NCBI GenBank assembly: GCA_963801665.1
Contig: CAWDFL010000003.1
Span: 1,757,748-1,821,747 of the forward strand
Direction of reading: 5' to 3'
DNA length: 64,000 bases
Source of the DNA: an uncultured delta proteobacterium
Lineage (GTDB): Bacteria; Desulfobacterota; Binatia; Binatales; Binataceae
Part shown: positions 1 through 64,000 of the stretch, piece after piece
How the letters are laid out: every line of letters starts with the position of its first letter
Numbering within the stretch: position 1 is the stretch's first letter
Notes under the pieces: model-generated
The model's database searches: none
The model's input: the letters and a program-made list of their open reading frames with translations, nothing else
What the model was told of the DNA's origin: nothing
Translations under genes and position numbers: made by a program

Positions 1-680
1 CCGACTACGCCGGCGGCGGGATGCACGGTGCGATAGGAATTCTCGCGGCGTTGGTCGCGCGCACGCAGACCGGACGTGGCCAGTACGTCGATATCTCGAT
101 GATGGACGGCGCGCTGGCCCTGATGGCGCAAGCGTTTTCGACCTTCTTCGCGAGTGGCGCGATCCCAAAGCGCGGCGAGACCGCGCTCGACGGCGCGATC
201 CCGAATTACAACGTGTACGAAACCAAGGACGGCAAGATCATCACGATCGGATCGATCGAGCCGTGGTTCTTCGCTAACTTGTGCCGCGCGCTTGGCCGCG
301 AGGATCTGATCGAGCACGAATTCAGCTCGGACAAGCGCGCCGAGATTAAAAAATTCTTCACCGATTCGTTCAAAACCAAAACCCGTGACGAATGGTTCGA
401 GCTCCTGACCAAGACCGATATCTGCGTCGGCAAGATGAACACGCTTGACGAGGTTGGCAGCGATCCGCAGGTGCTCGCGCGCAAGATGATCGTCGAGCTC
501 GATGCGCCCGGCGGCCAGAAGGTCAAGCAGGTCGGAATCTCGGTCAAGCTCTCCGAAACTCCCGGCTCGATCCGCACGCTCGCACCCGCGCTCGGGCAGC
601 ATACCGACGAGGTGCTCACCGGCCTCGGGTACACGCTGGAGCAGGTCGCGAAATGGAGAGAAGAGGGCGCGGTGAAATAG
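1..680 (+). CDS. CoA transferase family III (CaiB/BaiF-like), C-terminal part; gene starts upstream of the window
   Basis: ORF 21..680 translation resembles the CaiB/BaiF family-III CoA-transferase C-terminal half and reads open to the window edge. Confidence 0.7.
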   Translation, partial: DYAGGGMHGAIGILAALVARTQTGRGQYVDISMMDGALALMAQAFSTFFASGAIPKRGETALDGAIPNYNVYETKDGKIITIGSIEPWFFANLCRALGREDLIEHEFSSDKRAEIKKFFTDSFKTKTRDEWFELLTKTDICVGKMNTLDEVGSDPQVLARKMIVELDAPGGQKVKQVGISVKLSETPGSIRTLAPALGQHTDEVLTGLGYTLEQVAKWREEGAVK

Positions 681-682
681 AA

Positions 683-818
683 ACACCAAGGCCCCAGGGC
701 GGCCACAAAGACACGAAGGCACAAAGAAAAAAGCGCCGGTTCCCTTAGGGAAGCCGACGCTTTTCTATCTTCTTAGTGTCTTGGTGTCTTAGTGGCCGCC
801 CCGGTGGCGTGGTGTTGA
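683..818. repeat. Palindromic REP/MITE-like element, copy A (about 45-bp imperfect inverted arms around a hairpin-containing core)
   Basis: left arm aacaccaaggccccagggcggccacaaagacacgaaggcacaaag; right arm cttagtgtcttggtgtcttagtggccgccccggtggcgtggtgtt is its near reverse complement; second copy at 2858..2984. Confidence 0.6.
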
Positions 819-1771
819 TTCTCTTCTATCGCCCGCTTGCGCAAACCGAACCATAGCGCGCTGCCATGATCCGCATGCACCAGATGGTACTGGCTGATGT
901 CTCCTCGATCGTCGAGGCGCTGGCTCCTCAGCGTCGGTACGTCGCCCCATCGGAAAACAGGATTGATGTCGAACCACGCGAGTATCCGCGCGAGGATCGA
1001 TCCGCCGAGCCATCGCGGTACATATCCCTCGGAGTAGCGCAACCAGATCCAGGTCCGGTCTCGATCGATCGGCGTCGCCACGACGAGCAGATGAAATTTC
1101 TCCGCCTCCTCGACGCGCGCAATGCACGGTAGCCGCAATTCCGCGCGCAGCGGGTATTCGTAGTTATACCAGCGCTTGCCGCCCTCGGGACTGAGCGTGC
1201 CGGAGATTTTCACGATATTGTTCTCGATGTGCGCGTCGAAGTTTGTAAGCCGCGCGCCCGCGCCGGGAAGCCATCGGCGATGCACGAAAGGGAAATGGAA
1301 GAAGTCGCCCATGTTCTCCATCACGCGCAGATAGGACACACCGATCTCGAAGGAGGTGCTGAATCTCGAGCCGTTCTCCCACGCCGCCGGCTCGAGCCAC
1401 GGGATTTCCTCGGATACCTCCGCGGGTTCGCCGTGCCACATCCATATGAGCCCATGCGCTTCGCGCAATGACTCGGCATGCGCTTGAAATCCAGCGGGAA
1501 TCGGCGCATCGGCGCCGTTGACCGGAATCAGCACGCACTGTCCGCGCGGATTCCATCGAAATCCGTGGTACGGGCATTCGATACATCCTTCCCGAACTCT
1601 TCCGCGCGAAAGGCTTGCAGAGCGATGCGGGCAGCGGTCGGGCAGGGCGACTGCGCCTCCGTCGAGACCGCGCCACAACACCAGGTCCTGGCCGAGGCGC
1701 CTGAGGCCGATGGGGCGCCGGGCGCCGAGTTGCGAGCTCTGGTAAATCGGATACCACTGATTTGGAATCAT
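773..1771 (-). CDS. Rieske [2Fe-2S] non-heme iron oxygenase, alpha-subunit-like (KshA/phthalate-dioxygenase-like)
   Basis: Rieske motif CPHRSASLSRG...CPYHGF; mononuclear-iron motif NMGDFFHFPFVH; ATG chosen at MIPNQWYP (1771), 5 nt after the tetR stop; last ~15 codons and the TAA lie inside the REP element. Confidence 0.85.
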   Translation of the reverse strand: MIPNQWYPIYQSSQLGARRPIGLRRLGQDLVLWRGLDGGAVALPDRCPHRSASLSRGRVREGCIECPYHGFRWNPRGQCVLIPVNGADAPIPAGFQAHAESLREAHGLIWMWHGEPAEVSEEIPWLEPAAWENGSRFSTSFEIGVSYLRVMENMGDFFHFPFVHRRWLPGAGARLTNFDAHIENNIVKISGTLSPEGGKRWYNYEYPLRAELRLPCIARVEEAEKFHLLVVATPIDRDRTWIWLRYSEGYVPRWLGGSILARILAWFDINPVFRWGDVPTLRSQRLDDRGDISQYHLVHADHGSALWFGLRKRAIEENQHHATGAATKTPRH

Positions 1772-1775
1772 CGAT

Positions 1776-2435
1776 TTACCCTTTGCTCGTAGCGCCGCCG
1801 GACGTGCTGATAATGCCGTTGCAGGCGATCTCGATCCCACGATGAATTTCCTCGCGCGCCATCGCCGCGCTCACCGCCTCATTGAGCATCCACGCGTTTA
1901 TCCATGTGAGCGCGATCGCGTACACGACCGTCGCCGCGCGCATCGGATCGAGTTCCGAGGCGATCGCGCCGCGCTGTTTAAGTTTCTCGATCAGCTCCGC
2001 CAGCACCGCGACCAGCCGTACGTCCAACTCGAACAGGCGCTGCCCGATCCGCGCCGGCTCAGCGATCGCGGCCGCAAGCAATTCGCGCCAGAGAACGCGG
2101 TCGTCGCTCATGAAGCCGTCGAACCAGATGTCAATCATCGCGATGATTGCGGCGATCGGCTCGGCCGACGGCGATGCCAGGACTCGGCGAGCGCGCGCGA
2201 CCATTTCTTCGGTCTCGCGGCGGACGATCGCGAGCAGCAGGTCGGGTTTCGAGGAGAAGTAGTTGTAGATCGTGCCGACCGCCAACCCCGCCTTTGCCGC
2301 CACGTCTTCCATAGCGGTCGCGGAGTATCCGCCGCGCGCGAACAAGCTTGTCGCGGCGCGAACGATACGCCGTTCCCGCGCAATCTTCTGCCGGTCGCGC
2401 AATCCGCGCGGCCGCGACGCCAAAGATGAAGCCAT
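1776..2435 (-). CDS. TetR/AcrR family transcriptional regulator
   Basis: N-terminal HTH (RERRIVRAATSLFARGGYSATAMEDVAAKAGLAVGTIYNYFSSKPDLL); immediately upstream of and co-oriented with the Rieske gene. Confidence 0.85.
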   Translation of the reverse strand: MASSLASRPRGLRDRQKIARERRIVRAATSLFARGGYSATAMEDVAAKAGLAVGTIYNYFSSKPDLLLAIVRRETEEMVARARRVLASPSAEPIAAIIAMIDIWFDGFMSDDRVLWRELLAAAIAEPARIGQRLFELDVRLVAVLAELIEKLKQRGAIASELDPMRAATVVYAIALTWINAWMLNEAVSAAMAREEIHRGIEIACNGIISTSGGATSKG

Positions 2436-2553
2436 TCAGGTTTTATTAACCCACCGCGGGCGAGCTAAGTCAAGAAACCTGAAGCGATTCACTTTTGCCG
2501 TACGCCTCTTGCGGTGTTTAACTCACGTTAGGTTTTTTGCCAGATTCGTTCAT

Positions 2554-2570
2554 GGCTGAACTGTTCAGCC
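2554..2570. promoter_or_regulatory. Perfect 8-1-8 palindrome ggctgaac-t-gttcagcc, candidate TetR operator
   Basis: Seen in sequence about 120 bp upstream of the tetR start at 2435; TetR operators are typically short palindromes. Confidence 0.35.
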
Positions 2571-2857
2571 TTATCGAAATGCGCCGTCCATGAGATAATC
2601 GCCACGACTGGCAGGGCGGGTGATTGGAACTTGCTACGGCGCTCGGCGCGGAGCCGGAACTTCTGCCGTCAGTCGAATGACCAACGACAGTTCCGAAACG
2701 TATTTTTTGTCCAGGTCCCGGACGGTCCGGCGGAAGGCCAAAACGAACGCACTTTCTGTCGCAAAAATCCCGATGTTTGCTGGACAATTTTCTGACAACC
2801 TGCCCAAATTCACCCAAACAAACCCACCGCATTTTTTGCGTTTTCAGCGGAATCCAC

Positions 2858-2984
2858 CGGCCACCAAGACACGAAGCCACAAAGGAAGATTCGCAATGAC
2901 GTACACTCTCTTCCCCCAAAAAAGTTCTTCTTCGTGCCTTCGTGTCTTAGTGGCCGCCTGGTGCCTTGGTGTTTTCTTTCTGCC
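2858..2984. repeat. Palindromic REP/MITE-like element, copy B (same family as 683..818)
   Basis: ccaccggccaccaagacacgaagccacaaag ... cttcgtgccttcgtgtcttagtggccgcctggtgccttggtgtt; the right arm reverse-complement is nearly identical to the copy A left arm. Confidence 0.6.
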
Positions 2985-3031
2985 TCTTTCCTTCGATTGC
3001 CGACGCCCCCGCGCCCGCTTATCATTGCCGC

Positions 3032-4351
3032 ATGCCGAATCAAGTGATGTTCATTCGCGGACCGCATGAACCAATCGCGATCGACCATGCCGAGGGCTCG
3101 TGGCTCTACACCACCGACGGCCGCAAGATCCTCGACGGCGGCGCCGGCGCGGTGGTTGTGAATATCGGCCAGGGACGCGAGGAGGTCGCCGAGATCGCCC
3201 GCCGGACGATCGCCAAGCTCGATTATATCGTGCCGGTCTGGACCTCGCCCGAGCGCGAGGCGCTGGTCGCGCGGCTCACGCGATGGACTCCGCCGGGGAT
3301 GGACCGCTTCTACTTCACCAGCGGCGGTTCCGAGGCGGTCGAGGCCGCGCTCAAGTTCGCGATCCTGCTGAACAAGGTGCGCGGCAAAGCCTCGAAGAAA
3401 AAGATCATCGGCAGGCAGTTCTCCTATCACGGCAACACGCTCGCCGCGCTTTCTGTCGGCGGCAGCGGACGCCGCGCCGACTACGAGCACGTGCTGATCG
3501 ATTGGCCGAAAATTCCGCCGTCATATTGCTACCGATGCCCGTGGGGCAAAACTTATCCCGCATGCGATCTCGAATGCGCATCCGCGCTCGAGAAAGCAAT
3601 CCTCGAAAACGGCGCCGACTCGATCGCGGCGTTTATCGCCGAGCCGATGATGGGTTCGTCGGGCGGCGTGGTCCCTCCGGTCAAGGAATACTGGCCGAAG
3701 CTGCGCGAGATCTGCGACAAGTACGACGTCCTGCTGATCGCCGACGAGGTGATGACAGGCTTCGGACGCACAGGCCGCCGCTTTGCGGTCGAGCACTGGG
3801 GCGTCACGCCCGATATTCTGGTGGGAGGCAAAGGACTCACCGGCGGCTACATGCCGATGGGGATGATCGCGGTGCGCGGCGAATTGGTCGAAGAGATCGA
3901 GCGCGCCAAAGCCGACTTCATGTTCTACACCTACAGCTCGCATCCGGTTGCGTGCGCGATCGCCGACGGCGTCCTCGCGATCATGGAGCGCGAGCATCTG
4001 GTCGAGCGCTCAGCCGAAATGGGCGCGCGCTTGGGAGCGCAGCTTCGCGAGGAGCTGTCGGGTCATCCGATGGTCGGCGATATTCGCGGCAGCGGACTTT
4101 TCTGGGGCGTCGAGCTGGTGCATGACAAGGCGACGCGCACGCCGTTCGCGCCGGAGAAGAAGGTTACCAATCGGCTGCTCGGCGCCGCGGTCCGGCGCGG
4201 ACTGTTCTTTTATCCGGCGTCCGGGATGGCGGGGAAGGCAGGCGGCGACGCGATGATGCTGACGCCGCCGTTTGTCATCAACGAGCAGGAAATGGAATTC
4301 CTGGTGCGCACCGCGCACGATGCGCTCGAAGAATTGAGGCCGCAGCTTTGA
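3032..4351 (+). CDS. Class III (omega-type) pyridoxal-phosphate aminotransferase
   Basis: Aspartate-aminotransferase-fold family III signature regions (LLIADEVMTGFGRTG, GGKGLTGGYMPMG); start placed at MPNQVMF (3032) downstream of the repeat element, earlier in-frame starts are possible. Confidence 0.8.
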   Translation: MPNQVMFIRGPHEPIAIDHAEGSWLYTTDGRKILDGGAGAVVVNIGQGREEVAEIARRTIAKLDYIVPVWTSPEREALVARLTRWTPPGMDRFYFTSGGSEAVEAALKFAILLNKVRGKASKKKIIGRQFSYHGNTLAALSVGGSGRRADYEHVLIDWPKIPPSYCYRCPWGKTYPACDLECASALEKAILENGADSIAAFIAEPMMGSSGGVVPPVKEYWPKLREICDKYDVLLIADEVMTGFGRTGRRFAVEHWGVTPDILVGGKGLTGGYMPMGMIAVRGELVEEIERAKADFMFYTYSSHPVACAIADGVLAIMEREHLVERSAEMGARLGAQLREELSGHPMVGDIRGSGLFWGVELVHDKATRTPFAPEKKVTNRLLGAAVRRGLFFYPASGMAGKAGGDAMMLTPPFVINEQEMEFLVRTAHDALEELRPQL

Positions 4352-4390
4352 TCGGCGCACGGCGTATTCCGTCGATGGAGAAATTCTTTA

Positions 4391-5263
4391 ATGGCCGATA
4401 GCATCATCGGGCCGACCTCTCATTATTTCTACTCGCAGCGTCTGAAGTTGCACTACGTCGATTGGGGTAATGCCGACAAGCCGCTGATGGTCCTGGTCCA
4501 CGGCGGACGCGACCATTGCCGCAACTGGGATTGGGTCGCGCTCGATCTGCGCGATCATTACCACGTGATCGCTCCCGACCTGCGCGGCCACGGCGATTCG
4601 GATTGGGCGATCGGCGGCAGCTACTCGATGATCGACTACGTGCTCGATCTCGCACAGCTCATGCAGGCGGTCTCAACCGAACCGGCCACGCTTATCGGCC
4701 ACTCGCTCGGCGGCAATATCGTGCTGCAATACACCGGAGTATTTCATCGCGAGGTCAAGCGGGTCGTGTCGATCGAAGGGATGGGGCCTCCGCCGGGGAC
4801 GATCAAGGAGACTCCGGCATACGAGCGGATGAAAAACTGGATCGCGCAGATGCGCGATCTGTCAAATCGCAAAGCGCGCGAGTACCCGAGCATCGCGGAG
4901 GCGCTCCGCCGGATGCGCGCGGCGAATCCTCATCTGAGCGAGGAACAGGCGCGTCACTTGACCATCTGGGGCGTGCGCCGCAACGAGAACGGCACCTACT
5001 CATGGAAGTTCGACAACTACGTTCACGCCACTTCGCCGTACATGTTCAACACTCGCGACGCGCGGCAAATCTGGGAGCGCATCACCTGCCCGACTTTCCT
5101 GATTCGCGGCTCGGAGTCGTGGGCCGGCGATTGGGTCAAGGACGGCCGCTTCGCCGCGTTCAAGAATGCGCAAACGGTCACGGTCGAAAGAGCGGGGCAT
5201 TGGGTGCATCATGATCAGCTCGGAGAATTCCTGACTCACGTGCATCGCTTTCTGGAGATATGA
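4391..5263 (+). CDS. Alpha/beta-fold hydrolase
   Basis: Nucleophile elbow GHSLGG, HGGRDH oxyanion region, C-terminal His. Confidence 0.8.
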   Translation: MADSIIGPTSHYFYSQRLKLHYVDWGNADKPLMVLVHGGRDHCRNWDWVALDLRDHYHVIAPDLRGHGDSDWAIGGSYSMIDYVLDLAQLMQAVSTEPATLIGHSLGGNIVLQYTGVFHREVKRVVSIEGMGPPPGTIKETPAYERMKNWIAQMRDLSNRKAREYPSIAEALRRMRAANPHLSEEQARHLTIWGVRRNENGTYSWKFDNYVHATSPYMFNTRDARQIWERITCPTFLIRGSESWAGDWVKDGRFAAFKNAQTVTVERAGHWVHHDQLGEFLTHVHRFLEI

Positions 5264-5323
5264 TCCGGACGTAGCCGTGATCGTCGTGGGCGGGCGGATT
5301 GCAAGAATGATGAGTGGAAGATC

Positions 5324-7378
5324 GTGAAGTCACCGAATCTCGGGCTGCGCAGCGACCAGTTCGAGTACGTTCAACTGATCCTGCTGGCGGTGGTCGTCGG
5401 AGTTTTCGGGGCGCTCGGAAATCTCGGCTTTCGCGAGCTGATCGTGTTCTTCACCTGGCTGTTCCGCGGCCTCGAATGGAATCTGCTCGGGATCAATCGC
5501 GGCGGGATGTTCCGTATCCTGACGCCGATCATCCTGCTCTCCGGCGGCGTGGTGATACTCGTGCTCGATCGCTTCTTCCCCGGCGACATACTCGGCTACG
5601 GATTCCCGAATTTCCTCGAGCAGGTCAATCTCGGCAGCGCGCGAATCAAGCGCCGATGGATCGTGCTCAAGGCGCTGGGCGCGGCCCTCTCGCTCGGCTC
5701 GGGCGCGTCGGTCGGACGCGAAGGCCCGATCGCGCAAATCGGCGGCGCGATTGGCTCGGCCGCCGCCCAATTGCGCGGCCTCAGCTCCGACCGTGCCAAG
5801 GTGCTGGTCGCCGCGGGCGCGGGCGCCGGAATCGCGACCACCTTCAACGCTCCGATCGGCGGCCTGATGTTCGCGCTCGAGATTGTCCTGCTGGGACAGA
5901 CCGAGACCGCGAATCTCGCGCTGCTCATCATCTCGACCTTCAGCGCGGTGGTGACTTCGCGCGCGATCCTCGGCAATGACGCGGTTTTTCATGTGCCGCA
6001 GTTCGAGCTGAAGAGCTACTGGGAGATGCTGACCTACGCGCTGATGGGCGCGGTGCTGGGCGGTCTCGGCGCGAGCTATATTCGAGTCTTCAATGCGACC
6101 GGCGCGTACTTTCGGCGCATGACTTTGCCGTCATGGGAGAAGCTTGGCATCGGACTCGCGCTGGTCGGCGTGATCGCGATCTTTCTGCCCGCCAACCTCT
6201 CCGACGGATATCCGATCATCAACCGCGCGATGGCCGGCGAGTACGGCCTCGCGATGCTGCTGGCGCTGTGCGCGGCGAAATACGTGGCGTCGAGCCTGTC
6301 GCTTGGCTCGGGCGCGCCCGGAGGAGTTTTCGGACCGATCTTTTTCATCGGTACGATGGCCGGTGGAGCGTTCCAGAGAATCTCGGCGCTGTTCATTCCG
6401 CATTTGACCGGGCCGCGCGGCTCGTACGCCCTGGTGGGTTTGGGCGCTTTCCTGGCTGGCACCACCCACGCGCCTTTGACGGCGCTGTTCCTGCTCTTCG
6501 AGATGACCGGAGATTTCACGGTCGCGCTGCCGGCGATGATCGCCGCTGTCACCGCGCTGGTCGTCGCGCGTGCGATCGAGTCCGAATCGATCGACACTTA
6601 CCGCCTCGCGCGCGAGGGCAAGACGCTCCAGATCTCGCAGGAGCGGCTCGCGCTCACGCAAATTCCGGTCGGCGCCGTGATGACCAAGGATGTAACCGTG
6701 GTTAGCGCGAATGCGCGCCTGACCGATGTCTTGCACATCGCCGGACAGACGTCGCAGTCCACTCTTCCGGTGGTCGGGTCGGACGGCGAGTTCGTAGGAT
6801 TGATCGTGACTCGCGACCTGCTGACGCTTTTGGGCGGCGGCGGCGAGCTCGGTCCGCTGGTCAACGCGTTCGATATCGCTCAGGTAAATTGTCCACATCT
6901 CACCGCCGATCAGAATCTGGATTTCGCGAGCCAGTTGATGGAACAGGAGCGGCTCGACGAAATTCCCGTCGTTGAGAGACGCAATGGCGGCCGCTTCCTC
7001 GGCCTGGTGACGCGCCAGCATATCGCGCAGGCGCTCAACCGGGTTTCGGTTTCGCTCTCGGCCTTGGCGACGCGCGATCAGAATATCTACTGGGCCACCG
7101 GCTATCGCGTCACGCGGCTCGAAGTGCCTGCCGCAGCCACGGGCACTACCGTCCGCGCTCTCGATACCCGCGCGCGCTTCGGGGTTACGTTGCTGGCGCT
7201 GCAGAGCGCCGATGATCCCGACGCGGGGTTCGTGCCGGTCGCTCCCGATCGCCGCCTCAAGACCGGCGATCTGATCGTTGCAGCGGGCCGTCCCGCCGAT
7301 ATCCGGCGCTTCGAACGCGAGCTCGAGCTGCGCGCCTCGGCGTCCGCTCAGCCCGCGCCCGCAGCCGGAAAGACATAG
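5324..7378 (+). CDS. ClC-family chloride channel/transporter with tandem CBS domains and C-terminal TrkA-C (RCK_C) domain
   Basis: ClC selectivity motifs GREGP and GAPGGVFGP; two CBS-like repeats; TrkA-C-like tail. Confidence 0.85.
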   Translation: MKSPNLGLRSDQFEYVQLILLAVVVGVFGALGNLGFRELIVFFTWLFRGLEWNLLGINRGGMFRILTPIILLSGGVVILVLDRFFPGDILGYGFPNFLEQVNLGSARIKRRWIVLKALGAALSLGSGASVGREGPIAQIGGAIGSAAAQLRGLSSDRAKVLVAAGAGAGIATTFNAPIGGLMFALEIVLLGQTETANLALLIISTFSAVVTSRAILGNDAVFHVPQFELKSYWEMLTYALMGAVLGGLGASYIRVFNATGAYFRRMTLPSWEKLGIGLALVGVIAIFLPANLSDGYPIINRAMAGEYGLAMLLALCAAKYVASSLSLGSGAPGGVFGPIFFIGTMAGGAFQRISALFIPHLTGPRGSYALVGLGAFLAGTTHAPLTALFLLFEMTGDFTVALPAMIAAVTALVVARAIESESIDTYRLAREGKTLQISQERLALTQIPVGAVMTKDVTVVSANARLTDVLHIAGQTSQSTLPVVGSDGEFVGLIVTRDLLTLLGGGGELGPLVNAFDIAQVNCPHLTADQNLDFASQLMEQERLDEIPVVERRNGGRFLGLVTRQHIAQALNRVSVSLSALATRDQNIYWATGYRVTRLEVPAAATGTTVRALDTRARFGVTLLALQSADDPDAGFVPVAPDRRLKTGDLIVAAGRPADIRRFERELELRASASAQPAPAAGKT

Positions 7379-8010
7379 GGCCGGGCGCGTCCGGCGCGAA
7401 TTTCCGCGCAGAGCTCCGCTACGCTCTTAACCTCGCGTTCGAGTTCGGTCGCACAGGTGAGGAACCATTTTGCGGTCGAGAAGTGCGCATCGCTGCCGCC
7501 GACCGCCGTCAGTCCGAGCTTGAGCGCGGTGTCTTGCGCACGCTCGTTCTCGACATTCGAGTTCTGGCCGTTCAGCACTTCGATAGCGCCTATCGCCGCA
7601 CCATGGCGCGCGACCAGAGCGTCCAGCCGCGCGCCGAATCCCGACTCGCGGAACGGATGCGCCGGAATCGCGACGCCGCCTTCGTTATGAATCACCTCGA
7701 TCAGATGCTCACTGCGCAGCATGCGCGAGGTCAGATCGAATCGGCGCATCACCTCGTGATTGACGCCGTAGAGCAGCAGATGGCCGAGATCGGTGTCGGC
7801 CTCGATTCCCTTGAACACCGCGATTCCGCAATGCTCCGAGAGTTCGGCGTACTCGCGATCGATCTCGGGGTCGGTCGGGAACAGACGATGCTCGGTGAAA
7901 CAGATCGCGCCAAGCCCCGCGCTGCTCGCGTGCGCGAATTCGAGATATTGCTCCGCACCAACCCGCGAGTCCGCGGAGAGTTTCGTATGCACATGAAGAT
8001 CAACGATCAT
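7348..8010 (-). CDS. PHP-domain metal-dependent phosphoesterase
   Basis: N-terminal MIVDLHVHTKLS (PHP HxH motif), later His/Asp ligands; 3-prime end overlaps the ClC gene convergently by about 30 nt. Confidence 0.75.
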   Translation of the reverse strand: MIVDLHVHTKLSADSRVGAEQYLEFAHASSAGLGAICFTEHRLFPTDPEIDREYAELSEHCGIAVFKGIEADTDLGHLLLYGVNHEVMRRFDLTSRMLRSEHLIEVIHNEGGVAIPAHPFRESGFGARLDALVARHGAAIGAIEVLNGQNSNVENERAQDTALKLGLTAVGGSDAHFSTAKWFLTCATELEREVKSVAELCAEIRAGRARPYVFPAAGAG

Positions 8011-8120
8011 GCTATCCCCGGATGCAGTTGCCTGATTTCTCCCCCATTGTCTGACATGGGGGAGGATTAAAGGAGGGGGTGCAGCGACTACGTTCCCGTA
8101 TCATAAGCAGACCGTTCGGT

Positions 8121-8225
8121 CGTCATTTCGAGCCCTGGGTGAGAAATCCCGGAGCGCCCATGCTCTACGCCAGCGCCACATGCAATGCCCCTCCGCCGGG
8201 ATTTCTCCCTGCGGTCGAAATGACG
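8121..8225. repeat. REP-like element of a second family (about 32-bp inverted arms, 43-nt loop)
   Basis: cgtcatttcgagccctgggtgagaaatcccgg ... ccgggatttctccctgcggtcgaaatgacg; related arms recur at 35545..35675. Confidence 0.5.
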
Positions 8226-8278
8226 ATCGAGGTTTCAGTGCCATCCGCATCCCACCGCTCAATTGAAAACTCGCGCGC

Positions 8279-8572
8279 TCACGGCATGTTGAAAGCGTCG
8301 CGTGTCTGCAAGTGATCGACCACAGAAACTATTCCGGTGACGCGCAATACCGTCCATCGGATATTCGCGCGGTCCCATTCGGTAGGCACCGTTCCCCACA
8401 GAATCAGCGTGTCTTCCTCGAGCTTGAACTGCACGCCCTTATAGCCCTCCGCGTCGAGCTCGCGCCTGAGCAATTGCAATTGCTCGGGCGTCGCGCCGCC
8501 GTCGAGATCCGGCATCGGGATCGGCATCGGACTCACGTCCGGCGCCAGGCGGCTCCGCGGGCGGCACCGCAA
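8279..8572 (-). CDS. BON-domain ORF overlapping the kinase 3-prime end; a separate small gene or a frameshifted C-terminal extension of the kinase
   Basis: LRRELDAEGYKGVQFKLEEDTLILWGTVPTEWDRANIRWTVLRVTGIVSVVDHLQ resembles a BON domain; the frame is +1 relative to the kinase tail; internal ATGs at 8527 and 8515. Confidence 0.4.
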   Translation of the reverse strand: MRCRPRSRLAPDVSPMPIPMPDLDGGATPEQLQLLRRELDAEGYKGVQFKLEEDTLILWGTVPTEWDRANIRWTVLRVTGIVSVVDHLQTRDAFNMP

Positions 8573-9788
8573 GATGCGCGATCACGCTGGTCAGAAGAAA
8601 CGCGCCACCGAACAGCGCCGCGAGCGCAAGCAGATAAAATCGCGATCCGCGGTTGCGCCGCCTGCCGCGCCGATACTCTCCCGGCATCGGAGCTGGACCG
8701 GGAAAATCGCCAAGGTCGATCGTCCGCGCCTGTGCGGACTCGCGCTCGGCTGTGGGATCTTGATTCAACGGCGCGGCGCAGAACGAGCAGTAGCGCGAGT
8801 CCCCGGGAATCTGCCGGTCGCATCGCGGACACTCAATCGTCGCGAGGTCGGAAAGCACAGTCGGCGCCGAAGGCGACGCTGGCGTGCCCGAGCGTCCAAG
8901 CGGCAGCCGCATCTGCGGGCGCGATTGATTCGTGGCCGGCGCTGGAGCCGGCTGCGGCGCGGTAGCCGCGCGAGGCTCAATCGGCGCTCCGGATTTGATC
9001 GCGATGAGCCGCGTCTTGAATTCGCCGACATCCTGCGGGCGCAAGGCGACGTCGTAATTGAGCGTCTGATCAACCAGGTCGGCCAGCGCGGGATTAACTC
9101 CCGGCGCAGCGCTGCGCAACGGCGGAAAGCTGAACGGAGGCTCCGCGGCAGGATCGCGCCCGGAGATCGCATGATGCATCGTCGCCGCGAGCGCGTAGAG
9201 GTCGGAGCGGAACTCGACTCGCCCGCGATACTGTTCCGGCGGCGCGTAGCCCTGCGTCCCGATCATCGTCGCGTTCTGCATCGGCAGGAAGTGCCGCGCG
9301 ATTCCGAAGTCGATCAGCTTGACCTGTCCATTCGCCGTCAGCATCACGTTCGACGGCTTCAGATCACGGTAGATCACCGGCGGCGAGAGACTGTGCAGGT
9401 AGGCCAGCGTGTCGCAGATCTGAAGCGCGATATCGATCACCTCGCTCTCGGGCAGCTTGCCATCCGCGTCGCGCAACCGGTCCTCAAGGGTCTGGCCCTC
9501 GATATATTCCATCACCAGGTAGTGGCGATTCTGTTCGCTGAAGCGATCGAACACGCGCGGGATATGCTCATTGCTGAGCGTCGCGAGCATGTCGGCCTCG
9601 CGCTGGAACGCGGCGACGGCATCCTGCTGCTTTTCGGGGCTGGTGAAGGTATCGACCATCTCGGCCAGAGCGCACGGGCGTGAGGCGAGGCGCAAATCCT
9701 CCGCCAGGTAGACCATCTTCATTCCGCCGCCGCCGAGCGGACGGATCGCGCGGTAGCGTCCGCCAACGATGGTGTTAGCCGCGATCAT
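8439..9788 (-). CDS. Hanks-type Ser/Thr protein kinase with zinc-ribbon and C-terminal transmembrane segment
   Basis: Kinase motifs GGGGMKMV, VIYRDLKPSNVML, DFGIA, GTQGYAPPE; zinc ribbon CPRCDRQIPGDSRYCSFCAAP; TM FYLLALAALFGGAFLLTSVIAHL; ATG at 9788 is 1 nt after the upstream gene stop. Confidence 0.85.
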   Translation of the reverse strand: MIAANTIVGGRYRAIRPLGGGGMKMVYLAEDLRLASRPCALAEMVDTFTSPEKQQDAVAAFQREADMLATLSNEHIPRVFDRFSEQNRHYLVMEYIEGQTLEDRLRDADGKLPESEVIDIALQICDTLAYLHSLSPPVIYRDLKPSNVMLTANGQVKLIDFGIARHFLPMQNATMIGTQGYAPPEQYRGRVEFRSDLYALAATMHHAISGRDPAAEPPFSFPPLRSAAPGVNPALADLVDQTLNYDVALRPQDVGEFKTRLIAIKSGAPIEPRAATAPQPAPAPATNQSRPQMRLPLGRSGTPASPSAPTVLSDLATIECPRCDRQIPGDSRYCSFCAAPLNQDPTAERESAQARTIDLGDFPGPAPMPGEYRRGRRRNRGSRFYLLALAALFGGAFLLTSVIAHLAVPPAEPPGAGRESDADPDAGSRRRRDARAIAIAQARARRGGL

Positions 9789-9789
9789 C

Positions 9790-10284
9790 TCAGTAGCGCC
9801 ATGTGTCCGAAGGCACCGCAGTGCCGTGGATGCCGCGTCCGCGCCGCCGCGGGCGCGGGCCTGCGATTCGCTCATCGCGCAGCGAGCCCTGCAGGGCAGC
9901 ATTCAACGCGCAAATAAAGTGGAGGATCGGGCCGAGCGGTCCCAGCGCATACGCCAGCATCACGGCGCAGAACCAGACCACGCCGCGCATCACGCGTCCT
10001 TTGTAAATCTGCCCGAGCCCCGGAATCACGCTCAGGACGAAGGCGACGATCGGGTTGAAGCCCGGCTCGCCAGCGAAGGTCTGCGTTCCCGCGACAGGCG
10101 CGCCGCAATCCTTGCAAAACCTCGCCTTGGCAACGACGATCGGCTGGCCGCATCGCGAGCAGAAACGTGGCTGGTCGAATTGCGAATCAGGCACGGAAGG
10201 TAAACGGCGCCTGCCCGAGCCGGAACGAATCGCCGTCGGTGAGAGGCGCCTGCGTGATTCGCCGGTCTGCGACAAAAGTTCCAT
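9790..10284 (-). CDS. Double-zinc-ribbon small membrane protein (start uncertain; GTG at 10194 overlaps the FHA gene stop in a GTGccTGA arrangement)
   Basis: FCSRCGQPIVVAKARFCKDCGAP followed by two TM helices with a PGLGQIYKG motif; stop abuts the kinase start. Confidence 0.55.
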   Translation of the reverse strand: MELLSQTGESRRRLSPTAIRSGSGRRRLPSVPDSQFDQPRFCSRCGQPIVVAKARFCKDCGAPVAGTQTFAGEPGFNPIVAFVLSVIPGLGQIYKGRVMRGVVWFCAVMLAYALGPLGPILHFICALNAALQGSLRDERIAGPRPRRRGRGIHGTAVPSDTWRY

Positions 10285-11464
10285 TCTGGCTGTTTAGATC
10301 TCTAAGTTCGAATCCGCCGCCGGAGCTCACGATACTCGCGTGATGGCGTGAGACCGACGAATGATTCACCACGATGTCGTTGTCCAGCGCGCGGCCAAGG
10401 CTGGTCGCTCCGCTGGCGCGCACGGAATGGCGCTGGCCGGTAGAATCCTCGAGCGCAGGGCCGTTCATCTGCGGACCCGGCGCGGCGACGCGCGACTCGA
10501 TGTGAACCGCCGCCGCGGTTTGCGCTGGAGACACGGAGGCGGCCGAGCCTTGCCGCAGGTGAAACATCAGCTCGTACCCACCGACGCGGATCTTATCGCC
10601 GTCGTGCAGATCCGTGCTCTCGACCCGCTGTCCGTTGACGAACGTCCCGTCCTGGATCGCAAGCCCCTTGAGGACGAAATCCTGGCCGTGCCGTTCAATC
10701 ACAGCGTGGCGCTGTTGCACCGCCGGATCGCCGAACAGCCCGATCGGATTTTCTTCGGCGCGGCCGATGGTGGCGCGCGAGCCCTCGACCCTGAACTGAC
10801 GTCCGCGCAGCCGTCCCTGCTCCACGGTCAGCCACGCGACCTTGGTCAGCTCCTGCACCAGTCCAATAAACAAGCCAATGAAAAATCCGATGAGGCTAAG
10901 CCCGATGAGCCTCGACCACAGTCCTCCGCCGGTGATCTCGTTTATCGGATCGAACAATATCCCGCCGGCGAATCCGCCGATGAATCCGCCGATCGCGCCC
11001 TTGGCGATATTCGGCATCGAGAGCGACGCGAGGCCGACGCCCGCGCCGAGAATCGTGGCCATGATCACCCAGCTCAGCACGCGCCCGAGGAACAGGAAGA
11101 AGCTCGACCCCGGATGCCCGAGGCCCCATCCGCCGAAACTCAAGAGCGCGCTGAAAATATAATTCGAAAAATAATCGGCGGGCAGCGCGAGCAACAGGCA
11201 GACCACGAATCCGCGGATGAGGTTGTTGCGCGTCGTGGGATTCCATTCGATCTCCTGGCTGCCGACCGCAAGGATGAATCCGCCGATCACTCCCGAAAGG
11301 ATCGCCATCGCGACGTAAGACATCGCCGCGTCGAAGCTCGAGATCTGTTCGGTCAGGCTATGCCCGTGGCTCGCGAGCTCGACCGGAAGCCATCCGAGCG
11401 CACCGCCCAAGAGGCCCGCGAGCGCCTTGTTGAAGAGGTCGCGACGATTTATGGAGCTGTTCAT
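10187..11464 (-). CDS. Polytopic membrane protein with two C-terminal FHA domains
   Basis: About 6 predicted TM helices in the N-terminal 220 aa; two FHA-like modules (GRAEENPIGL...VNGQRV and GRALDNDIVV...VSRHHASI...NGTFV). Confidence 0.8.
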   Translation of the reverse strand: MNSSINRRDLFNKALAGLLGGALGWLPVELASHGHSLTEQISSFDAAMSYVAMAILSGVIGGFILAVGSQEIEWNPTTRNNLIRGFVVCLLLALPADYFSNYIFSALLSFGGWGLGHPGSSFFLFLGRVLSWVIMATILGAGVGLASLSMPNIAKGAIGGFIGGFAGGILFDPINEITGGGLWSRLIGLSLIGFFIGLFIGLVQELTKVAWLTVEQGRLRGRQFRVEGSRATIGRAEENPIGLFGDPAVQQRHAVIERHGQDFVLKGLAIQDGTFVNGQRVESTDLHDGDKIRVGGYELMFHLRQGSAASVSPAQTAAAVHIESRVAAPGPQMNGPALEDSTGQRHSVRASGATSLGRALDNDIVVNHSSVSRHHASIVSSGGGFELRDLNSQNGTFVADRRITQAPLTDGDSFRLGQAPFTFRA

Positions 11465-11674
11465 TCCAAGCCGATCCTTGCGTTGGCAACTCCCGCAATT
11501 GTCATAAAACCAGCAGGTCCAACATATGCTCTATCGGCAATTATAATAACCCGCCGGACCGACGCGTAAAATCCGTGCCTGCTGCCCGTGCAGCCTTCGC
11601 CCTGCGCCAGTTGCAGGCAAGCGCCCGCGCGCGGCATCATCACGACGGACGCATCGCACGTTATCGGAGTATCA

Positions 11675-12916
11675 ATGGCAGAGAAGACGCTTGTCCCGGA
11701 AGCATTTGGACCTTTGCAGGGTGTGAAAATCGTTTCGACCGGTACGCTGATCGCGCAACCGTTCGCGGCTGAGCTCGCGGCCGAGATGGGCGCCGAAGTG
11801 ATTCAGATCGAGCGCCCGGGCGTCGGCGATACTGGATGGCGCAATATCGGAATCAGGCTCGCGACGCGCGATGGCACTCCGCCGGTCGCGAGCTCCTGGG
11901 TGCAGGAGCGTCGCAACGTTTTCTGCATCACGCTCGATCTCTCCAAGCCGCGCGGGCGTGAAGTCTTTCTCAAACTCGCGGCGCGCGCCGATATCTGGAT
12001 GGAAAGTTCGAAGCCCGGCACCTATCCGAAGTGGAACCTCGATGACGCGGCCGTTTGGAAGCTCAATCCGAAACTGGTCATCACACACGTGAGCGGCTTC
12101 GGCCAGACGGGCGAGCCTGATTACGTCACGCGCGCATCCTACGACATCGTGGGACAGGCGGTGGCCGGCATGATGTACCAGACCGGATATCCCGATCCCA
12201 CGCCGCCGACGCGCGCGGCGCCGTGGACCGGCGACTATATCACCGCGCTGTTCACGCTATGGTCGTCGCTGGCGGGGCTTACCTATGCGCGCTCAACCGG
12301 CAAGGGCCAGGCGATCGACGTCGCGCAGTACGAGGCGATACACAAGACGATGGGCGGCACGATGCTCGAGTATTTTCAGCAAGGCGTGGTGCGCGAGCGC
12401 TCGGGTAATCGCGCGCAGGGCTTTCAGCCGCTCGATAGCTTCCAGGCGAGCGACGGATGGGTCGTGCTGGGCGCACTCGGCGAAGTTTACGATCGCCTCG
12501 TTAGGGTGATCGGCCTGGATCCGGCGGATCCAAAATGGCAAAGCGCGCGCGTGAATCTCGAATCGATCGAAGGGATCGAATTCGACGCGATCCTGCGCGG
12601 ATGGGTCAGCGAGCGCACGGTCGCTCAGGTGGTTCACGCGATGGCGGAAGGCAAGGTTCCGTGCTCGCAGATCATGTCGAGCAAGGACGCCGCCGAAGAC
12701 CCGCAGTATCGCGCGCGCGAGATGCACATCGAGTGGGAAGATCCGCACGTCGGCAAGGTCAAGGGCATCGGCGTCGCGCCAAAGTTCTCGCTAACTCCCG
12801 GAAAAATTGTGCGCGGCTCCGTCGGCATCAGTGCCGACAACGCGCGCATTTATGGCGACCTTCTCGGGATGGCGCCGAGCGAGATAGAAGCACTGAAGCG
12901 CGACAAGGTGATCTGA
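11675..12916 (+). CDS. CoA transferase family III (CaiB/BaiF-like)
   Basis: MAEKTL..GVKIVSTGTLIAQPFAAELAAEMGAEVIQIERPGVGD typical family-III N-terminus; full length about 410 aa. Confidence 0.85.
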   Translation: MAEKTLVPEAFGPLQGVKIVSTGTLIAQPFAAELAAEMGAEVIQIERPGVGDTGWRNIGIRLATRDGTPPVASSWVQERRNVFCITLDLSKPRGREVFLKLAARADIWMESSKPGTYPKWNLDDAAVWKLNPKLVITHVSGFGQTGEPDYVTRASYDIVGQAVAGMMYQTGYPDPTPPTRAAPWTGDYITALFTLWSSLAGLTYARSTGKGQAIDVAQYEAIHKTMGGTMLEYFQQGVVRERSGNRAQGFQPLDSFQASDGWVVLGALGEVYDRLVRVIGLDPADPKWQSARVNLESIEGIEFDAILRGWVSERTVAQVVHAMAEGKVPCSQIMSSKDAAEDPQYRAREMHIEWEDPHVGKVKGIGVAPKFSLTPGKIVRGSVGISADNARIYGDLLGMAPSEIEALKRDKVI

Positions 12917-12936
12917 CCTCGCCACAAAAAGTCGCA

Positions 12937-13115
12937 GAGCAGCACCCTCACCCACGCGTCACGGCGATTGCTGAAAGGAGCAATCGCCGCGCCGCGTCGC
13001 CCTCTCCCGGAGGGAGAGGGTATTTCCCGATCGCGACGCGAGACATAGTGTCCGTACTGATTCCCTCTCCCTCCGGGAGAGGGTGGCGCGAAGCGGCGGG
13101 TGAGGGTGCGGCTCT
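12937..13115. repeat. Nested palindromic intergenic structure between convergent genes (probable bidirectional terminator / REP cluster)
   Basis: outer arms cagagcagcaccctcaccc / gggtgagggtgcggctctg; inner hairpins ggcgattgct-gaaagg-agcaatcgcc and two copies of ccctctccc-gga-gggagaggg. Confidence 0.55.
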
Positions 13116-13149
13116 GCTGCTGCTCGCGAACGCGTACCGCAGCGCCGCG

Positions 13150-13977
13150 CTAGTGCGCCACCTTGCCCATGAAGGTCTGGACCGCGCGTCGGAACTCGCC
13201 TTCGTCGGTGTAGCGGCCGAGATCGAGGATGAAGTAGCTCGCGCCGGCCTCGCGTTCGGCGTCGAGCTTTGCTCGTGCGGCGGCGATATCGTCGAGTTTC
13301 ATGCCCCGGCGCACGATTATCTCCGGCTCGGGGCGTCCGGCGGCGCGCATCTTCGATCGCAAATCTTCAACCAACGGTTTAAGTTCCGCCGCGCGCTGCA
13401 TCGGATGCCATCCGTCGCCGAATTCGAGCACCCGCTTGATCGCATTCGCGCCTCCGCCGCCGATCCAGATCGGCGGACGGGCGGGGCGTGGCTCGAAGAC
13501 GAACGCCGGAAACTTCACCAGCTCTCCGCGAAACGGCGCGGGCTCAGAGCCGTCGAACAGATGCCGCAGCACGCGCAGCGTCTCGGTCGTGAGCACGCCG
13601 CGCTTTTTCATGTCGACACCCAGCGCCTCGAACTCGGGCTTCATCCATCCGACGCCGACGCCGAGGATCATCCGTCCGCCCGACAGCTCCTGGATCGTCG
13701 CGATCTGCTTGGCGGTCAGCACCGCCGGCCGGTACGGAAGCACCAGCACCGACACTCCGAGCCGGATGCGCTCAGTCGATCCGGCAAGAAACGCGAGCGT
13801 CGCCAGCACGTCAAGATAGCGTCCTCCAGAGCCTTCGGTTTGATCGGGCGGGATGCATAGATGGTCCGAGACGAAGAGCCCATCAAAGCCCGCTTGTTCG
13901 GCGGCTTTGGCGCAAGCCAAAATCGTCGCACGCGTAGATTGCGGTCCCATGTTGCGAATCGCGATTCCGTATTTCAT
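13150..13977 (-). CDS. LLM-class (luciferase-like) flavin/F420-dependent oxidoreductase
   Basis: MKYGIAIRN N-terminus typical of the LLM fold, TIM-barrel family conservation. Confidence 0.8.
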   Translation of the reverse strand: MKYGIAIRNMGPQSTRATILACAKAAEQAGFDGLFVSDHLCIPPDQTEGSGGRYLDVLATLAFLAGSTERIRLGVSVLVLPYRPAVLTAKQIATIQELSGGRMILGVGVGWMKPEFEALGVDMKKRGVLTTETLRVLRHLFDGSEPAPFRGELVKFPAFVFEPRPARPPIWIGGGGANAIKRVLEFGDGWHPMQRAAELKPLVEDLRSKMRAAGRPEPEIIVRRGMKLDDIAAARAKLDAEREAGASYFILDLGRYTDEGEFRRAVQTFMGKVAH

Positions 13978-14680
13978 TTGCCACCTCGCCGCGAACAGAT
14001 TCGCGTCCATCGCAAGACTGGCAAGCATCGCGAGGGCGCGTCAAACTGCATCACGCGGGAGGACGATCGTTTGGGGAGACCATCGACGAAGGAGCGCAGA
14101 CCCTACAACAGCGAGGCGATCGCGGAACGTCGCGGTGCGGGTGTTTCTGGAGCGCGGCTACGACGGCGCGTCGCTCGACGACGTGGCGCGTGCGGCGGGA
14201 ATCACCAAGGCCAGCATTTACTACCACGTCCGCAGCAAAGAGGATTTGCTCGCGCGCGGCGTTGGGCGCGCTTTCGACGCGCTGGGCGCCGCGATGCGCG
14301 AGCCGGGCGCGAAGCAGGGCAGCGCGGAGGCGCGCCTTCGGTATATCGTGCGGCGCACGATCGAGATCACGGTTGTGATGCGGCCCGAGGTCGCGCTGCT
14401 CTTGCGTGTGCGCGGCAACACTCGCGTCGAGAAGGCTATCGTCGAGCGCCGCCGCGCGTTCGATCACCTGGTGGCGCGCCATTTCGCGCGCGCGCAGCGC
14501 GCGGGCGAGTTCCGCCGCGATATCGATCCGCGGCTCGCTACGCGGCTTCTGTTCGGGATGCTCAATTCGATCACGGAATGGTACCGGCCAGGGGGCGAGC
14601 TGGGCGCGGAGGATATCGTGCAGGCGGTGTTCCGGCTCGCGTTCGAGGGTCTCAAAAGCAAGCGCTCGCGCGCCACTTGA
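13949..14680 (+). CDS. TetR/AcrR family transcriptional regulator (start uncertain)
   Basis: HTH VRVFLERGYDGASLDDVARAAGITKASIYYHVRSKEDLL; the only in-frame ATG (13949) overlaps the divergent LLM start by 29 bp, so the true start may be a later non-ATG codon. Confidence 0.7.
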   Translation: MLRIAIPYFICHLAANRFASIARLASIARARQTASRGRTIVWGDHRRRSADPTTARRSRNVAVRVFLERGYDGASLDDVARAAGITKASIYYHVRSKEDLLARGVGRAFDALGAAMREPGAKQGSAEARLRYIVRRTIEITVVMRPEVALLLRVRGNTRVEKAIVERRRAFDHLVARHFARAQRAGEFRRDIDPRLATRLLFGMLNSITEWYRPGGELGAEDIVQAVFRLAFEGLKSKRSRAT

Positions 14681-14727
14681 TTTATCTACCGAATGGTTGA
14701 TAAGCCTTGAGTAGAGGCAAGAGCGCG

Positions 14728-15750
14728 ATGAGCGAATTCATTATACCGCCCGGCGGACTGATTCCGGCGGCGGAAGTCCCGCAGCCGAATATTTTCCCGA
14801 TGGAATGGCGCTGCGAGACGCCCAAGCTGCGCGAAATCTACGAGCGCGCCAAGGTCGAGGGATTCAACCCCGCCGATATCGCGTGGGATGAGCTCTCGCC
14901 CGAAGCGTGGAGCGACGACGAGAAAGTCGCGATCATGTACTGGTGGGCGCTGCTCTCGAACTTCGATTCGTCGGGGCCGGCGGTGTTCGCGCGCGCGATG
15001 ATCCGCGCGTTCGAGACTCACGAGGAAGATCCGATCCGCAAGTGCTTCTTCTCGATCACGCGCGACGAGACTAATCACGAGGAATGCTGCCAGCGCGTGA
15101 TTCAGCGGCTGGTTCCCGGCGGACCGCAGAGCTTCGCGCCGGCGAGCGAGCTGGAGCGCGTCGCGCTCAACAATATCGGATGGCTCTATCACAACGGCGG
15201 TCGCTACTGGACCGGCTACAATCGCGCGATCGAGAAATATCCGCTCGCGATCATCTTCACCTCGTTCATGATGGGCGAGGTCGCGTCCTCGACGCTGTTC
15301 CACGGGATGTCGCGCGCGACTACGCATCCGGTGTTCCGCGAGATCTTCACCTGCATCGGCCGCGACGAGGCGCGCCATCTGCAAATTTGCATCAACCTGC
15401 TCGAGAAGCAGTGGCCGGGCCTGACCGACGCGGATCGCGGATTTGTCACCAAGCAACTGCGCGCGGGATTCGTGTTCCTCTCGATGGTGCTGTGGGAGCC
15501 GCCGAATCAGTTCTGGGACCTGCCGGAATATTTTCTGCACAACCATCGGATCCTGCTGCGCGTCGCGCGCGAGGCCGGCCTCGGCATCCTGACCTACGAG
15601 CAGCAGGCCGATAACTGGAAGCTCGCGATCGCGCGGGTGCGCAAGCTGGTCGAGCGATGGGGCATCGCGTTTCCCGCGATTCCGGAGCTGGACATCGAGG
15701 GCGTCGACGTCGGCGACATTACGGCGGAAGATATTATTCCGGTTTTTTGA
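14728..15750 (+). CDS. Ferritin-like diiron-carboxylate protein, putative oxygenase (PaaA/BoxB/AurF-like)
   Basis: Two E-x-x-H motifs on predicted helices (RDETNHEE, RDEARHLQ) plus additional conserved Glu (FETHEED, GEVASS); lies between tetR and a crotonase. Confidence 0.55.
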   Translation: MSEFIIPPGGLIPAAEVPQPNIFPMEWRCETPKLREIYERAKVEGFNPADIAWDELSPEAWSDDEKVAIMYWWALLSNFDSSGPAVFARAMIRAFETHEEDPIRKCFFSITRDETNHEECCQRVIQRLVPGGPQSFAPASELERVALNNIGWLYHNGGRYWTGYNRAIEKYPLAIIFTSFMMGEVASSTLFHGMSRATTHPVFREIFTCIGRDEARHLQICINLLEKQWPGLTDADRGFVTKQLRAGFVFLSMVLWEPPNQFWDLPEYFLHNHRILLRVAREAGLGILTYEQQADNWKLAIARVRKLVERWGIAFPAIPELDIEGVDVGDITAEDIIPVF

Positions 15751-15786
15751 TCGCCGGGAATTTTCCGCATCGCAGGAGGTAGCGCG

Positions 15787-16560
15787 ATGGCTGTAGATCT
15801 TCATATCACCGGCGCGCTGGCCGAGATCGTTCTCAATCGTCCCGACAAGCTCAACGCCGTCAACGACGCGATGGCGGCCGAGCTGGGCGAGGTCTTCGAC
15901 CGCGCCGAGCGCGCGGGAGTGCGCGCGCTGCTCCTGCGCGGCGAAGGGGCGGGTTTCTGCGCCGGGCGCGATCTTGCGGAGGCCCATCCGGGCACCGAAG
16001 ACGGCGAGGAGATTCTCGAACGCGTCGCCAATCCACTCATCAAGCGGCTCGCGCTTTTTCCCGCTCCGACGTTCGCCGCCGTGCATGGCGCCTGCCTGGG
16101 CCTCGGGTTCGGTCTCGCGCTTGGTTGCGACGTAGTTTATATCGCCGACGATGCGAAGATCGGCTCGCCGTTCGCGCGAATCGGCGCGGTGCTCGATTCG
16201 GGCGGACATTCATTTCTCGTCGCGCGGATCGGATCGCATCGCGCGCTTGAATTGATCTACACCGGCCGCCTGCTATCGGGCGCCGAGGCTGCTGCGTGGG
16301 GAATCGTCAACGCGAGCATGCCCAAAGACAAAGTCCTCGAGCACGCGCGCGCGGTCGCGGCACAGGTCGCGACGGGACCGACCGCGGCGTTCATGGAATC
16401 GAAACGGCTCATCCGGCGTATCGATGAAGAAGCGCTCGGCCTGCTCGCGGTCTTGAAGTGCGAGGCGCGAGCGCAGGGAGTTGCGGGGCGCACCGCCGAT
16501 TACAAGGAAGGAATCGGAGCGTTTCAGCAGAAGCGCGCGCCGAAGTTCACCGGCAAGTAG
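15787..16560 (+). CDS. Enoyl-CoA hydratase/isomerase (crotonase) family
   Basis: Crotonase-fold oxyanion segments GEGAGFCAGRDL and AAVHGACLGLGFGLALGCD. Confidence 0.85.
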   Translation: MAVDLHITGALAEIVLNRPDKLNAVNDAMAAELGEVFDRAERAGVRALLLRGEGAGFCAGRDLAEAHPGTEDGEEILERVANPLIKRLALFPAPTFAAVHGACLGLGFGLALGCDVVYIADDAKIGSPFARIGAVLDSGGHSFLVARIGSHRALELIYTGRLLSGAEAAAWGIVNASMPKDKVLEHARAVAAQVATGPTAAFMESKRLIRRIDEEALGLLAVLKCEARAQGVAGRTADYKEGIGAFQQKRAPKFTGK

Positions 16561-16567
16561 AAAACGC

Positions 16568-18223
16568 TTAGCGATCGCGGCGTGGCGGATTCGCCATCCG
16601 CCGCGCCGTCTCGCCGAGCGCGCCGGCCGGATGAAAGCGGCTGTACTCCTCGACCGTCAAGCCGCGCGCGACTTCGAGCGCGACTGACAATCCCGCCAGC
16701 ACAAAGACTTCCGCCAGCACGCTGATGCGCGGCGCGAGACCGAGTCCGCCGCCCTCGTGGCGCACGGGCGCGTACATCACCAGGTCGGCGAGGTTCGCGA
16801 GGTCGGAGTCGCGATTTCCGGTTACCGCGATAATGTCAGCGCCCTGATCCTTGATCGCCGTGGCCGCGGTCGTGAGCTCGCTGGTGTTGCCGCTGTTCGA
16901 GATCGCGATTACGACATCATGCGGATGCACCTGGCCCAGGCTGCCATGCAGCGTCTCGGTTGCGTGCAGAAAAGTCGCGGGCGTGCCGACCGAGCAGAAC
17001 AGGCTCGCCGCGTAGCGCGCGACGTGCTCGGGCTTGCCGACTCCCGTTACGTGCACGCGTCCGCCGCGAGCCTGGGCCGCGCGAATCATCTCGACCGCGC
17101 GGGCGATAGCGTCGAGATCGAGCGCGCGATGCAGGCTGGTCAGCTCTTCGAGCGATTGGCCGAAGAAGCGATCGATCTCGCGAACCTCGCGCCGGGCCTG
17201 CTCGGCGGGCGAGGGGGGACGAACGTCGGGTGCGATCGCGAGCGGCGCTGGTAGAGCCTCGCCGTAAAGTTTTTCGATTTCCGCGCGCAACTCGAAGCCG
17301 TCGGGGAACGCGCCGAGCTGTGTCACGCAGACCGCGCCGGCCGCGTTGGCAAGCCTAAGGGCCTTGTCCCACGGCAGATTCCAGCGCATCGCGGCTAGCA
17401 GTCCGCCCAGGAACGCATCGCCGGCGCCGGTCGAATCAACTTGCTTGACCGCAAATGCGGGCGCGGCGAGCGCGAGGTCTTTCGCGGCAATGACGCATCC
17501 CTGGTCGCCGAGCGTGATAATCACCGCGCGATTTTTGTACTTGGCCCGGATGCTCACAGCTTGCGCGAGCGCGTTCTTGCCGGTCGCGAGACTCGCCGCC
17601 GCGGACTTGGCCGGCTTCAGTATCGTCGCCAGGCGCATTGCGCGTTCGAGCTCCGCGCGCGTCCCGAGCATCGGCGTCGCCTCGGCGGCCGGCAGATCAA
17701 CATCGAGGATCGTCGGAATCGAATGCGCGCGCGCGATCTTCAGAATCTCGATCACGGCGGGCAATGGAAGCTGCGAGATTTCCGTCGATACCAGGTGCGC
17801 GCCGCGGATAAACGCGCCGTGGCGCCGCCGGACCTCCGCGGGCGTGAGCTCGGCGGTCGCGCCGCGCGCCATGTAGATCGCGCGGTTCCCCGCCGAATCA
17901 ACCAGCACGTTGGCGAATGAGCTCGCGCTGCCGTCGAGCGTCAGGTGATGCACGATTCCGAAGCGATCCATCCCGGCGCGCAGAAATTCGCCGTGGCGGT
18001 CGTCGCCGATTTTTCCGAAGATGCCGCTGCGCAGGCCGAGCACGCGTGCCCATCCGAGATGATTCAGCGTCAGGCCGCCGACGCGAGCGCGCTCGATCGC
18101 GCCGTCGGAGTCGTGGGCGCTGAGCACAGTCTTTTCGTCAGCGCGGATGATCCGCGGCGCGCGGTAGAAAAGGTCGACCACCATGCTGCCGCATCCGGCT
18201 ACGTCGAGCTTAGTGTCAGGCAT
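16568..18223 (-). CDS. Bifunctional fusion: PfkB/ribokinase-family sugar kinase (N) plus KdsD/KpsF-type SIS sugar-phosphate isomerase domain (C)
   Basis: PfkB signature DSTGAGDAFLGGLL; C-terminal VTGVGKPEHVA...GTPATFLHATETLHGSLGQV..VVIAISNSGNTSEL...GLGLAPRIS...HPAGALG closely follows the arabinose-5-phosphate-isomerase SIS pattern; no CBS pair. Confidence 0.8.
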   Translation of the reverse strand: MPDTKLDVAGCGSMVVDLFYRAPRIIRADEKTVLSAHDSDGAIERARVGGLTLNHLGWARVLGLRSGIFGKIGDDRHGEFLRAGMDRFGIVHHLTLDGSASSFANVLVDSAGNRAIYMARGATAELTPAEVRRRHGAFIRGAHLVSTEISQLPLPAVIEILKIARAHSIPTILDVDLPAAEATPMLGTRAELERAMRLATILKPAKSAAASLATGKNALAQAVSIRAKYKNRAVIITLGDQGCVIAAKDLALAAPAFAVKQVDSTGAGDAFLGGLLAAMRWNLPWDKALRLANAAGAVCVTQLGAFPDGFELRAEIEKLYGEALPAPLAIAPDVRPPSPAEQARREVREIDRFFGQSLEELTSLHRALDLDAIARAVEMIRAAQARGGRVHVTGVGKPEHVARYAASLFCSVGTPATFLHATETLHGSLGQVHPHDVVIAISNSGNTSELTTAATAIKDQGADIIAVTGNRDSDLANLADLVMYAPVRHEGGGLGLAPRISVLAEVFVLAGLSVALEVARGLTVEEYSRFHPAGALGETARRMANPPRRDR

Positions 18224-19352
18224 GGGGACGCACAGCCCGCGGAACTTCCTTCAGATGAGGGCGCGGATTGGTTTCGCTGATCCATCCGGCTTCGAGCGTA
18301 TCGGCCGCAAAACGCCGCATCGCGCGGATCCGCGCGACGAGCTCGCGCCGTTCGCCGGCTTCGAGCGTGGGCGAGCCCGCCGCCATCGCGTCGCTCTCGA
18401 TCACGCCGAATTCACGCAGCGCCGCTTTGTAGCATGCAATCACCGGACTGTAGGGTTTGCCCGAGCGTGTGAATTCGCAGGCGGTGCGCAATTGATTAGT
18501 AGCCTCGGCGTAGCGCCGCATGAGCGCGGGGTTTCCCGCGCGGCACACGCGCCATGCGCGCTGCCACTCGCGCGGCATCACGTTCGAGGCGCCCGAGACG
18601 ACGCCGTAGGGCATCGCGCGCTGGGTCAGGTAGCGGTTCCATCGATGGCGGATCGTTCCCGAGAGTCCGTCGGCGGGCGCGAACAGATCAAAAATCAAAT
18701 ACGGAATTCCGGCGTACACCGCGAATTCATGCGAGAGCTTGAAGTGCGAGGCCGCGCGCGTGTAGTTGCCGAGCACGGCCTTTCCGGCGGTCACCTTGAT
18801 GCCGCGCACGTAGGCGAGGCGCGCCATCTGTTTCACGTCGCGCGTATGCAGATGCGGAGATTTGCCCGGCGCGGCTATGTCGGCGTTGTCGTAGAGAAAT
18901 ATCGGAATCGTCTTGCCCCGGCGTATGAAGACCGCGCCGATTTCGCGCTCGACGAATTCAGGCGGCGCGGCGAGATCGCGAATCGAGAGCGGCGCGACCA
19001 CCGCGGCGTCGGCGTCGAGGTCGAGTGCGTACTCGAGATTCGCGATTGTCTCGGCGCGCGTATGCGCGGTGATTCCGGCCCACGCCTCGACCTTGCGCCC
19101 GATCCGCGCCGAGACACGGCGGCATTCGTCCACCGCGATCCGCATCACGTCCTGCCGGCGCGGATTATCGATCCGATCCCATTCGCCGGTCGTCCCCGCG
19201 GCGAACACGATGTCGGCTCCCCGTCCGTCCTGCACGACGAAACGCACCAGGGCGCGCTGCTCGTCGTCCAGCACGCGGCCCTCGCGATCGAAGATAGTGA
19301 CGATCGGCGTCGAGAGTCCCGGACGCGGAAGGTATTCGTCAATTGATAGCAT
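18216..19352 (-). CDS. DapA/NanA-family class I pyruvate-dependent aldolase
   Basis: GTTGEW motif and Schiff-base lysine context YVRGIKVTAGK; 8-nt overlap with the downstream kinase-SIS gene (operon). Confidence 0.8.
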   Translation of the reverse strand: MLSIDEYLPRPGLSTPIVTIFDREGRVLDDEQRALVRFVVQDGRGADIVFAAGTTGEWDRIDNPRRQDVMRIAVDECRRVSARIGRKVEAWAGITAHTRAETIANLEYALDLDADAAVVAPLSIRDLAAPPEFVEREIGAVFIRRGKTIPIFLYDNADIAAPGKSPHLHTRDVKQMARLAYVRGIKVTAGKAVLGNYTRAASHFKLSHEFAVYAGIPYLIFDLFAPADGLSGTIRHRWNRYLTQRAMPYGVVSGASNVMPREWQRAWRVCRAGNPALMRRYAEATNQLRTACEFTRSGKPYSPVIACYKAALREFGVIESDAMAAGSPTLEAGERRELVARIRAMRRFAADTLEAGWISETNPRPHLKEVPRAVRPHA

Positions 19353-19400
19353 CGCGGAAATCCTAGCAGAAAGCGCGTCGGTCCGCTCGAAGCGCGGTGG

Positions 19401-20081
19401 CTATAGCAGGGCGATTCCGACGAAGGTTTTGAAAAACTTGTGAGTCTCCGACGAGGCGTACGGCTCCATCTTGAGCTCCAGGCGCATCCGGTAAAACCCG
19501 TCCGGCATCGCGGCGTCAGGAGGCGGATTGTCCGCCCATACCGCGCTCTTCGCGGCGTCGACGAAGGTCCGGTCGACAATTCCTTTGCCGCTATGCTGTT
19601 CCACCACTATCTCCTTGAGCTTGCCGCTCGGGTCAAGCGTGGCGGTCAGCACGACGGGTTGAAGATCGGAAGGCAAATTGGTGTGCCCAATATTTCCGTT
19701 CGCTTCCTGCAGATAGACCGCCTGCCACAGGCGATCGACCAGCATCCCTGAGAAGCTCGCGAACTTCGCCGCCTTGGGATTTTGCAGCTTCTCGATGCCA
19801 GGGGACTGGTCCGGACCGACGTGGCGGATCGTGCCTGGAGCTTCCTCGTCCGCGCGGACCGAGCTAGGAGCGTTGTAAACGTGAGTGGCGGCAAACGCGG
19901 CTGAGGGATCCATGATCGGGTTGATCGGCTGGGGCGAGAGCGTGGAAAGATCGTTGACGAAATGTGGCGTTGAAACCGCTCCGGGCTCTTCCGTATCGGG
20001 CGGGTTGAACAAACTGCATCCGACGAGTGCGGCGAGCGCATAGCTGAGCGCTGCGCATACCAGAATCCTTGGTAGTCTCAC
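19401..20081 (-). CDS. Lipoprotein with TonB-C-terminal-like domain
   Basis: Signal peptide plus lipobox ALVGCS; C-terminal region resembles the TonB_C fold; 4-nt overlap with the upstream gene. Confidence 0.5.
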   Translation of the reverse strand: MRLPRILVCAALSYALAALVGCSLFNPPDTEEPGAVSTPHFVNDLSTLSPQPINPIMDPSAAFAATHVYNAPSSVRADEEAPGTIRHVGPDQSPGIEKLQNPKAAKFASFSGMLVDRLWQAVYLQEANGNIGHTNLPSDLQPVVLTATLDPSGKLKEIVVEQHSGKGIVDRTFVDAAKSAVWADNPPPDAAMPDGFYRMRLELKMEPYASSETHKFFKTFVGIALL

Positions 20082-21586
20082 TTGTTCTTCGCCTGCGCCG
20101 CGTCGAGCGCCAAAATCCGCTTCCGCGCGTTATTGTAGTCGCTCGCGAAGGCGTCGAAAAGTTCCTCGCCGAATTTGCGCTCGTCGTTGCGCACCGCTTC
20201 GTTGTGCTGATCGGCGATCTTGTCGCCCACCTTGGCCAGGAACTCGAGCGTCGGCGAGTATTCGAATTGGCCGGTGAAACCCAGTGCGTAGCGATCAAGC
20301 CCGTCACCCGTGCGGCGCGACGCGAAGGTCGAGCTGAGTCCGCCGTTGCCCTGGGCCAGCACGCGCAGGAACTCGCCCGCGATCAGATCGATCACCTTAT
20401 GGATACCCGGCGGCGCGATCAGCGCTGGCACCTCGTTCATCGTGTTGATCGCGACTATCGAGTCGCCGTCGCGCCGGTAGTCGGTGGTGAAGCCAACTTT
20501 TTCCAGCCCGAAAACCATTCCGAGCCGGTACACGCGCACGGAAGCCTCGGTGCGGTAGCTGCCGTGCTCGACGTTCTGCAGCGCGACGCTTTCGCCCGCG
20601 GGGCGATAATTCTTGTCGAACGGGGTGAGCAGGCCGTTTCGATCCATGAAGGTCAGATGCATCCGCCCGCGATCGAATCGCGAGATCATCCAGTAATTCC
20701 CAGCCGCGTCCTGGATTGCCGACTCAGCAACCAGCACCGGCGCGACCTTGCGATAGAACTCGTAGAGATGCGGATACGCCTTGAGCGCGTCCACCCGGAC
20801 TTCAACGTCGGCATTGAACAGCACGATGGGGCCGCCGGCGCCGTCAAACTCGTCGAGCACGTTGTGAAAGATAAGATAGTGATCGAGCTTGGCGGCGAAG
20901 GCCGGCATCTCGCGATGAAACCGCGCGAGCGCGGCGCGATCGTGGTGATTGAATTCGCCCGGAGCGGTGTCCCACGGCGCTTTCAGATCGCCATGAATTT
21001 GCCGGAGGCCGTCCGCCGCGAGATCGACGACCGCGCTGGCGGGATAAGTATCCATCAGCAGCTCGCCGCCGAGCAGTCCGATGACGCTCGAGGTCCCGGT
21101 GTCCGGCGTGGGAACCGGCGTGATCGTGAACTGTCCGGCCATGTGCTGAGGAGTTTCGGGGCTCACGTACTTGTCCGTCAGCTTGTACAGGTACTCACCC
21201 GATTTCGGGCCGCCCGAGACGGCAATCTGATGCGCTCCGTTCTTGAGCGATTGCCATGGAATATCCGGTTGGGAGTAAAGCGCGGAGGCGCGGATCAGGG
21301 TCGATTCGCGCGGCGGCATCTTTTCGACCAGCTTGGTCAGCGCGTCATCCAGCTCGGGATGAAACGAAATCGCGCGCTGGAAAGCGAGCTGGCGATCGAA
21401 GATAAGGATTGCGCGCGCCGCGCGGTCCGGTCCGGGCGCGGCGAGCTCGATGATCGGCGCGAAAATCGTCTCACTGTCGGGAGCAAATCCCGGCGCAACT
21501 ATCGGAAGGGTCTGCGCCGGTTTGGCGGACGATTGCGCAGCGCCGGCTGCACGTACAAGGCCGGAAAACGCCGGGATCGCCAGCAT
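20078..21586 (-). CDS. Secreted hypothetical protein (about 502 aa), no recognised domain
   Basis: Protein-like composition and N-terminal hydrophobic segment MLAIPAFSGLVRAAGAA; the ORF reads open further upstream (to 22804) but that part is antisense to rpmE/prfA and looks artefactual. Confidence 0.6.
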   Translation of the reverse strand: MLAIPAFSGLVRAAGAAQSSAKPAQTLPIVAPGFAPDSETIFAPIIELAAPGPDRAARAILIFDRQLAFQRAISFHPELDDALTKLVEKMPPRESTLIRASALYSQPDIPWQSLKNGAHQIAVSGGPKSGEYLYKLTDKYVSPETPQHMAGQFTITPVPTPDTGTSSVIGLLGGELLMDTYPASAVVDLAADGLRQIHGDLKAPWDTAPGEFNHHDRAALARFHREMPAFAAKLDHYLIFHNVLDEFDGAGGPIVLFNADVEVRVDALKAYPHLYEFYRKVAPVLVAESAIQDAAGNYWMISRFDRGRMHLTFMDRNGLLTPFDKNYRPAGESVALQNVEHGSYRTEASVRVYRLGMVFGLEKVGFTTDYRRDGDSIVAINTMNEVPALIAPPGIHKVIDLIAGEFLRVLAQGNGGLSSTFASRRTGDGLDRYALGFTGQFEYSPTLEFLAKVGDKIADQHNEAVRNDERKFGEELFDAFASDYNNARKRILALDAAQAKNK

Positions 21587-21706
21587 TGCGGCGATCGCAA
21601 TCGTGGTTAAATTTCGTTGCAGACAGGTACAAGAGCTGCGAATTGTGTGGGATCGCAGTGGATGATATTCTCTAGAGTAAGAGATCGGACCGCGAGAGTT
21701 GAACAA

Positions 21707-21907
21707 ATGAAAGCCGCAATCCATCCCGTATACCGTCGCTGCGTGGTTACCTGCGCCTGCGGCAACACGTTTGAGACCCGCTCGACGGTGGGCGAACTCC
21801 ACGTCGAAGTCTGTTCCAAGTGCCATCCGTTCTACACCGGACAGCAGCGCCTGGTCGATACCGCTGGCCGCGTCGAGCGGTTCAAGCGCAGGTATGGAAT
21901 GAAGTAG
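21707..21907 (+). CDS. rpmE: 50S ribosomal protein L31
   Basis: [47 protein letters not shown] with the CxxC...CxxC zinc ribbon. Confidence 0.9.
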
Positions 21908-21983
21908 CATAGTAACTCCCGCCGCCCGAGGTTGCGGTCCTGAAAAGGATCGCGAAGCCTGCGGGTGCGCGGGGGATTGGTCT

Positions 21984-22016
21984 TGCGGCGGGATGGTTCC
22001 CGCCGCGTTTGTTTTT
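21984..22016 (+). terminator. Rho-independent terminator after rpmE
   Basis: gcggcgggatggttcccgccgc stem-loop followed by gtttgttttt. Confidence 0.6.
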
Positions 22017-22066
22017 GGGGCCCGGGAAATTCTCAGGGGGACGGACGCATAGTCGCCCGGACGGCA

Positions 22067-23128
22067 ATGCTCGACAAACTTCAAGGGATTGAGGATCGCT
22101 ACGCGGAGCTCGAACGCAAGCTCAGCGATCCCGCCGTGACCGCGAACAATCGCGAGTACGCGAAGCTCGCCAAGGAGCGCGCCTCGCTGTCCGAGCTTAT
22201 CGAATCGGCGCGCGAGTATCGCAAGCTTTTGGGCGAAATCGGCGAGCACAAGGCGCTGCTTGAAGGCGACGACCCCGAGCTGCGCGAGCTCGCGAAGGCC
22301 GAGCTGCCCTCGATGCAGAAGCGGCAGGTCCCGCTCGAAGAAAAAATCCGCCAACTGCTGATTCCTCGCGATCCGAACGACGATCGCAACGTGCTGCTCG
22401 AAATCCGCGCGGGCACCGGCGGCGCCGAGGCGTCGCTGTTCGCGGGCGAATTGTTCCGGATGTATTCCCGCTACGCCGAGCGCCACGGCTGGAAAGTCGA
22501 GACGATGAGCCTCTCCGACACCGGGCTCGGCGGGATCAAGGAAGTCATCGCGCTGATCGCGGGACGCGGCGCGTACTCGCGCCTCAAGTTTGAGGGCGGA
22601 GTGCATCGCGTGCAGCGCGTGCCCGAGACCGAAGCCTCCGGCCGCATCCACACCTCGGCGGTGACAGTCGCCGTGATGCCCGAGGCCGACGAGGTCGAGG
22701 TAAATATCAACGAGGAAAAAGATTTGCGCATCGACGTGATGCGCGCGTCGGGTCCGGGCGGGCAGAGCGTCAACACCACCGACTCGGCGGTGCGGATAAC
22801 GCACATTCCGTCGGGGATGGTGATTATCTGCCGCGACGAAAAATCACAGCACAAGAACAAGGCGCGCGCGCTGAAAATCCTGCGCACGCGGCTATTGGAA
22901 AAAGCCCGCGCCGATCAGGACGCGCAAATCGCGGCGACGCGGCGCTCGATGGTCGGGACCGGCGACCGCTCCGAGCGGATCCGCACCTATAACTTTCCCC
23001 AATCCCGTGTGACGGACCATCGCGTCAACGTCACGATTCATCAACTCGACCAGTTCCTGGACGGCGCGATCGATCCGCTGATCGACGCGCTCGCGACCGC
23101 GGAACAGGCGCAGCTCCTGAGCGCCTGA
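22067..23128 (+). CDS. prfA: Peptide chain release factor 1
   Basis: GGQ motif (SGPGGQSVNTTDSAVRITHIPSG), PxT-type RF1 domain, full-length conservation. Confidence 0.95.
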   Translation: MLDKLQGIEDRYAELERKLSDPAVTANNREYAKLAKERASLSELIESAREYRKLLGEIGEHKALLEGDDPELRELAKAELPSMQKRQVPLEEKIRQLLIPRDPNDDRNVLLEIRAGTGGAEASLFAGELFRMYSRYAERHGWKVETMSLSDTGLGGIKEVIALIAGRGAYSRLKFEGGVHRVQRVPETEASGRIHTSAVTVAVMPEADEVEVNINEEKDLRIDVMRASGPGGQSVNTTDSAVRITHIPSGMVIICRDEKSQHKNKARALKILRTRLLEKARADQDAQIAATRRSMVGTGDRSERIRTYNFPQSRVTDHRVNVTIHQLDQFLDGAIDPLIDALATAEQAQLLSA

Positions 23129-23137
23129 GAGCTTGCG

Positions 23138-24022
23138 ATGGCGCCCCGGAACGACGCCGAAGACCGCCGCGCGAATGTGGTCCGCACGCTCGAGGCCGCG
23201 ACCGCGCGCTTGGCGCACGCGGGCGTCGAATCTGCACGGCTGGACGCCGAGCTGATGCTCGCGCGAGCGCTCGAAACGACTCGCGGCGCGATCATCTCCG
23301 CACCAATCGAGATTTCCACAGCCGCTGCCGAGCGCTTCGAGGCGATGCTCTCGCGCCGGGCGGCACGCGAGCCGCTCGCGTACATCCTCGGCTCCAAGGA
23401 ATTTTACTCGCTCGAATTCGAGGTCACGCCGTCCGTTCTCATCCCCCGTCCGGAGACTGAAAGCCTGGTCGCCGCCGCACTCGAATTTGCGGCGCAACAT
23501 CCGAGCGCCCGCGTGCTCGATATCGGGACCGGGTCGGGTGCGATTGCAATTTCGATTGCGGTCAACGCACCGCGCGCGCTCGTCGTCGCGGCGGATATCG
23601 AGCAGGACGCGCTCGCGGTCGCCGGGCACAATGTCGCGCGGCATCATGCAGAGGATCGCGTCGAGCTGCGGCTCGCGGATATTTTCGAGCCTCTCGACAG
23701 CGGTGTGGCGCTCGGGAACTTCGATCTGATCGTCTCCAATCCACCCTATGTCGAAGTCTCGGCGATCGACTCGCTCGCGCCTGAAGTCCGCGACTTCGAG
23801 CCTCCGGCCGCGCTGTTTACGGGAGCCGGCGCGCTCGAATGCTACATGAGGATTGCCGCCGGCGCGTGCGAGCATCTGAATCGCGGCGGTGCGCTGATGG
23901 TCGAAGTCGGCGCGGGGCAGGCGGAGGCGGTTGGCGCGCTCTTTCGCGAGGCGGGATTGCACCTCACGAGTGTGATAAACGATCTGGCCGGGATGGCCCG
24001 CGTCGTGACGGCGCGAGTCTGA
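23138..24022 (+). CDS. prmC: Release-factor glutamine N5-methyltransferase (HemK/PrmC)
   Basis: SAM motif DIGTGSGAIAI and NPPY motif (VSNPPYV); directly downstream of prfA. Confidence 0.9.
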   Translation: MAPRNDAEDRRANVVRTLEAATARLAHAGVESARLDAELMLARALETTRGAIISAPIEISTAAAERFEAMLSRRAAREPLAYILGSKEFYSLEFEVTPSVLIPRPETESLVAAALEFAAQHPSARVLDIGTGSGAIAISIAVNAPRALVVAADIEQDALAVAGHNVARHHAEDRVELRLADIFEPLDSGVALGNFDLIVSNPPYVEVSAIDSLAPEVRDFEPPAALFTGAGALECYMRIAAGACEHLNRGGALMVEVGAGQAEAVGALFREAGLHLTSVINDLAGMARVVTARV

Positions 24023-24029
24023 ATTACAG

Positions 24030-25289
24030 ATGGACAAGATGATCATTCGCGGCGGCAAGCCGCTGCGCGGCACCGTGTCGGTAAGCGGCAGCAAGAATAC
24101 CGCTCTGCCGATTCTGATTGCGTCGCTGCTTACCGACGAGCCGGTCAAGCTCTACAACGTTCCGCGCCTGCGCGACGTGACCACCACGCTCGGCCTGCTC
24201 GGCGATCTCGGCGCCGAAGCGCGATGGACCGGCGACAACGAGGTCGAGGTCTGGGCGAAGAAGATCACCTCGCACGTCGCGCCGTACGAGCTGGTCAAGA
24301 CGATGCGCGCGTCGTTCCTGGTGCTGGGCCCGCTGCTCGCGCGCGAGGGCAGGGCGCGCGTCTCGACTCCGGGAGGATGCGCGATCGGCGCACGGCCGGT
24401 GAATCTGCATATCACCGGAATCCGGGCGCTCGGCGCGAAGGTTCAGTTCCGCAACGGCTACGTCGAGGCGCACGCGCGGCGGCTTACCGGCGCGCGTATC
24501 TGGCTCGATAATCCGTCGGTCGGCGCGACCGAGAACATCATGATGGCCGCGGTCCGCGCGCGCGGGCATAGCCAGATTGAGAACGCGGCGCGCGAGCCGG
24601 AGATTATCGATCTCGCCGCGATGCTCTCCGCGATGGGCGCGAAGATTTCCGGCGCGGGCACGCACGTGATTGAAATTGACGGCGTCGAGCGGTTGCACGG
24701 CGTCGAACACGAGGTCGTCCCCGACCGAATCGAGGCCGGCTCGCTGATGGTCGCGGCCGCTATCACCGGCGGCGACGTGATTATCAACAATGCGCCGCTG
24801 GCGCATCTGGAAGCCGTCACCGCGAAACTGGTCGAGGCTGGGGTCGAGATCACGCACGACAACGGCTCCGTCCGCGTCCGCCGCAACGGCAAGCTCAATC
24901 CGGTCGAGCTGCGCACGCTGCCGTATCCCGGTTTTCCGACCGACCTGCAGGCGCAGATGATGGCGCTTCTGACGCAGGCCTCGGGCACTTCGGTTATCAC
25001 CGAGACGATTTTCGAGAACCGCTTCATGCACGCGCTCGAGCTCATCCGGATGGGCGGAGACATTCTAATGAAGGGCGCGACCGCCGTCGTTCGTGGCCCG
25101 ACGAAGTTGCAGGGCGCTCCAGTGATGGCGACCGACTTGCGCGCGAGCATGAGCCTGATCCTGGCGGGACTCGCCGCCGAACGCAGCACCGAGATTGGCC
25201 GCGTGTATCACCTCGACCGCGGCTACGAGGCACTCGATGCGAAACTGTCGGCGCTCGGCGCGCGGATCGAGCGGGTCAAAGAGTCCTGA
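24030..25289 (+). CDS. murA: UDP-N-acetylglucosamine 1-carboxyvinyltransferase
   Basis: MDKMIIRGGKPLRGTVSVSGSKNTALPIL N-terminus and full-length EPT-fold conservation. Confidence 0.95.
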   Translation: MDKMIIRGGKPLRGTVSVSGSKNTALPILIASLLTDEPVKLYNVPRLRDVTTTLGLLGDLGAEARWTGDNEVEVWAKKITSHVAPYELVKTMRASFLVLGPLLAREGRARVSTPGGCAIGARPVNLHITGIRALGAKVQFRNGYVEAHARRLTGARIWLDNPSVGATENIMMAAVRARGHSQIENAAREPEIIDLAAMLSAMGAKISGAGTHVIEIDGVERLHGVEHEVVPDRIEAGSLMVAAAITGGDVIINNAPLAHLEAVTAKLVEAGVEITHDNGSVRVRRNGKLNPVELRTLPYPGFPTDLQAQMMALLTQASGTSVITETIFENRFMHALELIRMGGDILMKGATAVVRGPTKLQGAPVMATDLRASMSLILAGLAAERSTEIGRVYHLDRGYEALDAKLSALGARIERVKES

Positions 25290-26602
25290 TGAAACTCCGA
25301 ATTCTCAAGTCGGGCACGCCCGCGATGCGCCGGTTCATGGCGATGATAGTTGCGCGGCGCGGCGGCGCCGATGACGCGAAGATCAATGACGCGGTCGCAA
25401 AGATTATCGCCGACGTTCGCCGCCGCGGCGACCGCGCCCTGTTTTATTACACCGAAAAATTCGACGGCGTGAAGCTGACCGCGCGCACGCTGCGCGTCAC
25501 CGCCGTGGAGCTGGCCTCCGCGCCTGGAAAAATTCCCGCACGCGATCGGCGTGCGCTGGAACTGGCCGCACGGCGAATAGCGCGGTTCCATCGCGAGACC
25601 CTCGAGCGTCCGTTCGCGTTTGTCGACGACCTTGGGATGCGCTTGGGACAGCTCGTGTGCCCCTTGCGACGCGTCGGCCTGTACGTGCCCGGAGGGATGG
25701 GCGCGTATCCGTCGTCGGTGCTTATGAATGCAATTCCGGCGCGCGTCGCCGGGGTCGAGGAAATCGTGATGGTTGCGCCGCCCTCGCGCGAGGGCGAACG
25801 CGACGCGGTGATGGCGGCGGCGGCGATCGCGGGAGTGACGGAATACTATCGCGTCGGCGGAGCGCACGCGGTCGCCGCGCTCGCATACGGCACCAAATCG
25901 ATTCGCGCGGTCGACAAGATCGTCGGTCCCGGAAATGCCTACGTGCAGGCCGCCAAGCGGATGGTCTATGGAGTCGCCGATATCGACAAGATGGCGGGGC
26001 CGAGCGAGGTGCTGGTGATCGCCGACGCGAGCGCGCACCCGGCTTGGATCGCCGCCGACCTGATCGCGCAGGCTGAGCATGGCTCGGGCGATGAATCCGC
26101 AATTCTGCTGACGCCCTCGGCTCGTATTGCGCGGGAAGTCGAGCGCGCGCTCGAATCCGCACTCACCACGCTGCCGCGCGCGGCGGCGGTGCGCCGGGTT
26201 CTCGATCGCCGCGGCGCGGTGATTATCGTCAAGGACCTGGAAGAGGCGTTTGCGCTGTCGAACGAAATCGGGCCGGAGCATCTGGAGCTGGAAATTCGTG
26301 ATCCACGCCGATGGCTCAAGAAAGTTCGCGCCGCCGGTGCGGTTTTCTTAGGTGCGATGAGCCCGGCTCCTCTCGGCGACTACCTTGCGGGGCCGAATCA
26401 CGTCCTGCCTACGGGCGGATCGGCGCGCTTCGCCTCGCCCTTGGGTGCATACGATTTCCTCAAGCGAACCAGTATAATCGAGGCCTCGCCGCGCGCGGCG
26501 CGGGAGCTCGGTCCGTCGGTCGCGCATCTGGCGCGGATGGAAGGATTTGAGGGGCATGCGCGTGCGATGGAGCTGCGCAGCCGGGGAAATCACGATGGCT
26601 GA
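25289..26602 (+). CDS. hisD: Histidinol dehydrogenase
   Basis: Full-length HisD conservation (about 430 aa), AQAEHG region. Confidence 0.9.
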   Translation: MKLRILKSGTPAMRRFMAMIVARRGGADDAKINDAVAKIIADVRRRGDRALFYYTEKFDGVKLTARTLRVTAVELASAPGKIPARDRRALELAARRIARFHRETLERPFAFVDDLGMRLGQLVCPLRRVGLYVPGGMGAYPSSVLMNAIPARVAGVEEIVMVAPPSREGERDAVMAAAAIAGVTEYYRVGGAHAVAALAYGTKSIRAVDKIVGPGNAYVQAAKRMVYGVADIDKMAGPSEVLVIADASAHPAWIAADLIAQAEHGSGDESAILLTPSARIAREVERALESALTTLPRAAAVRRVLDRRGAVIIVKDLEEAFALSNEIGPEHLELEIRDPRRWLKKVRAAGAVFLGAMSPAPLGDYLAGPNHVLPTGGSARFASPLGAYDFLKRTSIIEASPRAARELGPSVAHLARMEGFEGHARAMELRSRGNHDG

Positions 26603-27281
26603 AACGAAAAATCGCAAACGAAAGCCTTTGGCGTCTCGCGCCGGTAACGGAACCAGGCGCGCGGTCGTCAGCGTGGCGGGCGACACGCCCCGGCGCTCCG
26701 CCGAGATCGAGCGCAAGACCCGCGAGACGCAGATCGCGCTCGCGCTAAAGCTCGACGGCTCGGGCCGCGGCGAGGTTTCGACCGGAGTTCCGTTCCTCGA
26801 CCACATGCTCGAGAGCTTTGCGCGCCACGGCTTCTTCGACCTCAAGATCGGCGCGCACGGCGATATCGAGATTGATGAGCATCACACGGTCGAGGACGTT
26901 GGGATCGTGCTCGGGCGCGCGTTTCGCCAGGCGCTTGGCGATCGCGCCGGAATCCGCCGCTTCGGCGAGGCGACCGTCCCCCTCGATGAGGCGCTGGTCA
27001 CCGCGGTGGTGGATATCAGCGGGCGCGCCTATCTGGGCTACGAGGTCACGATAACTCAGGAGCGGGTCGGCAATTTCCAGACCGAGCTGGTGCATGATTT
27101 CATGAAAGCGCTCAGCGACGAGACCGGGATGAACCTGCATCTGCGGATGCACTCCGGACGCAACCCGCATCATATCGTCGAGGCGACGTTCAAGGCTCTC
27201 GCGCGCGCGATGGACTCGGCGACCACGCTCGAGCCGCGAGTCGTCGGAGCGTTATCGACCAAGGGCACGCTCGCTTCCTGA
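26595..27281 (+). CDS. hisB: Imidazoleglycerol-phosphate dehydratase
   Basis: IGPD motifs RKTRETQI, DIEIDEHHTVEDVGIVLG, HHIVEATFKALARA; ATG overlaps the hisD stop by 8 nt. Confidence 0.9.
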   Translation: MAETKNRKRKPLASRAGNGTRRAVVSVAGDTPRRSAEIERKTRETQIALALKLDGSGRGEVSTGVPFLDHMLESFARHGFFDLKIGAHGDIEIDEHHTVEDVGIVLGRAFRQALGDRAGIRRFGEATVPLDEALVTAVVDISGRAYLGYEVTITQERVGNFQTELVHDFMKALSDETGMNLHLRMHSGRNPHHIVEATFKALARAMDSATTLEPRVVGALSTKGTLAS

Positions 27282-27284
27282 GCG

Positions 27285-28019
27285 ATGTTCGAGAAGTTCA
27301 CCGTAATTCCCGCGATCGATCTAAAGGGCGGCGAGGTTGTGCGCCTGCTGCGCGGCGATATGGCGCGCGCGACGGTGTATGGCGCCGATCCGGCGGCGGT
27401 GGCGCGCAAGTTTGAGGAGCAGGGCGCCGAGCTGATTCATATCGTCGATCTCGACGGCGCAGTCGCCGGAGCGCCGCGCAACCTGCCCGCGATCGAGCGG
27501 ATCCGCGCGGCCGTAAAATGCGCGATCGACGTGAGCGGAGGGCTGCGCACCATCGAATCGGTGCGCGCCGCGATCTCGTCCGGCGCCGACCGCGTGTCGA
27601 TCGGCTCCGCCGCATTTCTCAACCCCGATCTGGTGCGCAACGCGTGCGCGGAGTTTCCCGGACGCATCTTCGGCTCGCTCGATATCCGCGATGGCAAGCT
27701 GGCGATCAAGGGATGGGTCGAGACGAGCGAACTCACCGTCGAGCGCGCCTGCGCAGTCTTCAAGGACGCGGGCGTGTCGGCCCTGACGGTCACCGATATC
27801 GCGCGTGACGGCGCAGAGACCGGCGTCGACACGGTCAAAATGGCCGCGCTAGCCCACCGAGCAGGACTACCCGTCATCGCCTCGGGGGGAGTCGCCTCTC
27901 TGGCAGACCTGCGAGGGCTGGCCGATCGCTTCAGCGACGGCATGGTTGGAGCAATTGTCGGTCGAGCACTCTATGAAGGGCGCTTCGACCTGCGCTCCGC
28001 GCTCGCTATTTCCCGCTAA
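27285..28019 (+). CDS. hisA: ProFAR isomerase (HisA)
   Basis: VIPAIDLKGGEVVRLLRGD and VDLDGA motifs of the HisA TIM barrel. Confidence 0.85.
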   Translation: MFEKFTVIPAIDLKGGEVVRLLRGDMARATVYGADPAAVARKFEEQGAELIHIVDLDGAVAGAPRNLPAIERIRAAVKCAIDVSGGLRTIESVRAAISSGADRVSIGSAAFLNPDLVRNACAEFPGRIFGSLDIRDGKLAIKGWVETSELTVERACAVFKDAGVSALTVTDIARDGAETGVDTVKMAALAHRAGLPVIASGGVASLADLRGLADRFSDGMVGAIVGRALYEGRFDLRSALAISR

Positions 28020-28392
28020 ATTTCTGCTTCGAGCGCCCGCCTCGGGCTTATAGCCTCGAATCGCATTTTTTTGCGGTCCAGAACTCAAAATCTTTATTAT
28101 ATTCAACTATTTAAGGCACATCGGCGAGTTGTGGGCCGGCCGATTGTTCATAAATCGATCACGCTAATAAGGTCGTCTTAACTGTCTCTGAAGGTTACAG
28201 GACTGTAAAACATATAAGTAAATTATTGACATATCTCTGAGAGTCTTAGAATATATTTACGCATTCAAGAGGAGTTTAGCACCAATAACACGTTAGTAAG
28301 GTCTCCATATCGACCAAAACGCTGGATTAACTTCGCTCGGATAGCATGGGATATACGAAGCGGAAATCGTAGGGACCGGGAGCGCAACCGTG

Positions 28393-28563
28393 ATGGATCT
28401 CATTAGAAGCCTCTATGTTCGAATTTCTGAGAGACCCCGAGGGCAGACGATGAGCGAATACGCCCTGATCGTGGCGGTACTTTCGATCGTAGCTTTCGGA
28501 AGCGTCAAATCGATAGGCAGCACGCTGCACGGCTTGATCAGCAGTGTGGAGGCGTTGCTCTAG
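28393..28563 (+). CDS. flp: Flp/Fap family type IVb pilin (56 aa; below the ORF-track length cutoff)
   Basis: MDLIRSLYVRISERPRG/QTMSEYALIVAVLSIVAF fits the Flp processing motif G-x-T-x-x-EY plus hydrophobic stretch; GGGAG RBS 10 nt upstream; sits in an AT-rich 370-bp leader with a perfect TTGACA -35. Confidence 0.6.
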   Translation: MDLIRSLYVRISERPRGQTMSEYALIVAVLSIVAFGSVKSIGSTLHGLISSVEALL

Positions 28564-28565
28564 AA

Positions 28566-29591
28566 CTACCGCATGACCGAGAATCTTATCGGTCGCAGCC
28601 TGACGGACGGATTCGCGCACATCGGCGGCTTCTTTCCGTTAAAAACCGCGAGAATATTTTCGACCGCCAGCGCAGCCATCCTTTGGCGCGCGGCATAGCT
28701 CGCGCTTCCGATATGGGGCGTGATCACCACGTTTTCCAGCCGCAGCAGAGGATCGTCGCGGCGGATCGGTTCGGGATCGGTCACGTCGATACCCGCACCG
28801 CCCAGATGGCCTGATTTCAGCGCGGGCGCCAGCGCGCGCTGATCGACAACACCTCCGCGCGCGGTGTTGATCAGGATCGCGCCACGCTTCATCCGGCGAA
28901 ATTCCGGCGCGCCCATCAGATGGCGCGTCGCCGCGGTGAGCGGAACGTGCAGCGACACGAAGTCCGACTCCGCGAGCAGCCGACTCATTGTGACGCGCCT
29001 CGCGCCTCCGTCCGGCTTCTCTCCGCGCGTGCGCGAGGATGGCGCTCGCGTGACGTAGAGCACGCGCATCTGGAAGCCCGCCGCGCGCCGGGCTACCGCA
29101 CGTCCGATAGCGCCCCATCCGACGATCCCGAGCGTAGCGCCAAAGACCTCCGGTCCGAGCAGCACGCGCGGTCCCCACGTCTTCCACTTTCCAGCGCGAA
29201 CCTGCCGGTCACCTTCGGCGATACGCCTCGCCGCCGCGAGCATCAGGGCGAACGCGAGGTCCGCGGTCGCCTCGGTCAATACGCCGGGAGTATGGCCGAC
29301 CGCGATCCCCGCGCGCGTGGCGGCCTCAAGATCGATATTGTCCAGTCCGACCGCCAGGTTGCTGACGACTCGCAGCCGCGGCGACGCGGCAAGGAGCGCG
29401 GCGTCGATTCGGTCGGTCACCGTCGTGAGCGCTCCGTCCGCCTCGCGAATCCGGCGGCGGAGCTCGGCGTACGGCGGCGGCATCGGATGAGGCCACAGGT
29501 CGACCCGCGCGTTACGCCGCAAGGCGGCGAGCGCTTCCGGCGCGATCGCTCGGGTAACGAAGACCTTGGGGCGGCGGTGTTTAATCATCAT
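28566..29591 (-). CDS. D-isomer-specific 2-hydroxyacid dehydrogenase (glyoxylate/hydroxypyruvate reductase-like)
   Basis: NAD-binding GIVGWGAIGRAVARR, catalytic His in VITPHIGSAS; stop 3 nt after the convergent flp stop. Confidence 0.85.
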   Translation of the reverse strand: MMIKHRRPKVFVTRAIAPEALAALRRNARVDLWPHPMPPPYAELRRRIREADGALTTVTDRIDAALLAASPRLRVVSNLAVGLDNIDLEAATRAGIAVGHTPGVLTEATADLAFALMLAAARRIAEGDRQVRAGKWKTWGPRVLLGPEVFGATLGIVGWGAIGRAVARRAAGFQMRVLYVTRAPSSRTRGEKPDGGARRVTMSRLLAESDFVSLHVPLTAATRHLMGAPEFRRMKRGAILINTARGGVVDQRALAPALKSGHLGGAGIDVTDPEPIRRDDPLLRLENVVITPHIGSASYAARQRMAALAVENILAVFNGKKPPMCANPSVRLRPIRFSVMR

Positions 29592-29608
29592 TCGTTTTTC
29601 GCGAGACC

Positions 29609-31814
29609 GTGCACGGTTCAAAACGACGCGAAGCTTTGCTATACGCGACGGTTGTGAGTGACTCCACAGTATCGCAGATTATCGCGGACGCCTCGCGCGC
29701 GGGGCGTACCGCACTTTCGGAAATCGAAGCCAAACGGATAGTCGCCGGGCTCGGAATCAACGTCGCGATTCCCGTTGCCGCCGCTACCGCCGACGAGGCC
29801 GCCGCGATCGCGGCGCGGCGGGGTTTTCCGGCCGTGCTCAAGGTGCTCTCGCCGGACGTGAGCCACAAAAGCGAGGTCGGCGGCGTCGAGTTGGGTTTGA
29901 ATTCCGCCGACGAAGTGCGGGCGGCGTTTGCGCGGATCCAAAAGAATCTCGCCGCGAAGGCGCCCGGCGCAAAGTTCGAGGGCGTAGCGATCCAGCCGAT
30001 GGCGGCTGCGGGCGGCGTCGAGCTTCTCGCCGGAATCGTGCGCGACGATCGCTACGGCTCGACGATCATGGTCGGCCTCGGCGGAATTCTGGTCGAGGTG
30101 CTGAAAGACACCGCCGTAAGGCTCGCTCCGATAACCGGGCACGAGGCGCATACGATGCTCTCGGAGTTGCGCGGCGCCGCGCTACTCAGGGGAGTTCGCG
30201 GACGGCCTGCCGCCGATATCGAGGCGGTCGCCTCGATGCTGGTTGCGCTGTCGGAGTTCGCGGCGGCGCATCCTGAAGTTCGCGAGATGGATCTGAATCC
30301 CGTCGTCGCTTACGAACACGGCGTGACGGTGCTCGACGCGCGGGTGCTGCTCGGCGCGCCAGCGGCCGCGGCGATCGCGGATCCGCATCGCGCCGCGCGG
30401 CTCGAGAATCTCAAGCGTGCGTTCAATCCGCGCTCGGTTGTCGTGATCGGCGACAAGAAAGCCGGCGGCTACATGTGGCTGCGCGCGCTAGCGAATCTCA
30501 AGACCAAGCTTTATTCGGTTCAGATCGACCCGAACGAGATCGCGGGAATCGAAGCGATGGGGGTCGAGAATCACAAGAGCCTCTCTGAAATCAAGGAGCC
30601 GATCGACTATGCCGTCAGCGCCGTGCCCCGCCAGGTCGCTCCGCGAATCCTGCGCGACTGCGTCGCGAACAAGGTGGGTTCGATTGGATTTTTCACTTCG
30701 GGATTTTCCGAGACCAGCGAGGAGCTGGGAATCCGGCTCGAAGCCGAGTTGCGCGAGATCGCGCTCGGCTCCGAAATCGCGCTGGTTGGCCCCAACTGCA
30801 TGGGACTCGCGAATCCGTCGATCGGGATGCGCAATTATCCCGACGGCAAAGTCGGCGAGCCCGGCGACGTCTCGCTTCATCTCGCAGAGCGGCACGCACA
30901 CGATAAATTTCTGCGTGCAGGCGGCGGCGCACGGCGTCCGCGTCAACCTGGCGGCGTCGATCGGCAATGTGCTGGTGCTCGAAGCGGCCGACTATATCGA
31001 CCTGATGGCCGCCGATCCGTCCACCAAGGTTATCGGGATGTATATCGAAGGCGTGCGCGACGGCCGCCGCTTCTTCGAGAGCCTGCGCGCGGCGGCGGCA
31101 CGCCATCCGGTCGTGGTATGGAAGGGCGGCGCGACCGAGGCGGGTGCGCGCGCGACGTTTTCGCATACCGGGTCGCTGGCGACGCCGCGGGCGCTGTGGA
31201 GCGCGCTGGTCCGGCAGGCGGGCGCGGTCGAGGTCGGCTCGCTCGACGCGATGCTCGACGCGGTCGAGCTGCTCTCGCGCGGGCGCAAGGTCACGGGCCG
31301 TGCGATGGGACTGGTCGCGATGACGGGCGGGCAATCGGTAGTCGTGACGGACACGTTCGCCGCCGCTGGGCTCGAGATTCCCGCGCTGTCGGACGCGTCA
31401 TACGACGAGCTGAAAACATTCTTCAACGTGATCGGCGGCAGCTACCGCAATCCGCTCGATGCGGGCGGAACGATTGGCTCGGGAGTGCATCCGGGCGGAC
31501 TCGATCGAATCCTCGCGATTCTCGATCGCGATCCGGCGATCGATTCTATCGTGCTCGAAGTCGGCACCGGCTTTCGTGCCGCCCGGTGGGCCACGCATGA
31601 AGACGAAATCACGACGCTGCTCGACAAGCTCAGCGAGTTCGCCACGAAGTCGAGCAAGCCCTTCGCGCTGATACTGCATCCCGCGCACCTCGAGGCGCTC
31701 GTGGCGCGCGGCAAGGAACTCGCGCGCCAGCGCGGCCTGGTAGTCTTCGACAGCTTCGAGCGCGCCGCCGCCGCCTTCGCCACCGCATCGGCGTATTGGC
31801 AAGCGCATCGCTGA
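29609..31814 (+). pseudogene. NDP-forming acyl-CoA synthetase (ATP-grasp plus CoA-binding/ligase domains), split by a +1 frameshift near 30875 (authentic pseudogene or single-base sequencing error)
   Basis: Frame 1 (29609..30880) carries the ATP-grasp and start of the CoA-binding domain and ends ...GEPGDVS; frame +1 (ORF 30609..31814) continues FISQSGTHTINFCVQAAAHG... to the C-terminus; removing one c in tcgcttc joins GDVS-FISQSG. Confidence 0.6.
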
Positions 31815-31864
31815 GCGCTAACCGCCGCGTACTTCGTGTTGCACTGTTGCAGGCCTTTCGACGG

Positions 31865-31990
31865 CGAGCGCGTCGCGACGCGTCCCTACGAATAAATCTT
31901 CTTCGTAGGGGCGGCTCGGGAGCCGCCCGTCTTTCGCGCTGCCTGTCATCCTGAACCAGCGTCGAAGGATCTCCGCGAAGCGAGATCGAT
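31865..31990. repeat. Partial copy of the MITE-like repeat family seen at 35333..35860
   Basis: shares gacgcgtcgcgacgcgtc, cttcgtaggggcggctcgggagccgcccgtctttcgcg and ctgtcatcctgaac...cgaaggatctccgcgaagcga with the larger element. Confidence 0.45.
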
Positions 31991-32018
31991 CGGCTGTATT
32001 TCACTGGCCGGCTCTGCG

Positions 32019-33401
32019 CTACGCGGGCGGCACGACGACCGTCAGTGCGGCGTGAGTGGCGTCGCCGTCGACGATTGCTAGCCATTTCCCTTTCGGCGAC
32101 CAACTCAGCTCGGCGACGCCGCGCGCCTGTCCGTATGCGATTTGAAACGCGTTCTGCGCGTGCGTCGTGTAGGTGATGATCTTGCGCAGCGCGAGCGGAC
32201 TCGCCGGCTGGAAAGTCTGGATCGCCGCGTGATCGATCGCCGTCGAATAGTCCATCGTGCTCGACGCGAGCATTGGCGCCACCGTATTGAATCCGAGCTG
32301 CTTGATATTTATTTCCGGCTCGTCCGGATCAAAGATCGCGAGCTCCGCCTCTACCGGATCGAACGGACGAGTCTCGACCCTCGTGAAAGTCAGTTTCTGA
32401 TTTCCCAACGCCAGCACCGCGCCGCCGGCCGTGTATCCGGCCGCTCCGCTCGCTACGGCGATGGTTTTGTCCTGCCCGTTTGCGATGAAGTGCTCGAACA
32501 CCCCCGCGCTATTGCTCGCCGGAATCGGCTGCACGTACAGGAACGAGCTTTCGTCCACCGGGTTCCATCCGAGCACCCGTACCGGAGCGTTCGCACGCAG
32601 GCGTGTGCAGGTGGAATGACGCCGATCGATCAGCGCAGGCGGAACGCCGTCGCCTCCCGCGCTGACCGCGTAGATTCCGAGCGGGCTCCAGCTAAGCGCG
32701 CCTAGTGTGCACGGCAGCTTCATCGGTGCGACGGAAGCCGGTCCTGTCACCACCAGGATTTGGAGCCCCTCCGACGCCTTCGGCGCCGGCAGCGGCGGCA
32801 ATCCGGCGTCGGCGGGATTGGGAGGCGGAGGAGCGGGCTGATTGACGCTGGGCCGCAGCACGATTGCGATCGAGTCGCTGTTGAGCCAACTGAGGCTTGC
32901 GAGATCGTAAACTCCGTCGAAGCTGGCGACTGGATGGCCGGGTCCGGTCGCGATCAGATCGCGAATTACGATATCGAGACGATTCTGTCCGGCCGCGGCG
33001 ACGGCGAACGCCAGCGACATTCCGTTCGGACTTGGCGCGAAATCCATCAGACGACCCGGCTCAGCCGATCCCTCGCCAGTCTCGGCGCCCAGCACGCGCG
33101 AAGTCTGCCAGTCAGAGCCGCCGAATCCGAGAATCATGACGTTGCCGTTTGCCGTACCGACGACGCCGATCTCGTTGCCGTTCTCAAGCCATATCGGCGG
33201 ATATCCCGCCATCGGCGCAAATCCTTGCGGCAGATCAACCTTGGCCACCACGTGGATGCCGGCGGTGATGTTCAAGGTCGCCGTCATGTCGGTCTGAGGC
33301 ACCAGTTGTTTTTTGGGCGCCTCTTTCGTGAAGAGCGAGCATCCGCCAGCGGACACGAGTACTGCGCAGATCAGGAGGAGGATTAGGAAGGACCTGTTCA
33401 T
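32019..33401 (-). CDS. Lipoprotein, probable beta-propeller (TolB/WD40-like)
   Basis: MNRSFLILLLICAVLVSAGGCS signal peptide and lipobox; Pro-rich linker; repeated beta-strand-rich segments. The ORF-track extension upstream of 33401 is antisense to sppA and was discarded. Confidence 0.7.
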   Translation of the reverse strand: MNRSFLILLLICAVLVSAGGCSLFTKEAPKKQLVPQTDMTATLNITAGIHVVAKVDLPQGFAPMAGYPPIWLENGNEIGVVGTANGNVMILGFGGSDWQTSRVLGAETGEGSAEPGRLMDFAPSPNGMSLAFAVAAAGQNRLDIVIRDLIATGPGHPVASFDGVYDLASLSWLNSDSIAIVLRPSVNQPAPPPPNPADAGLPPLPAPKASEGLQILVVTGPASVAPMKLPCTLGALSWSPLGIYAVSAGGDGVPPALIDRRHSTCTRLRANAPVRVLGWNPVDESSFLYVQPIPASNSAGVFEHFIANGQDKTIAVASGAAGYTAGGAVLALGNQKLTFTRVETRPFDPVEAELAIFDPDEPEINIKQLGFNTVAPMLASSTMDYSTAIDHAAIQTFQPASPLALRKIITYTTHAQNAFQIAYGQARGVAELSWSPKGKWLAIVDGDATHAALTVVVPPA

Positions 33402-33455
33402 TGAAAAACGGTAGTCTAGATTGCGCGGTGCCAAAAGGCGACCGTATAGGCACTC

Positions 33456-35276
33456 ATGAAAAAATCTTTCCTGAAAGACTTGTGGATAAGCCGCGAGCTC
33501 CGGATCGCGGTCGTGGTCGCGATCCTCTGCGCAGCCGGACCTTTCGCCTGTGCCGCCGGTGACTGGAAAATTGGCGTGACGCTGATCGTCGCGGCGGGCG
33601 CGGTCGTGGTGGCGTTCTGGTTGATTGTCGTGCGGCCGGCAAAGCTGCCGCGCGACGCGGTCGTGATCCTCGAGCTCGGCGGCGCGATTCGCGAAGACTC
33701 GCGCCGCTCGCTGCGCCAGCAACTTATCGGCGGCGGCGCGCTGAGCCTGCGTCATCTGCGCTACGGGCTCGAAGCGCTCGCGACTGACACGTCGGTGCGC
33801 GCGGTTATCGTTCATATAACGGGAACCGAAACCGGACTGGCGACAGCGCATGAACTTCATCGTCTGATTCGCGCGGTCAGCAAAAGCGGCAAGCGGGTCG
33901 TCGCGCTTCTGACTGGAGACGCACCCTCGGTCCGCGACTATCTGATCGCCGCGGGCGCGAACGAGATCGTCGCGAATCCGGACGTGATGCTCACGATGCT
34001 GGGCGTGGCGATGGGAAATCCTTTCGTGAAGGGCGCGCTCGAAAAAGCAGGGGTGCGCGCGCAGACGCTGCAATGGAAAGAATACAAGGGCGCGGGTGAG
34101 ATGTTCACGCGCGACGCGATGTCGCCGGAGGTGCGCGAAAGCCTGGACGCGATTATCGGCGACTGGATGCAAATTATCGCAGGCGCGATTTCGGATTCGC
34201 GCCGAATCCCGATCGATCGCGCGCGCGAGCTGGTGAGCTCGGGGTTTATCGGAATGAAAGCGGCGCGTGCGGCGGGACTGGTCGATGGCGACGGCTATAT
34301 CGAAGATCTGCGCGCGGGTTTCGATCCCGACGGCAAGCAAAAATGCTTCGTCAAGTTCTCGCGCTATCTGCGCCACGCCACCTACGTGCGCGAGCGCGGT
34401 AATCGGCCGCAAATCGCGCTTATTGTCGGTGCGGGTCCGGTGATTTCCGGGCAAGCGCGGCCGGGCGGCGAGTACATCTCGGGTGAAACGACCTCCGAGC
34501 TGTTCGAGAAAGCCTCGCGCGAGGAATCGGTGCGCGCGATCGTGTTCCGCGTCAACTCTCCCGGCGGATCCGCGGTCGGCTCCGACATGGTGTGGCGCGC
34601 GGTGCGTGAGGCGCAGGGACGCGGCAAGCCGGTTATCGTGTCGATGGGCGACGTGGCGGGCTCGGGCGGCTACTACGTTGCGATGGGGGCGGACGCGATC
34701 GTGGCTGAGCCGGCCGCGATCACGGGTTCGATCGGAGTGGTGTTTGCGAAATTCGATCTGTCGGCGATGCTCGCGCGGCTCGGCGTCCGGTTCGATTACG
34801 CCAAGAGCGACGCCCGCAGCGACGCGATGTCCTTTGCGCGTCCGATGAGCGACGACGAGCTTGGACAGATCAACACGGCGATCGGAGAAGTGTATGGCAA
34901 CTTCACCGGCAAAGTCGCCGAGGGCCGCCGCCTGGACGCCGAACAGGCCGAGGCGCTGGCCAAGGGACGCGTGTGGAGCGGAGTTGCCGCCAAGCAGCGG
35001 GGTCTGGTTGATGAATTGGGCGGGATGGCGCGAGCGATCGAGATCGCGCGCGAGCGTGCGCATATCCCCAAGGATCAAGCGCATCAGGTCGTCAAGTACG
35101 CGCCCAGCGAAGGGTTCCTGTCGCTATGGGGATACTTCATGCCGGCAGCGGCAACCTCGTGGAGCATTGATCTGATCGCGAGCGCGCTAGGAGTCCCGTC
35201 CAGATGGGCGCCGGCGATGGCTACGCTCCTGATCCGCGGCGGCGCTCTGCTGATCTGCCCATGGCTCGAGCGGTAG
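33456..35276 (+). CDS. sppA: Signal peptide peptidase A (protease IV, S49 family, two-domain 67K type)
   Basis: Tandem S49 ClpP-fold domains, N-terminal TM anchor, Ser/Lys dyad regions (GGSAVGSD...). Confidence 0.85.
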   Translation: MKKSFLKDLWISRELRIAVVVAILCAAGPFACAAGDWKIGVTLIVAAGAVVVAFWLIVVRPAKLPRDAVVILELGGAIREDSRRSLRQQLIGGGALSLRHLRYGLEALATDTSVRAVIVHITGTETGLATAHELHRLIRAVSKSGKRVVALLTGDAPSVRDYLIAAGANEIVANPDVMLTMLGVAMGNPFVKGALEKAGVRAQTLQWKEYKGAGEMFTRDAMSPEVRESLDAIIGDWMQIIAGAISDSRRIPIDRARELVSSGFIGMKAARAAGLVDGDGYIEDLRAGFDPDGKQKCFVKFSRYLRHATYVRERGNRPQIALIVGAGPVISGQARPGGEYISGETTSELFEKASREESVRAIVFRVNSPGGSAVGSDMVWRAVREAQGRGKPVIVSMGDVAGSGGYYVAMGADAIVAEPAAITGSIGVVFAKFDLSAMLARLGVRFDYAKSDARSDAMSFARPMSDDELGQINTAIGEVYGNFTGKVAEGRRLDAEQAEALAKGRVWSGVAAKQRGLVDELGGMARAIEIARERAHIPKDQAHQVVKYAPSEGFLSLWGYFMPAAATSWSIDLIASALGVPSRWAPAMATLLIRGGALLICPWLER

Positions 35277-35332
35277 GTCCGTCGCCTCCTGTCTGATCCC
35301 TCGCTCTGAGGAGCGTGTCGATAAATGCTGAG

Positions 35333-35860
35333 TTCCTGTCCGTCATCCTGAACGAAGTGAAGGATCTCCGCGAAGCGATTAGTGCGCAAAGCCCGGATTG
35401 GTTGCACTAATCGCTTCGCGGAGATCCTTCGCCTGCGGCTCAGACCTTCACGAGTCCTTCGGACCCGCCACGCGGGACGAAAGTTAGCGTATAGCAACAG
35501 GCTGCGCGAAAGACGGGCGGCTCGCGAGCCGCCCCTACGAAGACTTGTGCGGCTGTCATTCCCGCGCGTGGCTGCCGCGCGAGGAATCCCGGGCGAAGGG
35601 TTGCTGCATGTGGTGTTGGCGTCGAGCATGGCCGCTTCGGGATTTCTCGCGCAGCGCTCGAAATGACACCCGGGGCGTGGCCGAGATACGATTCGCATCG
35701 CTCCACCGAGTTTCATGGCAGGATGACGGACAGGCTCGGCCGTGTTGATCAATGATGCGCGAAAGGCGAGCGGCTCCCACGAAGAAGATCCGATTCGGAT
35801 CGAGCGAATGAATTCTCGATTTTGTAGGACGCGTCGCGACGCGTGGGTCAGGATGCTGTT
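35333..35860. repeat. Dense cluster of nested inverted repeats (MITE/REP-like) with terminal inverted repeats cctgtccgtcatcctg ... caggatgacggacagg
   Basis: TIRs at 35337 and 35722; internal palindromes gaaggatctccgcgaagcgattagtgc/gcactaatcgcttcgcggagatccttc, gggcggctcgcgagccgccc, gtcattcccgcg.../...cgaaatgac; modules shared with 31865..31990 and 8121..8225. Confidence 0.55.
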
Positions 35861-35876
35861 CTGCGCGCTTCTTGGT

Positions 35877-36674
35877 TCAGCGCACGGCGGACTCTTCCTG
35901 CTGCATCGCGGCGTGAATCTTTCCGTTCGAGGCCACGATATTTGCGCCGCTGATATCGAGCGGGCTGCCGTCCATGTTCGCTACGCTGCCGCCCGCTTCC
36001 TCGATCAAGAGCGCACCCGCGGCGACATCCCACGCCTTGAGGCCGAACTCCCAGAATCCGTCCGTGCGTCCGCTGGCGACGTTGGCCAGATCGAGCGCGG
36101 CCGCGCCCGTGCGCCGCACGCCGTGCGAGCACATCATGAAGGCTTCCCAAAACGCGAGATAGAAGCGGCGGCGCTCGCGGCGGTCGTAGGGAAAGCCGGT
36201 CGCGAGCAACGCGGAGCCGATGACCGGAGTCGCGCTCACCCTGATTGGCTTGCCATTAAGCTTCGCGCCGCGTCCGCGTTGCGCGGTGAAACATTCCTTG
36301 TGCAGCGCGTCGTAAATAACGCCGAAGCGGGTTTCTCCGCGGCGTTGGTATGCGATCGACACGCAGAACTGCGGGAACGCATGCGCAAAGTTGGTGGTGC
36401 CGTCGAGCGGGTCGACAATCCATCGATGATCGCTCTGATGCGCGCTGGCGCCGCTTTCCTCGGCCAGGATCGCGTGAGTAGGAAACGCGCGATGGATCAG
36501 CTCGATCACCGCCGCTTCGGATTCTCGATCGGCCTCGGTGACCAGATCGATCGAGTTGGATTTGCGGTCGATCGTGATGCGCGAGAGGCGCTTCAGATGA
36601 ATCTTTCCGGCGGCGCGCGCGGCGCGCATCGCGACTTGCTCGATTTCGGTTGGCACGGACTGAAGATAGTTCAC
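35877..36674 (-). CDS. suhB: Inositol monophosphatase family protein (SuhB-like)
   Basis: IMPase motifs WIVDPLDGTTNF and metal-binding Asp/Glu positions. Confidence 0.85.
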   Translation of the reverse strand: MNYLQSVPTEIEQVAMRAARAAGKIHLKRLSRITIDRKSNSIDLVTEADRESEAAVIELIHRAFPTHAILAEESGASAHQSDHRWIVDPLDGTTNFAHAFPQFCVSIAYQRRGETRFGVIYDALHKECFTAQRGRGAKLNGKPIRVSATPVIGSALLATGFPYDRRERRRFYLAFWEAFMMCSHGVRRTGAAALDLANVASGRTDGFWEFGLKAWDVAAGALLIEEAGGSVANMDGSPLDISGANIVASNGKIHAAMQQEESAVR

Positions 36675-36722
36675 CGCGCGCGGACATCAAAACGCGCGGC
36701 GCTGATCAATCGACAGGAACAG

Positions 36723-38096
36723 TCACGACGCGGCCGCGTTCGCTTCGGTCTGCGCGGTCATCAGGCGCTGCGCGTATGGCATGATCGTCGCGAACAGATC
36801 GACCCGCGAATCGAGCGTCTTGCCCAGCCCCGACAGCAGGCCCATCACGCGGTTCACCAGCAGCACGTCGCCCGGAACCTCGACGATCGGATTGGCGCGC
36901 AGCGCGCGCGGCAGCTCGTCGTTGAATTTGTCGACCAGCTCCTTGTCCGCGTACGCCTTGTTGCGTGTGACCGTCTGTCCAAGGAAAAGATCGGCAACCG
37001 TCAGGAGCGTATCGGGCGAGCCGTCGCGGGTGCGGAAGCCGAGCTCGGTAAACGCGCGGATTGTCGCCGCGCGATCCGAGGTCAAGATCGCGAAGGTCAG
37101 GCGGACCATCCCGTCGCGGAACGCGGGCGGAAAATCCTTGGCCAATCCGAAATCCAGATAGACCAGGCGCGGACCGGGCTGGACCAGGATATTTCCCGGA
37201 TGCGGGTCCGCGTGAAAAAATCCGTCGCGCAGGATCATCGCGCAGAACTGGTCCATCAGCTTCTGCGCAACCGCGCGCTTGTCAATTCCGGCGCGTTCGA
37301 GCGCGGCAACGTCGGTGATCTTGATCCCCTCGATCAGCTCCATCGTCAGCACGCGGCGCGCGCTGAACTCGCGATAAATCTCCGGCACGCCGACCGCGGG
37401 ATCGCCGGCGAAGTTGCGCCGGATCGTGTCGGCATTGTCGGCCTCGTGGACAAAGTCCAGCTCCATCGGGATGTACTTCAGGCCCTCGCGCGCGACCACC
37501 TGCAGATCGAAATCGCGCTCGAGCCACGCGAGCCATTTGAGGACCAGCAGCAGGTTGCGAAGATCGGCGCGGACGATCCCCTCGATTCCCGGATACTGCA
37601 CCTTGACCGCGCATCGGCGCCCGTCATGCAGCCGCGCAGCGTGCACCTGCGCGAGCGAGGCCGACGCGATCGGCACCGGATCGAACTCGGCGTATGCGGA
37701 TTCGAGCGGGCGGCCGAGCTCGCGCTCGATCTGCTCGCGAATCACAGGGAACGGACGCGGCGGAACACGATCGTGCAGTCCAGCGAGAGTTGAAACCCAT
37801 TCGTCGGGCAGGACATCGGCGCGAGTCGCGATAAATTGCGAGGCCTTGATGAGCAGGCCTTCGAGCCGGATCGCGGTTGCGTACATCGCACGCGCAGCGC
37901 GCAAATCCTGGCGTCGATAGAGCGCGGCCTTGTTGCGCGCCGACACGAATCGGGTCCAGAGCTGCACCGATTTGTAGCCAACGTAAACCCGGGCTGCGAG
38001 CCAGACGACGTTTAAGAAGCGCCATGCTCGCGTCGCGAGGCCGGGCGCCGGGAGGTCTGGCGGAAATTCTATCCGGTCGATGCTGCTGGAGGTCAT
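36723..38096 (-). CDS. ABC1/UbiB-family atypical protein kinase
   Basis: ABC1 kinase-like domain (VAVKVQYPGI, HADPHPGNILV, DFG). Confidence 0.85.
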   Translation of the reverse strand: MTSSSIDRIEFPPDLPAPGLATRAWRFLNVVWLAARVYVGYKSVQLWTRFVSARNKAALYRRQDLRAARAMYATAIRLEGLLIKASQFIATRADVLPDEWVSTLAGLHDRVPPRPFPVIREQIERELGRPLESAYAEFDPVPIASASLAQVHAARLHDGRRCAVKVQYPGIEGIVRADLRNLLLVLKWLAWLERDFDLQVVAREGLKYIPMELDFVHEADNADTIRRNFAGDPAVGVPEIYREFSARRVLTMELIEGIKITDVAALERAGIDKRAVAQKLMDQFCAMILRDGFFHADPHPGNILVQPGPRLVYLDFGLAKDFPPAFRDGMVRLTFAILTSDRAATIRAFTELGFRTRDGSPDTLLTVADLFLGQTVTRNKAYADKELVDKFNDELPRALRANPIVEVPGDVLLVNRVMGLLSGLGKTLDSRVDLFATIMPYAQRLMTAQTEANAAAS

Positions 38097-38191
38097 GAAT
38101 TGAGCGGATGCGCCTGCGGTAACCGTTACTACTGTAGATGAAGAACCGCGGTCGTAGAACCATTTGATACGGTCGTGGAATTGGCGCCTGA

Positions 38192-38220
38192 TTGACGGCG
38201 GTCGGACCCCGCGATACTAT
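38192..38220 (+). promoter_or_regulatory. Sigma70-type promoter TTGACG-17-TACTAT
   Basis: Near-consensus hexamers with 17-bp spacer, about 120 nt upstream of an intrinsic terminator and 170 nt upstream of the MFS start. Confidence 0.5.
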
Positions 38221-38313
38221 GCGCGTCATGAAGCCAAGTAACGCAGTTCGCCTGGTCCCCAATTCAGGTCGTGTCCTCATGAATTGAGACGGACTCCGAT
38301 ACCTGGCTTTTAA

Positions 38314-38360
38314 AAGCCCCGCTGGTTTCGGAACCGGCGGGGCTTTTGTTTTTTTGTTTT
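38314..38360 (+). terminator. Intrinsic terminator/attenuator hairpin with long T tract
   Basis: aagccccgc-tggtttcggaacc-gcggggctt followed by ttgtttttttgtttttg. Confidence 0.7.
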
Positions 38361-38389
38361 TGTCGTTGGGTTTGTTTTGGAGGGGAGCG

Positions 38390-39641
38390 TTGCCAAGTTA
38401 CGACGCAAACGGCGCGGTACGCGGAATTACGCGGCGCTACTACGCGGTATGGCTAATCTACTCGCTGGCGGGTGGATTCCTGTTCGGCGTATACCCGATC
38501 TTCCTGCACTCGCGCGGACTCGACCAGTTCGAGATCAACAGCGTGCTGGCGGCGTACTTCGTTGTGCTGTTTTTGACCGATGTGCCGACGGGCGCATTCG
38601 CCGACGCTCTGGGCCGGCGCCGATCGTTCGTGCTCGGCACCGCGCTGCGCGCGTGCGCATTCGTGGTGTATTTCTTCGCGCGGCATTACTGGGTGTTCCT
38701 GATTGCCGAGAGTATCGACGGGATCGGCACCACCTTCGGCAACGGCGCGATCGACGCGTGGGGCGTCGATGCGCTCGACATGGCGGGATACGAAGGGCTG
38801 AAGGATCGCCTGTTTTCGCGCATCATGCAGCTCACCACGATTGGCTTCATGGTCTCGGCGATTTTCGGCGCGTATATCGCCGACATCAATATCGCGTGGC
38901 CGTGGCTGTGCGGCGCGGCGGGCTACGTGATCAGCGCGGCGATCGGATATTCGCTGATGACGGGCGAGAAACCGAATTCCGAGGGCGTCCATCTGCTCGC
39001 GATTCCCGGGATGATCGTGCGCCGGGTTATCAGCGGGTTCAGCGCGGGCTTCGACAGCAAAGTGGTCCTGATGCTTAGCGCAGCAGGCGCGATCCAGGTT
39101 GCGGCGTGGTCGCCGTACTGGCTCGAATGGCCGCTACTCGATGAACCAGAGCTACGGCGTCGGCGTCTGGATTATCGGATGGATATACTGCGCGCTGTCG
39201 GCGGCGCGGATGCTGGGCGCGGAGATCGTCTCGCGCACACGGCCCGATCAGTCAGCGCGCGCGGGGCGAATAGCGGCGCTGGTCGGCGTGGCGAGCGTGC
39301 TGCTCGCGGTGGCCGGGATGCTCCAGACCCGGCCGAATATTGTCCTGATGATTCTGTTCGTGATGAACATTTTCTCGGGCGCGACGCAGCCGCTCTTGCA
39401 GAGCTGGTTCAACGAGCAGGTTGAATCGGAGCAACGCGCAACGCTGCTATCGTTCAACAGCACCTTTGCGACTATGGGCGGTTCGGTCGGACTGATCGCC
39501 AACGGATTTATCGCCGACCGCGCCGGTCTGCCGGTAGCGTGGCAATTCGCCGGGCTGCTCTCGCTGCTGGCGATTCCTTGCTACCTCGCGCTGCGCACCG
39601 GCACCGGCGCGATCGAGATCGAGGCGCCGGCCGCGAAATAA
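38390..39641 (+). pseudogene. MFS transporter split by a +1 frameshift near 39110-39125 (pseudogene or sequencing error)
   Basis: N-terminal six TM helices in the frame of ORF 38354..39424 (TTG start at 38390 preceded by GGAGG), C-terminal six TM helices in ORF 39099..39641; junction ...PYWLEW / SMNQSYGVGVWII. Confidence 0.6.
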
Positions 39642-39706
39642 GGGGAGTAGATGCAGCTCCGCCCGCGGTGCGATTAGCGCGCGGGCGGAGGTGGCGGGTT
39701 CGGTGG

Positions 39707-39928
39707 TCAGCGACGCGGCGCTTTCCGGATCGTCTTCAGGATAAAGATAAAATCCTGCTTGGACAAAATCGACCCGAGCATCGCGAGATGGGACAGCGCT
39801 TCCATCTCCTGATCGGTGATCTTGTGACGCGCGCGCAGTCCCTGGTCGGACTGAAATGACTGCCAGACCTCGCGCCGGAAGGTGGTGTCGCCAGTGGTTT
39901 TCGTCGGTGCGTGATTTTGCGTTGCCAT
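39707..39928 (-). CDS. Small hypothetical protein (73 aa) in an AT-richer patch
   Basis: ATG at 39928 preceded by AGGGGA RBS; the promoter and operator-like palindrome just upstream support it as a real gene. Confidence 0.5.
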   Translation of the reverse strand: MATQNHAPTKTTGDTTFRREVWQSFQSDQGLRARHKITDQEMEALSHLAMLGSILSKQDFIFILKTIRKAPRR

Positions 39929-39950
39929 TTTTCCCCTGCGTATCGAGAAT

Positions 39951-39979
39951 GTTATACTCGATGCAGTTAATTCATGCAA
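39951..39979 (-). promoter_or_regulatory. Sigma70 promoter TTGCAT-17-TATAAC with a palindrome atcgagTATAACattctcgat over the -10
   Basis: Read on the minus strand, about 20 nt upstream of the small gene ATG. Confidence 0.5.
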
Positions 39980-40285
39980 ACAGTTTGAGTGCCTTGTCAT
40001 AACAAAACGTGTCATGCCTGAGCGCGCCCGGCTCAAACGTTCGGCCGAGGCGGAATTCCGGCGAAAATGGCGCGCTGGGCGGAGGCGCCATACCACTTCC
40101 GGCGGAGTCAGATGCGGCCTTCATAGCAAGGACGAACGAGCCGGTGGCATGAACTATTCAGCCTGATTTTCCGGGGTTTATTTCTGTAGCGGCGATGCCA
40201 CTAGCGGCGCGCTGGAGCGTCCGTTAAAACTATATTCTCACGCGGCGCATATCGTGCGCCCCCGAAGAGGACAAGTCGAAGTCAG

Positions 40286-41500
40286 ATGGATTTCCCGAGA
40301 ATCAAACGCTTGCCGCCCTACGTTTTCAACGAGATCGGTGATCTGTGCCTGAAGGCGCGCCGGGCCGGCGAGGACATTATCGACTTCGGCATGGGAAATC
40401 CGGACGAAGCTACTCCGCCGCATATCGTAGCCAAGCTGATCGAGGCCGCCGCCAAGGCGCCGAATCATCGCTACTCGGTCTCACGCGGAGTGTACAAGCT
40501 CCGGCTCGCAATCACCGACTGGTACAAGCGGCGTTACGGGGTCGAACTCGATCCGGACGGCGAAGCGATCGTCACGATCGGTTCGAAGGAAGGGATCGCG
40601 CATATGGCGCTCGCGATCCTCGACCAGGGCGACGTGGTGCTCGCGCCGACGCCGACTTATCCGATTCATCAATACGGATGCATCATTGCGGGTGCGCAGG
40701 TCCAGGGTGTTCCGATGCGCGCGACGGGTGAGGAATTTTACGAAGAGCTGACTGCGATCGTCAGCCGCACGTGGCCGCGGCCAAAATTCCTGATCATGAA
40801 CTTTCCGCATAATCCGACTACGGCGACGGTGGATCTCCGCTTTATGAAGCGGGTCGCCGATTTCGCGCGCGAGAACCAGATGATGGTCGCGCATGATTTC
40901 GCATACGCGGACCTGTGTTTCGACGGTTACGTCGCGCCGTCGTTCATGCAGGTGCCGGGCGCGAAGGAGATCGGGGTGGAGTTCTTCACCCTGTCCAAGA
41001 GCTACAACATGCCCGGATGGCGGGTCGGCTTTGCAGTGGGAAATCGCGAGATGATCGGCGCGCTCGCGCGGATGAAATCCTACCTTGACTACGGGATGTT
41101 CGCGCCCGTGCAGGTTGCGGCGATCGCTGCGCTAAACGGCCCGCAAGACTGCGTCTCGGAGATCAACGCGACCTACAAGCGCCGCCGCGATGTGCTGGTC
41201 GAGGGGCTGGTGCGCGCGGGATGGCCGGTTGAGAAGCCGCGAGCCACAATGTTCGTATGGGCGCCGATTCCCGAGGCGTTTCGCCACATGGGTTCGATTG
41301 CGTTCGCCAAATTTCTGTTGGCCGAAGCCAAAGTCGCGGTGTCGCCGGGCGTTGGGTTTGGCGCCGACGGCGATGGCTTCGTTCGGTTTGCGCTGATCGA
41401 GAATGAACACCGCACGCGCCAGGCCGTGCGCGGAATCCGTCACGCCCTTGCGAGCGCCGGCGCAGGCGCTCCGGTGCGCCGCGCCGCGAGCGTCTCCTGA
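40286..41500 (+). CDS. Class I/II PLP aminotransferase (alanine aminotransferase AlaA/AlaC-like)
   Basis: [16 protein letters not shown]-lysine region, [12 protein letters not shown]-terminal motif. Confidence 0.85.
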
Positions 41501-41528
41501 ACGGCCGCGATCTTCACGGCGGTCAGAG

Positions 41529-42836
41529 TTGAAACCGATTCGGATAGCCCTGCTCGGATGCGGCACGGTCGGCGGCGGCGTGGTCAAGCTACTCCGCGCC
41601 AATGCCGCCGCCTATGCGCACAAGCTCGGCGCTCCGCTCCAACTCGCGGGCGTAGCCGATCGCAGTCTCAAACCCGATCGAGCGCTTGGCCTCTCCAGCA
41701 AACTGATCACGCGAGACGCCGCCGCGCTCGTCGTGCGCGAGGACATAGATATCGTCATCGAGCTGTTTGGCGGCACGGAGCCCGCGCGCAGCTTGATCTT
41801 GAAGGCGCTCGCAGCGGGCAAGGACGTGGTGACCGGAAACAAGGCGATGCTCGCGGAGCATGGCGCGGAGATCTTCGGGAGCGCGGCGCGCCACGGCCGC
41901 AGCGTCGGCTTTGAGGCCAGCGTCGGCGGCGGTATTCCGATTATCCGCATCCTGCGCGAGGGTCTGGTCGGCGACCGTCATCGCGCCGTGTACGGAATCG
42001 TCAACGGCACCTGCAACTCGATTCTCACTACAATGAGCGCGAGCGGGGCCGAGTTCAAAGACGCGCTCGCGGCGGCGCAGCGCGCGGGCCTTGCCGAGCC
42101 CGATCCGAGTCTCGACATTGGCGGCCACGACGCCGCGCACAAGCTGTGCCTGCTGGCCGCGCTCGCGTTCGGCGTGATGCTCAAGCCCGCGCAGGTGCAT
42201 ACCGAGGGGATCACGCGGATCACGCAGGACGATATCGTCTACGCACGCGATCTTGGCTACGTGACCAAGCTGCTCGCGATCGCAAAGGAAGACAGCGGCA
42301 CAATCGAGGCGCGGGTGCATCCGACGCTGCTTCCGCGCGACCACGTGCTGGCGAGCATCAACGACGCCTACAACGCGATCTATATCGACGGAGTGGCGCT
42401 GGGCACCACGCTCTACTCCGGCTTTGGCGCGGGGCAGATGCCCAGCGCGACCGCGGTGCTTGCCGATATAATGGAAATCGCGCGCGAGCGCCGCGCGGGC
42501 GGCTCCGGACGCGCGCATGCGCTGGGGCATCCTGTCGAGCTTATCGGCAAGGCCCGTGTCAAGCCGATGGACGACGTGGTATGCGAATACTACCTGCGTT
42601 TCATGGCGCGCGACGTGCCGGGAGTGCTCGGCGCGATCGCGTCGGTTTTGGGACGCAGCGGGATTTCGATAGCGTCGGTTATCCAGAAGGGCCGCGGAGA
42701 GAAAAAGACCGTGCCGGTGATCATGCGAACCCATTCCGCGCCCGAGCGCAACCTCGTGCGCGCGCTCGAGCGTATCGAGCGCACCCCGATGGTGGACGCG
42801 CGGCCGGCATTCATCCGGATCGAGGAGAATCTTTAA
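41529..42836 (+). CDS. hom: Homoserine dehydrogenase with C-terminal ACT domain
   Basis: [18 protein letters not shown]-binding motif, catalytic region, ACT-like tail; TTG start assumed at 41529, the track ORF starts earlier inside the preceding gene. Confidence 0.85.
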
Positions 42837-42840
42837 ACCG

Positions 42841-43944
42841 ATGGCGCAGCAGAGCCAATATCGAGACAATCCTCCCCGGCTTAACCGATGGCCCGGGTTG
42901 ATCGAGTATTACCGGCACTTCCTTCCGGTTACCGACGAAACCCCGGTCGTGACCCTGAACGAGGGTAACACCCCGCTAATCGAGGCGCCGCAGCTCGCCG
43001 ACCGTATCGGACCAAACATCAAGGTTTACTTGAAGTTTGAAGGCGCCAACCCGACCGGCTCGTTCAAGGACCGCGGGATGACGCTGGCGATCTCGAAGGC
43101 GCTCGGCGAAGGCGCCAAGGCCGTCATCTGCGCCTCGACCGGCAACACCGCCGCGTCGGCGGCGGCCTACGCGGGACGCGCTGGCCTGCGCGCGTTCGTG
43201 CTGATTCCCAAGGGCGCGGTCGCGCTCGGCAAGCTTTCCCAATCAGTGATGCATGGGGCCAAGGTGCTCGAGATAATCGGCAACTTCGACATCTGCCTCA
43301 AGGTGGTGCGCGATTTGGCCGAGCGCGATCCGCTGCGAATCCGTCTGGTGAACAGCGTTAATCCCGATCGAATCGCCGGGCAGAAGACCGCCGCATTTGA
43401 GATTTGCGACGCGCTCGGCGACGCTCCGACGCATCATTTTCTGCCGGTCGGCAACGCCGGAAACATCACGGCGTACTGGGCCGGCTATCGCGAATACAAA
43501 TCGGTCGGCCGCTCCGAGCGTCTACCGAAGATGATGGGTTACCAGGCGGCGGAGTCCGCGCCGATCGTGGTTGGGCATCCGATTGACGACCCGCACACGG
43601 TCGCGACCGCGATCAAGATTGGCAATCCCGCGAGCTGGACCGGCGCGACCGGCGCGCGCGACGAATCCGCCGGCGTGATCGACATGGTGACCGACGCCGA
43701 GATTCTCGCGGCGTATCGTTTGATCGCGGCGGGCGGCGTGTTCGCAGAACCGGCGTCGGCGGCTTCCGTCGCAGGGTTGATAAAGTACGGCGCCTCGGGC
43801 GCGATCAAGCCGGGCTCGGTTTGCGTGTGCACACTGACGGGCCACGGTCTTAAGGACCCCGACACGGCGCTCAAGAATCTGTCGAACACGATCGTACTCG
43901 AGCCCGATATCAAGAAGCTGATGAAAATTATCGAGCAGGGTTAG
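42841..43944 (+). CDS. thrC: Threonine synthase
   Basis: PLP-lysine motif [10 protein letters not shown], full-length conservation. Confidence 0.9.
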
Positions 43945-43964
43945 CGGGGATTCGGGACATCAGC

Positions 43965-45194
43965 ATGAAGTACGTAATAATCCACGGGGACGGCATGGCC
44001 GACTGGCCGTGCGACGAGTTGGGCGGCAAGACGCCGCTCGAAGCTGCGAACAAACCCAACATGGATCTGCTCGCGACGCGTGGGATTCTTGGGCTTACCG
44101 CCACGATTCCAGCCGGGATGCCCTCGGGCAGCGACGTCGGCACGATGTCGATGCTCGGGTACGACGCGCGGCGCTATCATACCGGACGCGCGCCAATCGA
44201 GGCGGCGAGCCAGGGAATTGCGATGGGTCCGGCGGACGTCGTGTTCCGCATGAACCTGGTCTCACTCGCTCCTGGAGCCGGTGGCACTCAGGTGATGAAC
44301 GATTTCACCGCCGGACATATCAGCAACGAAGAGGCCGCGCGTATCGTCGATGACCTGCGCCGCGAGCTTGGAGGAGACGGAATCGAGTTTTTCAACGGCG
44401 TCAGCTATCGGCATCTGATGGTTTGGCGAGGCGGAATACGCGACACGAAGCTCACTCCACCGCACGACATTTCCGGCAAAGAAATTGGCGGGCATCTGCC
44501 CGAGGGCAACGGCTCGGAGCGCCTGCGCGATCTGATGAAACGCGCCGCCGCGATTCTCGCGCGTCATTCGGTAAATGCGGAGCGCCGCGCCGCGGGTAAA
44601 CCTGAGGCGACCTCGGTCTGGTTCTGGGGGCAGGGGACACGCCCCGCAGTGCCGACGCTGAAGGAGCGCTTCGGAATCGACGGCTCGGTAATCTCGGCGG
44701 TCGATCTGGTCAACGGAATCGGGCGGCTGGCGGGGCTTGCGCCAATCAAGGTGCCGGGAGCAACCGGGTTTCTTGATACCGACTACGGCGCGAAGGCGCG
44801 CTACGGCCTCGAGTCGCTGAAGAATCATGATTTCCTGCTGCTGCATATCGAAGCGCCCGATGAGGCCGGGCATATGGGCCGCGCGGATTTGAAAACCGAG
44901 GCGATCGAAAAGATCGACGAATTGATTATCGGTCCTATGCTTCCGGCGCTGGCCGCGATGGGCGAGTTCGCGATTCTGCTCCAGCCCGATCACGCGACGC
45001 CGTCGAAGTTGAAGACTCACTCGCCCGAGCCGGTTCCGTTCGCGCTGCTCACCTCAAAGGCTTACGCGCGCAAGGACGCTCCGGCGCGCCGCTACACGGA
45101 AGCATCGGGAAAGAGCACCGGGATTGAAGTTGGCGACGGGTACCGATTAATCGAATCACTCTTGGGAAAAGGTGGCGTTCTCGGCCACGCGTGA
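43965..45194 (+). CDS. Cofactor-independent phosphoglycerate mutase homologue, archaeal type (apgM family); putative non-orthologous homoserine kinase
   Basis: MKYVIIHGDGMADWP and alkaline-phosphatase-superfamily metal ligands; sits where thrB is expected, directly after hom-thrC. Confidence 0.8.
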   Translation: MKYVIIHGDGMADWPCDELGGKTPLEAANKPNMDLLATRGILGLTATIPAGMPSGSDVGTMSMLGYDARRYHTGRAPIEAASQGIAMGPADVVFRMNLVSLAPGAGGTQVMNDFTAGHISNEEAARIVDDLRRELGGDGIEFFNGVSYRHLMVWRGGIRDTKLTPPHDISGKEIGGHLPEGNGSERLRDLMKRAAAILARHSVNAERRAAGKPEATSVWFWGQGTRPAVPTLKERFGIDGSVISAVDLVNGIGRLAGLAPIKVPGATGFLDTDYGAKARYGLESLKNHDFLLLHIEAPDEAGHMGRADLKTEAIEKIDELIIGPMLPALAAMGEFAILLQPDHATPSKLKTHSPEPVPFALLTSKAYARKDAPARRYTEASGKSTGIEVGDGYRLIESLLGKGGVLGHA

Positions 45195-45203
45195 ACGGGA
45201 GGA

Positions 45204-46160
45204 ATGATGGAACGCAATCTCGCTCTCGAAGTGGTGCGCGCCACAGAGGCTGCGGCTCTGGCCGCCGCGCGCTTTATCGGCAAAGGCGACGAGCGCACCG
45301 CGGATCGCGCCGCGCAGGACGCGATGCGCAAGACGCTCAACTCGGTCGCGATGGACGGCAAGATCGTCATCGGCGAGGGTACCGCGGACGAAGCCGAGTT
45401 CCTCTATCAGGGCGAGATCGTCGGCAACGGCGCCGGGCCCGAGGTCGATGTCGCGCTCGACGCGCTCGAGGGCTCGCTGATCTGCGCGACCGGCGGTCCC
45501 AACGCGCTGTCGTGCGTCGCGCTGTCGGAGCGCGGCAAGATCCTGCGCTGCCCGGACACTTACATGGACAAGATCGCGGTCGGCCTGGTCGGGCGCGACG
45601 TGGTCGATCTCGATCGTTCGCCGACCGACAATCTCAAAGCGCTGGCCGACGCGAAAAAGGTTTACGTCGAGGATCTGCGCGTCGCGATTCTCGATCGCCC
45701 GCGCCATGAAAAACTGATTGCCGAGGTCCGCCGCGCCGGCGCCGGAATCAAGCTGCTCTCGGCCGGTGACCTTTCCGCCGCGATCGCGACCACTCGGCCC
45801 GAAAGCGAGATCGACATGCTGATCGGCGTCGGCGGAGCGCATCAGGGCGTGCTGGCCGCGGCCGCGATCCGCTCGGTCGGCGGGCAGATGCAGTGCCGCT
45901 TCGTGCCGCGCAATCCGCAGGAGGCCGAAGAGTGCCTCGGGATGGGGATAATGGACTTAAAGCGCCGCTACACGCTCGAGGAGCTGGCGGGCGATAACGT
46001 GATGTTCGCGGCGACGGGTGTTACTACCGGCGATTATTTGCGCGGGGTGCGATTCTTCTCCGGCGGCGCGATGACCAACAGCGTCGTGATGCGCTCGACC
46101 ACGCGCACGGCGCGCTTTATCGAGGCGATTCATCATTTCGATTTCAAGCCGGAATACTAA
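45204..46160 (+). CDS. glpX: Fructose-1,6-bisphosphatase class II
   Basis: Full-length GlpX conservation (MERNLALEVVRATEAAALAAARFIGKGDE..., DALEGS). Confidence 0.9.
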   Translation: MMERNLALEVVRATEAAALAAARFIGKGDERTADRAAQDAMRKTLNSVAMDGKIVIGEGTADEAEFLYQGEIVGNGAGPEVDVALDALEGSLICATGGPNALSCVALSERGKILRCPDTYMDKIAVGLVGRDVVDLDRSPTDNLKALADAKKVYVEDLRVAILDRPRHEKLIAEVRRAGAGIKLLSAGDLSAAIATTRPESEIDMLIGVGGAHQGVLAAAAIRSVGGQMQCRFVPRNPQEAEECLGMGIMDLKRRYTLEELAGDNVMFAATGVTTGDYLRGVRFFSGGAMTNSVVMRSTTRTARFIEAIHHFDFKPEY

Positions 46161-46189
46161 TCTTCGATCCGGCGCAAAGGGAGGGGACT

Positions 46190-46630
46190 ATGAAACGGAT
46201 TTTTTCATCGGTGATCAAACCGATCACTGGAGTCTTCGTTCTGGCGGTGATCTTCGCGGCATGCAGTGCGGCCGGTACCGCGAAACAGAACGACGCCAAG
46301 ATCGGCTGCAAGTTCGACGCGCAGAAGGCCTGTCAGGGCGCTCTAACCGCTCCGCTTACCACCTCTACCGGCTTCACCACCAGCAACCAGAGCTACATCA
46401 CGCAGAATAGCTCCACGACAACCTGGGTGATGGTGCCGGTCAAAGCGCCTGGCGGTTCCGAGGTCGATGTGCAGTGCCAGCTTAACTATGCCAAAAAGCA
46501 GGTCATCTACGCCTATCCGACCGCGAGCGGCACTGTCTCCGACAGCGATCAGCAATGGTTTCATCAGACCGGCATGTGCATCGGGACCGAGGGCACCGAA
46601 GCTGCGCCCAAACTTGGCGCACAGGAATAA
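46190..46630 (+). CDS. Lipoprotein of unknown function
   Basis: Signal peptide and lipobox IFAAC; Ser/Thr-rich mature region; lower-GC codon usage. Confidence 0.55.
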   Translation: MKRIFSSVIKPITGVFVLAVIFAACSAAGTAKQNDAKIGCKFDAQKACQGALTAPLTTSTGFTTSNQSYITQNSSTTTWVMVPVKAPGGSEVDVQCQLNYAKKQVIYAYPTASGTVSDSDQQWFHQTGMCIGTEGTEAAPKLGAQE

Positions 46631-46716
46631 CCAGGCGTTTCCAGGATGATCGCTGACTGGCTAATCCTGAGATTGCACAACCTCATTCACCTAAAGACAA
46701 GCGAGGATAGGCCAGG

Positions 46717-46902
46717 ATGTGGACTCAATTTACTATTGATGGAAAGACCATTCTGGTGAACATGGCGATGGTCTCGCATGTGGTCGAATTGGCTGAGGGA
46801 CAGCGTGGGTGCAAGCTCTTCATGTCGGCGGACAATTTCTTGATCGTCGATCAAGTGATGCGCGAAGTGATGACGAGGCTCGGAATCGATCCGCGCACCT
46901 GA
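46717..46902 (+). CDS. Small hypothetical protein (61 aa)
   Basis: ORF with AGGA RBS, no signal peptide, inside the lower-GC islet. Confidence 0.35.
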   Translation: MWTQFTIDGKTILVNMAMVSHVVELAEGQRGCKLFMSADNFLIVDQVMREVMTRLGIDPRT

Positions 46903-47053
46903 ATTTTCATCCGCTTGCAGAAAATTGATAGTCAGTACGGCCCGCCAGTGCTATCGTCCGAAAATACTTTTGGCCGGGAGCGAAAAGGGGGGCTGTTTGA
47001 GTTATTCAAAAGAGGTGACGGTTCGCGATTCCGCTAGTAACGCTGATGAGCAG

Positions 47054-48279
47054 GTGACGCGCCGGGTCAGGACGGTGAGTTGCCTTATCTCACTGCTTCT
47101 CCTTCTCCTATCTGGATGCGGCGGCGGATCAGGATCGGGCTCAAGTTCGCCGTCCGCTGGTATCGTTCACTTCGTTCCTAATTCACATGCTTTCTGGAGC
47201 AAGCAGGCCAACTGGACGACTGGCTTCGGTCCCGCATACGCCGACATCACGACAGCCAGTTCCAACTTTCTGCCCTGCAGAGGCGGGCCGTTCGCGCTCT
47301 GCTACTATTCGGGTCCTAGCAGCGGCAACGAAGACCTGTCGTGCACGCTGACCGCCGATGGCAAATACGCCAACTGCCGATGCTACGAAATTCCGTACGG
47401 CGTGTACTTCGTGGATATAAACGCGATCCTGAATCGATCGGTCTATCAGGACACGGTCGCCACCTGCGGTGCGGACGGCAGCCTGTGCGGAAAGATGAAC
47501 TCGGCGCCGGTGTGCCAGTCGGTCAACCAGGGAACCCTGATTCCCGGCACCGGAGTTTACTCGACCTTCAGTTTTGATTGCGTGCCTACCGACGGAATCG
47601 GCGTAACCAATTGTTCCACCTCGCAGTACGCCGGATGCATGACGGCGCCGTGCTTCAAGACCGGCCAGCCGCAAATTGATAGCTGCTCGTGCCCGGTCTT
47701 CAACGGCCCTTATCAGGTTGGGACGAACAACCAGGCCTGCACCCTCGGCGACGATCTCGTCTGGTCGGCCGCGTACGCTCCTCCCAGCGCCACACCAACC
47801 CTGCAGCGACTTTTATGGCGCCGCCGAAAGTGGTGCAGGCCGCCGCAGCGGTCCCGAGTCCCGGAGCCTGCCTGCCGGATGCACCCGGAGGATACGGTTG
47901 CCCGCTCTATGTCCCCGGAACCACGGTCCTGCCGCCCAATAGCGGCGTCGACTGCTCGGTGGTCTGCTCCGAATACAATACCTGCCAGCAAAAGGGTGGG
48001 GTCGAGACCGGCTACACCTGCGACGCGACGCTCTGCACCGATCAATGTAATGACCGCGATCTGCTCGGGACCGCATGCTCGAATCTCGCGAAGTGCGATG
48101 TTTCGGAAATTATCAAAGCCGAAACCGCCGCCAGTTGCAGTTGCTGCGCGAGCCAGCTCTGCAATTGCGATTCGAACTCGCAGACCAATTCGGTGATTGC
48201 CACGCTCAACCAGCAGCAGCGCGATCGGGGTATCGTCCCGCAATGCGACGTTAACGGCACGCTCTGCGGCACGCCCTGA
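47054..48279 (+). pseudogene. Cys-rich secreted lipoprotein interrupted by a frame change near 47780-47830 (or two adjacent Cys-rich genes)
   Basis: GTG start gives MTRRVRTVSCLISLLLLLLSGC lipoprotein signal; many Cys patterns (CRCYEIPYG, CSCPVFNG); the Cys-rich sequence continues in ORF 47689..48279 (CSEYNTCQQKGG..., CSCCASQLCNCDSNS). Confidence 0.5.
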
Positions 48280-48331
48280 CGCGCAGCGCCGAACCCGTGG
48301 CAATTCCGTGGGCTGCTGTTATAGATAGGAC

Positions 48332-49111
<780 letters not shown>

Positions 49112-49195
49112 TAGAGCATCCGCTCTGAACGTATGTTCCGAAACGCGGGTCTCCTTCTATCGACCCTGTCGGACTTCTACGCTAAAACTGAATCG

Positions 49196-50338
49196 ATGGA
49201 CCTGGAACTCACCTCGCCGCAGCGCGCCGCGCGCGACACCGCACGCCGCTTCGCACGCGAAAAGCTCGAACCGATCGGGGTCGAATGCGACCGGACGCAT
49301 CAGTTCCCGAAAGCCGCGATCGACGAGCTCGGACGGCTGGGAATCCTCGGCACCTTTATCCCGGAGAATTTCGGCGGCGCCGGTCTTGACCAGGTTGCCT
49401 ACGCGCTCGTGGTCGAGGAGCTGGCCGTCGCCTGCGCTTCCACCGCCGTCATCGTCTCGGCGCATTGCTCGCTCGCGTCGTGGCCGATTTTAGGATTGGG
49501 CAGCGACAAGATGAAGGCGCAGTTCCTGCCGAAGATGGCCTCGGGCGAATGGCTCGGATGCTTCGCGCTCACGGAGCCGCAGGCCGGCTCGGACGCTGCC
49601 GGGCAGAAGACTCGCGCGATTCTCAACGGCGACAGCTACGTGATCAACGGCACCAAAAATTTCATCACCAATTCGCCGCAGGCCGGTGTCGCGATCGTGT
49701 TCGCCATGACCGCGCCGGAGAAGGGACATCACGGAATCAGCGCGTTCGCGGTCGAGACGAGCTCGCCCGGATGGGCGGTGACGCGGGTCGAAGACAAAAT
49801 GGGAATTCATGGCGCGCACTCGGCGCAGCTCAGCTTCAGCGACATGCGCGTGCCGCGCGAGAACCTGCTGATGGGCGAGGGCGAAGGCTTCAAGGTCGCG
49901 ATGAAAACCCTGGACGGCGGACGTATCGGAATCGCGGCGCAGGCGGTCGGAATCGGACGCGCGTCGCTCGAAGCGTCGCTCAAATATGCGCAGGAGCGCC
50001 AGACCTTCGGCCGTCCGATCGCGCAGCATCAGGCGATCCAGTTCAAGCTCTCCGATATGGCGCTGGCGGTGGACGCCGCCCGTTTGTTGACGCTGCGCGC
50101 GGCGGCGCTGAAGGACGCGGGTAAGCCGTGCACCAAGGAATCGGCGATGGCCAAGCTGTTCGCGGCCGAAACCGCAATGGAAGCCGCCACCCAGGCGATT
50201 CAGATTCACGGCGGCTACGGCTACACCCGCGAGTTCAAGGTCGAGCGCTATTTTCGTGATGCTAAGATCACGGAGATCTACGAGGGCACGTCGGAGATCC
50301 AGCGCCTGGTTATCGCGGGCCAGGTTCTCGGACACTGA
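49196..50338 (+). CDS. Acyl-CoA dehydrogenase (short/branched-chain type)
   Basis: ACAD fold with catalytic Glu near the C-terminus ([12 protein letters not shown]), FAD-binding regions. Confidence 0.85.
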
Positions 50339-50362
50339 AATCCGGGTCGCGGTGAGGATAAC

Positions 50363-51997
50363 GTGAGCTCGAAAAAAGATTGGCTCGAAACCACTTTCAA
50401 GCAGGCCGCCGAGCGGCCCGCGCGTTTCTCGACGGTCTCCGATATGGAGATCGAGCCGCTCTATACGCCCGAAGACGTGCGCGGCGACTACGATACCTCG
50501 CTCGCAAATCCGGGAGAGTTTCCCTACACGCGCGGCGTGTACGGCTCGATGTATCGTGGACGCTTCTGGACCATGCGCCAGTTCGCGGGTTTCGGTCTCG
50601 CCGAAGATACCAACGAGAGGTTCCATTACCTGCTGAAGCAGGGCCAGGATGGCCTATCCACCGCGTTCGACATGCCGACGCTCATGGGCTACGACGCCGA
50701 CCACGAACGCGCACAGGGCGAAGTCGGACGCGAGGGCGTCTCGGTCAGCACGATCCACGACATGACGCGCCTGTTCGACAAGATTCCGCTCGACAAGGTC
50801 ACCACTTCGATGACCGTCAACTGCTCGGCGTCGGTGCTACTCGCGATGTATCTGGTCGTCGCGGAGCGCGCGGGAATTCCGTGGGAGAGCGTAGGCGGCA
50901 CGATTCAGAACGACATGCTCAAGGAGTATATCGCGCAGAAAGAATGGATCTGCCCGCCGCGGCCCGCGATGCGCGTCGTCACCGACATGATCGAATTCTG
51001 CGCGAAGAAAGCACCGCGATGGCATGCGGTGTCGATCAGCGGCTACCATATTCGCGAGGCGGGCTCGACCGCCGTTCAGGAACTCGCGTTCACGATCGCC
51101 GACGGGCTTTGCTACGTCGAAGAGGCGGTCAAGCGCGGCCTCGACGTTGACGATTTCGCACCGCGGCTTTCGTTCTTCTGGAATATCCACAACGACTTTC
51201 TCGAAGAGGTCGCCAAGCTGCGCGCGGCGCGCCGGATGTGGGCGCGCCTGATGAAAGATCGCTTCGGCGCGAAGAATCCGCGCTCGATGATGCTGCGCAC
51301 GCACGCGCAGACGGCGGGCGCCTCGCTCACCGCACAGCAGCCGATCAACAACGTGGTGCGCGTCGCGATCCAGGCGCTGGCCGGCGTGCTTGGCGGCGTG
51401 CAATCGCTGCATACCAATTCGATGGACGAAACGCTCGCACTCCCGACCGAGCAGGCGGTCACCGTCGCGTTGCGCACGCAGCAGATTATCGCCGAGGAAA
51501 CCGGCGTCACCAACACGATCGATCCGCTCGGCGGCAGCTACGCGGTCGAGGCGCTGACCGATCGGATCGAGCGCGAGGCGATGGACTATATCGGCAAGAT
51601 CGACGCGATGGGCGGGATGCTCGCGGCGGTCGAGACCGGATACCCGCAGCGCGAGATCGCCGAGGCGGCGTTTCATTACCAGCGCCAGCTCGAAAAGAAT
51701 GAGAAGACGATCGTCGGCGTGAGCAAGTACTCGGTGCCCGAGGAGATTCCAATCGAGACGCTCAGAATCGATCCGGCGATCGAAGAGAAGCAGGTCTATC
51801 GCCTGCGCAAAATGAAACGCGAGCGCAACGCGGCGACGCTCAAGGCGGCGCTCGCGCGCGTGTCCGAGGCGTGCCGCTCCGGCGAAAATCTGATGGACCC
51901 GATCTGCGACGCGGTCCGCAGTGAGGCGACCGTCGGCGAAATCAGCGACATCTTCCGCACCGAGTTCGGCGTGTACACCGACCCAGGCTGGATTTAA
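50363..51997 (+). CDS. Methylmalonyl-CoA mutase family, catalytic (substrate-binding TIM barrel) subunit, split form
   Basis: [26 protein letters not shown] signature; no fused B12 domain. Confidence 0.85.
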
Positions 51998-52000
51998 GCG

Positions 52001-52405
52001 ATGGCTGACAAGAGACTCAGAATCCTGGTTGCGAAACCCGGCCTCGACGGACACGATCGGGGCGCAAAGATTATCGCGCGAGCGCTCCGCGACGGCGGCT
52101 TCGAGGTGATCTACACTGGCCTGCATCAGACGCCGGAGATGATCGCGCAAGCCGCCGTGCAGGAAGACGTCGACGCGGTCGGATTGTCGGTGCTCTCGGG
52201 CGCGCACATGACTCTATTCCCGGAAGTGCTGCGACTGCTCAAAGAGCGCGGCGCCGACGACGTCGCGGTGTTCGGCGGGGGCATTATCCCCGACGACGAC
52301 GCGGTGAAGCTCAAGCAGTCGGGTGTGCGACAAATATTCACGCCGGGCGCGTCCACCGAGGATATCGTCAAATGGGTTCGCGAAAACGTGAGCGCAAGGC
52401 AATAG
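52001..52405 (+). CDS. Acyl-CoA mutase B12-binding small subunit
   Basis: DxHxxG cobalamin motif ([10 protein letters not shown]), Rossmann-like fold; 4 nt after the large subunit. Confidence 0.85.
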
Positions 52406-52415
52406 GCGCGGGCGC

Positions 52416-53573
52416 GTGAATTTCGATCTAACCGAAGAGCAGCAGCGCATCCGCGACACGCTCGCCACGTTCGCCGAGCGCGAAATCAAGCCCTTCGCCT
52501 CGAAGTGGGACAAGGACGAAACCTTTCCACGCGAAGTGATCGAGAAACTCGGCGCGCTCGGATTCCTCGGCGTCGCGTTTCCCGAGAAATGGGGCGGCGG
52601 CGCGGCCGGCACGCTCTCTCAGGTGCTGGTGGTCGAGGGGCTCTCGCGTTACGACGCGTCGATCGGCCTGACCTGCGCCGCGCACATGTCGCTCTCGACC
52701 GGGCATATCGCGGCCTTCGCGAGCGATGAGCATCGCGACAAGTACGTCCCCGAGATGCTGGCGGCGAAGAAGCTTGGCGCGTGGTGCCTGACCGAGCCGA
52801 GCTCGGGCTCTGACGCGGCCGCGATGAAAACCCGCGCGGTTCGCACCGGCGATAATTTTCAGATCAACGGCTCGAAGATGTTCATCACCAACGGCACCGT
52901 CGGCGACGTGTACGTCGTGATGGCGGTGACCGATACGGCCAAAGGGCGCGACGGCGTGTCGGCGTTTATAGTCGATCGCGGCACGGCTGGATTATCGAAC
53001 GGAAAGAAAATCGAGAAGCTCGGCCTGCACGCCTCCGACACGGCCGAAGTAATTTTCGAGAACGTCACGATTCCTGCGCGCAATCTGATCGGAGCGCTCG
53101 GCGCGGGCTATCGGCAGACGCTCAAGATCCTCGAGGGCGGTCGTATCGGGATCGCCGGCTTCGCCGCGGGAATTGCGCGCGGCGCTTTCGAGGAAGCGCG
53201 CGCCTACGCGCTCGATCGGCGCCAATTCAACAGCCGGATCGCGGATTTCCAGGCGATCCAATGGATGTTCGCCGACATGGCGACGCGGCTCGAAGCCTCG
53301 TGGGTGCTGATTTGCCGCGCCGCCGCGCTGCGCGATGCCGGCAAGCCGTACGCGCGCGAAGCCGCGATGGCGAAGCTGTTCGCCTCGGAGACCGCGATGT
53401 GGTCAACGACCAAGTCGGTGCAGATTCACGGCGGCTACGGCTACGTGACCGATTTTCCGGTCGAGCGCTACATGCGCGACGCGAAGCTCGCCGAGATCGG
53501 CGAGGGCACCAGCGAAGTGCTGCGCATGATTATCGCCAAGTCGCTGCTGCGCGAGGGCTATCTGCCCGCGTAG
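52416..53573 (+). CDS. Acyl-CoA dehydrogenase
   Basis: ACAD fold, catalytic Glu in IGEGTSEVLRMIIA; GTG start. Confidence 0.85.
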   Translation: MNFDLTEEQQRIRDTLATFAEREIKPFASKWDKDETFPREVIEKLGALGFLGVAFPEKWGGGAAGTLSQVLVVEGLSRYDASIGLTCAAHMSLSTGHIAAFASDEHRDKYVPEMLAAKKLGAWCLTEPSSGSDAAAMKTRAVRTGDNFQINGSKMFITNGTVGDVYVVMAVTDTAKGRDGVSAFIVDRGTAGLSNGKKIEKLGLHASDTAEVIFENVTIPARNLIGALGAGYRQTLKILEGGRIGIAGFAAGIARGAFEEARAYALDRRQFNSRIADFQAIQWMFADMATRLEASWVLICRAAALRDAGKPYAREAAMAKLFASETAMWSTTKSVQIHGGYGYVTDFPVERYMRDAKLAEIGEGTSEVLRMIIAKSLLREGYLPA

Positions 53574-53578
53574 CGCGC

Positions 53579-54289
53579 TCACGCCTCGAGAAGATCGGCG
53601 CGAATCGCTTCGAGGTCCTCGGCGCTGACGCCGATAACCTCGCGCATGAAACCGTCTACGCCGCCGTTCTCGTCGATCAGGTCGAAAACCGGATGAAGCT
53701 GAGCGGCGGCCAGTGGAATGTTGGGAAAGGTTGCGTTGCTCGCGAGAAAATCCTCTATGATCGCGTCGCGCTCGACGCCTAGCGTCGCGAGGATCATCGC
53801 CGCGCCAACTCCGGTCCTGTCGCGGCCCGCCGAGCAATGGAAGAGCAGGGGATAAACGGTGCGCTCCGCCAGCAGCTTGAAGAAGCGCCGCCAGTCGTGC
53901 CGGAAATGCATCACGAGCGCGTAGTGCTCCTGACCCGGATCGGCTTTCATGCGCTCGTAGCCGCGCTCAGTGAACCATTCGTCGCCCATCGGGATGTGCT
54001 CCCAGCGCACACCTTCCATGATCACCTGGTGCGGCCGTCCGAGATGCCTCACCTCGGGATTGCTCTGCAGGGTGACAAGCGTTTTGAGCTCGATCTCATG
54101 GAGCGGATTGTCGACCGGAATTTCGGCCAGATGCGCGGAGCGATAGATGCGGCCGCCGCGGATACGGCGGCCGTCGCGGGCGGGACGTCCGCCAAGGTCG
54201 CGAAAATTACGCCCGCCGAACGAGCGCAGCATGTCGAAATCGACTACGATGCGCTCGCCGCGATCGTTTTTTCCATTGTCTTCAGACAC
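53579..54289 (-). CDS. Protein tyrosine/serine phosphatase (Tyr_Pase_3-like)
   Basis: CX5R P-loop HCSAGRDRTG. Confidence 0.75.
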   Translation of the reverse strand: MSEDNGKNDRGERIVVDFDMLRSFGGRNFRDLGGRPARDGRRIRGGRIYRSAHLAEIPVDNPLHEIELKTLVTLQSNPEVRHLGRPHQVIMEGVRWEHIPMGDEWFTERGYERMKADPGQEHYALVMHFRHDWRRFFKLLAERTVYPLLFHCSAGRDRTGVGAAMILATLGVERDAIIEDFLASNATFPNIPLAAAQLHPVFDLIDENGGVDGFMREVIGVSAEDLEAIRADLLEA

Positions 54290-54408
54290 TGAATCTCCGT
54301 CCGTCTTGCAGCTATTTTATACGTGAACGATTTCCGGTGCGAGTGCCGGGCCGGAGCGCAGTCTTGCTTCCCGAACCGCTCTCAATTAATAGACTTGAGT
54401 ACAGTTTT

Positions 54409-55056
54409 ATGTCTGTGTCCATCCAACGTAAACTCGCGTCGCTTGCCGTCGTGCAATCGCGGCGCGACCGCAAGAAAGAACGCACCCGCGGTGAGATCTA
54501 TCAGGCGGCGATTACGCTATTCATACGACATGGTTTCGACAGCGTTACGATTGAGGATATCTGCGATGCTGCCGACGTTGCTCGCGCGACCTTTTTCCTC
54601 CATTTTCCGGCCAAGGAAGCGCTGTTGACCGAATATCTCCGCCGCGCCAACGAGGAGCTGGCAGCGATGCTCGCGAAATATCGCGGCAGCGCAACCTCAG
54701 CACTGCGCGCGGCGTTTAAGATGCTGGCCGGGATGGCCGTGCGGCATCCCGATGTCTTGCGCCTCGTGATCCGCGAAGTGCTGGTGCGGCCTCCGATCCG
54801 CAGCCGAAACGATCAGCAAACTGGAGACCTGATCGAATTGCTGGCCGGCGTGGTTCGGCGCGGACAAGCCAGCGGCGAATTTCGCGCGCGCATCGATCCG
54901 GTGGTCACGGCGCTTTCAGCGTGCGCCGCCTTCTTCGGCTTTGTGTACGCATGGGTGCAGCGGGAAGGACGCTTCGATATCGAGGCATCGGCGGCGCAGG
55001 CACTTGAGGTAATCCTGCACGGAATCAGCGAACGTAAACGGCGCGCAGCGCTTTAG
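54409..55056 (+). CDS. TetR/AcrR family transcriptional regulator
   Basis: HTH TRGEIYQAAITLFIRHGFDSVTIEDICDAADVARATFFLHFPAKEALL. Confidence 0.8.
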   Translation: MSVSIQRKLASLAVVQSRRDRKKERTRGEIYQAAITLFIRHGFDSVTIEDICDAADVARATFFLHFPAKEALLTEYLRRANEELAAMLAKYRGSATSALRAAFKMLAGMAVRHPDVLRLVIREVLVRPPIRSRNDQQTGDLIELLAGVVRRGQASGEFRARIDPVVTALSACAAFFGFVYAWVQREGRFDIEASAAQALEVILHGISERKRRAAL

Positions 55057-55081
55057 GCGCGCGCGACAAGCGAGTACCCGG

Positions 55082-56506
55082 ATGAAGAACGAGCATGCGA
55101 TTGTAATCGGCGGCAGCATGGCGGGCCTGTGCGCCGCGCGGGTTCTGAGCGATTTTTTTGACAAGGTGACGGTGATCGATCGCGACGCCTATCCTGCCGG
55201 CGCGCATGAGCGACCCGGTGTTCCGCAAAGCCGCCACGTGCATGCGCTGCTGATGCGCGGCCGCCAGGAACTCAAGAATCTGTTCCCCGGGTTTGTGCGC
55301 ACGATGCTCGAGCATGGCGCGATCGATATAAATTTCGGGCTTGATTTTGCCGTGCTGCGGCGCGACGGATGGGCTCACCGGCAACGAAATGCGATCGAGA
55401 CCTTGTTCGCCAGCCGGGTGCTTATGGAGGAAACGATTCGAGGGCTGCTGCGCAAGATTCTCAACGTCGAGCTGATCGAGCGCGCCGACGCGGCGGCCTT
55501 TCTCATCGAGCCCGGCGACGCGCCTCGGGTTTCCGGATTGCGCGTGGTTCCGCGCGACGGCCGGCCGGAGTTCACTCTGACCGGCCAGCTTATCGTCGAC
55601 GCAAGCGGACGCGCGACCAAAATTCCCGGATGGATCAAGGAGCTCGGTTTGCCCGCGCCCGAAGAGGAAGTGGTCGATTCGCACACCGGCTACGCCTCGC
55701 GATGGTATAAGGCGTCGAGTCCTTCGCGCCGCCCGCCGCAGTGGTGGTGGAAGGGCATATGGATCGAAGCGGTGGGTGATAGTGCCGCGGAAGCCGGCGT
55801 GCTGTTCCCGGTCGAGGGACAGCGCTTCATCGTCACTCTCGCCGGATGGGGTGGCAAATATCCGCCGAGCGACGAAGACGGGTTCACCGCGCAACTGCGG
55901 AAGCTGCGTAGCCCGATTATCGCGGAAGAAGTTGCGCTGGGTGAGCCGATGTCCAAGGTGTATTCGTACCGGCAAATGGCGAATCGGTGGCGCCGCTACG
56001 ACAAATGGAACGCGCGTCTGGACGGATTTGTCGCGCTCGGCGACGCGACCTGCGCATTCAATCCGGTCTACGGACAGGGTATGACGTTGGCGGCCCTCGA
56101 GGCGCTGATTCTGCGCGATTGCCTGAAGGAGCACACGAGCGTCGACGCGGCATTGCCGCCCGACTTCTTTCGGCGCATCGCGGCGTTTCAGAAAGATCCA
56201 TGGGGTCTTGCGACCGGCGCGGATTTCAACTTTTCCGCGACGGTTGGGCGCCGTCCGCCGCTTCCGGCGCGCGCGCTTAATCGCTTGATCGGAAAGATGC
56301 TCGAAGTCGGCAGGGACGATCCGGTAATTGGCAACCGGCTGGCCGAGGTGGTGAACATGATGCGTCCGCCGTCGGCGCTTCTCGACAGCAATATTCTCAT
56401 GCGCATCGCAAAGGCATGGGCTCGCCGGATCGTCAAAGGATCGCCCAAGACCGAATCGACCGGCGCGATGCCGCCGCTCGGCGTCACGCCCGCTCTGGAA
56501 GCCTGA
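55082..56506 (+). CDS. FAD-dependent monooxygenase/oxidoreductase
   Basis: Dinucleotide-binding motif AIVIGGSMAGL; second FAD motif region GDATCAFNPVYGQG. Confidence 0.75.
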   Translation: MKNEHAIVIGGSMAGLCAARVLSDFFDKVTVIDRDAYPAGAHERPGVPQSRHVHALLMRGRQELKNLFPGFVRTMLEHGAIDINFGLDFAVLRRDGWAHRQRNAIETLFASRVLMEETIRGLLRKILNVELIERADAAAFLIEPGDAPRVSGLRVVPRDGRPEFTLTGQLIVDASGRATKIPGWIKELGLPAPEEEVVDSHTGYASRWYKASSPSRRPPQWWWKGIWIEAVGDSAAEAGVLFPVEGQRFIVTLAGWGGKYPPSDEDGFTAQLRKLRSPIIAEEVALGEPMSKVYSYRQMANRWRRYDKWNARLDGFVALGDATCAFNPVYGQGMTLAALEALILRDCLKEHTSVDAALPPDFFRRIAAFQKDPWGLATGADFNFSATVGRRPPLPARALNRLIGKMLEVGRDDPVIGNRLAEVVNMMRPPSALLDSNILMRIAKAWARRIVKGSPKTESTGAMPPLGVTPALEA

Positions 56507-56511
56507 GAAAG

Positions 56512-57954
56512 CTATTTCCGCCGCGGCATGTTGAGCACCAGCATCCGGGGCTCGGTCATCTCCTGCATCGCGTAGCGCACGCCTTCGCGGCCGATTCCGG
56601 AACCTTTAACGCCGCCGAATGGATAGGTATCGACGCGGAAGACCCCGGTATCGCCGACGATTACGGCACCCGCCTCGATCTCTCGAAACGCTGTGAACGC
56701 GCGCTCGAGATTGTTGGTGAAGACTCCCGCCTGCAGTCCGTACGGCGAATCGTTGGTGAGCGCGATTCCTTCTTCAAACGAATCGATTGGCTCGACCGTC
56801 GCGACTGGACCGAAGACCTCTTCGCACCAGACGCGCAGGCGGTGCAGCTTGCGGTCGTGGAGCTCGACGATCGTCGGCCATACGACGGCGCCCTCGCGCT
56901 TGTTTCCGGTCAGGATTCCGGCGCCCGCTTTCGCCGCCTCGCCGATCCAGTCGATCACGCGGTTCGCCGCTGCGCGATTGATCAGCGGGCCGACGATCGT
57001 TCGCTCGTCCATCGGATCTCCGACTCCGAGCTTCTCGGTTTCGGCGACGAACTGTTTCAGGAACTCGCGGTACACGCCGCGATGCACGAACAGGCGCTGC
57101 ACAGACAGACACACTTGTCCGGCGTGGATGAACGCGCCGCGCGCGGCGCGCGCCGCGGCAACTGCGACATCCGCGGTCTCATCGACGATCAATCCACCGT
57201 TGCCGCCGAGCTCGAGCGCGACGCGCTGGCGCGTAGTCTTTGCCTTGAGCGCCCATCCGACCCGAGCGCTGCCGGTGAAACTAAGCATCCGGATGCGCTC
57301 GTCGGTCGCAAGCCTCTCTGCCACCGGAGGATCAGCCGAGATTACATTCATCGCTCCGGACGGCAGGCCTGCGGTGCACGCAATCTCGGCGAGCATCACC
57401 GCGGGTCCGGGACACATCGGCGGCGGCTTGACGACGAGCGTGTTTCCGGTCGCGATCGCCGGGGCGACCTTGTGCGTCACCAGGTTGAGCGGGAAGTTGA
57501 ACGGTGCGATCGCGGCAATCGGCCCCAGCGGAAATCGCTCGACTATACCGACCGCGCCGGGATGCAGCGGGTCCAGATCGAGCGGCTCGTACTCGCCACC
57601 GAAACGTTTCGCCTCTTCGGCCGCGAGTGCGAACACGCCGATGGTCCTGCTGACTTCGCCGCGCGAGTAGTCAATCGGCTTGCCGGTGCCGATTGTGATC
57701 GCGTGTTCAAACTCGGCGCGGCGCTCGGCCACGCCCCGGCTGATTCCCGAGAGGATCGCGGCGCGTTCGGCGCGCGAGAGTTTTCGCGTCGCCGCGAATG
57801 CGCGCGTGGCGGCTGCAATCGCAGCCTCCATCTCGGCCTCGCCGGCGCGAGCAATGGTCCCTACTTTTTCGCCGGTATAGGGGTAGATGATGTCGTAATG
57901 CTCGGACGAATCGACGCTCTTGCCGTCGATAAAATGCCGATACTCAGGCGCCAT
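56512..57954 (-). CDS. NAD(P)-dependent aldehyde dehydrogenase
   Basis: ALDH Glu and Cys active-site regions (LELGGNGGLIV, FIHAGQVCLSVQR); start at MAPEYRHFIDGK. Confidence 0.85.
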   Translation of the reverse strand: MAPEYRHFIDGKSVDSSEHYDIIYPYTGEKVGTIARAGEAEMEAAIAAATRAFAATRKLSRAERAAILSGISRGVAERRAEFEHAITIGTGKPIDYSRGEVSRTIGVFALAAEEAKRFGGEYEPLDLDPLHPGAVGIVERFPLGPIAAIAPFNFPLNLVTHKVAPAIATGNTLVVKPPPMCPGPAVMLAEIACTAGLPSGAMNVISADPPVAERLATDERIRMLSFTGSARVGWALKAKTTRQRVALELGGNGGLIVDETADVAVAAARAARGAFIHAGQVCLSVQRLFVHRGVYREFLKQFVAETEKLGVGDPMDERTIVGPLINRAAANRVIDWIGEAAKAGAGILTGNKREGAVVWPTIVELHDRKLHRLRVWCEEVFGPVATVEPIDSFEEGIALTNDSPYGLQAGVFTNNLERAFTAFREIEAGAVIVGDTGVFRVDTYPFGGVKGSGIGREGVRYAMQEMTEPRMLVLNMPRRK

Positions 57955-58022
57955 CGCGAAGCCTCCTTGCGAACATGATGCGGACATTATTTCGCCGCGT
58001 CCGTGCGCGCGAAAGGTCCGCG

Positions 58023-60035
58023 TCAGAGGTGGATTTCCGCTTCGGCCTCGGCCAAGTAGGCACGATACTCCGGCGATGACTGGAGCAATTCCGTATGACT
58101 GCCTTCGCAGGCCACAGTTCCGCCGTTTATGAAAAGCACGCGGTCGCACGCCGCGAGCGTGTTCGCACGATGCGCGACGATTACGACAATTCGCGTCCGT
58201 GCGAGGCTGCGCAGCGTTGCCATCAGTCCGGTTTCGCTGGCCGGATCCAGCGGCGCCGTCGGCTCGTCGAGAATCAACACGTCCGGACTGCGCAGGATCG
58301 CGCGCGCAATCGCGATGCGCTGCTTCTGCCCGACCGAAAGCCGCGCGCCGCGCCGCCCGAGCATCGTCGCGTAACCGTTCGGCATCTTCTCAATAAACTC
58401 CGCCGCACCCGCCAGCGCCGCGACGGTCCGCACTTCCTCGTCGCCGGCGTGGCGATGGCCGTAACGGATATTGTCGCCGATTGTTTCGGAGAAGAGCGCT
58501 TCCTGCTGAAAGACAAAACCGATTCGGCTGCGGATCGTGTCGGGCGCGAAACCGCGGGCATCCTTGCCATCAAGCAAAATCTCTCCTGAGGTGGTCTCGA
58601 TGAATCTCGGAATCGACAGGATGAGCGTGGTCTTGCCCGCGCCGCTTGGTCCCGCGATCGCGATCATCTTGCCCGAACGCAACGTGAACGAGACGTTCTC
58701 CAGAACGGATTCCGCGGCTGTATATCCGACCGCCACGTCGCGCAGCGCGATTTCATTTATCGATAACGGCGCGGCGCTCCCGTCGAGCGGAGCCGGCGCC
58801 TCGGCGAATCCGTCGAGGACGCTATGAACCCGGCGCAATCCCGCGACGGCCGGCTGGACCGCCGCCCACGTGCCGCCGACGGTGGCGGCAGGCTTGGAAA
58901 GCATCATGCCGTAGCTGAGCAGCAGGACCACGTCGCCGAGCGTCATAGCGTGGTGGATGACTTGCATCATCAGATAGTAAATCGCACCAATAGTGAGCGC
59001 GGCCGTCGCGGGCACCAGCACGAGAGTGAGCGCCAACCCGATCGCCAGCATCTTGAGTGCGGCGCGATACGAGCCCCAGCTCGCTGCATCGACGGCGACC
59101 GCCTCGCGATTCTCGGTGCCGAATGCCTTGATGAGGCTGACTTGCGCAAGCCGCTCCTCGAACGCTGCCATCACGTCGCTGCCGCGCTCGCGCATGTCCT
59201 GGCTCTGGTCGCGCAGCAGCCGGCCGAAGATCGCGGCGCCGATCGCGATTACTGGAAGCGACAGCGCCGCGAGAATCGGTATAACCCGCTCCGCGGGAAA
59301 CTGCATCCACAGCACGATCAGCGCCATGACAAACATCACGATCGACATCAGCGGCCCGAGCACCGCAGTGTAGAGAACCGCGCCAATCGACGCGCTGTCG
59401 TGCATTACGCGGAACACGGCGTCGCCGAGTTTCTGATCCGCGAACAGGCCGAGGCGCGAGCGCAGGAAGCGCTCATAGATCGCGGTGCGCACGCCCTGGT
59501 TGATGCGCTGAGTCAGATCGAGCGTGATCAGAACTTCGTAGTAACCGAACAGGCCGTTCCACAAGCTCCATCCGTCGTTCGCGGCGTTCTGCGAGAAGCC
59601 GGCCTGGTCAAGACCGCCGCTATCGACCCCGGTTACGAGCTCGTCAGAACGGTCGCCAACCATCCCGACCGAAATCGCCGCGAAGATCAGGAACGCGCAG
59701 AGCACGAACAGCAGCGACATCCGGTTGGTCCCCGCCAGCGGCAACAGGAGCATCGCCGGCAATCCGGTCAGCGGACGGCCGTCGATCACGTTGTCGATGA
59801 TGATCTTGAGCGGCCACGGCGTGAGCAGAAAAAATGTCAGCGAAAAAAATGCGAGGATGCATTTCAGATAAACCAGGCGCCGATGCTCGGCGATAAAAGG
59901 CCAGCTCTTGATGAGCAGGCGCGCGGCGCCGATCGGGCCGATCGATTTGCGCTCGGCCGAGTAGAGATGGCTTTTGCGCGAATCGGCGCGCGCGCCGTTT
60001 TCCGGCGCCGGGGTGCGCGCGAGAGTGCTAGCCAT
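58023..60035 (-). CDS. ABC exporter, fused permease-ATPase (MsbA/MdlB type), subunit B of a heterodimer
   Basis: Six-TM exporter domain plus NBD with Walker A GPSGAGKTT, signature LSVGQKQR, Walker B ILILDEPT. Confidence 0.85.
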   Translation of the reverse strand: MASTLARTPAPENGARADSRKSHLYSAERKSIGPIGAARLLIKSWPFIAEHRRLVYLKCILAFFSLTFFLLTPWPLKIIIDNVIDGRPLTGLPAMLLLPLAGTNRMSLLFVLCAFLIFAAISVGMVGDRSDELVTGVDSGGLDQAGFSQNAANDGWSLWNGLFGYYEVLITLDLTQRINQGVRTAIYERFLRSRLGLFADQKLGDAVFRVMHDSASIGAVLYTAVLGPLMSIVMFVMALIVLWMQFPAERVIPILAALSLPVIAIGAAIFGRLLRDQSQDMRERGSDVMAAFEERLAQVSLIKAFGTENREAVAVDAASWGSYRAALKMLAIGLALTLVLVPATAALTIGAIYYLMMQVIHHAMTLGDVVLLLSYGMMLSKPAATVGGTWAAVQPAVAGLRRVHSVLDGFAEAPAPLDGSAAPLSINEIALRDVAVGYTAAESVLENVSFTLRSGKMIAIAGPSGAGKTTLILSIPRFIETTSGEILLDGKDARGFAPDTIRSRIGFVFQQEALFSETIGDNIRYGHRHAGDEEVRTVAALAGAAEFIEKMPNGYATMLGRRGARLSVGQKQRIAIARAILRSPDVLILDEPTAPLDPASETGLMATLRSLARTRIVVIVAHRANTLAACDRVLFINGGTVACEGSHTELLQSSPEYRAYLAEAEAEIHL

Positions 60036-61911
60036 GACGCACCTCGGAGATTGGCGCGCCGCCAGCCTCGAGGCTGTCGCCTGGCTCGATTTTTCCTGCC
60101 GTGATTCTGAACGAGCGGTCCGCGCGGGCCGCAGTGCTACGTCGATGGGTTACGACGATCGCCATCCTGCGTTGAGGCGCCTCGGCGATCCATTCGCGAA
60201 CCCCGAGCATCACGCTCTCTTCGGTCGCGGCGTCCAGCGCCGAGGTCGGCTCGTCGAGCATCAGGATTGGCGCGTCGCGCAGCAGCGCTCGCGCAAGTCC
60301 GATGCGTTGTGCCTGCCCGATCGAAAGCTTCGAGCCCTTCTCGCCGAGCATGGTTGCGAGTCCTGAAGGCAGCGAGCGGACGAAATCGCTCAAACCCGCG
60401 CGGCGAATAGCGGTCGCGACTTCTGCCTCGGAGGCATCGACGCGTCCATATGCGACGTTGTCGCGGACACTGGCGGTGAAGAGCGGGTTCTCCTGCAGCG
60501 CGACCGACAAACATCCGCGCCACGCGACCAGATCAAATTCGCGCAAGGGCGTGCCGTCGAGCGTGATTCGTCCCGACGACGGTTCATAGAATCGCAGGAG
60601 CATCGCGATGATCGTGCTCTTGCCCGCGCCGCTCGGACCGGCAAGCACTGTGATCTCGCCGACCCGCGCCTCGAACGTCACGCCCGATAAAACTGGCGCG
60701 GCCGCGTCGTAGCCGAAGCTCACGTCTTCGAACGCGAGCGTTTGAGGGGAAGCGGGCGGAAGACGATCGCCGCTTAAGATTTTTTCTTCGGGAGGCATCG
60801 CGATCATCTCGAGTACGCGCGCCATCGCGACCGCGACATCCTGCAGGCTGCCCCAACGGTTGGCGAGCCGGCGCATCCGATTGCTCATTCCCGCGAAGAC
60901 CCCGAGCGATCCCTGGAAGAAACCCAGCGAGACCGCGGCGTGGACGAACCCCACGGTGCCGCCGTGCAGGACTTCGCGCGCGCCGATGTATAGCGCGGCT
61001 ACATACGCGAGGCCGCGCGTGGTGTTGTTCCAGACACGATACCGCGCGAACATCAGGCGCGCGTGGCGCGCCGCAATGAACGCGTTCCAGTTGTCGATCG
61101 CGTAACGGCCGCTCTCGAATTGCTCCTGGCCGAAGGCCTTTACCGCTTTGATCGACGAGAGCGTTTCCTCGATTCGCGAGGTCGCCTGCGACTCGGCTTC
61201 GCGCGCGGCGCGAAAGGCTGGGCGCAGATGGTTGCCGTAGAACCATGCGAATGCGAAATCGACCGGCAGCAGGATAAGCGCGATACAGCCCATCGCGCCG
61301 TTAAACATGAACAGCCACACGAAATTGGCAAGCGCGTACGGCAGGAAGCGAATCGGCTCGATGACCAGGCCGTCGATCACCTGCGGGATTGCGGCGGAGT
61401 CCTGAAACATCCGGAAGATTGCGTCGCCGATTTTTTCTTCGGAATGAAAGCGCAGGCTGAGCTCCTGCAGGCGTGCGTACAGATTGACGCGAAACAGATT
61501 CGAGATCCTCTGCAGAATCCAGACCGCATAACCGAGCATCAACGCGCCGTATGGAGCCCCAATTGCCGTTGCGATTCCCGAGGCGATACACGCGTGCCAC
61601 AGGATCACCTGGCGCGAGGATCCGGGTGGCACCCTGAGCACCCACGCTTCGCCTGCCGTGAGATGCTTGCCGTGTCCGACAACGTCGAAGAGCACGCGCA
61701 CTATGTGCAGCGCGAACAGGCCGACCGGCAACGCGGGAATCATCATCAGGAACAGAAACAGCAGATGGCGGCGATACGGACGGATGAACGGCCACGCGCG
61801 GCCGAGCAGGCGAAACACGTCGCGCGAAGCCAGATTCCCGGGTTGAGCGAATGCTATTTCATCGATCGGCGGCGGAGTGATCGCCGCTGCGATGTCGGAT
61901 GGGTCTGCCAT
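60028..61911 (-). CDS. ABC exporter, fused permease-ATPase, subunit A
   Basis: Walker A GPSGAGKST, signature LSIGQAQR, Walker B ILMLDEPT; 8-nt overlap with the downstream partner gene. Confidence 0.85.
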   Translation of the reverse strand: MADPSDIAAAITPPPIDEIAFAQPGNLASRDVFRLLGRAWPFIRPYRRHLLFLFLMMIPALPVGLFALHIVRVLFDVVGHGKHLTAGEAWVLRVPPGSSRQVILWHACIASGIATAIGAPYGALMLGYAVWILQRISNLFRVNLYARLQELSLRFHSEEKIGDAIFRMFQDSAAIPQVIDGLVIEPIRFLPYALANFVWLFMFNGAMGCIALILLPVDFAFAWFYGNHLRPAFRAAREAESQATSRIEETLSSIKAVKAFGQEQFESGRYAIDNWNAFIAARHARLMFARYRVWNNTTRGLAYVAALYIGAREVLHGGTVGFVHAAVSLGFFQGSLGVFAGMSNRMRRLANRWGSLQDVAVAMARVLEMIAMPPEEKILSGDRLPPASPQTLAFEDVSFGYDAAAPVLSGVTFEARVGEITVLAGPSGAGKSTIIAMLLRFYEPSSGRITLDGTPLREFDLVAWRGCLSVALQENPLFTASVRDNVAYGRVDASEAEVATAIRRAGLSDFVRSLPSGLATMLGEKGSKLSIGQAQRIGLARALLRDAPILMLDEPTSALDAATEESVMLGVREWIAEAPQRRMAIVVTHRRSTAARADRSFRITAGKIEPGDSLEAGGAPISEVRHG

Positions 61912-62017
61912 TTGCGATCCACCGACGATGATAACCGTCGCCGAAGTGGTCCGTAAAGACGGGCGCGTGCTAACCTCGCGTCGCGCTGCACGCAAATCAC
62001 TGCACCAGGAGTTCACG

Positions 62018-62824
62018 ATGCCAGCGGTAAATTTCGAGACACGCAATCATATCGCCTACCTCACGCTCAACCGGCCCGAGGTTCACAACTCTTTCAATCC
62101 TGAAACGATCGTGCGCCTCGGCGAAGCGTGGCAGCAGATCAGTACCGACGACGACGTGCGCGCCGTGATTATCACCGGCGCGGGCAAAGTCGCGTTCTCC
62201 GCCGGCGCCGATTTGGGCAAACTCATTCCGCTCTTTACCGGCGCGCGCAAGCCGTCCGACGAGTGGGATGAAAAGCTGCTCGCGAAACGAAAGCTTGGCG
62301 ACATCGCGATCCTGCGCAATTTCGATCTCGATAAACCAATCATCGCGGCGGTGAACGGTTTCTGTATCGCCGGCGGCATGGAACTGATCCAGGCGACGGA
62401 CCTGCGCGTCGCTTCGGACAACGCGAGCTTCGGCCTGCAGGAGGTCAAGTGGGCGATCATTCCTGCGGCGGGATCGCTCGCGCGCCTGCAGCGCCAGATT
62501 CCTTACTGCAAGGCGATGGAGATCCTGCTGACGGGAAATCGAATCGACGCGCAGGAGGCGTGGCGGCTCGGACTGGTGAACTACGTGGTCACGCAGGACA
62601 AGCTGATGGCGAAGGCCGAGGAGCTGGCCGCGACAATCGCCGCCAACGGACCGCTCGCAGTGCGCAAGATCAAGGAGGCGGTGCGGCGCACATCGGGGCG
62701 TCCGCTGGAAGAAGCTTTCAAGATTGAGAACGAATGCGCGCGCGAAGTAATGCGCTCCGAGGATGCAAAGGAGGGTCCGCGCTCATTCATGGAGAAGCGC
62801 AAGCCCGTCTATAAGGGCCGATAA
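62018..62824 (+). CDS. Enoyl-CoA hydratase/isomerase (crotonase) family
   Basis: ITGAGKVAFSAGADL and AAVNGFCIAGGMELIQATD motifs. Confidence 0.85.
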   Translation: MPAVNFETRNHIAYLTLNRPEVHNSFNPETIVRLGEAWQQISTDDDVRAVIITGAGKVAFSAGADLGKLIPLFTGARKPSDEWDEKLLAKRKLGDIAILRNFDLDKPIIAAVNGFCIAGGMELIQATDLRVASDNASFGLQEVKWAIIPAAGSLARLQRQIPYCKAMEILLTGNRIDAQEAWRLGLVNYVVTQDKLMAKAEELAATIAANGPLAVRKIKEAVRRTSGRPLEEAFKIENECAREVMRSEDAKEGPRSFMEKRKPVYKGR

Positions 62825-62840
62825 GAGGGCAGATGACCGC

Positions 62841-63842
62841 CTACGCGCCGGCGAGCGCGCGCATCGTCGCGGTGTAATCGCGCGTGAAGGTCGCCGCCGG
62901 TCCGATGGGAAACACCACGGGATGGGTCACGCCCGCGGCGCGGAAGCGCGCGATAAATTCGCGTCCCATGTCGGAGGTTCCAAACGTCGCAATCTTTTTT
63001 GCGTTCGCGTCGCTGATCGCGCCGGGAGCCTCGTCACGCTTGCCGAGCTGCCACAGCCTGCGCACCTCGGCGAATTCGTCTTTGAGTCCGTAGCGCGCGA
63101 ACATCTTGTTGTAGCTATCGACGAACGCGTAGCCCGCGAGCTCGCGCTTGAATGACTGAACCGCCTTGTCCACGTCGGGTGTGATGCACATGCGCGCGTA
63201 GATTCCGATATCGACGCTCCCCGCCGCGCGGCCGTGCGCTTCGCCGGCGCGAATCTCCGCGATCATCGGCGCCACAGCGTCGGGCGGCGAGTAGTTCATC
63301 AGCACGCCGTCGGCGATTTCGCCCGCCAGCCGCAGCATCGGCGCGTTCAGCACCGCGAGATAGATTCGCGGTGGACGCGGCGCGCTGATTCGCATGCCGA
63401 GCCGGAAATCGGACTTGTAGACTTCGCCCTGAAACTTCGATCGCCCCTCGGTGAAGAGTTGGCGCATGATTGTCACGCACTCGCGCATCGCGGTGACCGG
63501 CTTGCGATACGCCAGGCCGTGCCATCGCTCGACGATCACCGGGCTCGACACGCCCAGCCCCGCGATCGCGCGGCCCTGCGAGTATTCGTTGATCGTCAGG
63601 AAGCTCATCGCCATCGCGCCGGGAGTACGAATCTGGATCGGAATCACTCCGGTCGAGAGATCGACCTTGCTGGTGTTGAGCGCGAGTGCGCCGAGGCTGA
63701 CCAGCGCGTCGGGGCCGGAAACCTCGGCGACCCAGAGCGACGAGTAGCCAAGCTCTTCGGCCTCTTTGGCGACGGCCAAGCGTTCGCGGACCGGGCCGCT
63801 GCCGAGCGAAATTTGCAGTCCAAGCTTTGCGGGATCGGGCAC
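62841..63842 (-). CDS. LLM-class (luciferase-like) F420/flavin-dependent oxidoreductase
   Basis: LLM TIM-barrel conservation; GTG start at 63842 preceded by AGGAGA RBS; window ends in its upstream region. Confidence 0.8.
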   Translation of the reverse strand: MPDPAKLGLQISLGSGPVRERLAVAKEAEELGYSSLWVAEVSGPDALVSLGALALNTSKVDLSTGVIPIQIRTPGAMAMSFLTINEYSQGRAIAGLGVSSPVIVERWHGLAYRKPVTAMRECVTIMRQLFTEGRSKFQGEVYKSDFRLGMRISAPRPPRIYLAVLNAPMLRLAGEIADGVLMNYSPPDAVAPMIAEIRAGEAHGRAAGSVDIGIYARMCITPDVDKAVQSFKRELAGYAFVDSYNKMFARYGLKDEFAEVRRLWQLGKRDEAPGAISDANAKKIATFGTSDMGREFIARFRAAGVTHPVVFPIGPAATFTRDYTATMRALAGA

Positions 63843-64000
63843 AGAATTCTCCTGAGGATTGATGGAGTCCCGCGATTGTTGCGCGAACACTCCGAAGCCG
63901 CAAGCTGACGCGCGTTCTGGACGAAAGCGGGCGCATCTTATAAGAGAGCAGTCGCGCAAAGGCAAAAGGAGCGTCGCGCATTGAATCCTTTCGCGGAATG

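Follow-up and report, generated by a model that had tools for sequence, protein, structure and literature searches.

In the 64-kb stretch of DNA analyzed here (the window), the genes of a TetR-family regulator and a Rieske oxygenase are bracketed by two short palindromic elements, which raises the question of what these elements are and how they relate to the genes beside them. A sequence-only reading of the locus had described them as REP/MITE-like palindromes and proposed that they could be the ends of a mobilized two-gene cassette. Both elements are real, with limits shifted slightly to 681-816 (copy A) and 2854-2973 (copy B), and they hold the only four arms of their kind in the window. 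Their description as dispersed, REP/MITE-like palindromes was borne out, with more copies being found in related Binataceae genomes. On balance, we regard it as probable that both copies are non-autonomous, gene-less members of a dispersed inverted-repeat family, which have been co-opted as 3'-end punctuation. The gene-carrying relatives of these elements encode proteins of the GxxExxY family (TIGR04256/Pfam PDDEXK_3).

Architecture of the Palindromic Elements

The window copies belong to a family with octamer arms, in which a run of octamers follows a GGCCAC hexamer, GGCCAC-(N-AAG-R-CAC)n, and faces an inverted array on the opposite side, the 8-base unit being CACNAAGR. All four arms contain at least two to three tandem CAC-N-AAG-R units, with (G)GCCAC outermost, the AAG end toward the loop and an inverted partner arm present, and the loops measure 34-35 nt. 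The imperfect inverted arms had been put at approximately 45 bp; those of copy A are 52 nt long (682-733 and 765-816) and 81% complementary. The near-identity pointed out between the right arm of copy B (2925-2977) and the reverse complement of the left arm of copy A likewise holds, at 77% complementarity ungapped or ~90% by eye if an indel of 1 nt is allowed. The core pattern GGCCACNAAGACACGAAG (at most three mismatches) has six matches in the window, every one within the four arms, with 0.11 expected. A profile built from 42 arms beside GxxExxY genes elsewhere recovers the four window arms (E 8.5e-6 to 4.5e-4), as does a profile from Binataceae arms with those of the window left out (E 7.7e-12 to 3e-6), and neither profile has any further match in the 64 kb (Table 1). 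Both copies fold stably as single strands, with -89/-90 kcal/mol (z = -11/-12) for copy A and -47/-64 kcal/mol (z = -4/-6) for copy B.

The left arm of copy B could be taken for a random truncation, an explanation that was rejected, as its short end form (CCACC or CAACC followed by GGCCAC) recurs in other Binataceae copies, the CAACC type being present in L017, L040, L077, L079, and L114. The pyrimidine-rich stretch next to the right arm of copy B (2974-2995) has possibly arrived together with this copy and may represent degenerate outer units.

Table 1. Features of the tetR-Rieske region, in window coordinates. For each arm, nhmmer matches are given for the gene-flanking profile (gf) and the Binataceae profile (Bin).
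Feature	Position	Strand	Details
Family-III CoA-transferase gene, 3' part	21-680	+	PF02515; convergent with Rieske gene; stop abuts copy A
Copy A, whole palindromic element	681-816		Fills gap from CoA-transferase stop (TAG 678-680) to Rieske 3' end
Copy A left arm	681-730	+	Long end form AAACACCAAGGCCCCAGGGC, GGCCAC (701-706), octamers A-AAGACAC, G-AAGGCAC, A-AAGAAAA; gf 702-726 (E 5.8e-5), Bin 698-731 (E 2.1e-8)
Copy A core	725-764		A-run, GC-rich stem-loop 733-760 (GCGCCGGTTCCC-TTA-GGGAAGCCGACGC), T-run
Copy A right arm	765-816	-	Minus strand: AACACCACGCCACCGGGGC-GGCCAC-T-AAGACAC-C-AAGACAC-T-AAGAAG; gf 771-796 (E 8.5e-6), Bin 768-800 (E 7.3e-11)
Last 14 Rieske codons (QHHATGAATKTPRH) and TAA	773-816	-	Encoded by copy A right arm
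Rieske [2Fe-2S] oxygenase gene	773-1771	-	332 aa; ATG 1769-1771; PF00355 and homologs
TetR-family regulator gene	1776-2435	-	PF00440
Candidate TetR operator 2, TGAAT-GGC-TTCA	2426-2439	-	Overlaps tetR start; conserved in L117, L120, L212, L213
Candidate TetR operator 1, GTGAATCGCTTCAG	2479-2492	-	Just upstream of tetR -35 (TTGACT)
Perfect 8-1-8 palindrome, GGCTGAAC-T-GTTCAGCC	2554-2570		~120 nt upstream of tetR start
Copy B, whole element	2854-2973		Between divergent tetR and aminotransferase promoters
Copy B left arm, short end form	2854-2889	+	CCACC-GGCCAC(2859-2864)-C-AAGACAC-G-AAGCCAC-A-AAGGAAGA; gf 2860-2885 (E 4.5e-4), Bin 2852-2886 (E 3e-6)
Copy B right arm, long end form	2924-2973	-	Minus strand: AACACCAAGGCACCAGGC-GGCCAC-T-AAGACAC-G-AAGGCAC-G-AAGAAGAAC; gf 2930-2954 (E 1.2e-5), Bin 2925-2963 (E 7.7e-12)
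Pyrimidine-rich stretch (ttctttctgcctctttccttcg)	2974-2995		Missing from L213 empty site
Promoter-like TTGCCG-17-TATCAT, aminotransferase gene	2997-3025	+	20 nt from copy B
Class-III aminotransferase gene	3032-4351	+	PF00202

Filled and Empty Sites in Related Genomes

The earlier claim that the Rieske gene ends inside copy A was confirmed, with the TAA (773-775, minus strand) and the 14 codons before it, rather than ~15, lying in the right arm. When the C-terminus was aligned with orthologs, homology to the element-free ones was found to stop at ...RKRAIE(E); these carry unrelated tails of equal length, and the ...AATKT.RH tail is common only to P0001, the ortholog with the same element. The C-terminal tail of the Rieske protein derives from copy A, which accounts for its being specific to the lineage.

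Both window sites are polymorphic for the presence of the element, the site of copy A being empty in L120, L121, and L213, and that of copy B in L213 and L120. Relative to the orthologous empty site in L213, copy B reads as an insertion, and no clear target-site duplication is seen between the filled window and the empty L213, relatives that are ~74% identical in protein. Copy A replaces ~100 nt and is no clean insertion. It is kept at the orthologous site in L117/L114, where the triplets are conserved and seven of the eight free positions have changed, and it has been vertically retained in a relative with an 84%-identical Rieske protein. Slippage or gene conversion among the tandem units, instead of selection, could have kept the triplets conserved in situ. 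L114 harbors a third copy, upstream of the CoA-transferase gene. Exact matching of the window TetR protein yielded a single contig of 1.2 kb, and the window aminotransferase had no recorded match.

Spread of the Repeat and Its Link to GxxExxY Genes

The 22-mer GGCCACNAAGACACSAAGNCAC was found in >116 genome stretches, compared with ~2 expected by chance according to our own calculation (2 x 596 Gb). Among the matches listed are Binataceae, Acidobacteriota, Planctomycetota, Bacteroidota, Desulfobacterota, Chloroflexota, and others, adding up to more than 10 phyla. An inverted partner (at least 16 of 22 positions identical) lies downstream in 56 of 101 matches and upstream in 7. Clustering of all open reading frames of at least 100 aa at the 116 repeat-bearing loci listed yielded a single recurrent gene enclosed by arms, namely GxxExxY, and the arm-enclosed genes were confirmed as TIGR04256/PF13366 (GxxExxY, PDDEXK_3). 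The protein of ~130 aa has a PD-(D/E)XK nuclease fold with an intact D...ExK motif.

The arms are linked to GxxExxY genes also when the search is reversed. Metagenomic loci were picked by GxxExxY protein similarity alone (best 80 matches, the query itself being arm-flanked), and generic octamer arms were present on at least one side in 53 of the 67 loci with usable flanks and on both sides, with the right polarity, in 33 of them, whereas control windows 550-700 nt away contained arms in 0 of 100 cases. The polarity of the window copies was seen 21 times around GxxExxY genes and the opposite one 4 times. Between the end of the left arm and the start codon lie 1-30 nt, and the stop is followed shortly by the right arm. 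Isolates with this arm-gene-arm layout include Gemmatirosa, Bernardetia, and Sphingomonas.

The arms occur in the variants CAC.AAG, CGC.AAG, CAC.GAG, CGC.GAG, and CAC.AAA, and the variant at a locus equals that of the nearest protein neighbor in 46 of 63 loci (permutation mean 22.5; equaled in none of 2000 GC-binned permutations). Arms of the CAC.AAG type come from loci with 31-67% GC, and the arm variant follows the GxxExxY protein phylogeny, not GC content, a pattern also to be expected if a linked unit is simply co-inherited. The free positions N and R are complementary between the arms in 31% of cases in register, as compared to 28% for random pairs. Sequence, and not pairing alone, is thus under constraint, and a purely structural reading of the arms as an RNA stem was set aside for this reason. 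Also rejected as a general rule was a function of CAC-T-AAG units as a six-frame stop device, as N can be any base. Resemblances of the arms to Chi, KOPS, DnaA boxes, MetJ boxes, cold-shock-protein sites, and Rho sites were considered, and none was supported.

A tblastn search of the window and of 188 kb from Binataceae detected no GxxExxY gene. Given this result for the window and loops of only 34-35 nt, copies A and B are gene-less derivatives. Six matches to the repeat were obtained in viral contigs, with no GxxExxY gene nearby. Rfam returned sub-threshold terminator-like matches only for the window region and no family covering the arms at 20 related loci, and among solved structures in the PDB there is no sequence relative of GxxExxY. 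A literature search with the arm sequences gave nothing relevant, and papers found on GxxExxY, TIGR04256, or PDDEXK_3 mention the family in passing and make no reference to flanking repeats; hence, no description of the link between arms and GxxExxY was found in the searchable literature. The family itself has been listed as being of unknown function and as having undergone multiple horizontal transfers (PMC3424549).

Terminator-Like Core and Placement at Gene Ends

In the core of copy A, the stem at 733-760 precedes TTTTCTATCTTCTT when read on the plus strand and TTTTTTCTTTG when read on the minus strand, and thus takes the form of an intrinsic terminator (GC-rich stem-loop and U-tract) on each strand. 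The inner hairpin is homologous in 10 Binataceae copies, where 10 of its 13 pairs show compensatory changes; a simple terminator scan gave one partial match near the copy A core, no more than chance predicts. Copy A may act as a two-way intrinsic terminator or a 3'-end stabilizer for the convergent CoA-transferase and Rieske genes, and would then mark where these genes probably terminate. As in intrinsic bidirectional terminators, its GC-rich stem-loop lies between convergent genes, has an A-run before and a T-run after it, and co-varies among copies, but here the core is wrapped in 50-nt arms of conserved sequence, which are unneeded for termination and would extend beyond the termination point. 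Copy B, located between two divergent promoters, would be an insertion with no established role; the ATTG...TATCAT motif of the aminotransferase promoter is kept in L120, L121, and L213.

Of 18 Binataceae copies, at least 10 begin no more than 18 nt past a stop codon, as judged from GC3-aware gene calls that missed some genes, the Rieske gene among them. Across phyla, placement is not limited to gene 3' ends; crude long-ORF calls, which we treat as weak, count 12 contexts as divergent, 9 as convergent, and 41 as tandem.

A Probable Dispersed Family With and Without a Gene

In the explanation that we favor, each arm is an array of 8-nt N-AAG-R-CAC units with an outer (G)GCCAC cap, and in many phyla the same arms lie in the same polarity closely around a ~130-aa GxxExxY gene, so that the family layout is REPIN/RAYT-like or MITE/IS-like, with gene-carrying units and many short hairpin derivatives. 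In Binataceae, which include the closest named relatives of the window Rieske gene, the short form has acquired an outer extension, and the copies usually carry in the loop a GC-rich hairpin with an A-run on one side and a T-run on the other, and sit mostly 0-18 nt past stop codons. The arms would be recognized in a sequence-specific manner, most plausibly by the GxxExxY nuclease in trans, which would account both for the spread of the elements and for the conservation of the CAC and AAG triplets. We infer in this way that the elements move and that GxxExxY acts on the arms. A trans-acting GxxExxY partner would then presumably exist in Binataceae, against which the lack of such a gene in the 188 kb has to be counted.

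A wider proposal, which we put forward tentatively and with considerable doubt, is that octamer hairpins and GxxExxY together make up an undescribed class of selfish or domesticated elements in more than 10 phyla, in which a minimal PD-(D/E)XK nuclease would recognize CAC-N-AAG-R arrays, both around its own gene and in the many gene-less hairpins, and mobilize or maintain the latter. If true, this would be a REPIN/RAYT-like partnership that rests on another enzyme, and would provide the first proposed substrate for the large GxxExxY family of unknown function (TIGR04256/PF13366). The tight, co-varying association offers a testable hypothesis for this very large protein family. It is also unusual among REP- or MITE-like sequences that a hairpin repeat retains the same six of eight bases per unit over 31-67% GC and many phyla. 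Gene-less copies would matter for annotation, since translated arms give spurious or chimeric gene ends, and also for metagenome assembly; in the tetR-Rieske neighborhood, the elements account for the tendency toward short contigs from short reads.

Alternative Explanations

The earlier suggestion of a mobilized cassette, in which the two copies served as composite-element ends that moved the tetR-Rieske pair, draws on the copies lying on both sides of the pair and on the different neighbors that the pair has in L212 and L213. However, the Rieske gene resides in the same CoA-transferase/aminotransferase neighborhood in element-free relatives: L120 has the same gene order with no element, L121 has the Rieske gene in the same place with neither tetR nor elements, and L213 carries the pair free of elements. 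Moreover, copies A and B differ in end type, copy A is an old resident common to L117/L114, copy B is separated from tetR by 418 nt and adjoins the aminotransferase promoter, and the third copy in L114 is placed as generic intergenic punctuation predicts, which makes the cassette highly unlikely. A classical REP/REPIN system mobilized by a RAYT, an IS200-like Y1 transposase, is in our estimation just as remote, although short imperfect extragenic palindromes beside stop codons bear a general likeness to it. A link to such a transposase, which the sequence-only reading had suggested looking for, was not supported, as no recurrent Y1-type gene occurs near the 116 repeat-bearing loci listed and GxxExxY recurs instead; furthermore, the arms consist of octamer arrays in place of one 20-40-nt hairpin that bears a conserved 5' tetranucleotide, and their sequence is common to many phyla, unlike that of known REPs, which are species-specific.

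Two further explanations, each of which we consider improbable, deserve more weight. One holds that the copies are host-evolved punctuation only, i.e., terminators, insulators, or arrays bound by a conserved host protein such as a nucleoid-associated or single-strand-binding factor, and that GxxExxY genes, as small inserted genes, landed in or borrowed such sites with no functional partnership. The position of Binataceae copies directly past stop codons, their covarying terminator-like core, the 188 kb devoid of a GxxExxY gene and the retention of the CAC/AAG triplets at the orthologous copy A all speak for this view, but it is at odds with one 7-of-8-nt motif being common to more than 10 phyla, in genomes that range from 31 to 67% GC, with arm variants that follow the GxxExxY phylogeny, with arms within a few nt of the GxxExxY start and stop that are absent from all 100 control windows, and with sites that are polymorphic between close relatives. 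The other, also unlikely, is an RNA-level module, whose arms fold back in the transcript and thereby hide the GxxExxY start or mark the transcript for RNase III, comparable to the fold-back inhibition of hok mRNA or to the excision of intervening sequences from rRNA, the gene-less copies being decayed remnants that by chance stabilize or terminate neighboring mRNAs. It fits the spacing of the arms (1-30 nt ahead of the start, and a short way past the stop), the very stable folds predicted for copy A, and L032, where a 5'-truncated gene between arms is a plausible decay intermediate. Yet the free octamer positions lack covariation, structure alone leaves it unexplained why the triplets are conserved in sequence from phylum to phylum, and a working core terminator in the Binataceae copies would end transcription before the 3' arm, so that the long stem would form solely in read-through RNA.

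Relation to Known Repeat Systems

The dispersed family that we favor resembles REP/REPIN-RAYT systems (E. coli REP/BIME, Pseudomonas REPINs) in its multi-copy, short, imperfect extragenic palindromes, often past stop codons or between convergent genes, in an associated gene of single-copy type that is itself flanked by the repeats in inverted orientation, and in repeat variants that go together with protein lineages. REPs have known roles in termination and in the protection of mRNA 3' ends. The octamer family differs from them in that the flanked gene encodes the PD-(D/E)XK-fold GxxExxY and not an HUH/Y1 transposase, in arms assembled from 8-nt units, each having two free positions, in a motif that is not lineage-specific (>10 phyla, 31-67% GC), and in a (G)GCCAC cap instead of a GTAG-like tetranucleotide. 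With MITEs (Neisseria Correia, ERIC, RUP, Nezha, Rickettsia RPE), the window copies share a short variable core enclosed by terminal inverted repeats, a presence that is polymorphic at orthologous sites, and effects on adjacent genes that include supplied coding sequence; RPEs insert in frame, and Correia elements change the ends of genes and contain terminators. Unlike MITEs, the window copies show no clear target-site duplication in the comparison with L213, their terminal inverted repeats are tandem octamers, and the larger relative that shares their arms carries a ~130-aa nuclease-fold gene, GxxExxY being no known transposase.

As in 23S rRNA intervening sequences and hok-type fold-back mRNAs, a small open reading frame at GxxExxY loci is held tightly between complementary 5' and 3' segments, but in contrast to the intervening sequences, the GxxExxY loci examined are intergenic rather than in rRNA, and their arms are conserved by sequence, not structure. 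Integron attC sites (RYYYAAC ... GTTRRRY) were considered for the ends AAACACC...GGTGTTGATT and rejected, as GTTGATT does not match GTTRRRY.

Candidate TetR Operators

The 8-1-8 palindrome that had been proposed as a TetR operator is exact and unique in the window. It is kept upstream of tetR in L213 and L211 but is absent in L120 and L212, and is a plausible but not exclusive candidate. Two TGAAT-N4-TTCA sites (Table 1) flank the tetR promoter on either side; an equivalent of the one at 2479-2492 is found in L117, L120, and L213, and in L212 the start-proximal site alone is seen.

Anatomy of the two palindromic elements

The two palindromic elements that the sequence-only reading had described on either side of the tetR-Rieske pair are present, with slightly shifted limits. 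Each arm carries an outer cap, GGCCAC, followed by tandem 8-nt units of the form N-AAG-R-CAC, in which N and R are free positions, and the array decays loopward into AAGAAGAAAA. By repeat finder, the arms of copy A are 81% complementary over 52 nt, and its left arm matches the right arm of copy B at 77% over 53 nt, ungapped. At up to three mismatches, the window has six occurrences of the 18-mer GGCCACNAAGACACGAAG, every one within the four arms (0.11 expected). Single-strand folding gives about -90 kcal/mol for copy A (z about -11 to -12) and -47/-64 kcal/mol for copy B (z -4/-6). Outside GGCCAC two end forms are found, namely a long one (AACACCAAGGCACCAGGC, itself octamer-like) and a short one (CAACC/CCACC). 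Both ends of copy A are long, whereas copy B is short on the left and long on the right; as short ends are also seen in further copies, the left arm of copy B is a variant rather than a random truncation. The loop of copy A consists of an A-run, a GC-rich stem-loop (733-760) and a T-run, hence this core resembles an intrinsic terminator whichever strand is read.

Features of the tetR-Rieske region (window positions)
Feature	Position	Strand	Remarks
Family-III CoA-transferase gene	TAG stop 678-680		Pfam; convergent with the Rieske gene
Copy A	681-816		starts one base past the CoA-transferase stop
Rieske oxygenase gene	773-1771	minus	Pfam; 3' end overlapped by the far arm of copy A
tetR	1776-2435	minus	Pfam
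TGAAT-N4-TTCA site	2426-2439		over the tetR start codon
TGAAT-N4-TTCA site	2479-2492		adjoins TTGACT of the tetR promoter
8-1-8 palindrome	2554-2570
Copy B	2854-2973		between the divergent tetR and aminotransferase genes
Class-III aminotransferase gene	3032-4351	plus	Pfam

The closest named relatives of the window Rieske protein come from Candidatus Binataceae, and Binataceae MAGs hold many copies of the same element in the same layout. A profile of 23 Binataceae arms, with the window's own left out, matches exactly the four window arms and nothing else in the 64 kb (E 7.7e-12 to 3e-6). Across ten copies the inner hairpin varies in sequence and keeps 13 pairs, ten of them via compensatory changes, and at least 10 of 18 Binataceae copies start within 18 nt of a stop codon (GC3-aware gene calls). 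In two unrelated genomes, one Binataceae-like and one of Flavihumibacter, a cobalamin riboswitch is located 25-30 nt away from a hairpin element (comparison loci L007, 2183-2294, and L031, 1926-2130).

Separate histories of the gene pair and the palindromes

The idea of a mobilised tetR-Rieske cassette is contradicted by the comparison loci. The order aminotransferase, tetR-Rieske, CoA-transferase is found without any element in L120, the Rieske gene is in place without tetR or elements in L121, and L213 has an element-free tetR-Rieske pair with a different downstream neighbour, VirJ in place of the CoA-transferase. In L212 the pair, its genes overlapping by 4 nt, sits in another context (YCII, PMSR and an ABC transporter), while L114 has a third element copy upstream of the CoA-transferase gene. 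The different neighbours in L212 and L213 indicate that the pair moved in evolution independently of the hairpins, and the copies behave as intergenic punctuation. Their reading as paired ends of a composite transposon was rejected on synteny with element-free relatives.

The suggestion that the element had supplied the end of the Rieske gene stood up to an alignment of 19 homologues, all of which share sequence through ...FGLRKRAIE(E), followed by about 15-20 non-conserved residues, the total length being similar. In the window, the right arm of copy A encodes the tail QHHATGAATKTPRH and the TAA stop, and a similar tail (...KAATKTLRH) occurs only in the orthologue P0001 (84% identical), whose locus has copy A in the corresponding position (L117, L118, L114). 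The Rieske proteins of L120, L121 and L213 are 68-74% identical with different tails, and their element-free intergenic spacers measure 48, 7 and 35 nt, respectively. Judged from these alignments, the window tail is element-derived, but the tail that it displaced was just as long and already variable, so no functional effect is implied. Copy A has long been resident at its site and provides the end of a gene. The Rieske genes of the window and L117 have 66.5% identity at third-codon positions, and in the arms of copy A nearly all CAC/AAG triplets are kept and seven of the eight free positions differ, which fits either constraint on the triplets or unit turnover by slippage or conversion. Copy B is an insertion, as alignment of the tetR-aminotransferase spacer with L213 reveals conserved flanks and about 150 window-only nt that include the element; no clear target duplication is seen in this alignment.

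A cross-phylum repeat family enclosing GxxExxY genes

A scan of one genome per species with the 22-mer GGCCACNAAGACACSAAGNCAC yielded more than 116 stretches, against a calculated chance expectation of about 2, many of them at contig ends, as is usual for repeats. Hosts among the matches listed include Binataceae, Acidobacteriota, Planctomycetota, Bacteroidota, Desulfobacterota, Chloroflexota, Nitrospirota, Verrucomicrobiota, Actinomycetota, Calditrichota, Cloacimonadota, a few Alphaproteobacteria and others, with one isolate, Pararhodonellum marinum. Of the 101 matches with enough flank, 56 are followed within 300 nt by an inverted partner (16/22 or better) and 7 have one upstream, hence hairpin polarity is conserved, with GGCCAC at the base. 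Loops range from 12 to more than 200 nt and differ in sequence, and L035 and L037 carry tandem arrays in place of hairpins. Longer units in direct orientation, with periods near 47, 43 and 32 nt and no inverted partner, form arrays at L035 235-480, L037 1805-1910 and 2414-2496, and L027 4119-4496. Six IMG/VR viral or proviral contigs (L122-L127) contain one 22-mer each, near which no GxxExxY gene was found.

Clustering of every ORF of 100 aa or more in 116 repeat loci among the matches listed returned, generic ABC ATPases aside, a single recurrent family of about 130 aa, which is GxxExxY (TIGR04256/PF13366, PDDEXK_3), a small nuclease-like family with a PD-(D/E)XK fold. The gene lies exactly between left and right arms in L010, L061, L074 and L105, and is 5'-truncated between the arms in L032. 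In L004 (1384-2184) the arms surround instead an ORF for a homing-endonuclease-like protein of 238 aa, which contains an AP2 domain and the HNH-like motif CVDHENH.

The association was also seen in reverse, in 80 metagenomic loci chosen solely by GxxExxY protein similarity. With the strict motif, arms of the right polarity were present on both sides in 21 of 68 usable loci (background 0.12 arm 15-mers per kb), stopping a few nt from the start and stop codons of the gene, and loci without CAC.AAG arms have variant arrays (CGC.AAG, CAC.GAG, CGC.GAG, CAC.AAA). With a generic motif, arms were found on at least one side in 53/67 loci and on both sides in 33/67, compared to 0/100 control windows 550-700 nt away. 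The same layout occurs in isolates, namely Gemmatirosa (CGCAGAG units), Bernardetia (CACAGAG) and Sphingomonas (CGCGAAG); on a Sphingomonas parapaucimobilis plasmid (L210, NZ_CP155749, 482837-483265) the GxxExxY gene interrupts a fatty-acid operon that is normally contiguous, flanked by fabD and fabG at distances of 33 and 2 nt. A profile of 42 gene-flanking arms has four window matches, on the four arms, which ties the window elements to the GxxExxY-flanking repeats. Copies A and B are thus gene-less members of a cross-phylum family of octamer-array inverted repeats, longer members of which enclose GxxExxY genes.

Constraint on the arms and their possible recognition

The CAC.AAG arm type is found at loci of 31-67% GC. 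Arm type is that of the nearest GxxExxY protein neighbour in 46/63 loci (permutation mean 22.5, maximum 36), an agreement reached by 0/2000 GC-binned permutations, so that gene and arms form a unit in inheritance or evolution. Among 93 CCAC-anchored hairpins, complementarity at the free positions is 31% in register, against 28% in random pairs and 41% out of register; pairing hence does not account for the likeness of the units, and the CAC and AAG triplets are conserved as sequence.

The core of copy A may terminate or stabilise both convergent transcripts, and if termination is real, the 3' arm would be left untranscribed and the arms probably act on DNA or only in read-through RNA. A protein could recognise the arms, the GxxExxY nuclease being the most economical candidate, in a relationship that would be similar to that of REPIN and RAYT, with a different enzyme. 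However, a search of 188 kb of Binataceae sequence found no GxxExxY gene, no duplicated target is visible, and the co-variation of arms and protein is explicable by linkage alone. The arms have no Rfam family, and full-text literature searches, whose coverage is incomplete, found no description of the association, though one may exist elsewhere; the one survey listing PDDEXK_3 gives it as unknown, with multiple transfers (PMC3424549). The local finding is rated as an ordinary but well-documented REP/MITE-like case, while the arms-GxxExxY link merits follow-up at the family level.

Candidate TetR operators

The 8-1-8 palindrome earlier put forward as TetR operator is exact and unique in the window, but the two promoter-proximal TGAAT-N4-TTCA sites, which flank the tetR -35/-10, are stronger candidates. 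Two equivalents of these sites are visible in L117, L120 and L213, and only the start-proximal one in L212; L213 and L211 have the palindrome conserved upstream of their tetR, but L120 and L212 lack it. TGAA...TTCA half-sites, spaced by 3 or 4 nt, are common to the palindrome and the two other sites, and the palindrome is a reasonable candidate for an auxiliary operator. Three short-read contigs from different runs (L117, L119, L211) start on the palindrome or no more than about 15 nt from it, pointing to a break in assembly or to variable sequence at this place.

Other repeats in the window

A second inverted-repeat family (31900-31983 and 35359-35572) brackets a 1021-aa ORF (32019-35084, minus strand); its arms measure 47 nt (96%) and 33 nt (85%), and it includes a perfect 27-nt hairpin at 35359-35430. 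A 98-nt inverted match (78%) links 8117-8214 with 35575-35672. The palindromic element at 12985-13098 has 39-nt arms, 87% complementary, each of which is a hairpin on CCCTCTCCC-GGAG-GGAGAGGG. A 104-nt direct repeat with 72% identity (49568-49671 and 52788-52891, 3.2 kb apart) is probably paralogous coding sequence.

Follow-up and report, generated by a model that had tools for sequence, protein, structure and literature searches.

A single operon encodes the kinase PknF and its neighbour Rv1747, which carries two FHA domains (PMC3138270, PMC8339232), and signalling by PrkC requires a juxtamembrane phosphosite (PMC12636448). The meaning of lysine positions 55 and 72 has been described for WNK kinases (PMC1821047). 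The PHP protein phosphatases characterised so far are tyrosine-specific, do not act on phosphoserine peptides, and adjoin or pair with BY-kinases (PMC6759763). Here we describe a locus within the 64-kb stretch of DNA that was analysed (the window). Taken as a whole, it is best explained, and probably so, as a membrane-embedded Ser/Thr phospho-signalling operon typical of Candidatus Binataceae.

A three-gene core with conserved order

The core consists of three translationally coupled genes, encoding a tandem-FHA membrane protein, a zinc-ribbon membrane protein, and a Hanks kinase with a BON domain. The operon and its surroundings comprise the following features:

11543..11570, minus strand: sigma-70-like promoter match (TTTACG-16-TATTAT, 9/12 matches), upstream of the operon
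10187..11464, minus strand: gene 1, 425-aa membrane protein with two FHA domains
9790..10194, minus strand: gene 2, 134-aa zinc-ribbon membrane protein, GTG start, overlapping the gene 1 stop by 8 nt
8279..9788, minus strand: gene 3, receptor Hanks kinase, ~502 aa, reconstructed from homologues and a family HMM by deleting one base
8011..8278, minus strand: kinase-PHP spacer, 268 nt, bearing nested inverted repeats as well as a dispersed-repeat copy
7348..8010, minus strand: PHP + PHP_C metal-dependent phosphoesterase, 220 aa (PF02811, 31.6 bits; PF13263, 40.6 bits; both over cut-off)

The initial annotation had described a five-gene module. Its FHA, Hanks kinase, BON, and PHP assignments stand, while the count falls to three genes plus PHP, the BON domain being the tail of the kinase. 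The tight minus-strand junctions that it reported were also found, as an 8-nt overlap between genes 1 and 2 and a 1-nt gap between gene 2 and the kinase; according to junction statistics, the −8 nt overlap is kept in nearly all loci and the second spacing ranges from 1 to 60 nt. The promoter match lies in the divergent spacer common to the operon and a CoA-transferase gene; it is the sole site found and, with about one expected by chance, constitutes weak evidence.

Gene order is conserved in many related genomes: a tblastn table places the three core genes together in essentially all of 84 genome loci, and both partners lie beside the kinase in 52 of the 55 informative metagenome loci (those with at least 2 kb of upstream sequence). 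The source names of matched homologues identify Candidatus Binataceae as the host group. This is an uncultured soil family, and the organism is known only through metagenome-assembled genomes. Genes for a CoA-transferase, a CLC channel, and a hydrolase are likewise syntenic across Binataceae, and synteny is broken in only a few loci (L091, L092, and L085-L087). Because the whole neighbourhood is syntenic, linkage by itself is no proof of a functional tie, and since unrelated metabolic genes are included, conservation of order within one family is weaker evidence than it appears. A search with our own three-sequence PP2C HMM, of limited sensitivity, found no PP2C in the window or the 84 related loci, in agreement with the earlier description of a Ser/Thr phospho-signalling module lacking this phosphatase.

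It is very improbable that these genes form an anti-phage defence system or a secretion apparatus. PADLOC kinase models (PD-T4-6, MADS) do match the kinase domain, the Pfam family Yop-YscD_cpl matches the FHA domains, and CdsD and YscD appear among the fold matches of the BON domain. However, the PADLOC and NCBIfam matches are confined to the generic kinase domain and lie far under the NCBIfam family cut-offs, PADLOC matches nothing meaningful in the other three proteins, and Yop-YscD_cpl, itself a family with the FHA fold, coincides with every FHA match. No defence or secretion genes flank the operon in any locus; its neighbours are metabolic and form a stable syntenic block.

The membrane partners of the kinase

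Gene 1 combines a membrane domain with two dissimilar FHA domains:

10826..11464, minus strand: six-helix, glycine-zipper-rich membrane domain, N-terminal and hydrophobic (residues 1-213)
10556..10801, minus strand: FHA domain 1, non-canonical, read from the sequence and the invariant columns of the family alignment
10193..10438, minus strand: FHA domain 2, canonical (best Pfam stretch, residues 354-417)

As initially annotated, this is a multi-TM protein with two FHA domains: Pfam FHA (PF00498, E 1.6e-35) matches two stretches after the hydrophobic N-terminal half, and full-length orthologues share 50-97% identity. The six-helix domain matches no Pfam family and no solved fold. The FHA2 signature (G357-R358, S372-R-H-H375, and S392-Q-N394-G-T) is invariant in the family alignment. 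FHA1, in turn, carries Gln250 in place of the usual phosphate-binding Ser and Asp in place of the Asn of S-x-N-G-T, and this loss of two signature phosphate-contact residues is itself conserved in invariant alignment columns. By the positive-inside rule and the number of helices, both FHA domains are predicted to be cytoplasmic.

The membrane-FHA family to which gene 1 belongs is a recurrent kinase partner, with an FHA-type match in 97 of 100 distant members. Members of ~30% identity sit in FHA/vWA/FHA/PP2C/kinase clusters on Armatimonadota-like contigs (L085-L087), and at L091 one membrane-FHA protein is paired with two kinases of the same relocated-lysine type as the kinase described below.

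Gene 2 encodes a CxxC-x11-CxxC ribbon and two hydrophobic segments, and its four Cys are kept across 80 orthologues, although all Pfam and NCBIfam matches (zinc ribbon, DUF6677, 4Cys_prefix_kin) are under their cut-offs. Together with the CxxC-x10-CxxC ribbon of the kinase, this confirms the reported occurrence of a zinc ribbon in two adjacent proteins.

The receptor kinase and its BON domain

The annotated kinase ORF of the window spans 8439-9788 on the minus strand (Pkinase, E 2.5e-35), and a BON ORF at 8279-8572 had been counted as a fourth gene. Comparison with relatives shows that the latter is the kinase's own C-terminal domain and not a separate gene. Two homologues, P0001 (98% identity) and P0002 (92%), are each encoded by one continuous ORF of 502-503 aa, and their final 88 residues correspond to the BON ORF; a single reading frame is found in all 120 listed homologues of ~500 aa and in the closest DNA relatives; and the family HMM matches the kinase ORF and the BON ORF of the window in order. 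The frame is broken by one extra base, missing from every aligned DNA relative (L005, L007, L001, L008, L088, and L089). The fourth gene is accordingly withdrawn, and the accompanying suspicion that kinase and BON share one frame proved right. From its N terminus, the reconstructed protein comprises a kinase domain, a Pro-rich linker, a Zn ribbon, a TM helix, and a BON domain, and the region downstream of the linker contains:

8778..8831, minus strand: zinc ribbon CPRC-x10-CSFC, conserved at ≥90% in the family alignment, on the cytoplasmic side of the TM helix
8571..8639, minus strand: single TM helix preceded by an Arg-rich stretch (hydropathy scan and sequence)
8545..8547 (~8547), minus strand: one-base insertion that breaks the frame between kinase and BON (DNA alignments)
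8282..8545, minus strand: BON domain, 88 aa including a Pro-rich lead-in (Pfam, AF2, and Foldseek)

Should the frameshift be real, this genome's kinase would have lost its BON sensor, leaving a truncated product of 449 aa with a 40-aa nonsense tail in a module that is decaying or rewired; we consider this possible but somewhat doubtful. The insertion is the only uncompensated indel within coding sequence over 17 kb of comparison with L005 and L007, so the assembly is not error-prone overall, and no other defect affects the kinase domain or the upstream genes. Yet the relatives examined keep the frame, among them 120 protein clusters, contigs L088 and L089 (93% identical), and nearly every one of the 84 genome loci, and past the insertion the BON codons are undamaged and agree with P0001 near-exactly. 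The window reads CCTGGCG where relatives read CC-TGCG or CC-GGCG, which looks like the work of a consensus caller merging two variants, and split kinases in two of 120 metagenome stretches (L170 and L199) also suggest assembly error. The kinase gene of this genome may be a pseudogene; the in-frame receptor is the form considered from here on.

HMM searches recovered Pkinase, FHA, and PHP, as the initial annotation had assigned them, and BON under its cut-off, at 20.5-20.9 bits against 27. Other lines of evidence back the BON assignment, which appears to hold despite this score: 18 of 25 family members match BON, the best PDB match of the BON-region profile is OsmY, and the AF2 model (pLDDT 79) adopts an alpha-beta-beta-alpha-beta topology whose best Foldseek matches are OsmY, Kbp, BonA, CdsD, YscD, and DolP. 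The positive-inside rule and helix count would place the domain outside the cytoplasm.

A WNK-type lysine in the catalytic domain

Three features of the catalytic domain bear on its activity:

8979..9758, minus strand: kinase catalytic domain, PknB/StkP-like (Pkinase, E 2.5e-35)
9717..9719, minus strand: Lys24 codon, WNK-type lysine in the glycine loop GGGGMK (GxGxxK), PKA position 55
9663..9665, minus strand: Ala42 codon, at the beta-3 site of the usual Hanks catalytic lysine (PKA K72, PknB K40), from alignments

The best solved relatives of the domain are StkP, S. aureus Stk1/PknB, and M. tuberculosis PknB. As judged from alignments, the beta-3 lysine is absent and an invariant glycine-loop lysine is present instead, which is the WNK arrangement. 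Lys24 aligns with WNK1 K233 and is invariant in 120/120 homologues; its presence in the 120 metagenome stretches follows from the design of the search. Ala42 was placed by alignment to StkP, PknB, and WNK1 (opposite C250), and the surrounding motif CALAEM occurs in 119/120 homologues. The relocated lysine is a feature absent from the initial annotation.

In mycobacteria, the pseudokinase domain of MviN recruits FhaA, and the kinase described here could by comparison be catalytically dead, acting solely as phospho-acceptor or scaffold. Alanine replaces the canonical beta-3 lysine in all homologues, and a kinase lacking that residue could be inactive. Nevertheless, YRD with its catalytic Asp, the KPSN Asn, DFG, the alpha-C Glu, and GTxxYxxPE are kept in 119-120 of 120 homologues, the invariant lysine lies exactly where WNK catalysis is rescued (PMC1821047), and the window encodes no second kinase, all of which make a pseudokinase improbable. 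We favour an active kinase that uses the relocated lysine.

The PHP gene as a probable accessory

The PHP gene does follow on the same strand, as reported, but lies beyond the extent then given to the module, 268 nt from the kinase; its 3′ end overlaps a convergent CLC gene by 31 nt. The intervening spacer contains inverted repeats (8116-8142/8204-8230 and 8039-8064; fold z-score −3.3), its segment 8122-8207 recurs at 35581-35667, and it has no Rfam match.

The initial annotation proposed PHP, rather than a PP2C, as the cognate phosphatase of the kinase/FHA system, which it would reset. In favour of this, PHP lies directly downstream of the kinase, with a median gap of 10 nt in 69 genome loci and a −4 overlap in four; 37 of 45 informative metagenome loci contain it, and it remains beside the kinase where the CLC gene has moved off; PP2C went undetected by the limited-sensitivity HMM; and every PHP metal-binding motif is intact as read from the sequence. 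Even so, the proposal seems unlikely. The assignment to the CpsB/YwqE type drew no support from the Pfam or NCBIfam matches listed, and the best solved relative is 7ug9, a 5′-3′ exoribonuclease (E 5e-4). The closest named relatives, from partial and weak NCBIfam matches, are CehA/McbA hydrolases, RNase RNM, and nucleoside bisphosphate phosphatase, so that the protein resembles, by its matches, RNase AM/TrpH-type enzymes more than the unmatched CpsB/YwqE tyrosine phosphatases. Known PHP protein phosphatases act on phosphotyrosine, next to BY-kinases (PMC6759763). The kinase and FHA pair persists where PHP is missing, namely in 7 of ~77 genome loci and 8 of 45 informative metagenome loci (roughly 10-18%) as well as in the divergent-lineage locus L090, and at L027 PHP has remained beside the CLC gene, with the kinase 3.3 kb away. 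The repeat-bearing spacer separates the two in the window, and in more divergent loci PHP retains 62-81% identity vs 50-70% for the signalling genes, which suits a housekeeping enzyme. PHP is better regarded as an accessory gene, possibly co-transcribed here.

Proposed mechanism

We propose, as a guess, that the BON domain reports on the envelope, for example on its lipid, osmotic, or ionic state. The kinase would autophosphorylate on Thr, either in the invariant activation-loop motif NATMIGTQGY or in the conserved linker motif SAPT(V/M)LS, and the canonical FHA2 would dock on this phospho-threonine. Docking may bring the six-helix membrane domain, whose activity we can only guess at, under kinase control, for which the control of the tandem-FHA ABC transporter Rv1747 by PknF is a precedent. 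The zinc-ribbon membrane protein would be a third membrane subunit of the complex, and PHP an accessory gene that is usually co-transcribed.

Comparison with known systems

One close counterpart is PknF/Rv1747 of M. tuberculosis, where a membrane protein with two cytoplasmic FHA domains lies beside a membrane Hanks kinase and docks by phospho-threonine (PMC3138270, PMC8339232), as we propose for Binataceae. Rv1747 is an ABC exporter with N-terminal FHA, whereas the Binataceae protein has six glycine-rich helices, C-terminal FHA domains, and no ATPase. The Binataceae operon also adds a zinc-ribbon membrane protein and a kinase with a BON ectodomain and a relocated lysine.

The vWA/FHA/PP2C/Ser-Thr kinase clusters are TerY-P-like triads. 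Unlike them, the Binataceae operon has no vWA protein, PP2C, or extra FHA proteins, and where their kinases carry TPR repeats its kinase has a zinc ribbon, a TM helix, and a BON domain; the L085-L087 kinases retain the beta-3 lysine, in contrast to the K55/A72 arrangement here. An FHA protein with a PknB-like membrane kinase also recalls the actinobacterial FhaA/FhaB(FipA)-PstP-RodA-PbpA-PknA-PknB and the T6SS Fha(TagH)-PpkA-PppA layouts. FHA-domain matches to the NCBIfam models for FhaB and TagH are partial and far under the equivalog cut-offs, and the locus has no PASTA repeats, PP2C, or nearby cell-wall or T6SS genes, consistent with the earlier remark that it matches neither layout.

The PHP protein shares metal-binding motifs with both CpsB/YwqE/Php1 and TrpH/YciV (RNase AM)/nucleoside bisphosphate phosphatase, and is weakly nearer to RNase AM/TrpH and CehA/McbA. 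OsmY, DolP, BonA, and Kbp, the best structural matches of the BON domain, share its alpha-beta-beta-alpha-beta fold and predicted extracytoplasmic location, but the Binataceae domain is single, fused to the outer end of a receptor kinase, and under the Pfam cut-off. Finally, the kinase resembles WNK in lacking the beta-3 (K72) lysine, in carrying one at position 55 instead, where GxGxxG has its third glycine, and in a similar LH-x-x-x-PP-(I/V)-I-(H/Y)-RDLK stretch. However, its overall identity to bacterial PknB (35%) exceeds that to WNK1 (30%), no WNK is among its best 60 solved relatives, and it has DFG rather than DLG; the resemblance to the eukaryotic enzymes is most simply explained by convergence.

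Gene organization and repeats

The locus comprises three genes and an accessory PHP gene rather than the five genes counted in the initial annotation, because its BON open reading frame (ORF) belongs to the kinase. Judged by the names of homologue sources, the window belongs to Candidatus Binataceae (class Binatia). The ORFs are, in window coordinates:

5324-7378, plus strand, CLC chloride channel (two CBS domains, one TrkA_C domain)
7348-8010, minus strand, PHP phosphoesterase ORF, 220 aa, beyond a 268-nt spacer
8279-8572, minus strand, BON ORF, 97 aa, in another frame and overlapping the kinase tail
ATG start at 9788, minus strand, kinase ORF, 449 aa
GTG start at 10194, end at 9790, minus strand, zinc-ribbon membrane protein (ZnTM) ORF, 134 aa
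10187-11464, minus strand, FHA-protein ORF, 425 aa
11588-12916, plus strand, family III CoA-transferase, longest ORF, GTG start at 11588

Orthologues of the CoA-transferase align only from approximately residue 25-30, and its true start is probably an ATG near 11675 (‘MAEKTLV...’), which would leave a divergent promoter region of ~210 nt common to the CoA-transferase and FHA genes. An Rfam scan of positions 7000-12000 gave no match at E up to 1, and terminator and promoter scans returned site numbers not above chance expectation.

An 87-nt piece (8122-8207) of the kinase-PHP spacer (8011-8278) has an inverted copy at 35581-35667 with 83% identity, and other intergenic repeats of 47-51 nt occur at 31900-31946 and 35497-35543, and at 681-731, 768-816, and 2925-2974; these dispersed repeats could belong to a family of REP or MITE-like elements. 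The spacer also pairs into a long hairpin with imperfections spanning 8116-8230 and, at 8039-8064, a 9-bp stem with no mismatch, with folding that beats shuffled sequences (z -3.3), and most of it is missing from two related loci (L001 and L007). Two pairs of direct repeats a few kb apart, with 67-72% DNA identity (49568-50316 vs. 52788-53536, and 58233-58371 vs. 60220-60358), are probably paralogous genes.

The kinase and the BON domain form one gene

Nearly all of the best 120 kinase homologues listed are ~490-525 aa in length, and the 449-aa ORF of the window aligned over only ~92% of its own length. In the two closest protein homologues, P0001 (98% identity, 502 aa) and P0002 (92%, 503 aa), the sequence ‘...VIAHLAVPPAEPPAPDVSPMPIPMPDL...’ runs directly on into that of the BON ORF. 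DNA alignment to four related loci revealed a single extra base in the window, which reads CCTGGCG against CC-TGCG (L005) and CC-GGCG (L007, L001, and L008). This base, at position 8547, is also missing from the closest DNA relatives (L088 and L089, 93% nucleotide identity), and is the sole uncompensated within-gene indel over 17 kb relative to L005 and L007. A kinase-family HMM matched both window ORFs one after the other. Together, the single-ORF homologues, the lack of the extra base in relatives, and the HMM matches indicate that the BON ORF, initially described as a separate gene, is the C-terminus of the kinase; the “BON gene” is the product of one base, and annotation should place the domain within the kinase.

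Because the site resembles two variants fused in a consensus and the codons beyond it show no damage, we lean towards an assembly artefact as the source of the extra base, a real mutation being the somewhat less probable origin. Programmed frameshifting was rejected, as the site lacks a slippery sequence and no relative has the extra base. Two metagenome contigs (L170 and L199) also carry the kinase and BON in different ORFs, with breaks not at the window’s place, and represent independent frameshifts or assembly errors within the same gene; L199 was dismissed as a second case of the window frameshift given its ~70% identity to the window and its break elsewhere. In a 4.58-Mb MAG chromosome (contig OY970324.1, L004/L047), the locus at ~11500-14200 contains a PHP fragment of 58 aa and CLC fragments of 485 and 132 aa, which suggests frameshift errors or gene decay in that assembly, and shows that single-base indels do occur among these MAGs.

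The BON domain of the window scored 20.5-20.9 bits against the Pfam gathering score of 27 (PF04972). Across the family, 18 of 25 C-terminal domains matched Pfam BON at E 0.01 or better (best E 1.2e-5), all under the gathering score. The orthologue from a divergent lineage (L090) scored 26.0 bits. A PDB search with the BON ORF alone returned only noise, and the family profile reached OsmY as its best match (8rjx, E 1.5e-3). An AlphaFold2 model of the domain (pLDDT 79) has an alpha-beta-beta-alpha-beta order (H-E-E-H-E) and resembles solved BON proteins, with OsmY, Kbp-derived sensors, BonA, CdsD, Kbp, YscD, and DolP as top Foldseek matches (TM-scores on query 0.53-0.63). Since it follows a single TM helix preceded by an Arg-rich stretch, we infer that the domain is probably extracytoplasmic. 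BON proteins include OsmY, which is osmotically induced, and the K+-binding Kbp.

A WNK-type lysine shift in a PknB-like kinase

The Hanks kinase reported initially is well supported, with a PF00069 score of 122.6 bits against a gathering score of 31.7 (E 2.5e-35) and with catalytic Asp, Asn, and DFG kept. YRDLKPSN and DFG are found in 119-120 of 120 homologues, and GTxxYxxPE is also retained. The VAIK lysine is absent. At its place in beta-3 stands the motif ‘CALAEM’, while the glycine loop reads GGGGMK (GxGxxK). The loop lysine and the loss of the beta-3 lysine are both invariant in 120 of 120 homologues, the full ‘CALAEM’ motif being kept in 119; beta-3 lysine is likewise never found in the 120 metagenome stretches, which were chosen by the loop motif. 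Ala42 aligns with the beta-3 catalytic lysine of StkP and PknB (K40), BLASTP pairs K24 with WNK1 K233 and A42 with WNK1 C250, and overall identity is 35% to PknB vs. 30% to WNK1. The kinase therefore carries the WNK combination of a lysine at PKA position 55 and a non-lysine at position 72. WNKs were described as the sole functional ePK family without K72 (Kannan et al., PMC1821047).

On these alignments, the WNK likeness is read as convergence and not as family membership. The best 60 solved relatives include no WNK, the best being StkP, PknB, PknA, Aurora, and PknG. At the motif considered for WNK chloride binding and osmotic regulation, the sequence here is DFGIA in place of DLGLA. Our literature search found no description of a bacterial kinase of this type, although one may still exist elsewhere. 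An invariant WNK-type lysine shift in a PknB-like family would be new, and a bacterial case would offer a clean natural experiment on active-site rebuilding.

Two metagenome contigs (L110 and L212) encode a 775-aa protein in which the same K55/A72 kinase domain is combined with several TM helices and, at the C-terminus, a TPR-like region, with FHA and ZnTM genes absent upstream. With this protein, the lysine-relocated kinase type occurs in at least three architectures. Assignment to the PADLOC defence systems PD-T4-6 and MADS was rejected, because the matches were only to the generic kinase domain and the other proteins had no meaningful match.

A membrane-FHA family and two putative zinc ribbons

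Tandem FHA domains, as first proposed, were recovered as two stretches above the PF00498 gathering score (121.8 bits vs. 20.7; E 1.6e-35). FHA2 has the complete phospho-threonine contact set (G-R, S-x-x-H, S/T-x-N-G). FHA1 is conserved, yet has Gln instead of Ser and Asp instead of Asn at signature positions, so that one of the two domains retains all contact residues.

A profile of the N-terminal membrane domain, built from an alignment of eight rows, was searched against 1.84 billion representative proteins and matched 974 clusters (50% identity) at E 1e-3 or better, 262 of them at 1e-10 or better. Because FHA-type Pfam domains were matched in 97 of 100 sampled clusters (88 with FHA, 97 with the overlapping Yop-YscD_cpl), the “glycine-zipper membrane domain plus FHA” arrangement is, as judged by these profile matches, a widespread unnamed family. 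Neither a Pfam family nor a solved structural relative was found for the membrane domain, and when 100 distant members served as the profile, most of what came back was again Binataceae, leaving ~10 usable distant proteins. The family is new as well, and points to many membrane proteins under kinase control to which no activity is assigned.

All zinc-ribbon matches (PF13240/DZR/4Cys_prefix_kin) were sub-threshold, scoring 18-24 bits against cut-offs of 24-29, and four Cys are conserved in both the ZnTM and the kinase ribbons. The ZnTM ribbon resembles the “4-Cys prefix” (NF045510, 22.2 bits vs. 24), which is often found fused to kinases.

Conservation of the operon

Scanning GTDB with a single genome for each species recovered at least 566 stretches whose coding regions are related to the FHA protein. 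Identity to the query is 50-96% among the 80 best loci, and those with names all belong to Binataceae, to Binatus, or to MAGs labelled as unclassified “delta proteobacterium”. In these and four loci from other look-ups, the FHA, ZnTM, and kinase genes adjoin in a fixed order wherever the contig permits; the end of FHA shares 8 nt with the start of ZnTM, and 1-60 nt lie between ZnTM and the kinase, in nearly all loci. An independent metagenome scan by the glycine-loop motif yielded 120 stretches, and both partners are present in 52 of the 55 with at least 2 kb upstream. The gene order is thus kept in related genomes and in metagenomes alike. Since the genes on either side (CoA-transferase, CLC channel, and hydrolase) share this conservation, much of it is plain synteny inside a single family.

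The exceptions help to define the core. In the divergent L090 lineage, the FHA protein and the kinase-BON fusion are kept, while ZnTM and PHP are both missing. Elsewhere (L091), an FHA membrane protein with 37% identity adjoins two kinases of the same lysine type without BON, as well as a zinc-ribbon cyclase-AAA-TPR protein. In Armatimonadota-like loci (L085-L087), relatives at ~30% identity lie within FHA/vWA/FHA-FHA/PP2C/kinase-TPR clusters. Based on these exceptions, the conserved core is, at the level of gene content, a membrane-FHA protein together with a Hanks kinase. No published description of the operon itself was found in the literature search.

The PHP gene and its neighbour

The PHP assignment was confirmed by scores above gathering for both PHP (PF02811, 31.6 bits vs. 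26.4) and PHP_C (PF13263, 40.6 vs. 21.3). The CpsB/YwqE type suggested with it is absent from the Pfam and NCBIfam matches at E 0.01 or better. NCBIfam gave partial matches to a CehA/McbA hydrolase, RNase RNM, and a nucleoside bisphosphate phosphatase, and the PDB matches are 7ug9, a 5'-3' exoribonuclease (best, E 5e-4), and 9etk.

A role as phosphatase partner of the kinase would fit the close linkage of the two genes, which are separated by a median of 10 nt over 69 genome loci (including four -4 overlaps, with gaps of 213 to 268 nt only in the window’s own clade), and the presence of PHP in 37 of 45 informative metagenome loci. We nevertheless consider this role unlikely. The gene is missing from the other eight metagenome loci, from L090, and from seven genome loci in which CLC or unrelated genes lie directly beside the kinase, and in L027 it has stayed next to CLC at a distance of 3.3 kb from the kinase. 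Its partial matches are to hydrolase, nuclease, and nucleotide phosphatase families rather than to CpsB/YwqE, and the PHP protein phosphatases characterised so far are tyrosine-specific partners of BY-kinases (PMC6759763). PHP is treated as an accessory gene, and a phosphatase function remains the minority hypothesis. The literature search found no description of PHP enzymes working with Hanks kinases; here, PHP is tightly linked to one where a PP2C is expected, and if it were the phosphatase of this system it would represent a new class of Ser/Thr phosphatase partner.

CLC and PHP are convergent genes that share 31 nt at their 3' ends. Across Binataceae, CLC and the kinase operon are syntenic, and in three loci without PHP the CLC gene directly abuts the kinase. 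Given the WNK-like kinase, this neighbourhood is suggestive, but may be plain synteny.

Proposed working and comparison with known systems

We infer a four-step mechanism in which the BON ectodomain would sense envelope state and the kinase would then autophosphorylate on threonine, the candidate phosphosites being an invariant threonine of the activation loop, within NATMIGTQGY, and the threonine of ‘SAPT(V/M)LS’, a motif conserved in the linker ahead of the zinc ribbon. FHA2 of the six-helix membrane protein would dock on the phospho-threonine, and phosphorylation would control the activity or assembly of the membrane domain, on the model of PknF and Rv1747 (PMC3138270, PMC8339232). ZnTM would probably be part of the complex.

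In a reading that we regard as a long shot, this Binataceae receptor kinase family would have reinvented the WNK solution independently by moving the lysine from beta-3 to the glycine loop, wired it to an extracytoplasmic BON sensor, and gained an output through an undescribed six-helix membrane-FHA partner, with PHP instead of PP2C as off-switch. At its boldest, this reading would have the system sense ionic or osmotic state much like WNKs, and the chloride channel CLC, which lies two genes away and is syntenic, would then gain meaning.

The FhaA/PknB/PstP and T6SS Fha/PpkA/PppA modules carry a PP2C in the cluster. Here, in agreement with the initial annotation, none was found in the window or in 84 loci by an HMM of limited sensitivity made from the three PP2C genes of L085-L087. 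The general logic is not new, since FHA-kinase pairs are already a known bacterial signalling route. The locus is a genuine conserved module and a variant on this FHA-kinase theme. Of most interest are its WNK-type active site and, with it, the membrane-FHA family that has no name as yet.

Follow-up and report, generated by a model that had tools for sequence, protein, structure and literature searches.

The 64-kb stretch of Binataceae DNA analyzed here (the window) carries a hisD-hisB-hisA run whose last gene, hisA, is followed by an AT-rich intergenic spacer, a small open reading frame (ORF), here called flp, and a convergent D-2-hydroxyacid dehydrogenase gene. hisA forms the upstream flank of an arrangement that is conserved among related loci. 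The features of the interval are as follows.

27285-28019, plus strand: hisA, a 244-aa ORF whose orthologues match PF00977 (His_biosynth), with synteny found by tblastn in loci L013, L014, L015, and L048.
28020-28392, no strand: AT-rich intergenic spacer of 373 nt, G+C content 0.43, minimum 0.365.
28039-28055, plus strand: the 17-mer GCCTCGGGCTTATAGCC, 20 nt past the hisA stop codon, with 14 of its 17 positions identical in a six-sequence alignment of orthologous loci (alignment A1).
28226-28231, plus strand: TTGACA, the -35 hexamer of the putative flp promoter, invariant in alignment A1.
28249-28254, plus strand: GAATAT, a candidate -10 hexamer at a spacing of 17 nt, inside the block TAGAATATATTTAC.CATTCAAG.
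28261-28392, plus strand: unstructured 5' leader of ~130 nt, as predicted from the position of the promoter.
28378-28382, plus strand: Shine-Dalgarno sequence GGGAG, 10 nt ahead of the ATG; GGAG or GGAGG occupies the same place in all orthologues.
28390 (GTG) or 28393 (ATG) to 28563, plus strand: the small ORF, with the product MDLIRSLYVRISERPRG|QTMSEYALIVAV..., 56 aa counted from the ATG.
28393-28443, plus strand: leader peptide, codons 1 to 17 (MDLIRSLYVRISERPRG), with a predicted prepilin-peptidase cut after Gly17.
28444-28563, plus strand: predicted mature Flp pilin of 39 aa, QTMSEYALIVAVLSIVAFGSVKSIGSTLHGLISSVEALL, and stop codon; a Flp_Fap match extends over residues 17 to 54.
28566-29621, minus strand: D-2-hydroxyacid dehydrogenase (PF02826 and PF00389), in the same place in all orthologous loci.

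The G+C content of the spacer (0.43) lies far below that of the window as a whole (0.633). Its lowest 200-bp segment, starting at 28061 to 28091, reaches 0.365, which is 6.1 standard deviations below the mean, and outside the hisA-flp spacer the minimum for a 200-bp segment anywhere in the 64 kb is 0.47. A first-pass annotation of this DNA had described an AT-rich region after hisA, a perfect TTGACA, and a 56-codon ORF beyond it; all three are present, at 28020-28392 (no other part of the window is as AT-rich), 28226-28231, and 28393-28563. It also placed the end of the ORF 3 nt from the convergent dehydrogenase stop. The two ends are indeed close, but the gap between the stop codon of flp and that of the dehydrogenase gene (28566-28568) measures 2 nt (28564-28565).

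The interval 28393-28563 is a real, conserved gene of 56 codons (full product, MDLIRSLYVRISERPRGQTMSEYALIVAVLSIVAFGSVKSIGSTLHGLISSVEALL), and it is under purifying selection in both the leader and the mature part. Between orthologues, dN/dS ranges from 0.13 to 0.41, and synonymous divergence (dS) reaches 0.9 to 1.3; variable columns of the orthologue alignment are distributed 13/16/34 over the three codon positions, and pN/pS is 0.25 for the leader codons and 0.34 for the mature part. The ATG at 28393 is conserved across orthologues and the GTG one codon upstream, at 28390, is not, indicating that translation starts at the ATG.

Five close homologues are present in public data, 81 to 100% identical to the window's Flp, some of them titled [quoted passage not shown] Four of the five (P0001 to P0004) were called at 56 to 57 aa, but the public gene call for the identical sequence (P0005) begins at the internal Met20 and has only 37 aa. 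A leaderless peptide of this length (MSEYALIV...), initiated at the ATG at 28450, would have a GAGG approximately 9 nt ahead of its start codon. We nevertheless find such a product barely credible. In L009 and L014, codon 20 reads GCG (Ala) and offers no start, so the 37-aa call must be wrong; moreover, the 19 codons that it omits evolve at a pN/pS of 0.25, both the upstream ATG and the GGAG ahead of it are conserved, the other four homologues carry the longer reading frame, and a pilin lacking both the leader and the Gly cleavage site would be a misfit in its family. The annotation is corrected accordingly, with flp encoding 56 aa.

The first-pass annotation identified the product as a Flp prepilin and proposed alignment to the Pfam family Flp_Fap (PF04964) as a check. 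As a single protein, Flp matches this family over residues 17 to 54 with an E value of 2.6e-6, which is statistically significant, but its score of 27.6 bits is under the Pfam gathering score of 32.2 bits. Sub-threshold Pfam scores are common among very short proteins. An NCBIfam search with the Flp protein returned no match. A profile built from five close sequences recovered at least 500 small relatives from a library of 1.84 billion representative proteins at a cutoff E value of 1e-3 or better, and 56 of the 58 relatives that were aligned match Flp_Fap individually (best E value, 1.7e-10). Searched against the sequences of the PDB, the profile of this 58-member family had only two matches, both of them Tad pilins: Caulobacter crescentus PilA (8U1K; E = 5.2e-7) and C. 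crescentus bNY30a Flp (8U2B; E = 2.6e-6). In both cases, Glu22 and Tyr23 of the prepilin align onto Glu5 and Tyr6 of the mature protein, the register expected of cleavage after Gly17.

The predicted processing site reads ...ERPRG|QTMSEYALIVAVLSIVAF, which presents a G/xxxxEY motif followed by a hydrophobic stretch, and Gly17, Gln18, Glu22, and Tyr23 are invariant or nearly so over the 58 relatives. Together, the motif and the alignment to the PDB sequences point to removal of the leader after Gly17, which would leave a mature N terminus of Q1 T2 M3 S4 E5 Y6; Thr2, Glu5, and Tyr6 are conserved residues of Tad pilins (PMC10710030). Among the six-frame ORFs of the window, flp is the sole carrier of a G-x4-E-[YF]-hydrophobic motif. 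The AlphaFold2 model (alignment A3; pLDDT of 87.8) consists of a leader helix at residues 2 to 12, a loop at 13 to 19 around the cleavage site, and a single helix at 20 to 55 with pLDDT above 93, without a globular domain. A Foldseek search of the PDB with this model gave no match, which is uninformative for a bare helix. The identification as a Flp prepilin is thus sustained by the significant, if sub-gathering, Flp_Fap score, its recurrence in nearly all relatives, the alignment to 8U1K and 8U2B, and the single-helix model.

Scanning the family alignment against GTDB species representatives yielded 36 loci, nearly all from Binataceae metagenome-assembled genomes (MAGs). The order hisA-spacer-flp-dehydrogenase recurs in every related Binataceae locus recovered (L001 to L015 and L048), and hisD-hisB-hisA ... 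dehydrogenase synteny is evident in L013, L014, L015, and L048. At L048, where hisA is 67% and Flp 38% identical to those of the window, the site holds two tandem flp genes. Orthologous spacers are 353 to 430 nt long, with G+C contents of 0.44 to 0.46 within DNA of 0.60 to 0.64.

In 17 to 18 other Binataceae loci, flp genes are followed downstream by one and the same set of co-directional gene clusters. Pfam matches at the tad locus L028 comprise RcpC/CpaB, a secretin, a ParA-like TadZ/CpaE, a T2SSE ATPase (CpaF/TadA), and two T2SSF proteins (TadB/TadC), and precomputed Pfam hits show the same tad set in L049 to L054. The tad loci that were inspected closely (L028, L049, and L053) each have three tandem flp genes, two of which end in ...D.QL and one in ...GPLL. 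Some tad loci also contain TadE-like pseudopilins of ~130 aa. Both arrangements occur in one MAG, MFD03044.bin.1.149, which has a hisA-linked flp (L014, 80% identical to that of the window) and, on another contig, a full tad locus (L028).

The tad-linked flp1, flp2, and flp3 (for example, L028, 9995-10680, and L053, 9013-9735) resemble the hisA-linked gene in the RGQTM[ST]EYALI core, in lineage, and in a mature length of 39 aa, which is common to all paralogue classes. They differ from it at the C terminus (...V[EV]ALL in the hisA-linked Flp versus ...D.QL or ...GPLL) and in overall sequence: the mean identity of hisA-linked Flp to each tad-linked class is 42%, whereas identities within the tad-linked classes are 69 to 72%.

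The compositional contrast at this locus led the first-pass annotation to suggest horizontal acquisition. If that acquisition were recent, the spacer and flp would be an islet that had entered between hisA and the dehydrogenase gene. The contrast is strong (G+C contents of 0.365 to 0.45 against 0.63), and the flp ORF itself has a G+C content of 0.53 and a GC3 of 0.66, compared with a GC3 of 0.78 for hisA. However, the same arrangement, with an equally AT-rich spacer, is found in L001 to L015, and the arrangement extends to L048 despite the low identities there. The conservation of AT-richness among orthologues indicates that the regulatory region has kept this composition over time and that it does not mark a recent arrival, and a dS of 0.9 to 1.3 indicates that the arrangement is old. 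The tad-linked flp1 has a G+C content of 0.54, equal to that of the flp ORF, indicating that the composition of the ORF follows from the amino acid content of the family. Signatures of mobility are likewise lacking: there are no tRNA genes in 20000-36000, no direct repeats of ≥14 nt in 27600-29000, and no integrase or transposase, and the neighbors of flp are housekeeping genes. Because gene, flanks, spacer, and promoter-like element come back in every related locus recovered, a recent horizontal acquisition is largely refuted, and we regard it as highly improbable. Judged by its position and divergence, the hisA-linked flp is an additional pilin gene of long standing that the Binataceae have inherited vertically.

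The strongest conservation in the spacer falls in TTGACATATC ... TAGAATATATTTAC.CATTCAAG, an invariant block in alignment A1. In the window and in L013, L014, and L015, TTGACA precedes the ATG by 167 to 176 nt; in L048, it lies at -304. In all five hisA-linked lineages examined, GA[AG][AT]AT follows TTGACA by exactly 17 nt. The combination TTGACA-17 nt-GAATAT has the form of a sigma-70-type promoter whose -35 hexamer is perfect and whose -10 hexamer is weak, matching the consensus at 3 of 6 positions; an alternative -10 hexamer, TAGAAT (28247-28252), would have a spacing of 15 nt. A simple scan for sigma-70 consensus promoters and for terminators called neither a promoter, which is attributable to the 3-of-6 match of the -10 hexamer, nor a terminator-like site.

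This element is absent upstream of tad-linked flp genes, which mostly also have less AT-rich upstream regions. The G+C content of the 200 bp upstream is 0.42 to 0.47 for hisA-linked flp and 0.47 to 0.63 for tad-linked flp, and that of the 400 bp upstream of tad-linked flp is 0.52 to 0.59 in most loci. These differences suggest that the hisA-linked flp, with a putative TTGACA promoter of its own, is probably regulated separately from the tad-linked genes.

An AT-rich regulatory leader was the other explanation offered by the first-pass annotation for the unusual composition, and its two aspects fared differently: a conserved promoter-like element (TTGACA-17 nt-GA[AG][AT]AT) is present, but a conserved RNA structure or an Rfam match is not. 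The length of the spacer (373 nt), its conserved patches, and two weak direct-repeat pairs within it might be taken to signify a structured regulatory RNA (a riboswitch or small RNA) or another small gene. Yet the consensus fold of the leader (RNAalifold) has an energy of only -0.23 kcal/mol, with no conserved structure, and the window's own leader folds more weakly than its shuffles (z = +1.46). The best Rfam match in the spacer has an E value of 8.3, to a eukaryotic snoRNA family; the upstream half is poorly conserved and has indels whose lengths are not multiples of three, so that it cannot hold a conserved ORF; and a terminator-like site is lacking. A hidden RNA or gene of this kind is very unlikely. 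The 17-mer GCCTCGGGCTTATAGCC was considered as a terminator hairpin or repeated element and rejected, since it occurs once in the window and its orthologues do not fold into a common hairpin. With the two tandem flp genes of L048 in view, we also considered whether a second flp copy had decayed in the upstream half of the spacer. This was likewise rejected as unsupported, because that half contains no Flp-like frame and its G+C content is far under that of any flp gene.

The annotation's observation that tad/cpa assembly genes are missing from the window withstood closer inspection. In tblastn searches of the window with six Binataceae proteins from a sibling genome (RcpC, secretin, TadZ, CpaF, TadB, and TadC), no match was better than E = 0.27, and Pfam scans of ~50 ORFs of the window detected metabolic and housekeeping families only, so that the 28 kb upstream of flp and the 35 kb downstream of it are free of tad genes. 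Searches for CpaF and RcpC and the listings of cluster members gave no member on the contig that carries the identical Flp; two candidates for tad matches from the window's own genome, P0160 and P0304, were discarded because they belong to other MAGs or samples. The A24 peptidase motif G-x-G-D-[VAIFLM]-K-[LMFYV] is absent from the window and from the 54 fetched loci. A literature search on Tad pili in Binatia, Binatota, or Binataceae returned nothing.

The distance of flp from any assembly gene and the failure of the motif scan of the window and 54 loci to find a peptidase would be compatible with a relic of the Flp family, or with a small membrane peptide, that has ceased to be built into pili and may be silent or co-opted for another membrane function. 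There is a precedent in flp3 of Bdellovibrio bacteriovorus, a non-tad gene that is silent (PMC5430801), and the sequence class of the hisA-linked Flp (IVAVLSIV...ALL) shares only some 42% identity with the tad-linked classes. But purifying selection acts on both leader and mature part, and the promoter block, the ribosome-binding site, the cleavage motif, Thr2/Glu5/Tyr6, and the exact mature length of 39 aa have all been kept. Constraints of this kind would not be expected unless the protein still had to be processed and assembled, and we judge a relic to be unlikely.

Our preferred reading, which we hold to be probable, is that 28393-28563 is a functional Flp/Tad (type IVc) prepilin gene, a fourth, stand-alone paralogue beside the three tad-operon flp genes of Binataceae genomes. 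We infer promoter activity, cleavage, pilus assembly, and the existence of a tad locus in this genome. The gene would be transcribed from its own sigma-70-type promoter in the AT-rich spacer (TTGACA at 28226, with GAATAT 17 nt on), producing a transcript that begins at about 28261 with an unstructured leader of ~130 nt and that would be translated from the ATG at 28393 behind GGGAG. The resulting 56-aa prepilin would be inserted into the inner membrane, where an A24-family prepilin peptidase would remove the 17-residue leader after Gly17. The 39-residue single-helix pilin, with Thr2, Glu5, and Tyr6 in place, would then be polymerized, as an alternative major subunit or a co-assembling one, by a Tad apparatus whose genes lie in another part of the genome and which consists of the CpaF/TadA ATPase, the TadB/C platform, RcpC/CpaB, and the secretin.

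The Binataceae protein has the characteristics of the Flp/Fap pilins represented by 8U1K and 8U2B, which are likewise short prepilins with a basic leader ending in Gly, a G/xxxxEY motif, and Thr2/Glu5/Tyr6, and whose mature form is likewise a single hydrophobic-to-amphipathic helix of ~40 aa without a globular domain. It departs from them in a mature length of 39 aa, compared with 45 in the solved Caulobacter Tad pilins, and in having Ala at mature position 7, where the Caulobacter flp motif has Gly. Furthermore, flp is here not adjacent to cpa/tad genes, and its single-sequence score is under the Pfam gathering threshold.

Stand-alone flp genes have been reported in other bacteria. In B. bacteriovorus, flp4 is neither tad-linked nor FliA dependent and is needed for predation (PMC5430801). 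Sinorhizobium meliloti smc02446 is an orphan flp, and ctpA and pilA of Agrobacterium (A. fabrum) are interchangeable (PMC10934763). As in the Binataceae, flp3 and flp4 of Bdellovibrio, pilA of Agrobacterium (versus ctpA), and smc02446 of S. meliloti are stand-alone paralogues in lineages that also have tad-linked flp, and their promoters are unlike that of the tad operon. These cases rest on genetic or expression data, and that of the Binataceae flp on sequence analysis. Peculiar to the Binataceae gene are its conserved position between hisA and the 2-hydroxyacid dehydrogenase gene across a family-level lineage and its markedly AT-rich upstream region. The hisA-linked flp is an orphan Flp paralogue with a putative promoter of its own. 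Genes of this kind are ordinary, and orphan flp paralogues are already documented in several bacteria. A compositional dip beside a tiny gene resembled an acquired islet, and its relatives reveal an old, maintained regulatory region.

The Binataceae, an abundant uncultured soil lineage, have Tad loci with three tandem flp genes, to which one sublineage adds a fourth at a conserved site. Rather unlikely, though conceivable, is the more specific proposal that the hisA-linked Flp serves as an alternative major pilin with a regulatory input of its own, and that nucleoid-associated or silencer-type control acts on its conserved, unusually AT-rich 370-bp upstream region. If this were true, Binataceae could switch or mix the surface-forming subunits of one Tad machine (four classes, each of 39 aa) according to condition, and a pilin-switching scheme would exist in an uncultured phylum-level lineage without studied pili. 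These findings make a small contribution to the question of how Binataceae may attach to surfaces.

The length assigned to the flp product varies with the choice of start codon. In at least one public annotation of this gene (P0005, a protein record of identical sequence), a 37-amino-acid product is called from an internal ATG (window 28450-28563), and the leader peptide and cleavage site are lost in this call. Conservation establishes the 56-amino-acid form as the correct product.

Two very long open reading frames, both on the minus strand, encode 908 (window 20078-22804) and 1,021 (32019-35084) amino acids. They are antisense to real genes (those for RF-1 and an S49 peptidase), neither has a Pfam match, and they are most likely spurious antisense ORFs, which are typical of high-GC DNA. 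A gene resembling ADP-forming acyl-CoA synthetases (29609-31814; domains ATP-grasp_5, CoA_binding_2 and Succ_CoA_lig) is a single 740-amino-acid ORF in L007, a relative's locus, whereas it occupies two frames in the window: by tblastn, frame 2 covers residues 8 to 429 and frame 3 covers residues 417 to 740, with the junction near 30840-30877. Either the assembly carries an indel at this point or the gene is a pseudogene. A further pair of ORFs, 38354-39424 and 39099-39641 (region 38354-39641), overlap but are read in different frames, and each of them matches MFS_1; this looks like a second gene split by a frameshift and once more points to indel errors in the assembly.

In the Binataceae loci examined in detail (L028, L049 and L053), each tad locus contains three tandem flp genes, with two of the products ending in ...D.QL and one in ...GPLL. 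These genes are followed on their 3' side by rcpC, the secretin gene, tadZ, cpaF, tadB and tadC. No A24 prepilin peptidase was found within 10 kb of these tad loci, and in some loci (L018, L031, L032 and L035) an additional TadE-like pseudopilin of about 130 amino acids is encoded past the flp genes. In L048, from a more distant Binataceae genome whose hisA is 67% identical, the interval between hisA and the dehydrogenase holds two tandem flp genes, not one.

L028 9995-18810, Binataceae tad locus (others: L049, L050, L051, L053)
L048 5117-5287 and 5377 onward, tandem flp genes, type ...DL

Secretion or pilus systems are sometimes accompanied by FHA and kinase modules. At 8439-11464 (-) in the window, a Ser/Thr protein kinase (Pkinase) gene adjoins a gene for a protein with two FHA domains; no link between these genes and the flp gene was seen.

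The AT-rich spacer upstream of the flp gene contains the following elements:

28039-28055, nearly invariant 17-mer, 20 nt past the hisA stop, GCCTCGGGCTTATAGCC
28098-28115 and 28252-28269, imperfect direct repeat pair 1, TATATTCAACTATTTAAG / TATATTTACGCATTCAAG
28160-28174 and 28289-28303, imperfect direct repeat pair 2, CACGCTAATAAGGTC / CACGTTAGTAAGGTC

In both repeat pairs, the second copy lies inside the putative promoter block (TTGACA, 28226-28231; candidate GAATAT, 28249-28254) or just downstream, and the pairs could represent paired regulator sites or chance matches, given the AT-rich DNA. The 17-mer has no further copy in the window and forms no hairpin consistent among orthologues. It is kept in all orthologous loci while the surrounding DNA varies, and it may be a 3' element of the his operon or a protein-binding site.

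Follow-up and report, generated by a model that had tools for sequence, protein, structure and literature searches.

The sppA–suhB spacer comprises about 600 bases between two converging genes in a member of the Binataceae, an uncultured soil bacterium, and it lies within a 64-kb stretch of DNA that was analysed as a whole and is called the window here. The genes named in the initial annotation were borne out by protein domains: sppA encodes a Peptidase_S49 domain, suhB an Inositol_P domain, and the acyl-CoA synthetase gene the ATP-grasp_5, CoA_binding and Succ_CoA_lig domains. Since the sppA–suhB distance is only 25–72 nt in relatives whose SppA is 89–90% identical, the repeat DNA in the spacer was gained in this lineage; in the same relatives, 118–161 nt stand in the place of positions 35277–35902 of the window. 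The spacer had also been said to have no coding capacity, which agrees with the Pfam scan of two overlapping internal ORFs (222 and 94 aa), in neither of which a domain was found.

The spacer had been described as one MITE-like element of about 500 bp with terminal inverted repeats and nested palindromes. The sequences on which that description was based are present: CCTGTCCGTCATCCTG (35335–35350) and CAGGATGACGGACAGG (35719–35734) form an inverted pair that is complementary at 16 of 16 positions, and the four or more internal pairs claimed are found between them, namely, a perfect 27-nt inverted repeat (35359–35385/35404–35430), an 18-nt pair at 89% (35574–35591/35638–35655), an 11-nt pair (35550–35560/35662–35672) and the palindrome GGGCGGCTCGCGAGCCGCCC (35515–35534). 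Nor is such an accumulation explained by a shuffled background, as inverted repeats of at least 16 nt within 600 nt occur nine times in the window versus 1.3 times in dinucleotide shuffles (maximum 4). The three modules reported to recur at 31865–31990 are likewise all there: GAAGGATCTCCGCGAAGCG occurs three times in the window where 0.11 copies would be expected, GGGCGGCTCGSGAGCCGCCC has six strand-wise matches at three sites (two of them exact) against 0.16 expected, and GACGCGTCGCGACGCGT is found at 31865–31990, yet a motif this short is, by itself, no commoner than chance would have it. How these parts are arranged is given in Table 1. The spacer probably consists of non-autonomous repeats stacked in three layers or more, that is, an A-family element, an IS110-type insert called Z, and ordinary REPs. 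These elements belong to known kinds; it is the example that is clean, and the kind is not new.

Table 1. Repeat features of the spacer and of the other repeat sites in the window.
Feature	Position	Strand	Description
A-family element	35291–35443 + 35722–35765		197 nt; 27-bp hairpin flanked by two inverted REP units with CGTC/TGTC tags
A, left terminal region	35291..35340	+	small hairpin 35302–35315, terminus TGTCGAT 35316–35322, subterminal AAATGCTGAGTTCCTGTC; from 26-copy alignment and fold
A, left REP unit, CGTC-tagged	35341..35369	+	CGTC-ATCCT-GAACGAAGTGA-AGGAT-CTCC; holds most of the left 'TIR' of the initial annotation
A, central spacer hairpin	35359..35430	+	27-bp perfect arms, 18-nt variable loop 35386–35403
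A, right REP unit, inner part	35420..35443	-	GGAGATCCTTCGCCTGCGGCTCAG; cut after AG at 35442–35443
A, right REP unit, outer part, and decayed right terminus of A	35722..35765	-	GATGACGGACAGG; holds most of the right 'TIR'
Z, non-autonomous IS110-family element (by sequence)	35444..35721	+	278 nt with AG counted once; insertion point is the AG in A's right REP unit
Z, left end (A-box-like)	35442..35486	+	AGACCTTCAC-GAGTCC-TTCG-GACCC-GCCACGCGGGACGAAAGTT; short palindrome near end
Z, GTAG-tagged REP B (cargo)	35505..35543	-	GTAG 35538–35535 + GGGCGGCTCGCGAGCCGCCC + GTCTTTCGCGC
Z, element C (cargo)	35554..35668	.	two REP units with TGTC tags, joined head to head into a 115-nt hairpin
Z, right end	35673..35721	+	ends ..GAGTTTCATGGC-AG
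GTAG-REP pair, tail-to-tail	35757..35845	+	degenerate B 35757–35789, spacer with small palindrome 35787–35801, REP D
REP D	GTAG 35824–35827 + ACGCGTCGCGACGCGT 35829–35844	+	
Repeat module E	35839..35865	+	ACGCGTGGGTcAGGaTGCTGtTCTGCG; 12 nt from suhB stop codon
GTAG REP heterodimer, tail-to-tail	31868..31928	.	D on minus (CTAC 31886–89), 15-nt spacer, B on plus (GTAG 31905–08, palindrome 31909–28)
Solo A-type REP unit	31944..31982	+	TGTC-ATCCT..AGGAT-CTCC + GCGAAGCG; truncated before core hairpin; TCAGGATGAC site without insert
Second copy of C	8105..8250 (core 8118–8228)	.	absent from closest relative

The A family and the REP modules

Similarity to the other copies of A begins at 35291, so the repeated DNA extends from about this position and not from 35333, where the element had been thought to start. 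In the alignment of A copies, the termini (..CTGTCGAT / ATCGACAG..) lie about 45 nt outside the 16-nt arms. That is to say, the supposed terminal repeats are not the ends of an element at all; they are the tag regions of A's two REP units, and the conserved CTGTCGAT termini are placed further out. A total of 26 full copies, 190–215 nt in length, can be aligned end to end, and the loop of the hairpin varies freely in sequence among them. A has some traits of a classical MITE, being non-coding and multi-copy, with terminal inverted repeats (CTGTCGAT.. / ..ATCGACAG) and flanking small hairpins.

Binataceae genomes carry A in many copies. More than 100 stretches from species-representative genomes contain an exact 19-mer of its hairpin arm, and among the 100 loci listed, at least 18, at least 14 and at least 13 fall in three Binataceae MAGs. 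The 53-nt arm spacing of the window is also seen in 17 of 18 exact doublets at other Binataceae loci, and dozens of A copies, in either orientation, are located at loci that are not related. In the copies compared, among which there is no clean empty A site, neither A nor C shows a direct repeat at its ends, and no longer element with A-type ends occurs in the fetched loci. A search for an autonomous A-type element, by inverted REP heads standing 0.7–3 kb apart, gave L020 as a candidate, which was rejected since it encloses a TPR protein and not a transposase.

Both A and C are dimers of REP units with the tags outside. Altogether, 217 units of the form GTCAT-YYY...RRR-ATC were found, and five covarying pyrimidine-triplet stems (CCT, TCC, TTC, CCC and TCT) account for almost all of them. 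The tag is TGTC or CGTC in 188 of the 217 (87%), as it is in the window (CGTC at 35341–44, TGTC at 35554–57 and TGTC at 31944–47), and the tail is CTC (118 units) or CCC (35 units). The stems of the CGTC/TGTC units start with AT and consist of 5 bp, a GA/GA mismatch and 3–6 bp, closed by loops of 1–7 nt. For C, 10 full copies are known, four inside Z-type elements and six without IS110 ends nearby. The copy at 8105–8250 makes the window 149 nt longer than L106 and L107, which are 93% identical to it in nucleotides. It was also considered as an eroded IS110-type element, which was rejected: the similarity of its flanks comes from the extended inverted repeat of C itself, which L027 has too, and six of the 10 copies of C lack IS110 ends nearby.

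The remaining modules carry other tags. B consists of GTAG and GGGCGGCTCG/CGAGCCGCCC, with copies in eight other loci, while D consists of GTAG, G and ACGCGTCG/CGACGCGT, with copies in five other loci; the two are paired in L084, L089 and L091 as well. Immediately next to perfect hairpins, no 4-mer is as frequent as GTAG (17 of 656 flanks). Module E is found once more in the window and also in seven fetched loci. The cargo of Z and the neighbouring GTAG-REP pair are ordinary REPs. The stretch 35757–35860 forms a REP cluster of its own, outside the element bounded by the 16-nt repeats, and 31865–31990 is no partial copy of that element; it is an independent cluster composed of two GTAG REPs set tail to tail and a solo A-type REP unit. 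The REPs of this second cluster stand where relatives carry a HEAT-repeat gene. RAYT and IS200 genes were sought by tblastn in about 870 kb with IS200 TnpA and E. coli RAYT queries, which were approximate, and none was found below E = 0.2; the weak matches proved to be an FAD-type oxidoreductase and unrelated ORFs.

The insert Z and its autonomous relatives

When 35444–35721 is deleted in silico, GGCTCAGGATGAC is restored and a canonical 197-nt A is obtained, which is 82% identical end to end to the copy in L068. The insertion site of Z, GGCTC-AG|GATGAC, lies inside A's right REP unit, with AG at 35442–43 and again at 35720–21. In the window, the stretch shared by the two junctions is 3 nt long (CAG), and it was at first read as a 3-nt target duplication; this was dropped in favour of an AG core after 12 copies had been compared, as each of the 12, whether autonomous or short, has AG, a feature of only 2 nt, at its two junctions. 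The ends of Z are not complementary to each other, so there are no terminal inverted repeats, and no transposase gene is present in its 278 nt, the interior being occupied by REP B and the REP dimer C. Copies of like length are found in L018 and L148 (278 and 281 nt), and the composite of A and Z recurs in other Binataceae assemblies (L018, L055 and L148). Z lies in differing variants of the A arm (the window, L018, L148/L078, L154 and L029), which points to separate insertion events.

In soil metagenomes, about 30 transposase-less copies of the Z type (217–281 nt) have the same layout, that is, left end, CGTC-type REP dimer and right end. The targets of independent copies are ..G(G/C)CTC|AG|GATGAC REP units or ..CCCCCTGGTC|AG|GGGGAGGG hairpins. 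Two classes of target can be named, a REP head and a CCTCCCCCTGG-type hairpin.

Four longer metagenomic elements (L157, L117, L159 and L177; 1559–1577 nt) start with AGAT..CACGGGTCCGTTGGACCCGCCAC..GAAAGT and end with ..GACTTTCATGGC-AG, and each encodes a 411-aa protein between Z-like ends. The full IS of L157 occupies about 512–2076 (1562 nt from AG to AG). The proteins of L157 and L117 match DEDD_Tnp_IS110 (PF01548, 3.9e-23) and Transposase_20 (PF02371, 1.4e-18), that of L177 has the same two domains according to precomputed annotation, and that of L159 is homologous by sequence. The junctions are ..GGCTC|AG and AG|GATGAC in three of the four, and they differ in L117 (..CGCTTC|AG and AG|GATTAG); the 12-nt left flank TTCGCCTGCGGC is identical in L159 and the window. 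Compared with L157, the left end of Z is identical at 36 of 46 positions and the right end at 15 of 20. Because its ends match those of ISs encoding an IS110 transposase and its AG junctions are alike, the insert 35444–35721 is a non-autonomous IS110-type element. With homologous ends, the same junctions and the same target, Z is, as judged from sequence comparison, a site-specifically inserted, transposase-less derivative of the IS110 family.

In addition, the 5′ non-coding segment of each autonomous copy repeats that copy's own left target flank together with AG, and this covaries in L117, so that the segments are guide-like and may be regarded, by sequence identity, as candidate guide RNA. 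An Rfam scan (E up to 10) of L157, L117 and L159 gave nothing relevant, and Rfam contains no model that matches such segments. Related transposases are abundant in soil metagenomes (7,484 at E ≤ 1e-60); the IS110 relatives L180–L183 (58% identical) were left out on account of their different ends. An autonomous IS110 copy with the Binataceae-type left end (AGACC.TCACGGGTCC) was not recovered from the Binataceae DNA sampled, which for the source genome comprises the 64-kb window. L029 may hold the start of an autonomous Z-ended copy at the edge of the locus, near position 2,376,001 of contig CAVXXK010000001.1.

Known systems and rival readings

The closest parallel to Z is ISPpu9 of Pseudomonas putida KT2440, a member of the IS110 group of the IS110 family, which inserts at AG inside REPs/BIMEs with AG at both ends, has a GCCC-N4-GGGC palindrome in its A box, and mobilises MITEPpu9 (PMC12288879). 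Like ISPpu9 and MITEPpu9, Z is inserted specifically at AG in REPs/BIMEs, has AG at both ends without terminal inverted repeats, and has a short palindrome near its left end; like MITEPpu9, it is a transposase-less module with IS-like ends, which by analogy would be mobilised in trans. However, the end sequences are unrelated, the host belongs to Binatota instead of Gammaproteobacteria, and the target is a CGTC/TGTC-type REP unit rather than the 35-bp GTAG-type REP of Pseudomonas. The cargo of Z is made of REP palindromes, whereas that of MITEPpu9 is an sRNA gene, and Z is known from sequence alone.

The REP classes follow published definitions (PMC3733652). The CGTC-tagged superfamily, which includes Neisseria dRS3 and Rickettsia RPE-4/-6, has an unpaired terminal CGTC (TGTC or CCTC allowed), an 8–9-bp stem starting with A-T and then T-A, a 4–5-nt loop and a short unpaired tail with the consensus CCA; head-to-head dimers predominate, and no dedicated transposase has been found (Di Nocera et al. 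2013, PMC3733652). The units of A and C share the CGTC/TGTC tag, the A-T and T-A stem start and a C-rich tail, and they too are mostly head-to-head dimers, with spacers of 20–100 nt, some of them structured. They differ in having longer stems with a tandem GA/GA mismatch, loops of 1–7 nt and CTC/CCC tails instead of CCA, and A has additional conserved termini (CTGTCGAT and a small hairpin) outside the REP dimer. The GTAG-tagged superfamily is multi-copy, with a terminal GTAG, a 6–13-bp stem and a short loop (PMC3733652). B and D resemble such GTAG REPs, REPINs and BIMEs (Nunvar 2010; Bertels & Rainey 2011; Di Nocera 2013) in their GTAG tag and GC-rich 8–10-bp palindrome with a 0–2-nt loop, and in lying downstream of genes, singly or as tail-to-tail heterodimers, where they form mosaics together with further repeats; their stems, however, are lineage-specific, and no RAYT was found in the 870 kb or so sampled. 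While the spacer had been assigned to no known family, its parts do fit the GTAG- and CGTC-tagged REPs (PMC3733652) and the MITE-like elements of the IS110 family (PMC12288879).

A is similar to classical MITEs such as Correia elements and Coxiella QMITEs: it is small and non-coding, is present in many copies, and forms a long imperfect palindrome that has terminal inverted repeats. Coxiella QMITEs are targeted by IS1111, and A resembles them in serving as a landing pad for IS110/IS1111-type elements. The inner 278-nt element differs from classical MITEs, as it has no inverted-repeat ends of any kind. In the literature, the head sequence was met only as primer coincidences, and the search found no paper on Binatota repeats and no report of CGTC REPs from Binatota.

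The reading as one MITE of about 400–500 bp, moved whole by a classical (DDE) transposase through its 16-bp terminal inverted repeats, can point to the perfect 16/16 pairing, to the outer stem that forms in the predicted fold and to the homologous composites in L018, L055 and L148. Against this, the arms are internal tags of REP units and A runs about 45 nt beyond them to its CTGTCGAT termini, the short form of A is far commoner (26 full copies versus about five composites), removal of 278 nt leaves a canonical A, and the insert has autonomous relatives of its own and sits in different arm variants; 35757–35860 is unrelated to the unit. A single element of about 500 bp is thus largely refuted and very improbable. 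What does stand of the initial annotation is that the DNA is non-coding, non-autonomous, multi-copy and of a mobile type, and that the stretch bounded by the repeats corresponds to a real element; its anatomy and its assignment have to be replaced.

It might also be supposed that nothing more than a cluster of REPs and BIMEs is present, that either recombination or a transposase of the RAYT type (IS200-like Y1) has spread it, and that the likeness of 35444–35721 to IS110 ends is incidental. GTAG- and CGTC-type units do make up much of the region, and REP clusters are typical between convergent genes (PMC3733652), but ends, length class, AG junctions and target are common to four transposase-bearing and about 30 short elements, CGTC REPs have no known dedicated transposase, and no RAYT was found in about 870 kb, a weak test given the approximate queries. 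We regard this reading as quite improbable. A structured non-coding RNA locus (3′-UTR stabiliser, terminator or small RNA), retained on account of how it folds and not as mobile DNA, would suit the very stable predicted fold of the region (z = −6.8), the position just after two stop codons and the view that REPs elsewhere in bacteria work as RNA hairpins (PMC3733652). This suggestion, also made in the initial annotation, gains no support from Rfam, copy-number behaviour or presence among relatives: no match reached the gathering score in the 64-kb window, and at E up to 10 only chance-level miRNA/IRES matches appeared over 31700–36000; intrinsic terminator-like sites are not in excess over shuffles; the DNA is missing at the same locus in close relatives; and dozens of copies with a freely varying loop lie at unrelated loci in both orientations. 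It is, in our judgement, highly improbable.

Proposed mechanism and meaning

Under the layered reading, A would be the first layer, and Z the second, integrated site-specifically at the AG of GGCTC-AG-GATGAC in A's right REP unit. Both the excision and the integration of Z may be the work of an IS110 (DEDD) recombinase that an autonomous copy provides in trans, presumably guided by the bridge-type RNA of that copy, and Z would pass through a circular intermediate joined at AG, for which the junction ..GAGTTTCATGGC-AG-ACCTTCACGAG.. is predicted. Such mobilisation in trans would have its counterpart in the Pseudomonas putida pair ISPpu9 and MITEPpu9, whose targets are REPs as well. Nested, BIME-like mosaics would build up between converging 3′ ends, probably because insertions are harmless there and each REP unit offers a further landing site of the IS110 type. 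A putative effect of the spacer at the RNA level, through 3′-end hairpins and mRNA stabilisation, is possible. It is a bolder and rather unlikely idea that IS110-type recombinases, by means of short elements carrying REP dimers, are one missing vehicle of the CGTC-tagged REPs together with RNA-guided landing on them; if true, REP clusters would be self-seeding, and every insertion would add new targets.

An unassigned "MITE-like" patch is resolved here into a layered anatomy, and the build-up of nested repeat mosaics, with the accompanying change in local gene content, can be seen in it. For annotation, this means that spacers of this kind yield spurious ORFs and can break assemblies. GTAG and CGTC REPs are extended to the Binataceae, and a new IS110 subfamily, abundant in soil metagenomes, is given a defined target (GGCTC-AG-GATGAC), donor ends and candidate guide segments. 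The uncultured soil phylum Binatota thereby offers what appears from these sequences to be a natural case of an IS110-type element, of the bridge-RNA class, homing with its miniatures into REP palindromes.

Composition of the sppA–suhB spacer

The source of the window (63% GC) belongs to Candidatus Binataceae, and the named relatives of its SppA are Binataceae MAGs. The genes sppA and suhB converge, with stop codons 600 nt apart, and the spacer between them is filled with repeats, which form a nested mosaic: REPs with CGTC or GTAG tags are combined with a MITE-like element of IS110 type, each of a known kind (as shown in the table).

Coordinates of the repeat features and flanking genes in the window
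Feature	Position	Second position	Strand	Description
sppA	33456-35276			Peptidase_S49
suhB	35877-36674		minus	Inositol_P
Element A	35291-35443 + 35722-35765			197 nt; two inverted REP units around a 27-bp hairpin
Insert Z	35444-35721			In right REP unit of A
Element C	35554-35668	8118-8228		115 nt
Module B	35505-35543	31905-31928		GTAG + GC-rich palindrome
Module D	35824-35845	31868-31889		GTAG + GC-rich palindrome
Layer 3	35757-35865			Separate tail-to-tail GTAG-REP pair (degenerate B + D), then module E
Second repeat site	31815-32018			Between 3' ends of ADP-forming acyl-CoA synthetase-like gene and minus-strand gene

The initial annotation had read this DNA as one MITE-like element of about 500 bp. 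The repeats it described are present: a 16/16 inverted repeat (35335-35350 / 35719-35734), a 27-nt perfect pair (35359-35385 / 35404-35430) with two more inverted pairs, a 20-nt palindrome (35515-35534), and the modules shared with 31865-31990. Long inverted repeats exceed dinucleotide shuffles (9 vs 1.3), and the predicted fold is much better than that of shuffles (z = -6.8); the region matched no Rfam family, and its two submitted ORFs contained no Pfam domain. The observation is confirmed and its interpretation partly supported, that is to say, the repeats are of mobile type but are not one unit, because deletion of 278 nt restores GGCTCAGGATGAC and leaves a 197-nt element aligning full length with other copies of A (82% to locus L068); moreover, the repeated DNA begins not at 35333 but at about 35291, 15 nt past the sppA stop codon.

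In species-representative genomes, the 19-mer GAAGGATCTCCGCGAAGCG of the A core was found in more than 100 stretches, mostly in Binataceae MAGs, three of which account for at least 18, 14 and 13 loci among the 100 matches listed. The arm spacing is 53 nt, as in the window, in 17 of 18 exact doublets, and 26 full copies (190-215 nt) align end to end, with the layout [small hairpin]-CTGTCGAT-AAATGCCGAGTTCTTGTC-CGTCATCCTGAAC..GAAGGATCTCC-GCGAAGCGATTAGTGC, an 18-nt variable loop, and then GCACTAATCGCTTCGC-GGAGATCCTTC..GCTCAGGATGAC-..TTTGCGAGAAAATCGACAG-[small hairpin]. In these copies the loop (window 35386-35403) is always 18 nt long and varies in sequence (G.A...CC.....TGGTT), unlike the nearly invariant 27-bp arms, a contrast that is partly ascertainment, since the copies were found by the exact arm 19-mer. 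The exact 19-mer also occurs in four IMG/VR viral or proviral contigs (L173-L176) and in Acidimicrobiia MAGs. No target-site duplication was readable for A or C in the compared copies.

Both A and C are head-to-head dimers of units with the architecture GTCAT-YYY...RRR-ATC(C/T)C, which is consistent over the 217 units that the sampled DNA contains. One of five covarying variants of the pyrimidine-triplet stem is present in nearly every unit; 87% have a TGTC or CGTC tag, and the tails read CTC or CCC. It has been reported that CGTC-tagged REPs have a CGTC/TGTC tag, a stem starting with AT and a short tail, form mostly head-to-head dimers and lack a dedicated transposase (PMC3733652). The units described here match this description in tag, stem start, tail and dimers, but their stems are longer and contain a tandem GA/GA mismatch. 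The roughly 870 kb sampled yielded no RAYT or IS200-type gene in what was a weak test. In a gut MAG of the actinobacterial family Eggerthellaceae (L042 2853-2955, L054 4160-4304, L094 4992-5065), related GTCATCCTGAGC REP units are repeated in tandem every 34-36 nt.

Modules B and D are GTAG-tagged REPs because GTAG is followed by a GC-rich palindrome; GTAG is also the 4-mer most often directly beside perfect hairpins in the sampled loci, and tail-to-tail B/D heterodimers recur in loci L084, L089 and L091. Module E recurs at both ends of a further nested composite (12934-13123). This composite sits between converging genes, with the outer inverted repeat GCAGAGCAGCACCCTCACCC / GGGTGAGGGTGCGGCTCTGC and, inside, one hairpin of 11 bp plus two of the type CCCTCTCCC..GGGAGAGGG, which is also found beside A elements and is similar to CCTCCCCCTGG..GGGGAGG, the alternative IS110 target. 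A repeat module CACCCCCTCCTTTAATCCTCCCCC-loop-GGGGGAG occurs at unrelated loci (window 8039-8100, L018, L106).

Insert Z and its autonomous IS110 relatives

The composite of window 35335-35734 is also found at loci L018 and L055, both in another Binataceae genome, and in the metagenome contig L148. The hairpin motif CACGRGTCCNNNNGACCCRCCAC (35449-35472) matched 62 metagenome stretches, about half of which have the longer consensus TCAGAT.TTCACGGGTCCGTTGGACCCGCCAC.TTGCACGAAAGT, with a common end ..CTTTCATG(G/C)CAG 217-281 nt on. Three of those contigs (L157, L117 and L159), and also L177, have a Z-type left end, then about 290 nt of non-coding DNA, a 411-aa ORF and a Z-type right end. For L157 and L117, the ORFs match DEDD_Tnp_IS110 (3.9e-23) and Transposase_20 (1.4e-18), and precomputed annotation gives both domains for L177; domain evidence covers these three ORFs. 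By their sequence, the four elements (1559-1577 nt) are autonomous insertion sequences of the IS110 family.

Three of the four copies have the flanks ..GGCTC|AG and AG|GATGAC.. and interrupt the GTCATCCTGAGC REP unit at the exact position of the window interruption, while the L117 site differs (..CGCTTC|AG, AG|GATTAG). The 12-nt left flank TTCGCCTGCGGC is common to L159 and the window, and Z (278 nt counting one AG) is identical to L157 at 36/46 left-end and 15/20 right-end positions. Z-type inserts lie in differing REP-arm variants (window, L018, L148/L078, L154, L029), which favours several separate site-specific insertions over the spread of a single composite. Binataceae genomes yielded no autonomous IS110 copy whose left end is of the Binataceae type; the edge of locus L029 may include one.

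Guide-like segments and proposed movement of Z

Elements of the IS110 family leave their site as circles closed at the core dinucleotide. A bridge or seek RNA selects the target, and integration takes place at a matching core within it. Z shows homologous ends, the same target and AG at both junctions; its ends lack inverted repeats and the short form lacks a transposase. From knowledge of the family, Z-type elements would likewise be excised as circles at the core dinucleotide, with an RNA choosing the target. In all four autonomous copies, a segment about 152-169 nt inside the left end is identical to the target flank on the left of that copy, with AG included: GCGGCTCAG in L157 (+152..+169 from the left end), CCTGCGGCTCAG in L159, CGGCTCAG in L177, and CGCTTCAG in L117, where it covaries with the different flank. 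Each copy also contains ATGGCAG, matching its own right end (L157, +226..+232). These 5' repeats look like bridge-RNA guide segments, and the own-flank segments are in line with RNA guidance; no Rfam family matches the 5' non-coding region of these copies. The window Z has no guide-like region, so it would need to be moved by a recombinase and guide RNA both supplied in trans. In P. putida, ISPpu9 follows the route of the family at an AG inside REPs/BIMEs, has an A-box palindrome, and mobilises the transposase-less MITEPpu9 (PMC12288879); Z-type elements similarly lie at AG inside REPs and have a transposase-less short form.

Gain in the lineage

In contigs with 89-90% identical SppA, gene order is kept and the sppA–suhB gap is 25 nt (L002-L005) or 72 nt (L001); by blastn, window 35277-35902 stands in place of 118-161 nt. 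As judged from this comparison, the spacer DNA is a lineage-specific gain. The 25-nt spacer of a 90% relative (L002 3210-3234) contains GTCATCCTG, the 9-nt REP head motif, which may represent a remnant or a seed, or occur by chance. Compared with relatives (273 aa; L001 7924-8012, L002 3235-3326), the window suhB (265 aa) has a 3' end shortened by about 57 nt (35877-35905), directly adjoining module E.

The second site is a gene-content difference at a REP cluster: repeats take up 204 nt (31816-32019) at a place that in relatives spans 830-1100 nt and includes a HEAT-repeat gene (173-177 aa; L001 3494-4592, L003 3761-4592). The neighbouring acyl-CoA synthetase (29609-31814) is divided between two reading frames that overlap (29609-31600 and 30609-31814) and is a single 749-aa ORF in L003; the split is a frameshift or sequencing error. 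Element C is polymorphic, window 8105-8275 having 149 nt extra relative to a relative of 93% nucleotide identity. The Ser/Thr kinase ORF ends at 8439, and nucleotide homology to a 502-aa gene of L106 runs on to 8276; its 3' end (8276-8439) is probably frameshifted.

All parts of the mosaic are new members of their kinds, in a phylum without earlier description of such elements. The interest, which is moderate, lies mainly in an IS110 system that naturally homes to REPs and whose miniature derivatives abound in soil metagenomes.
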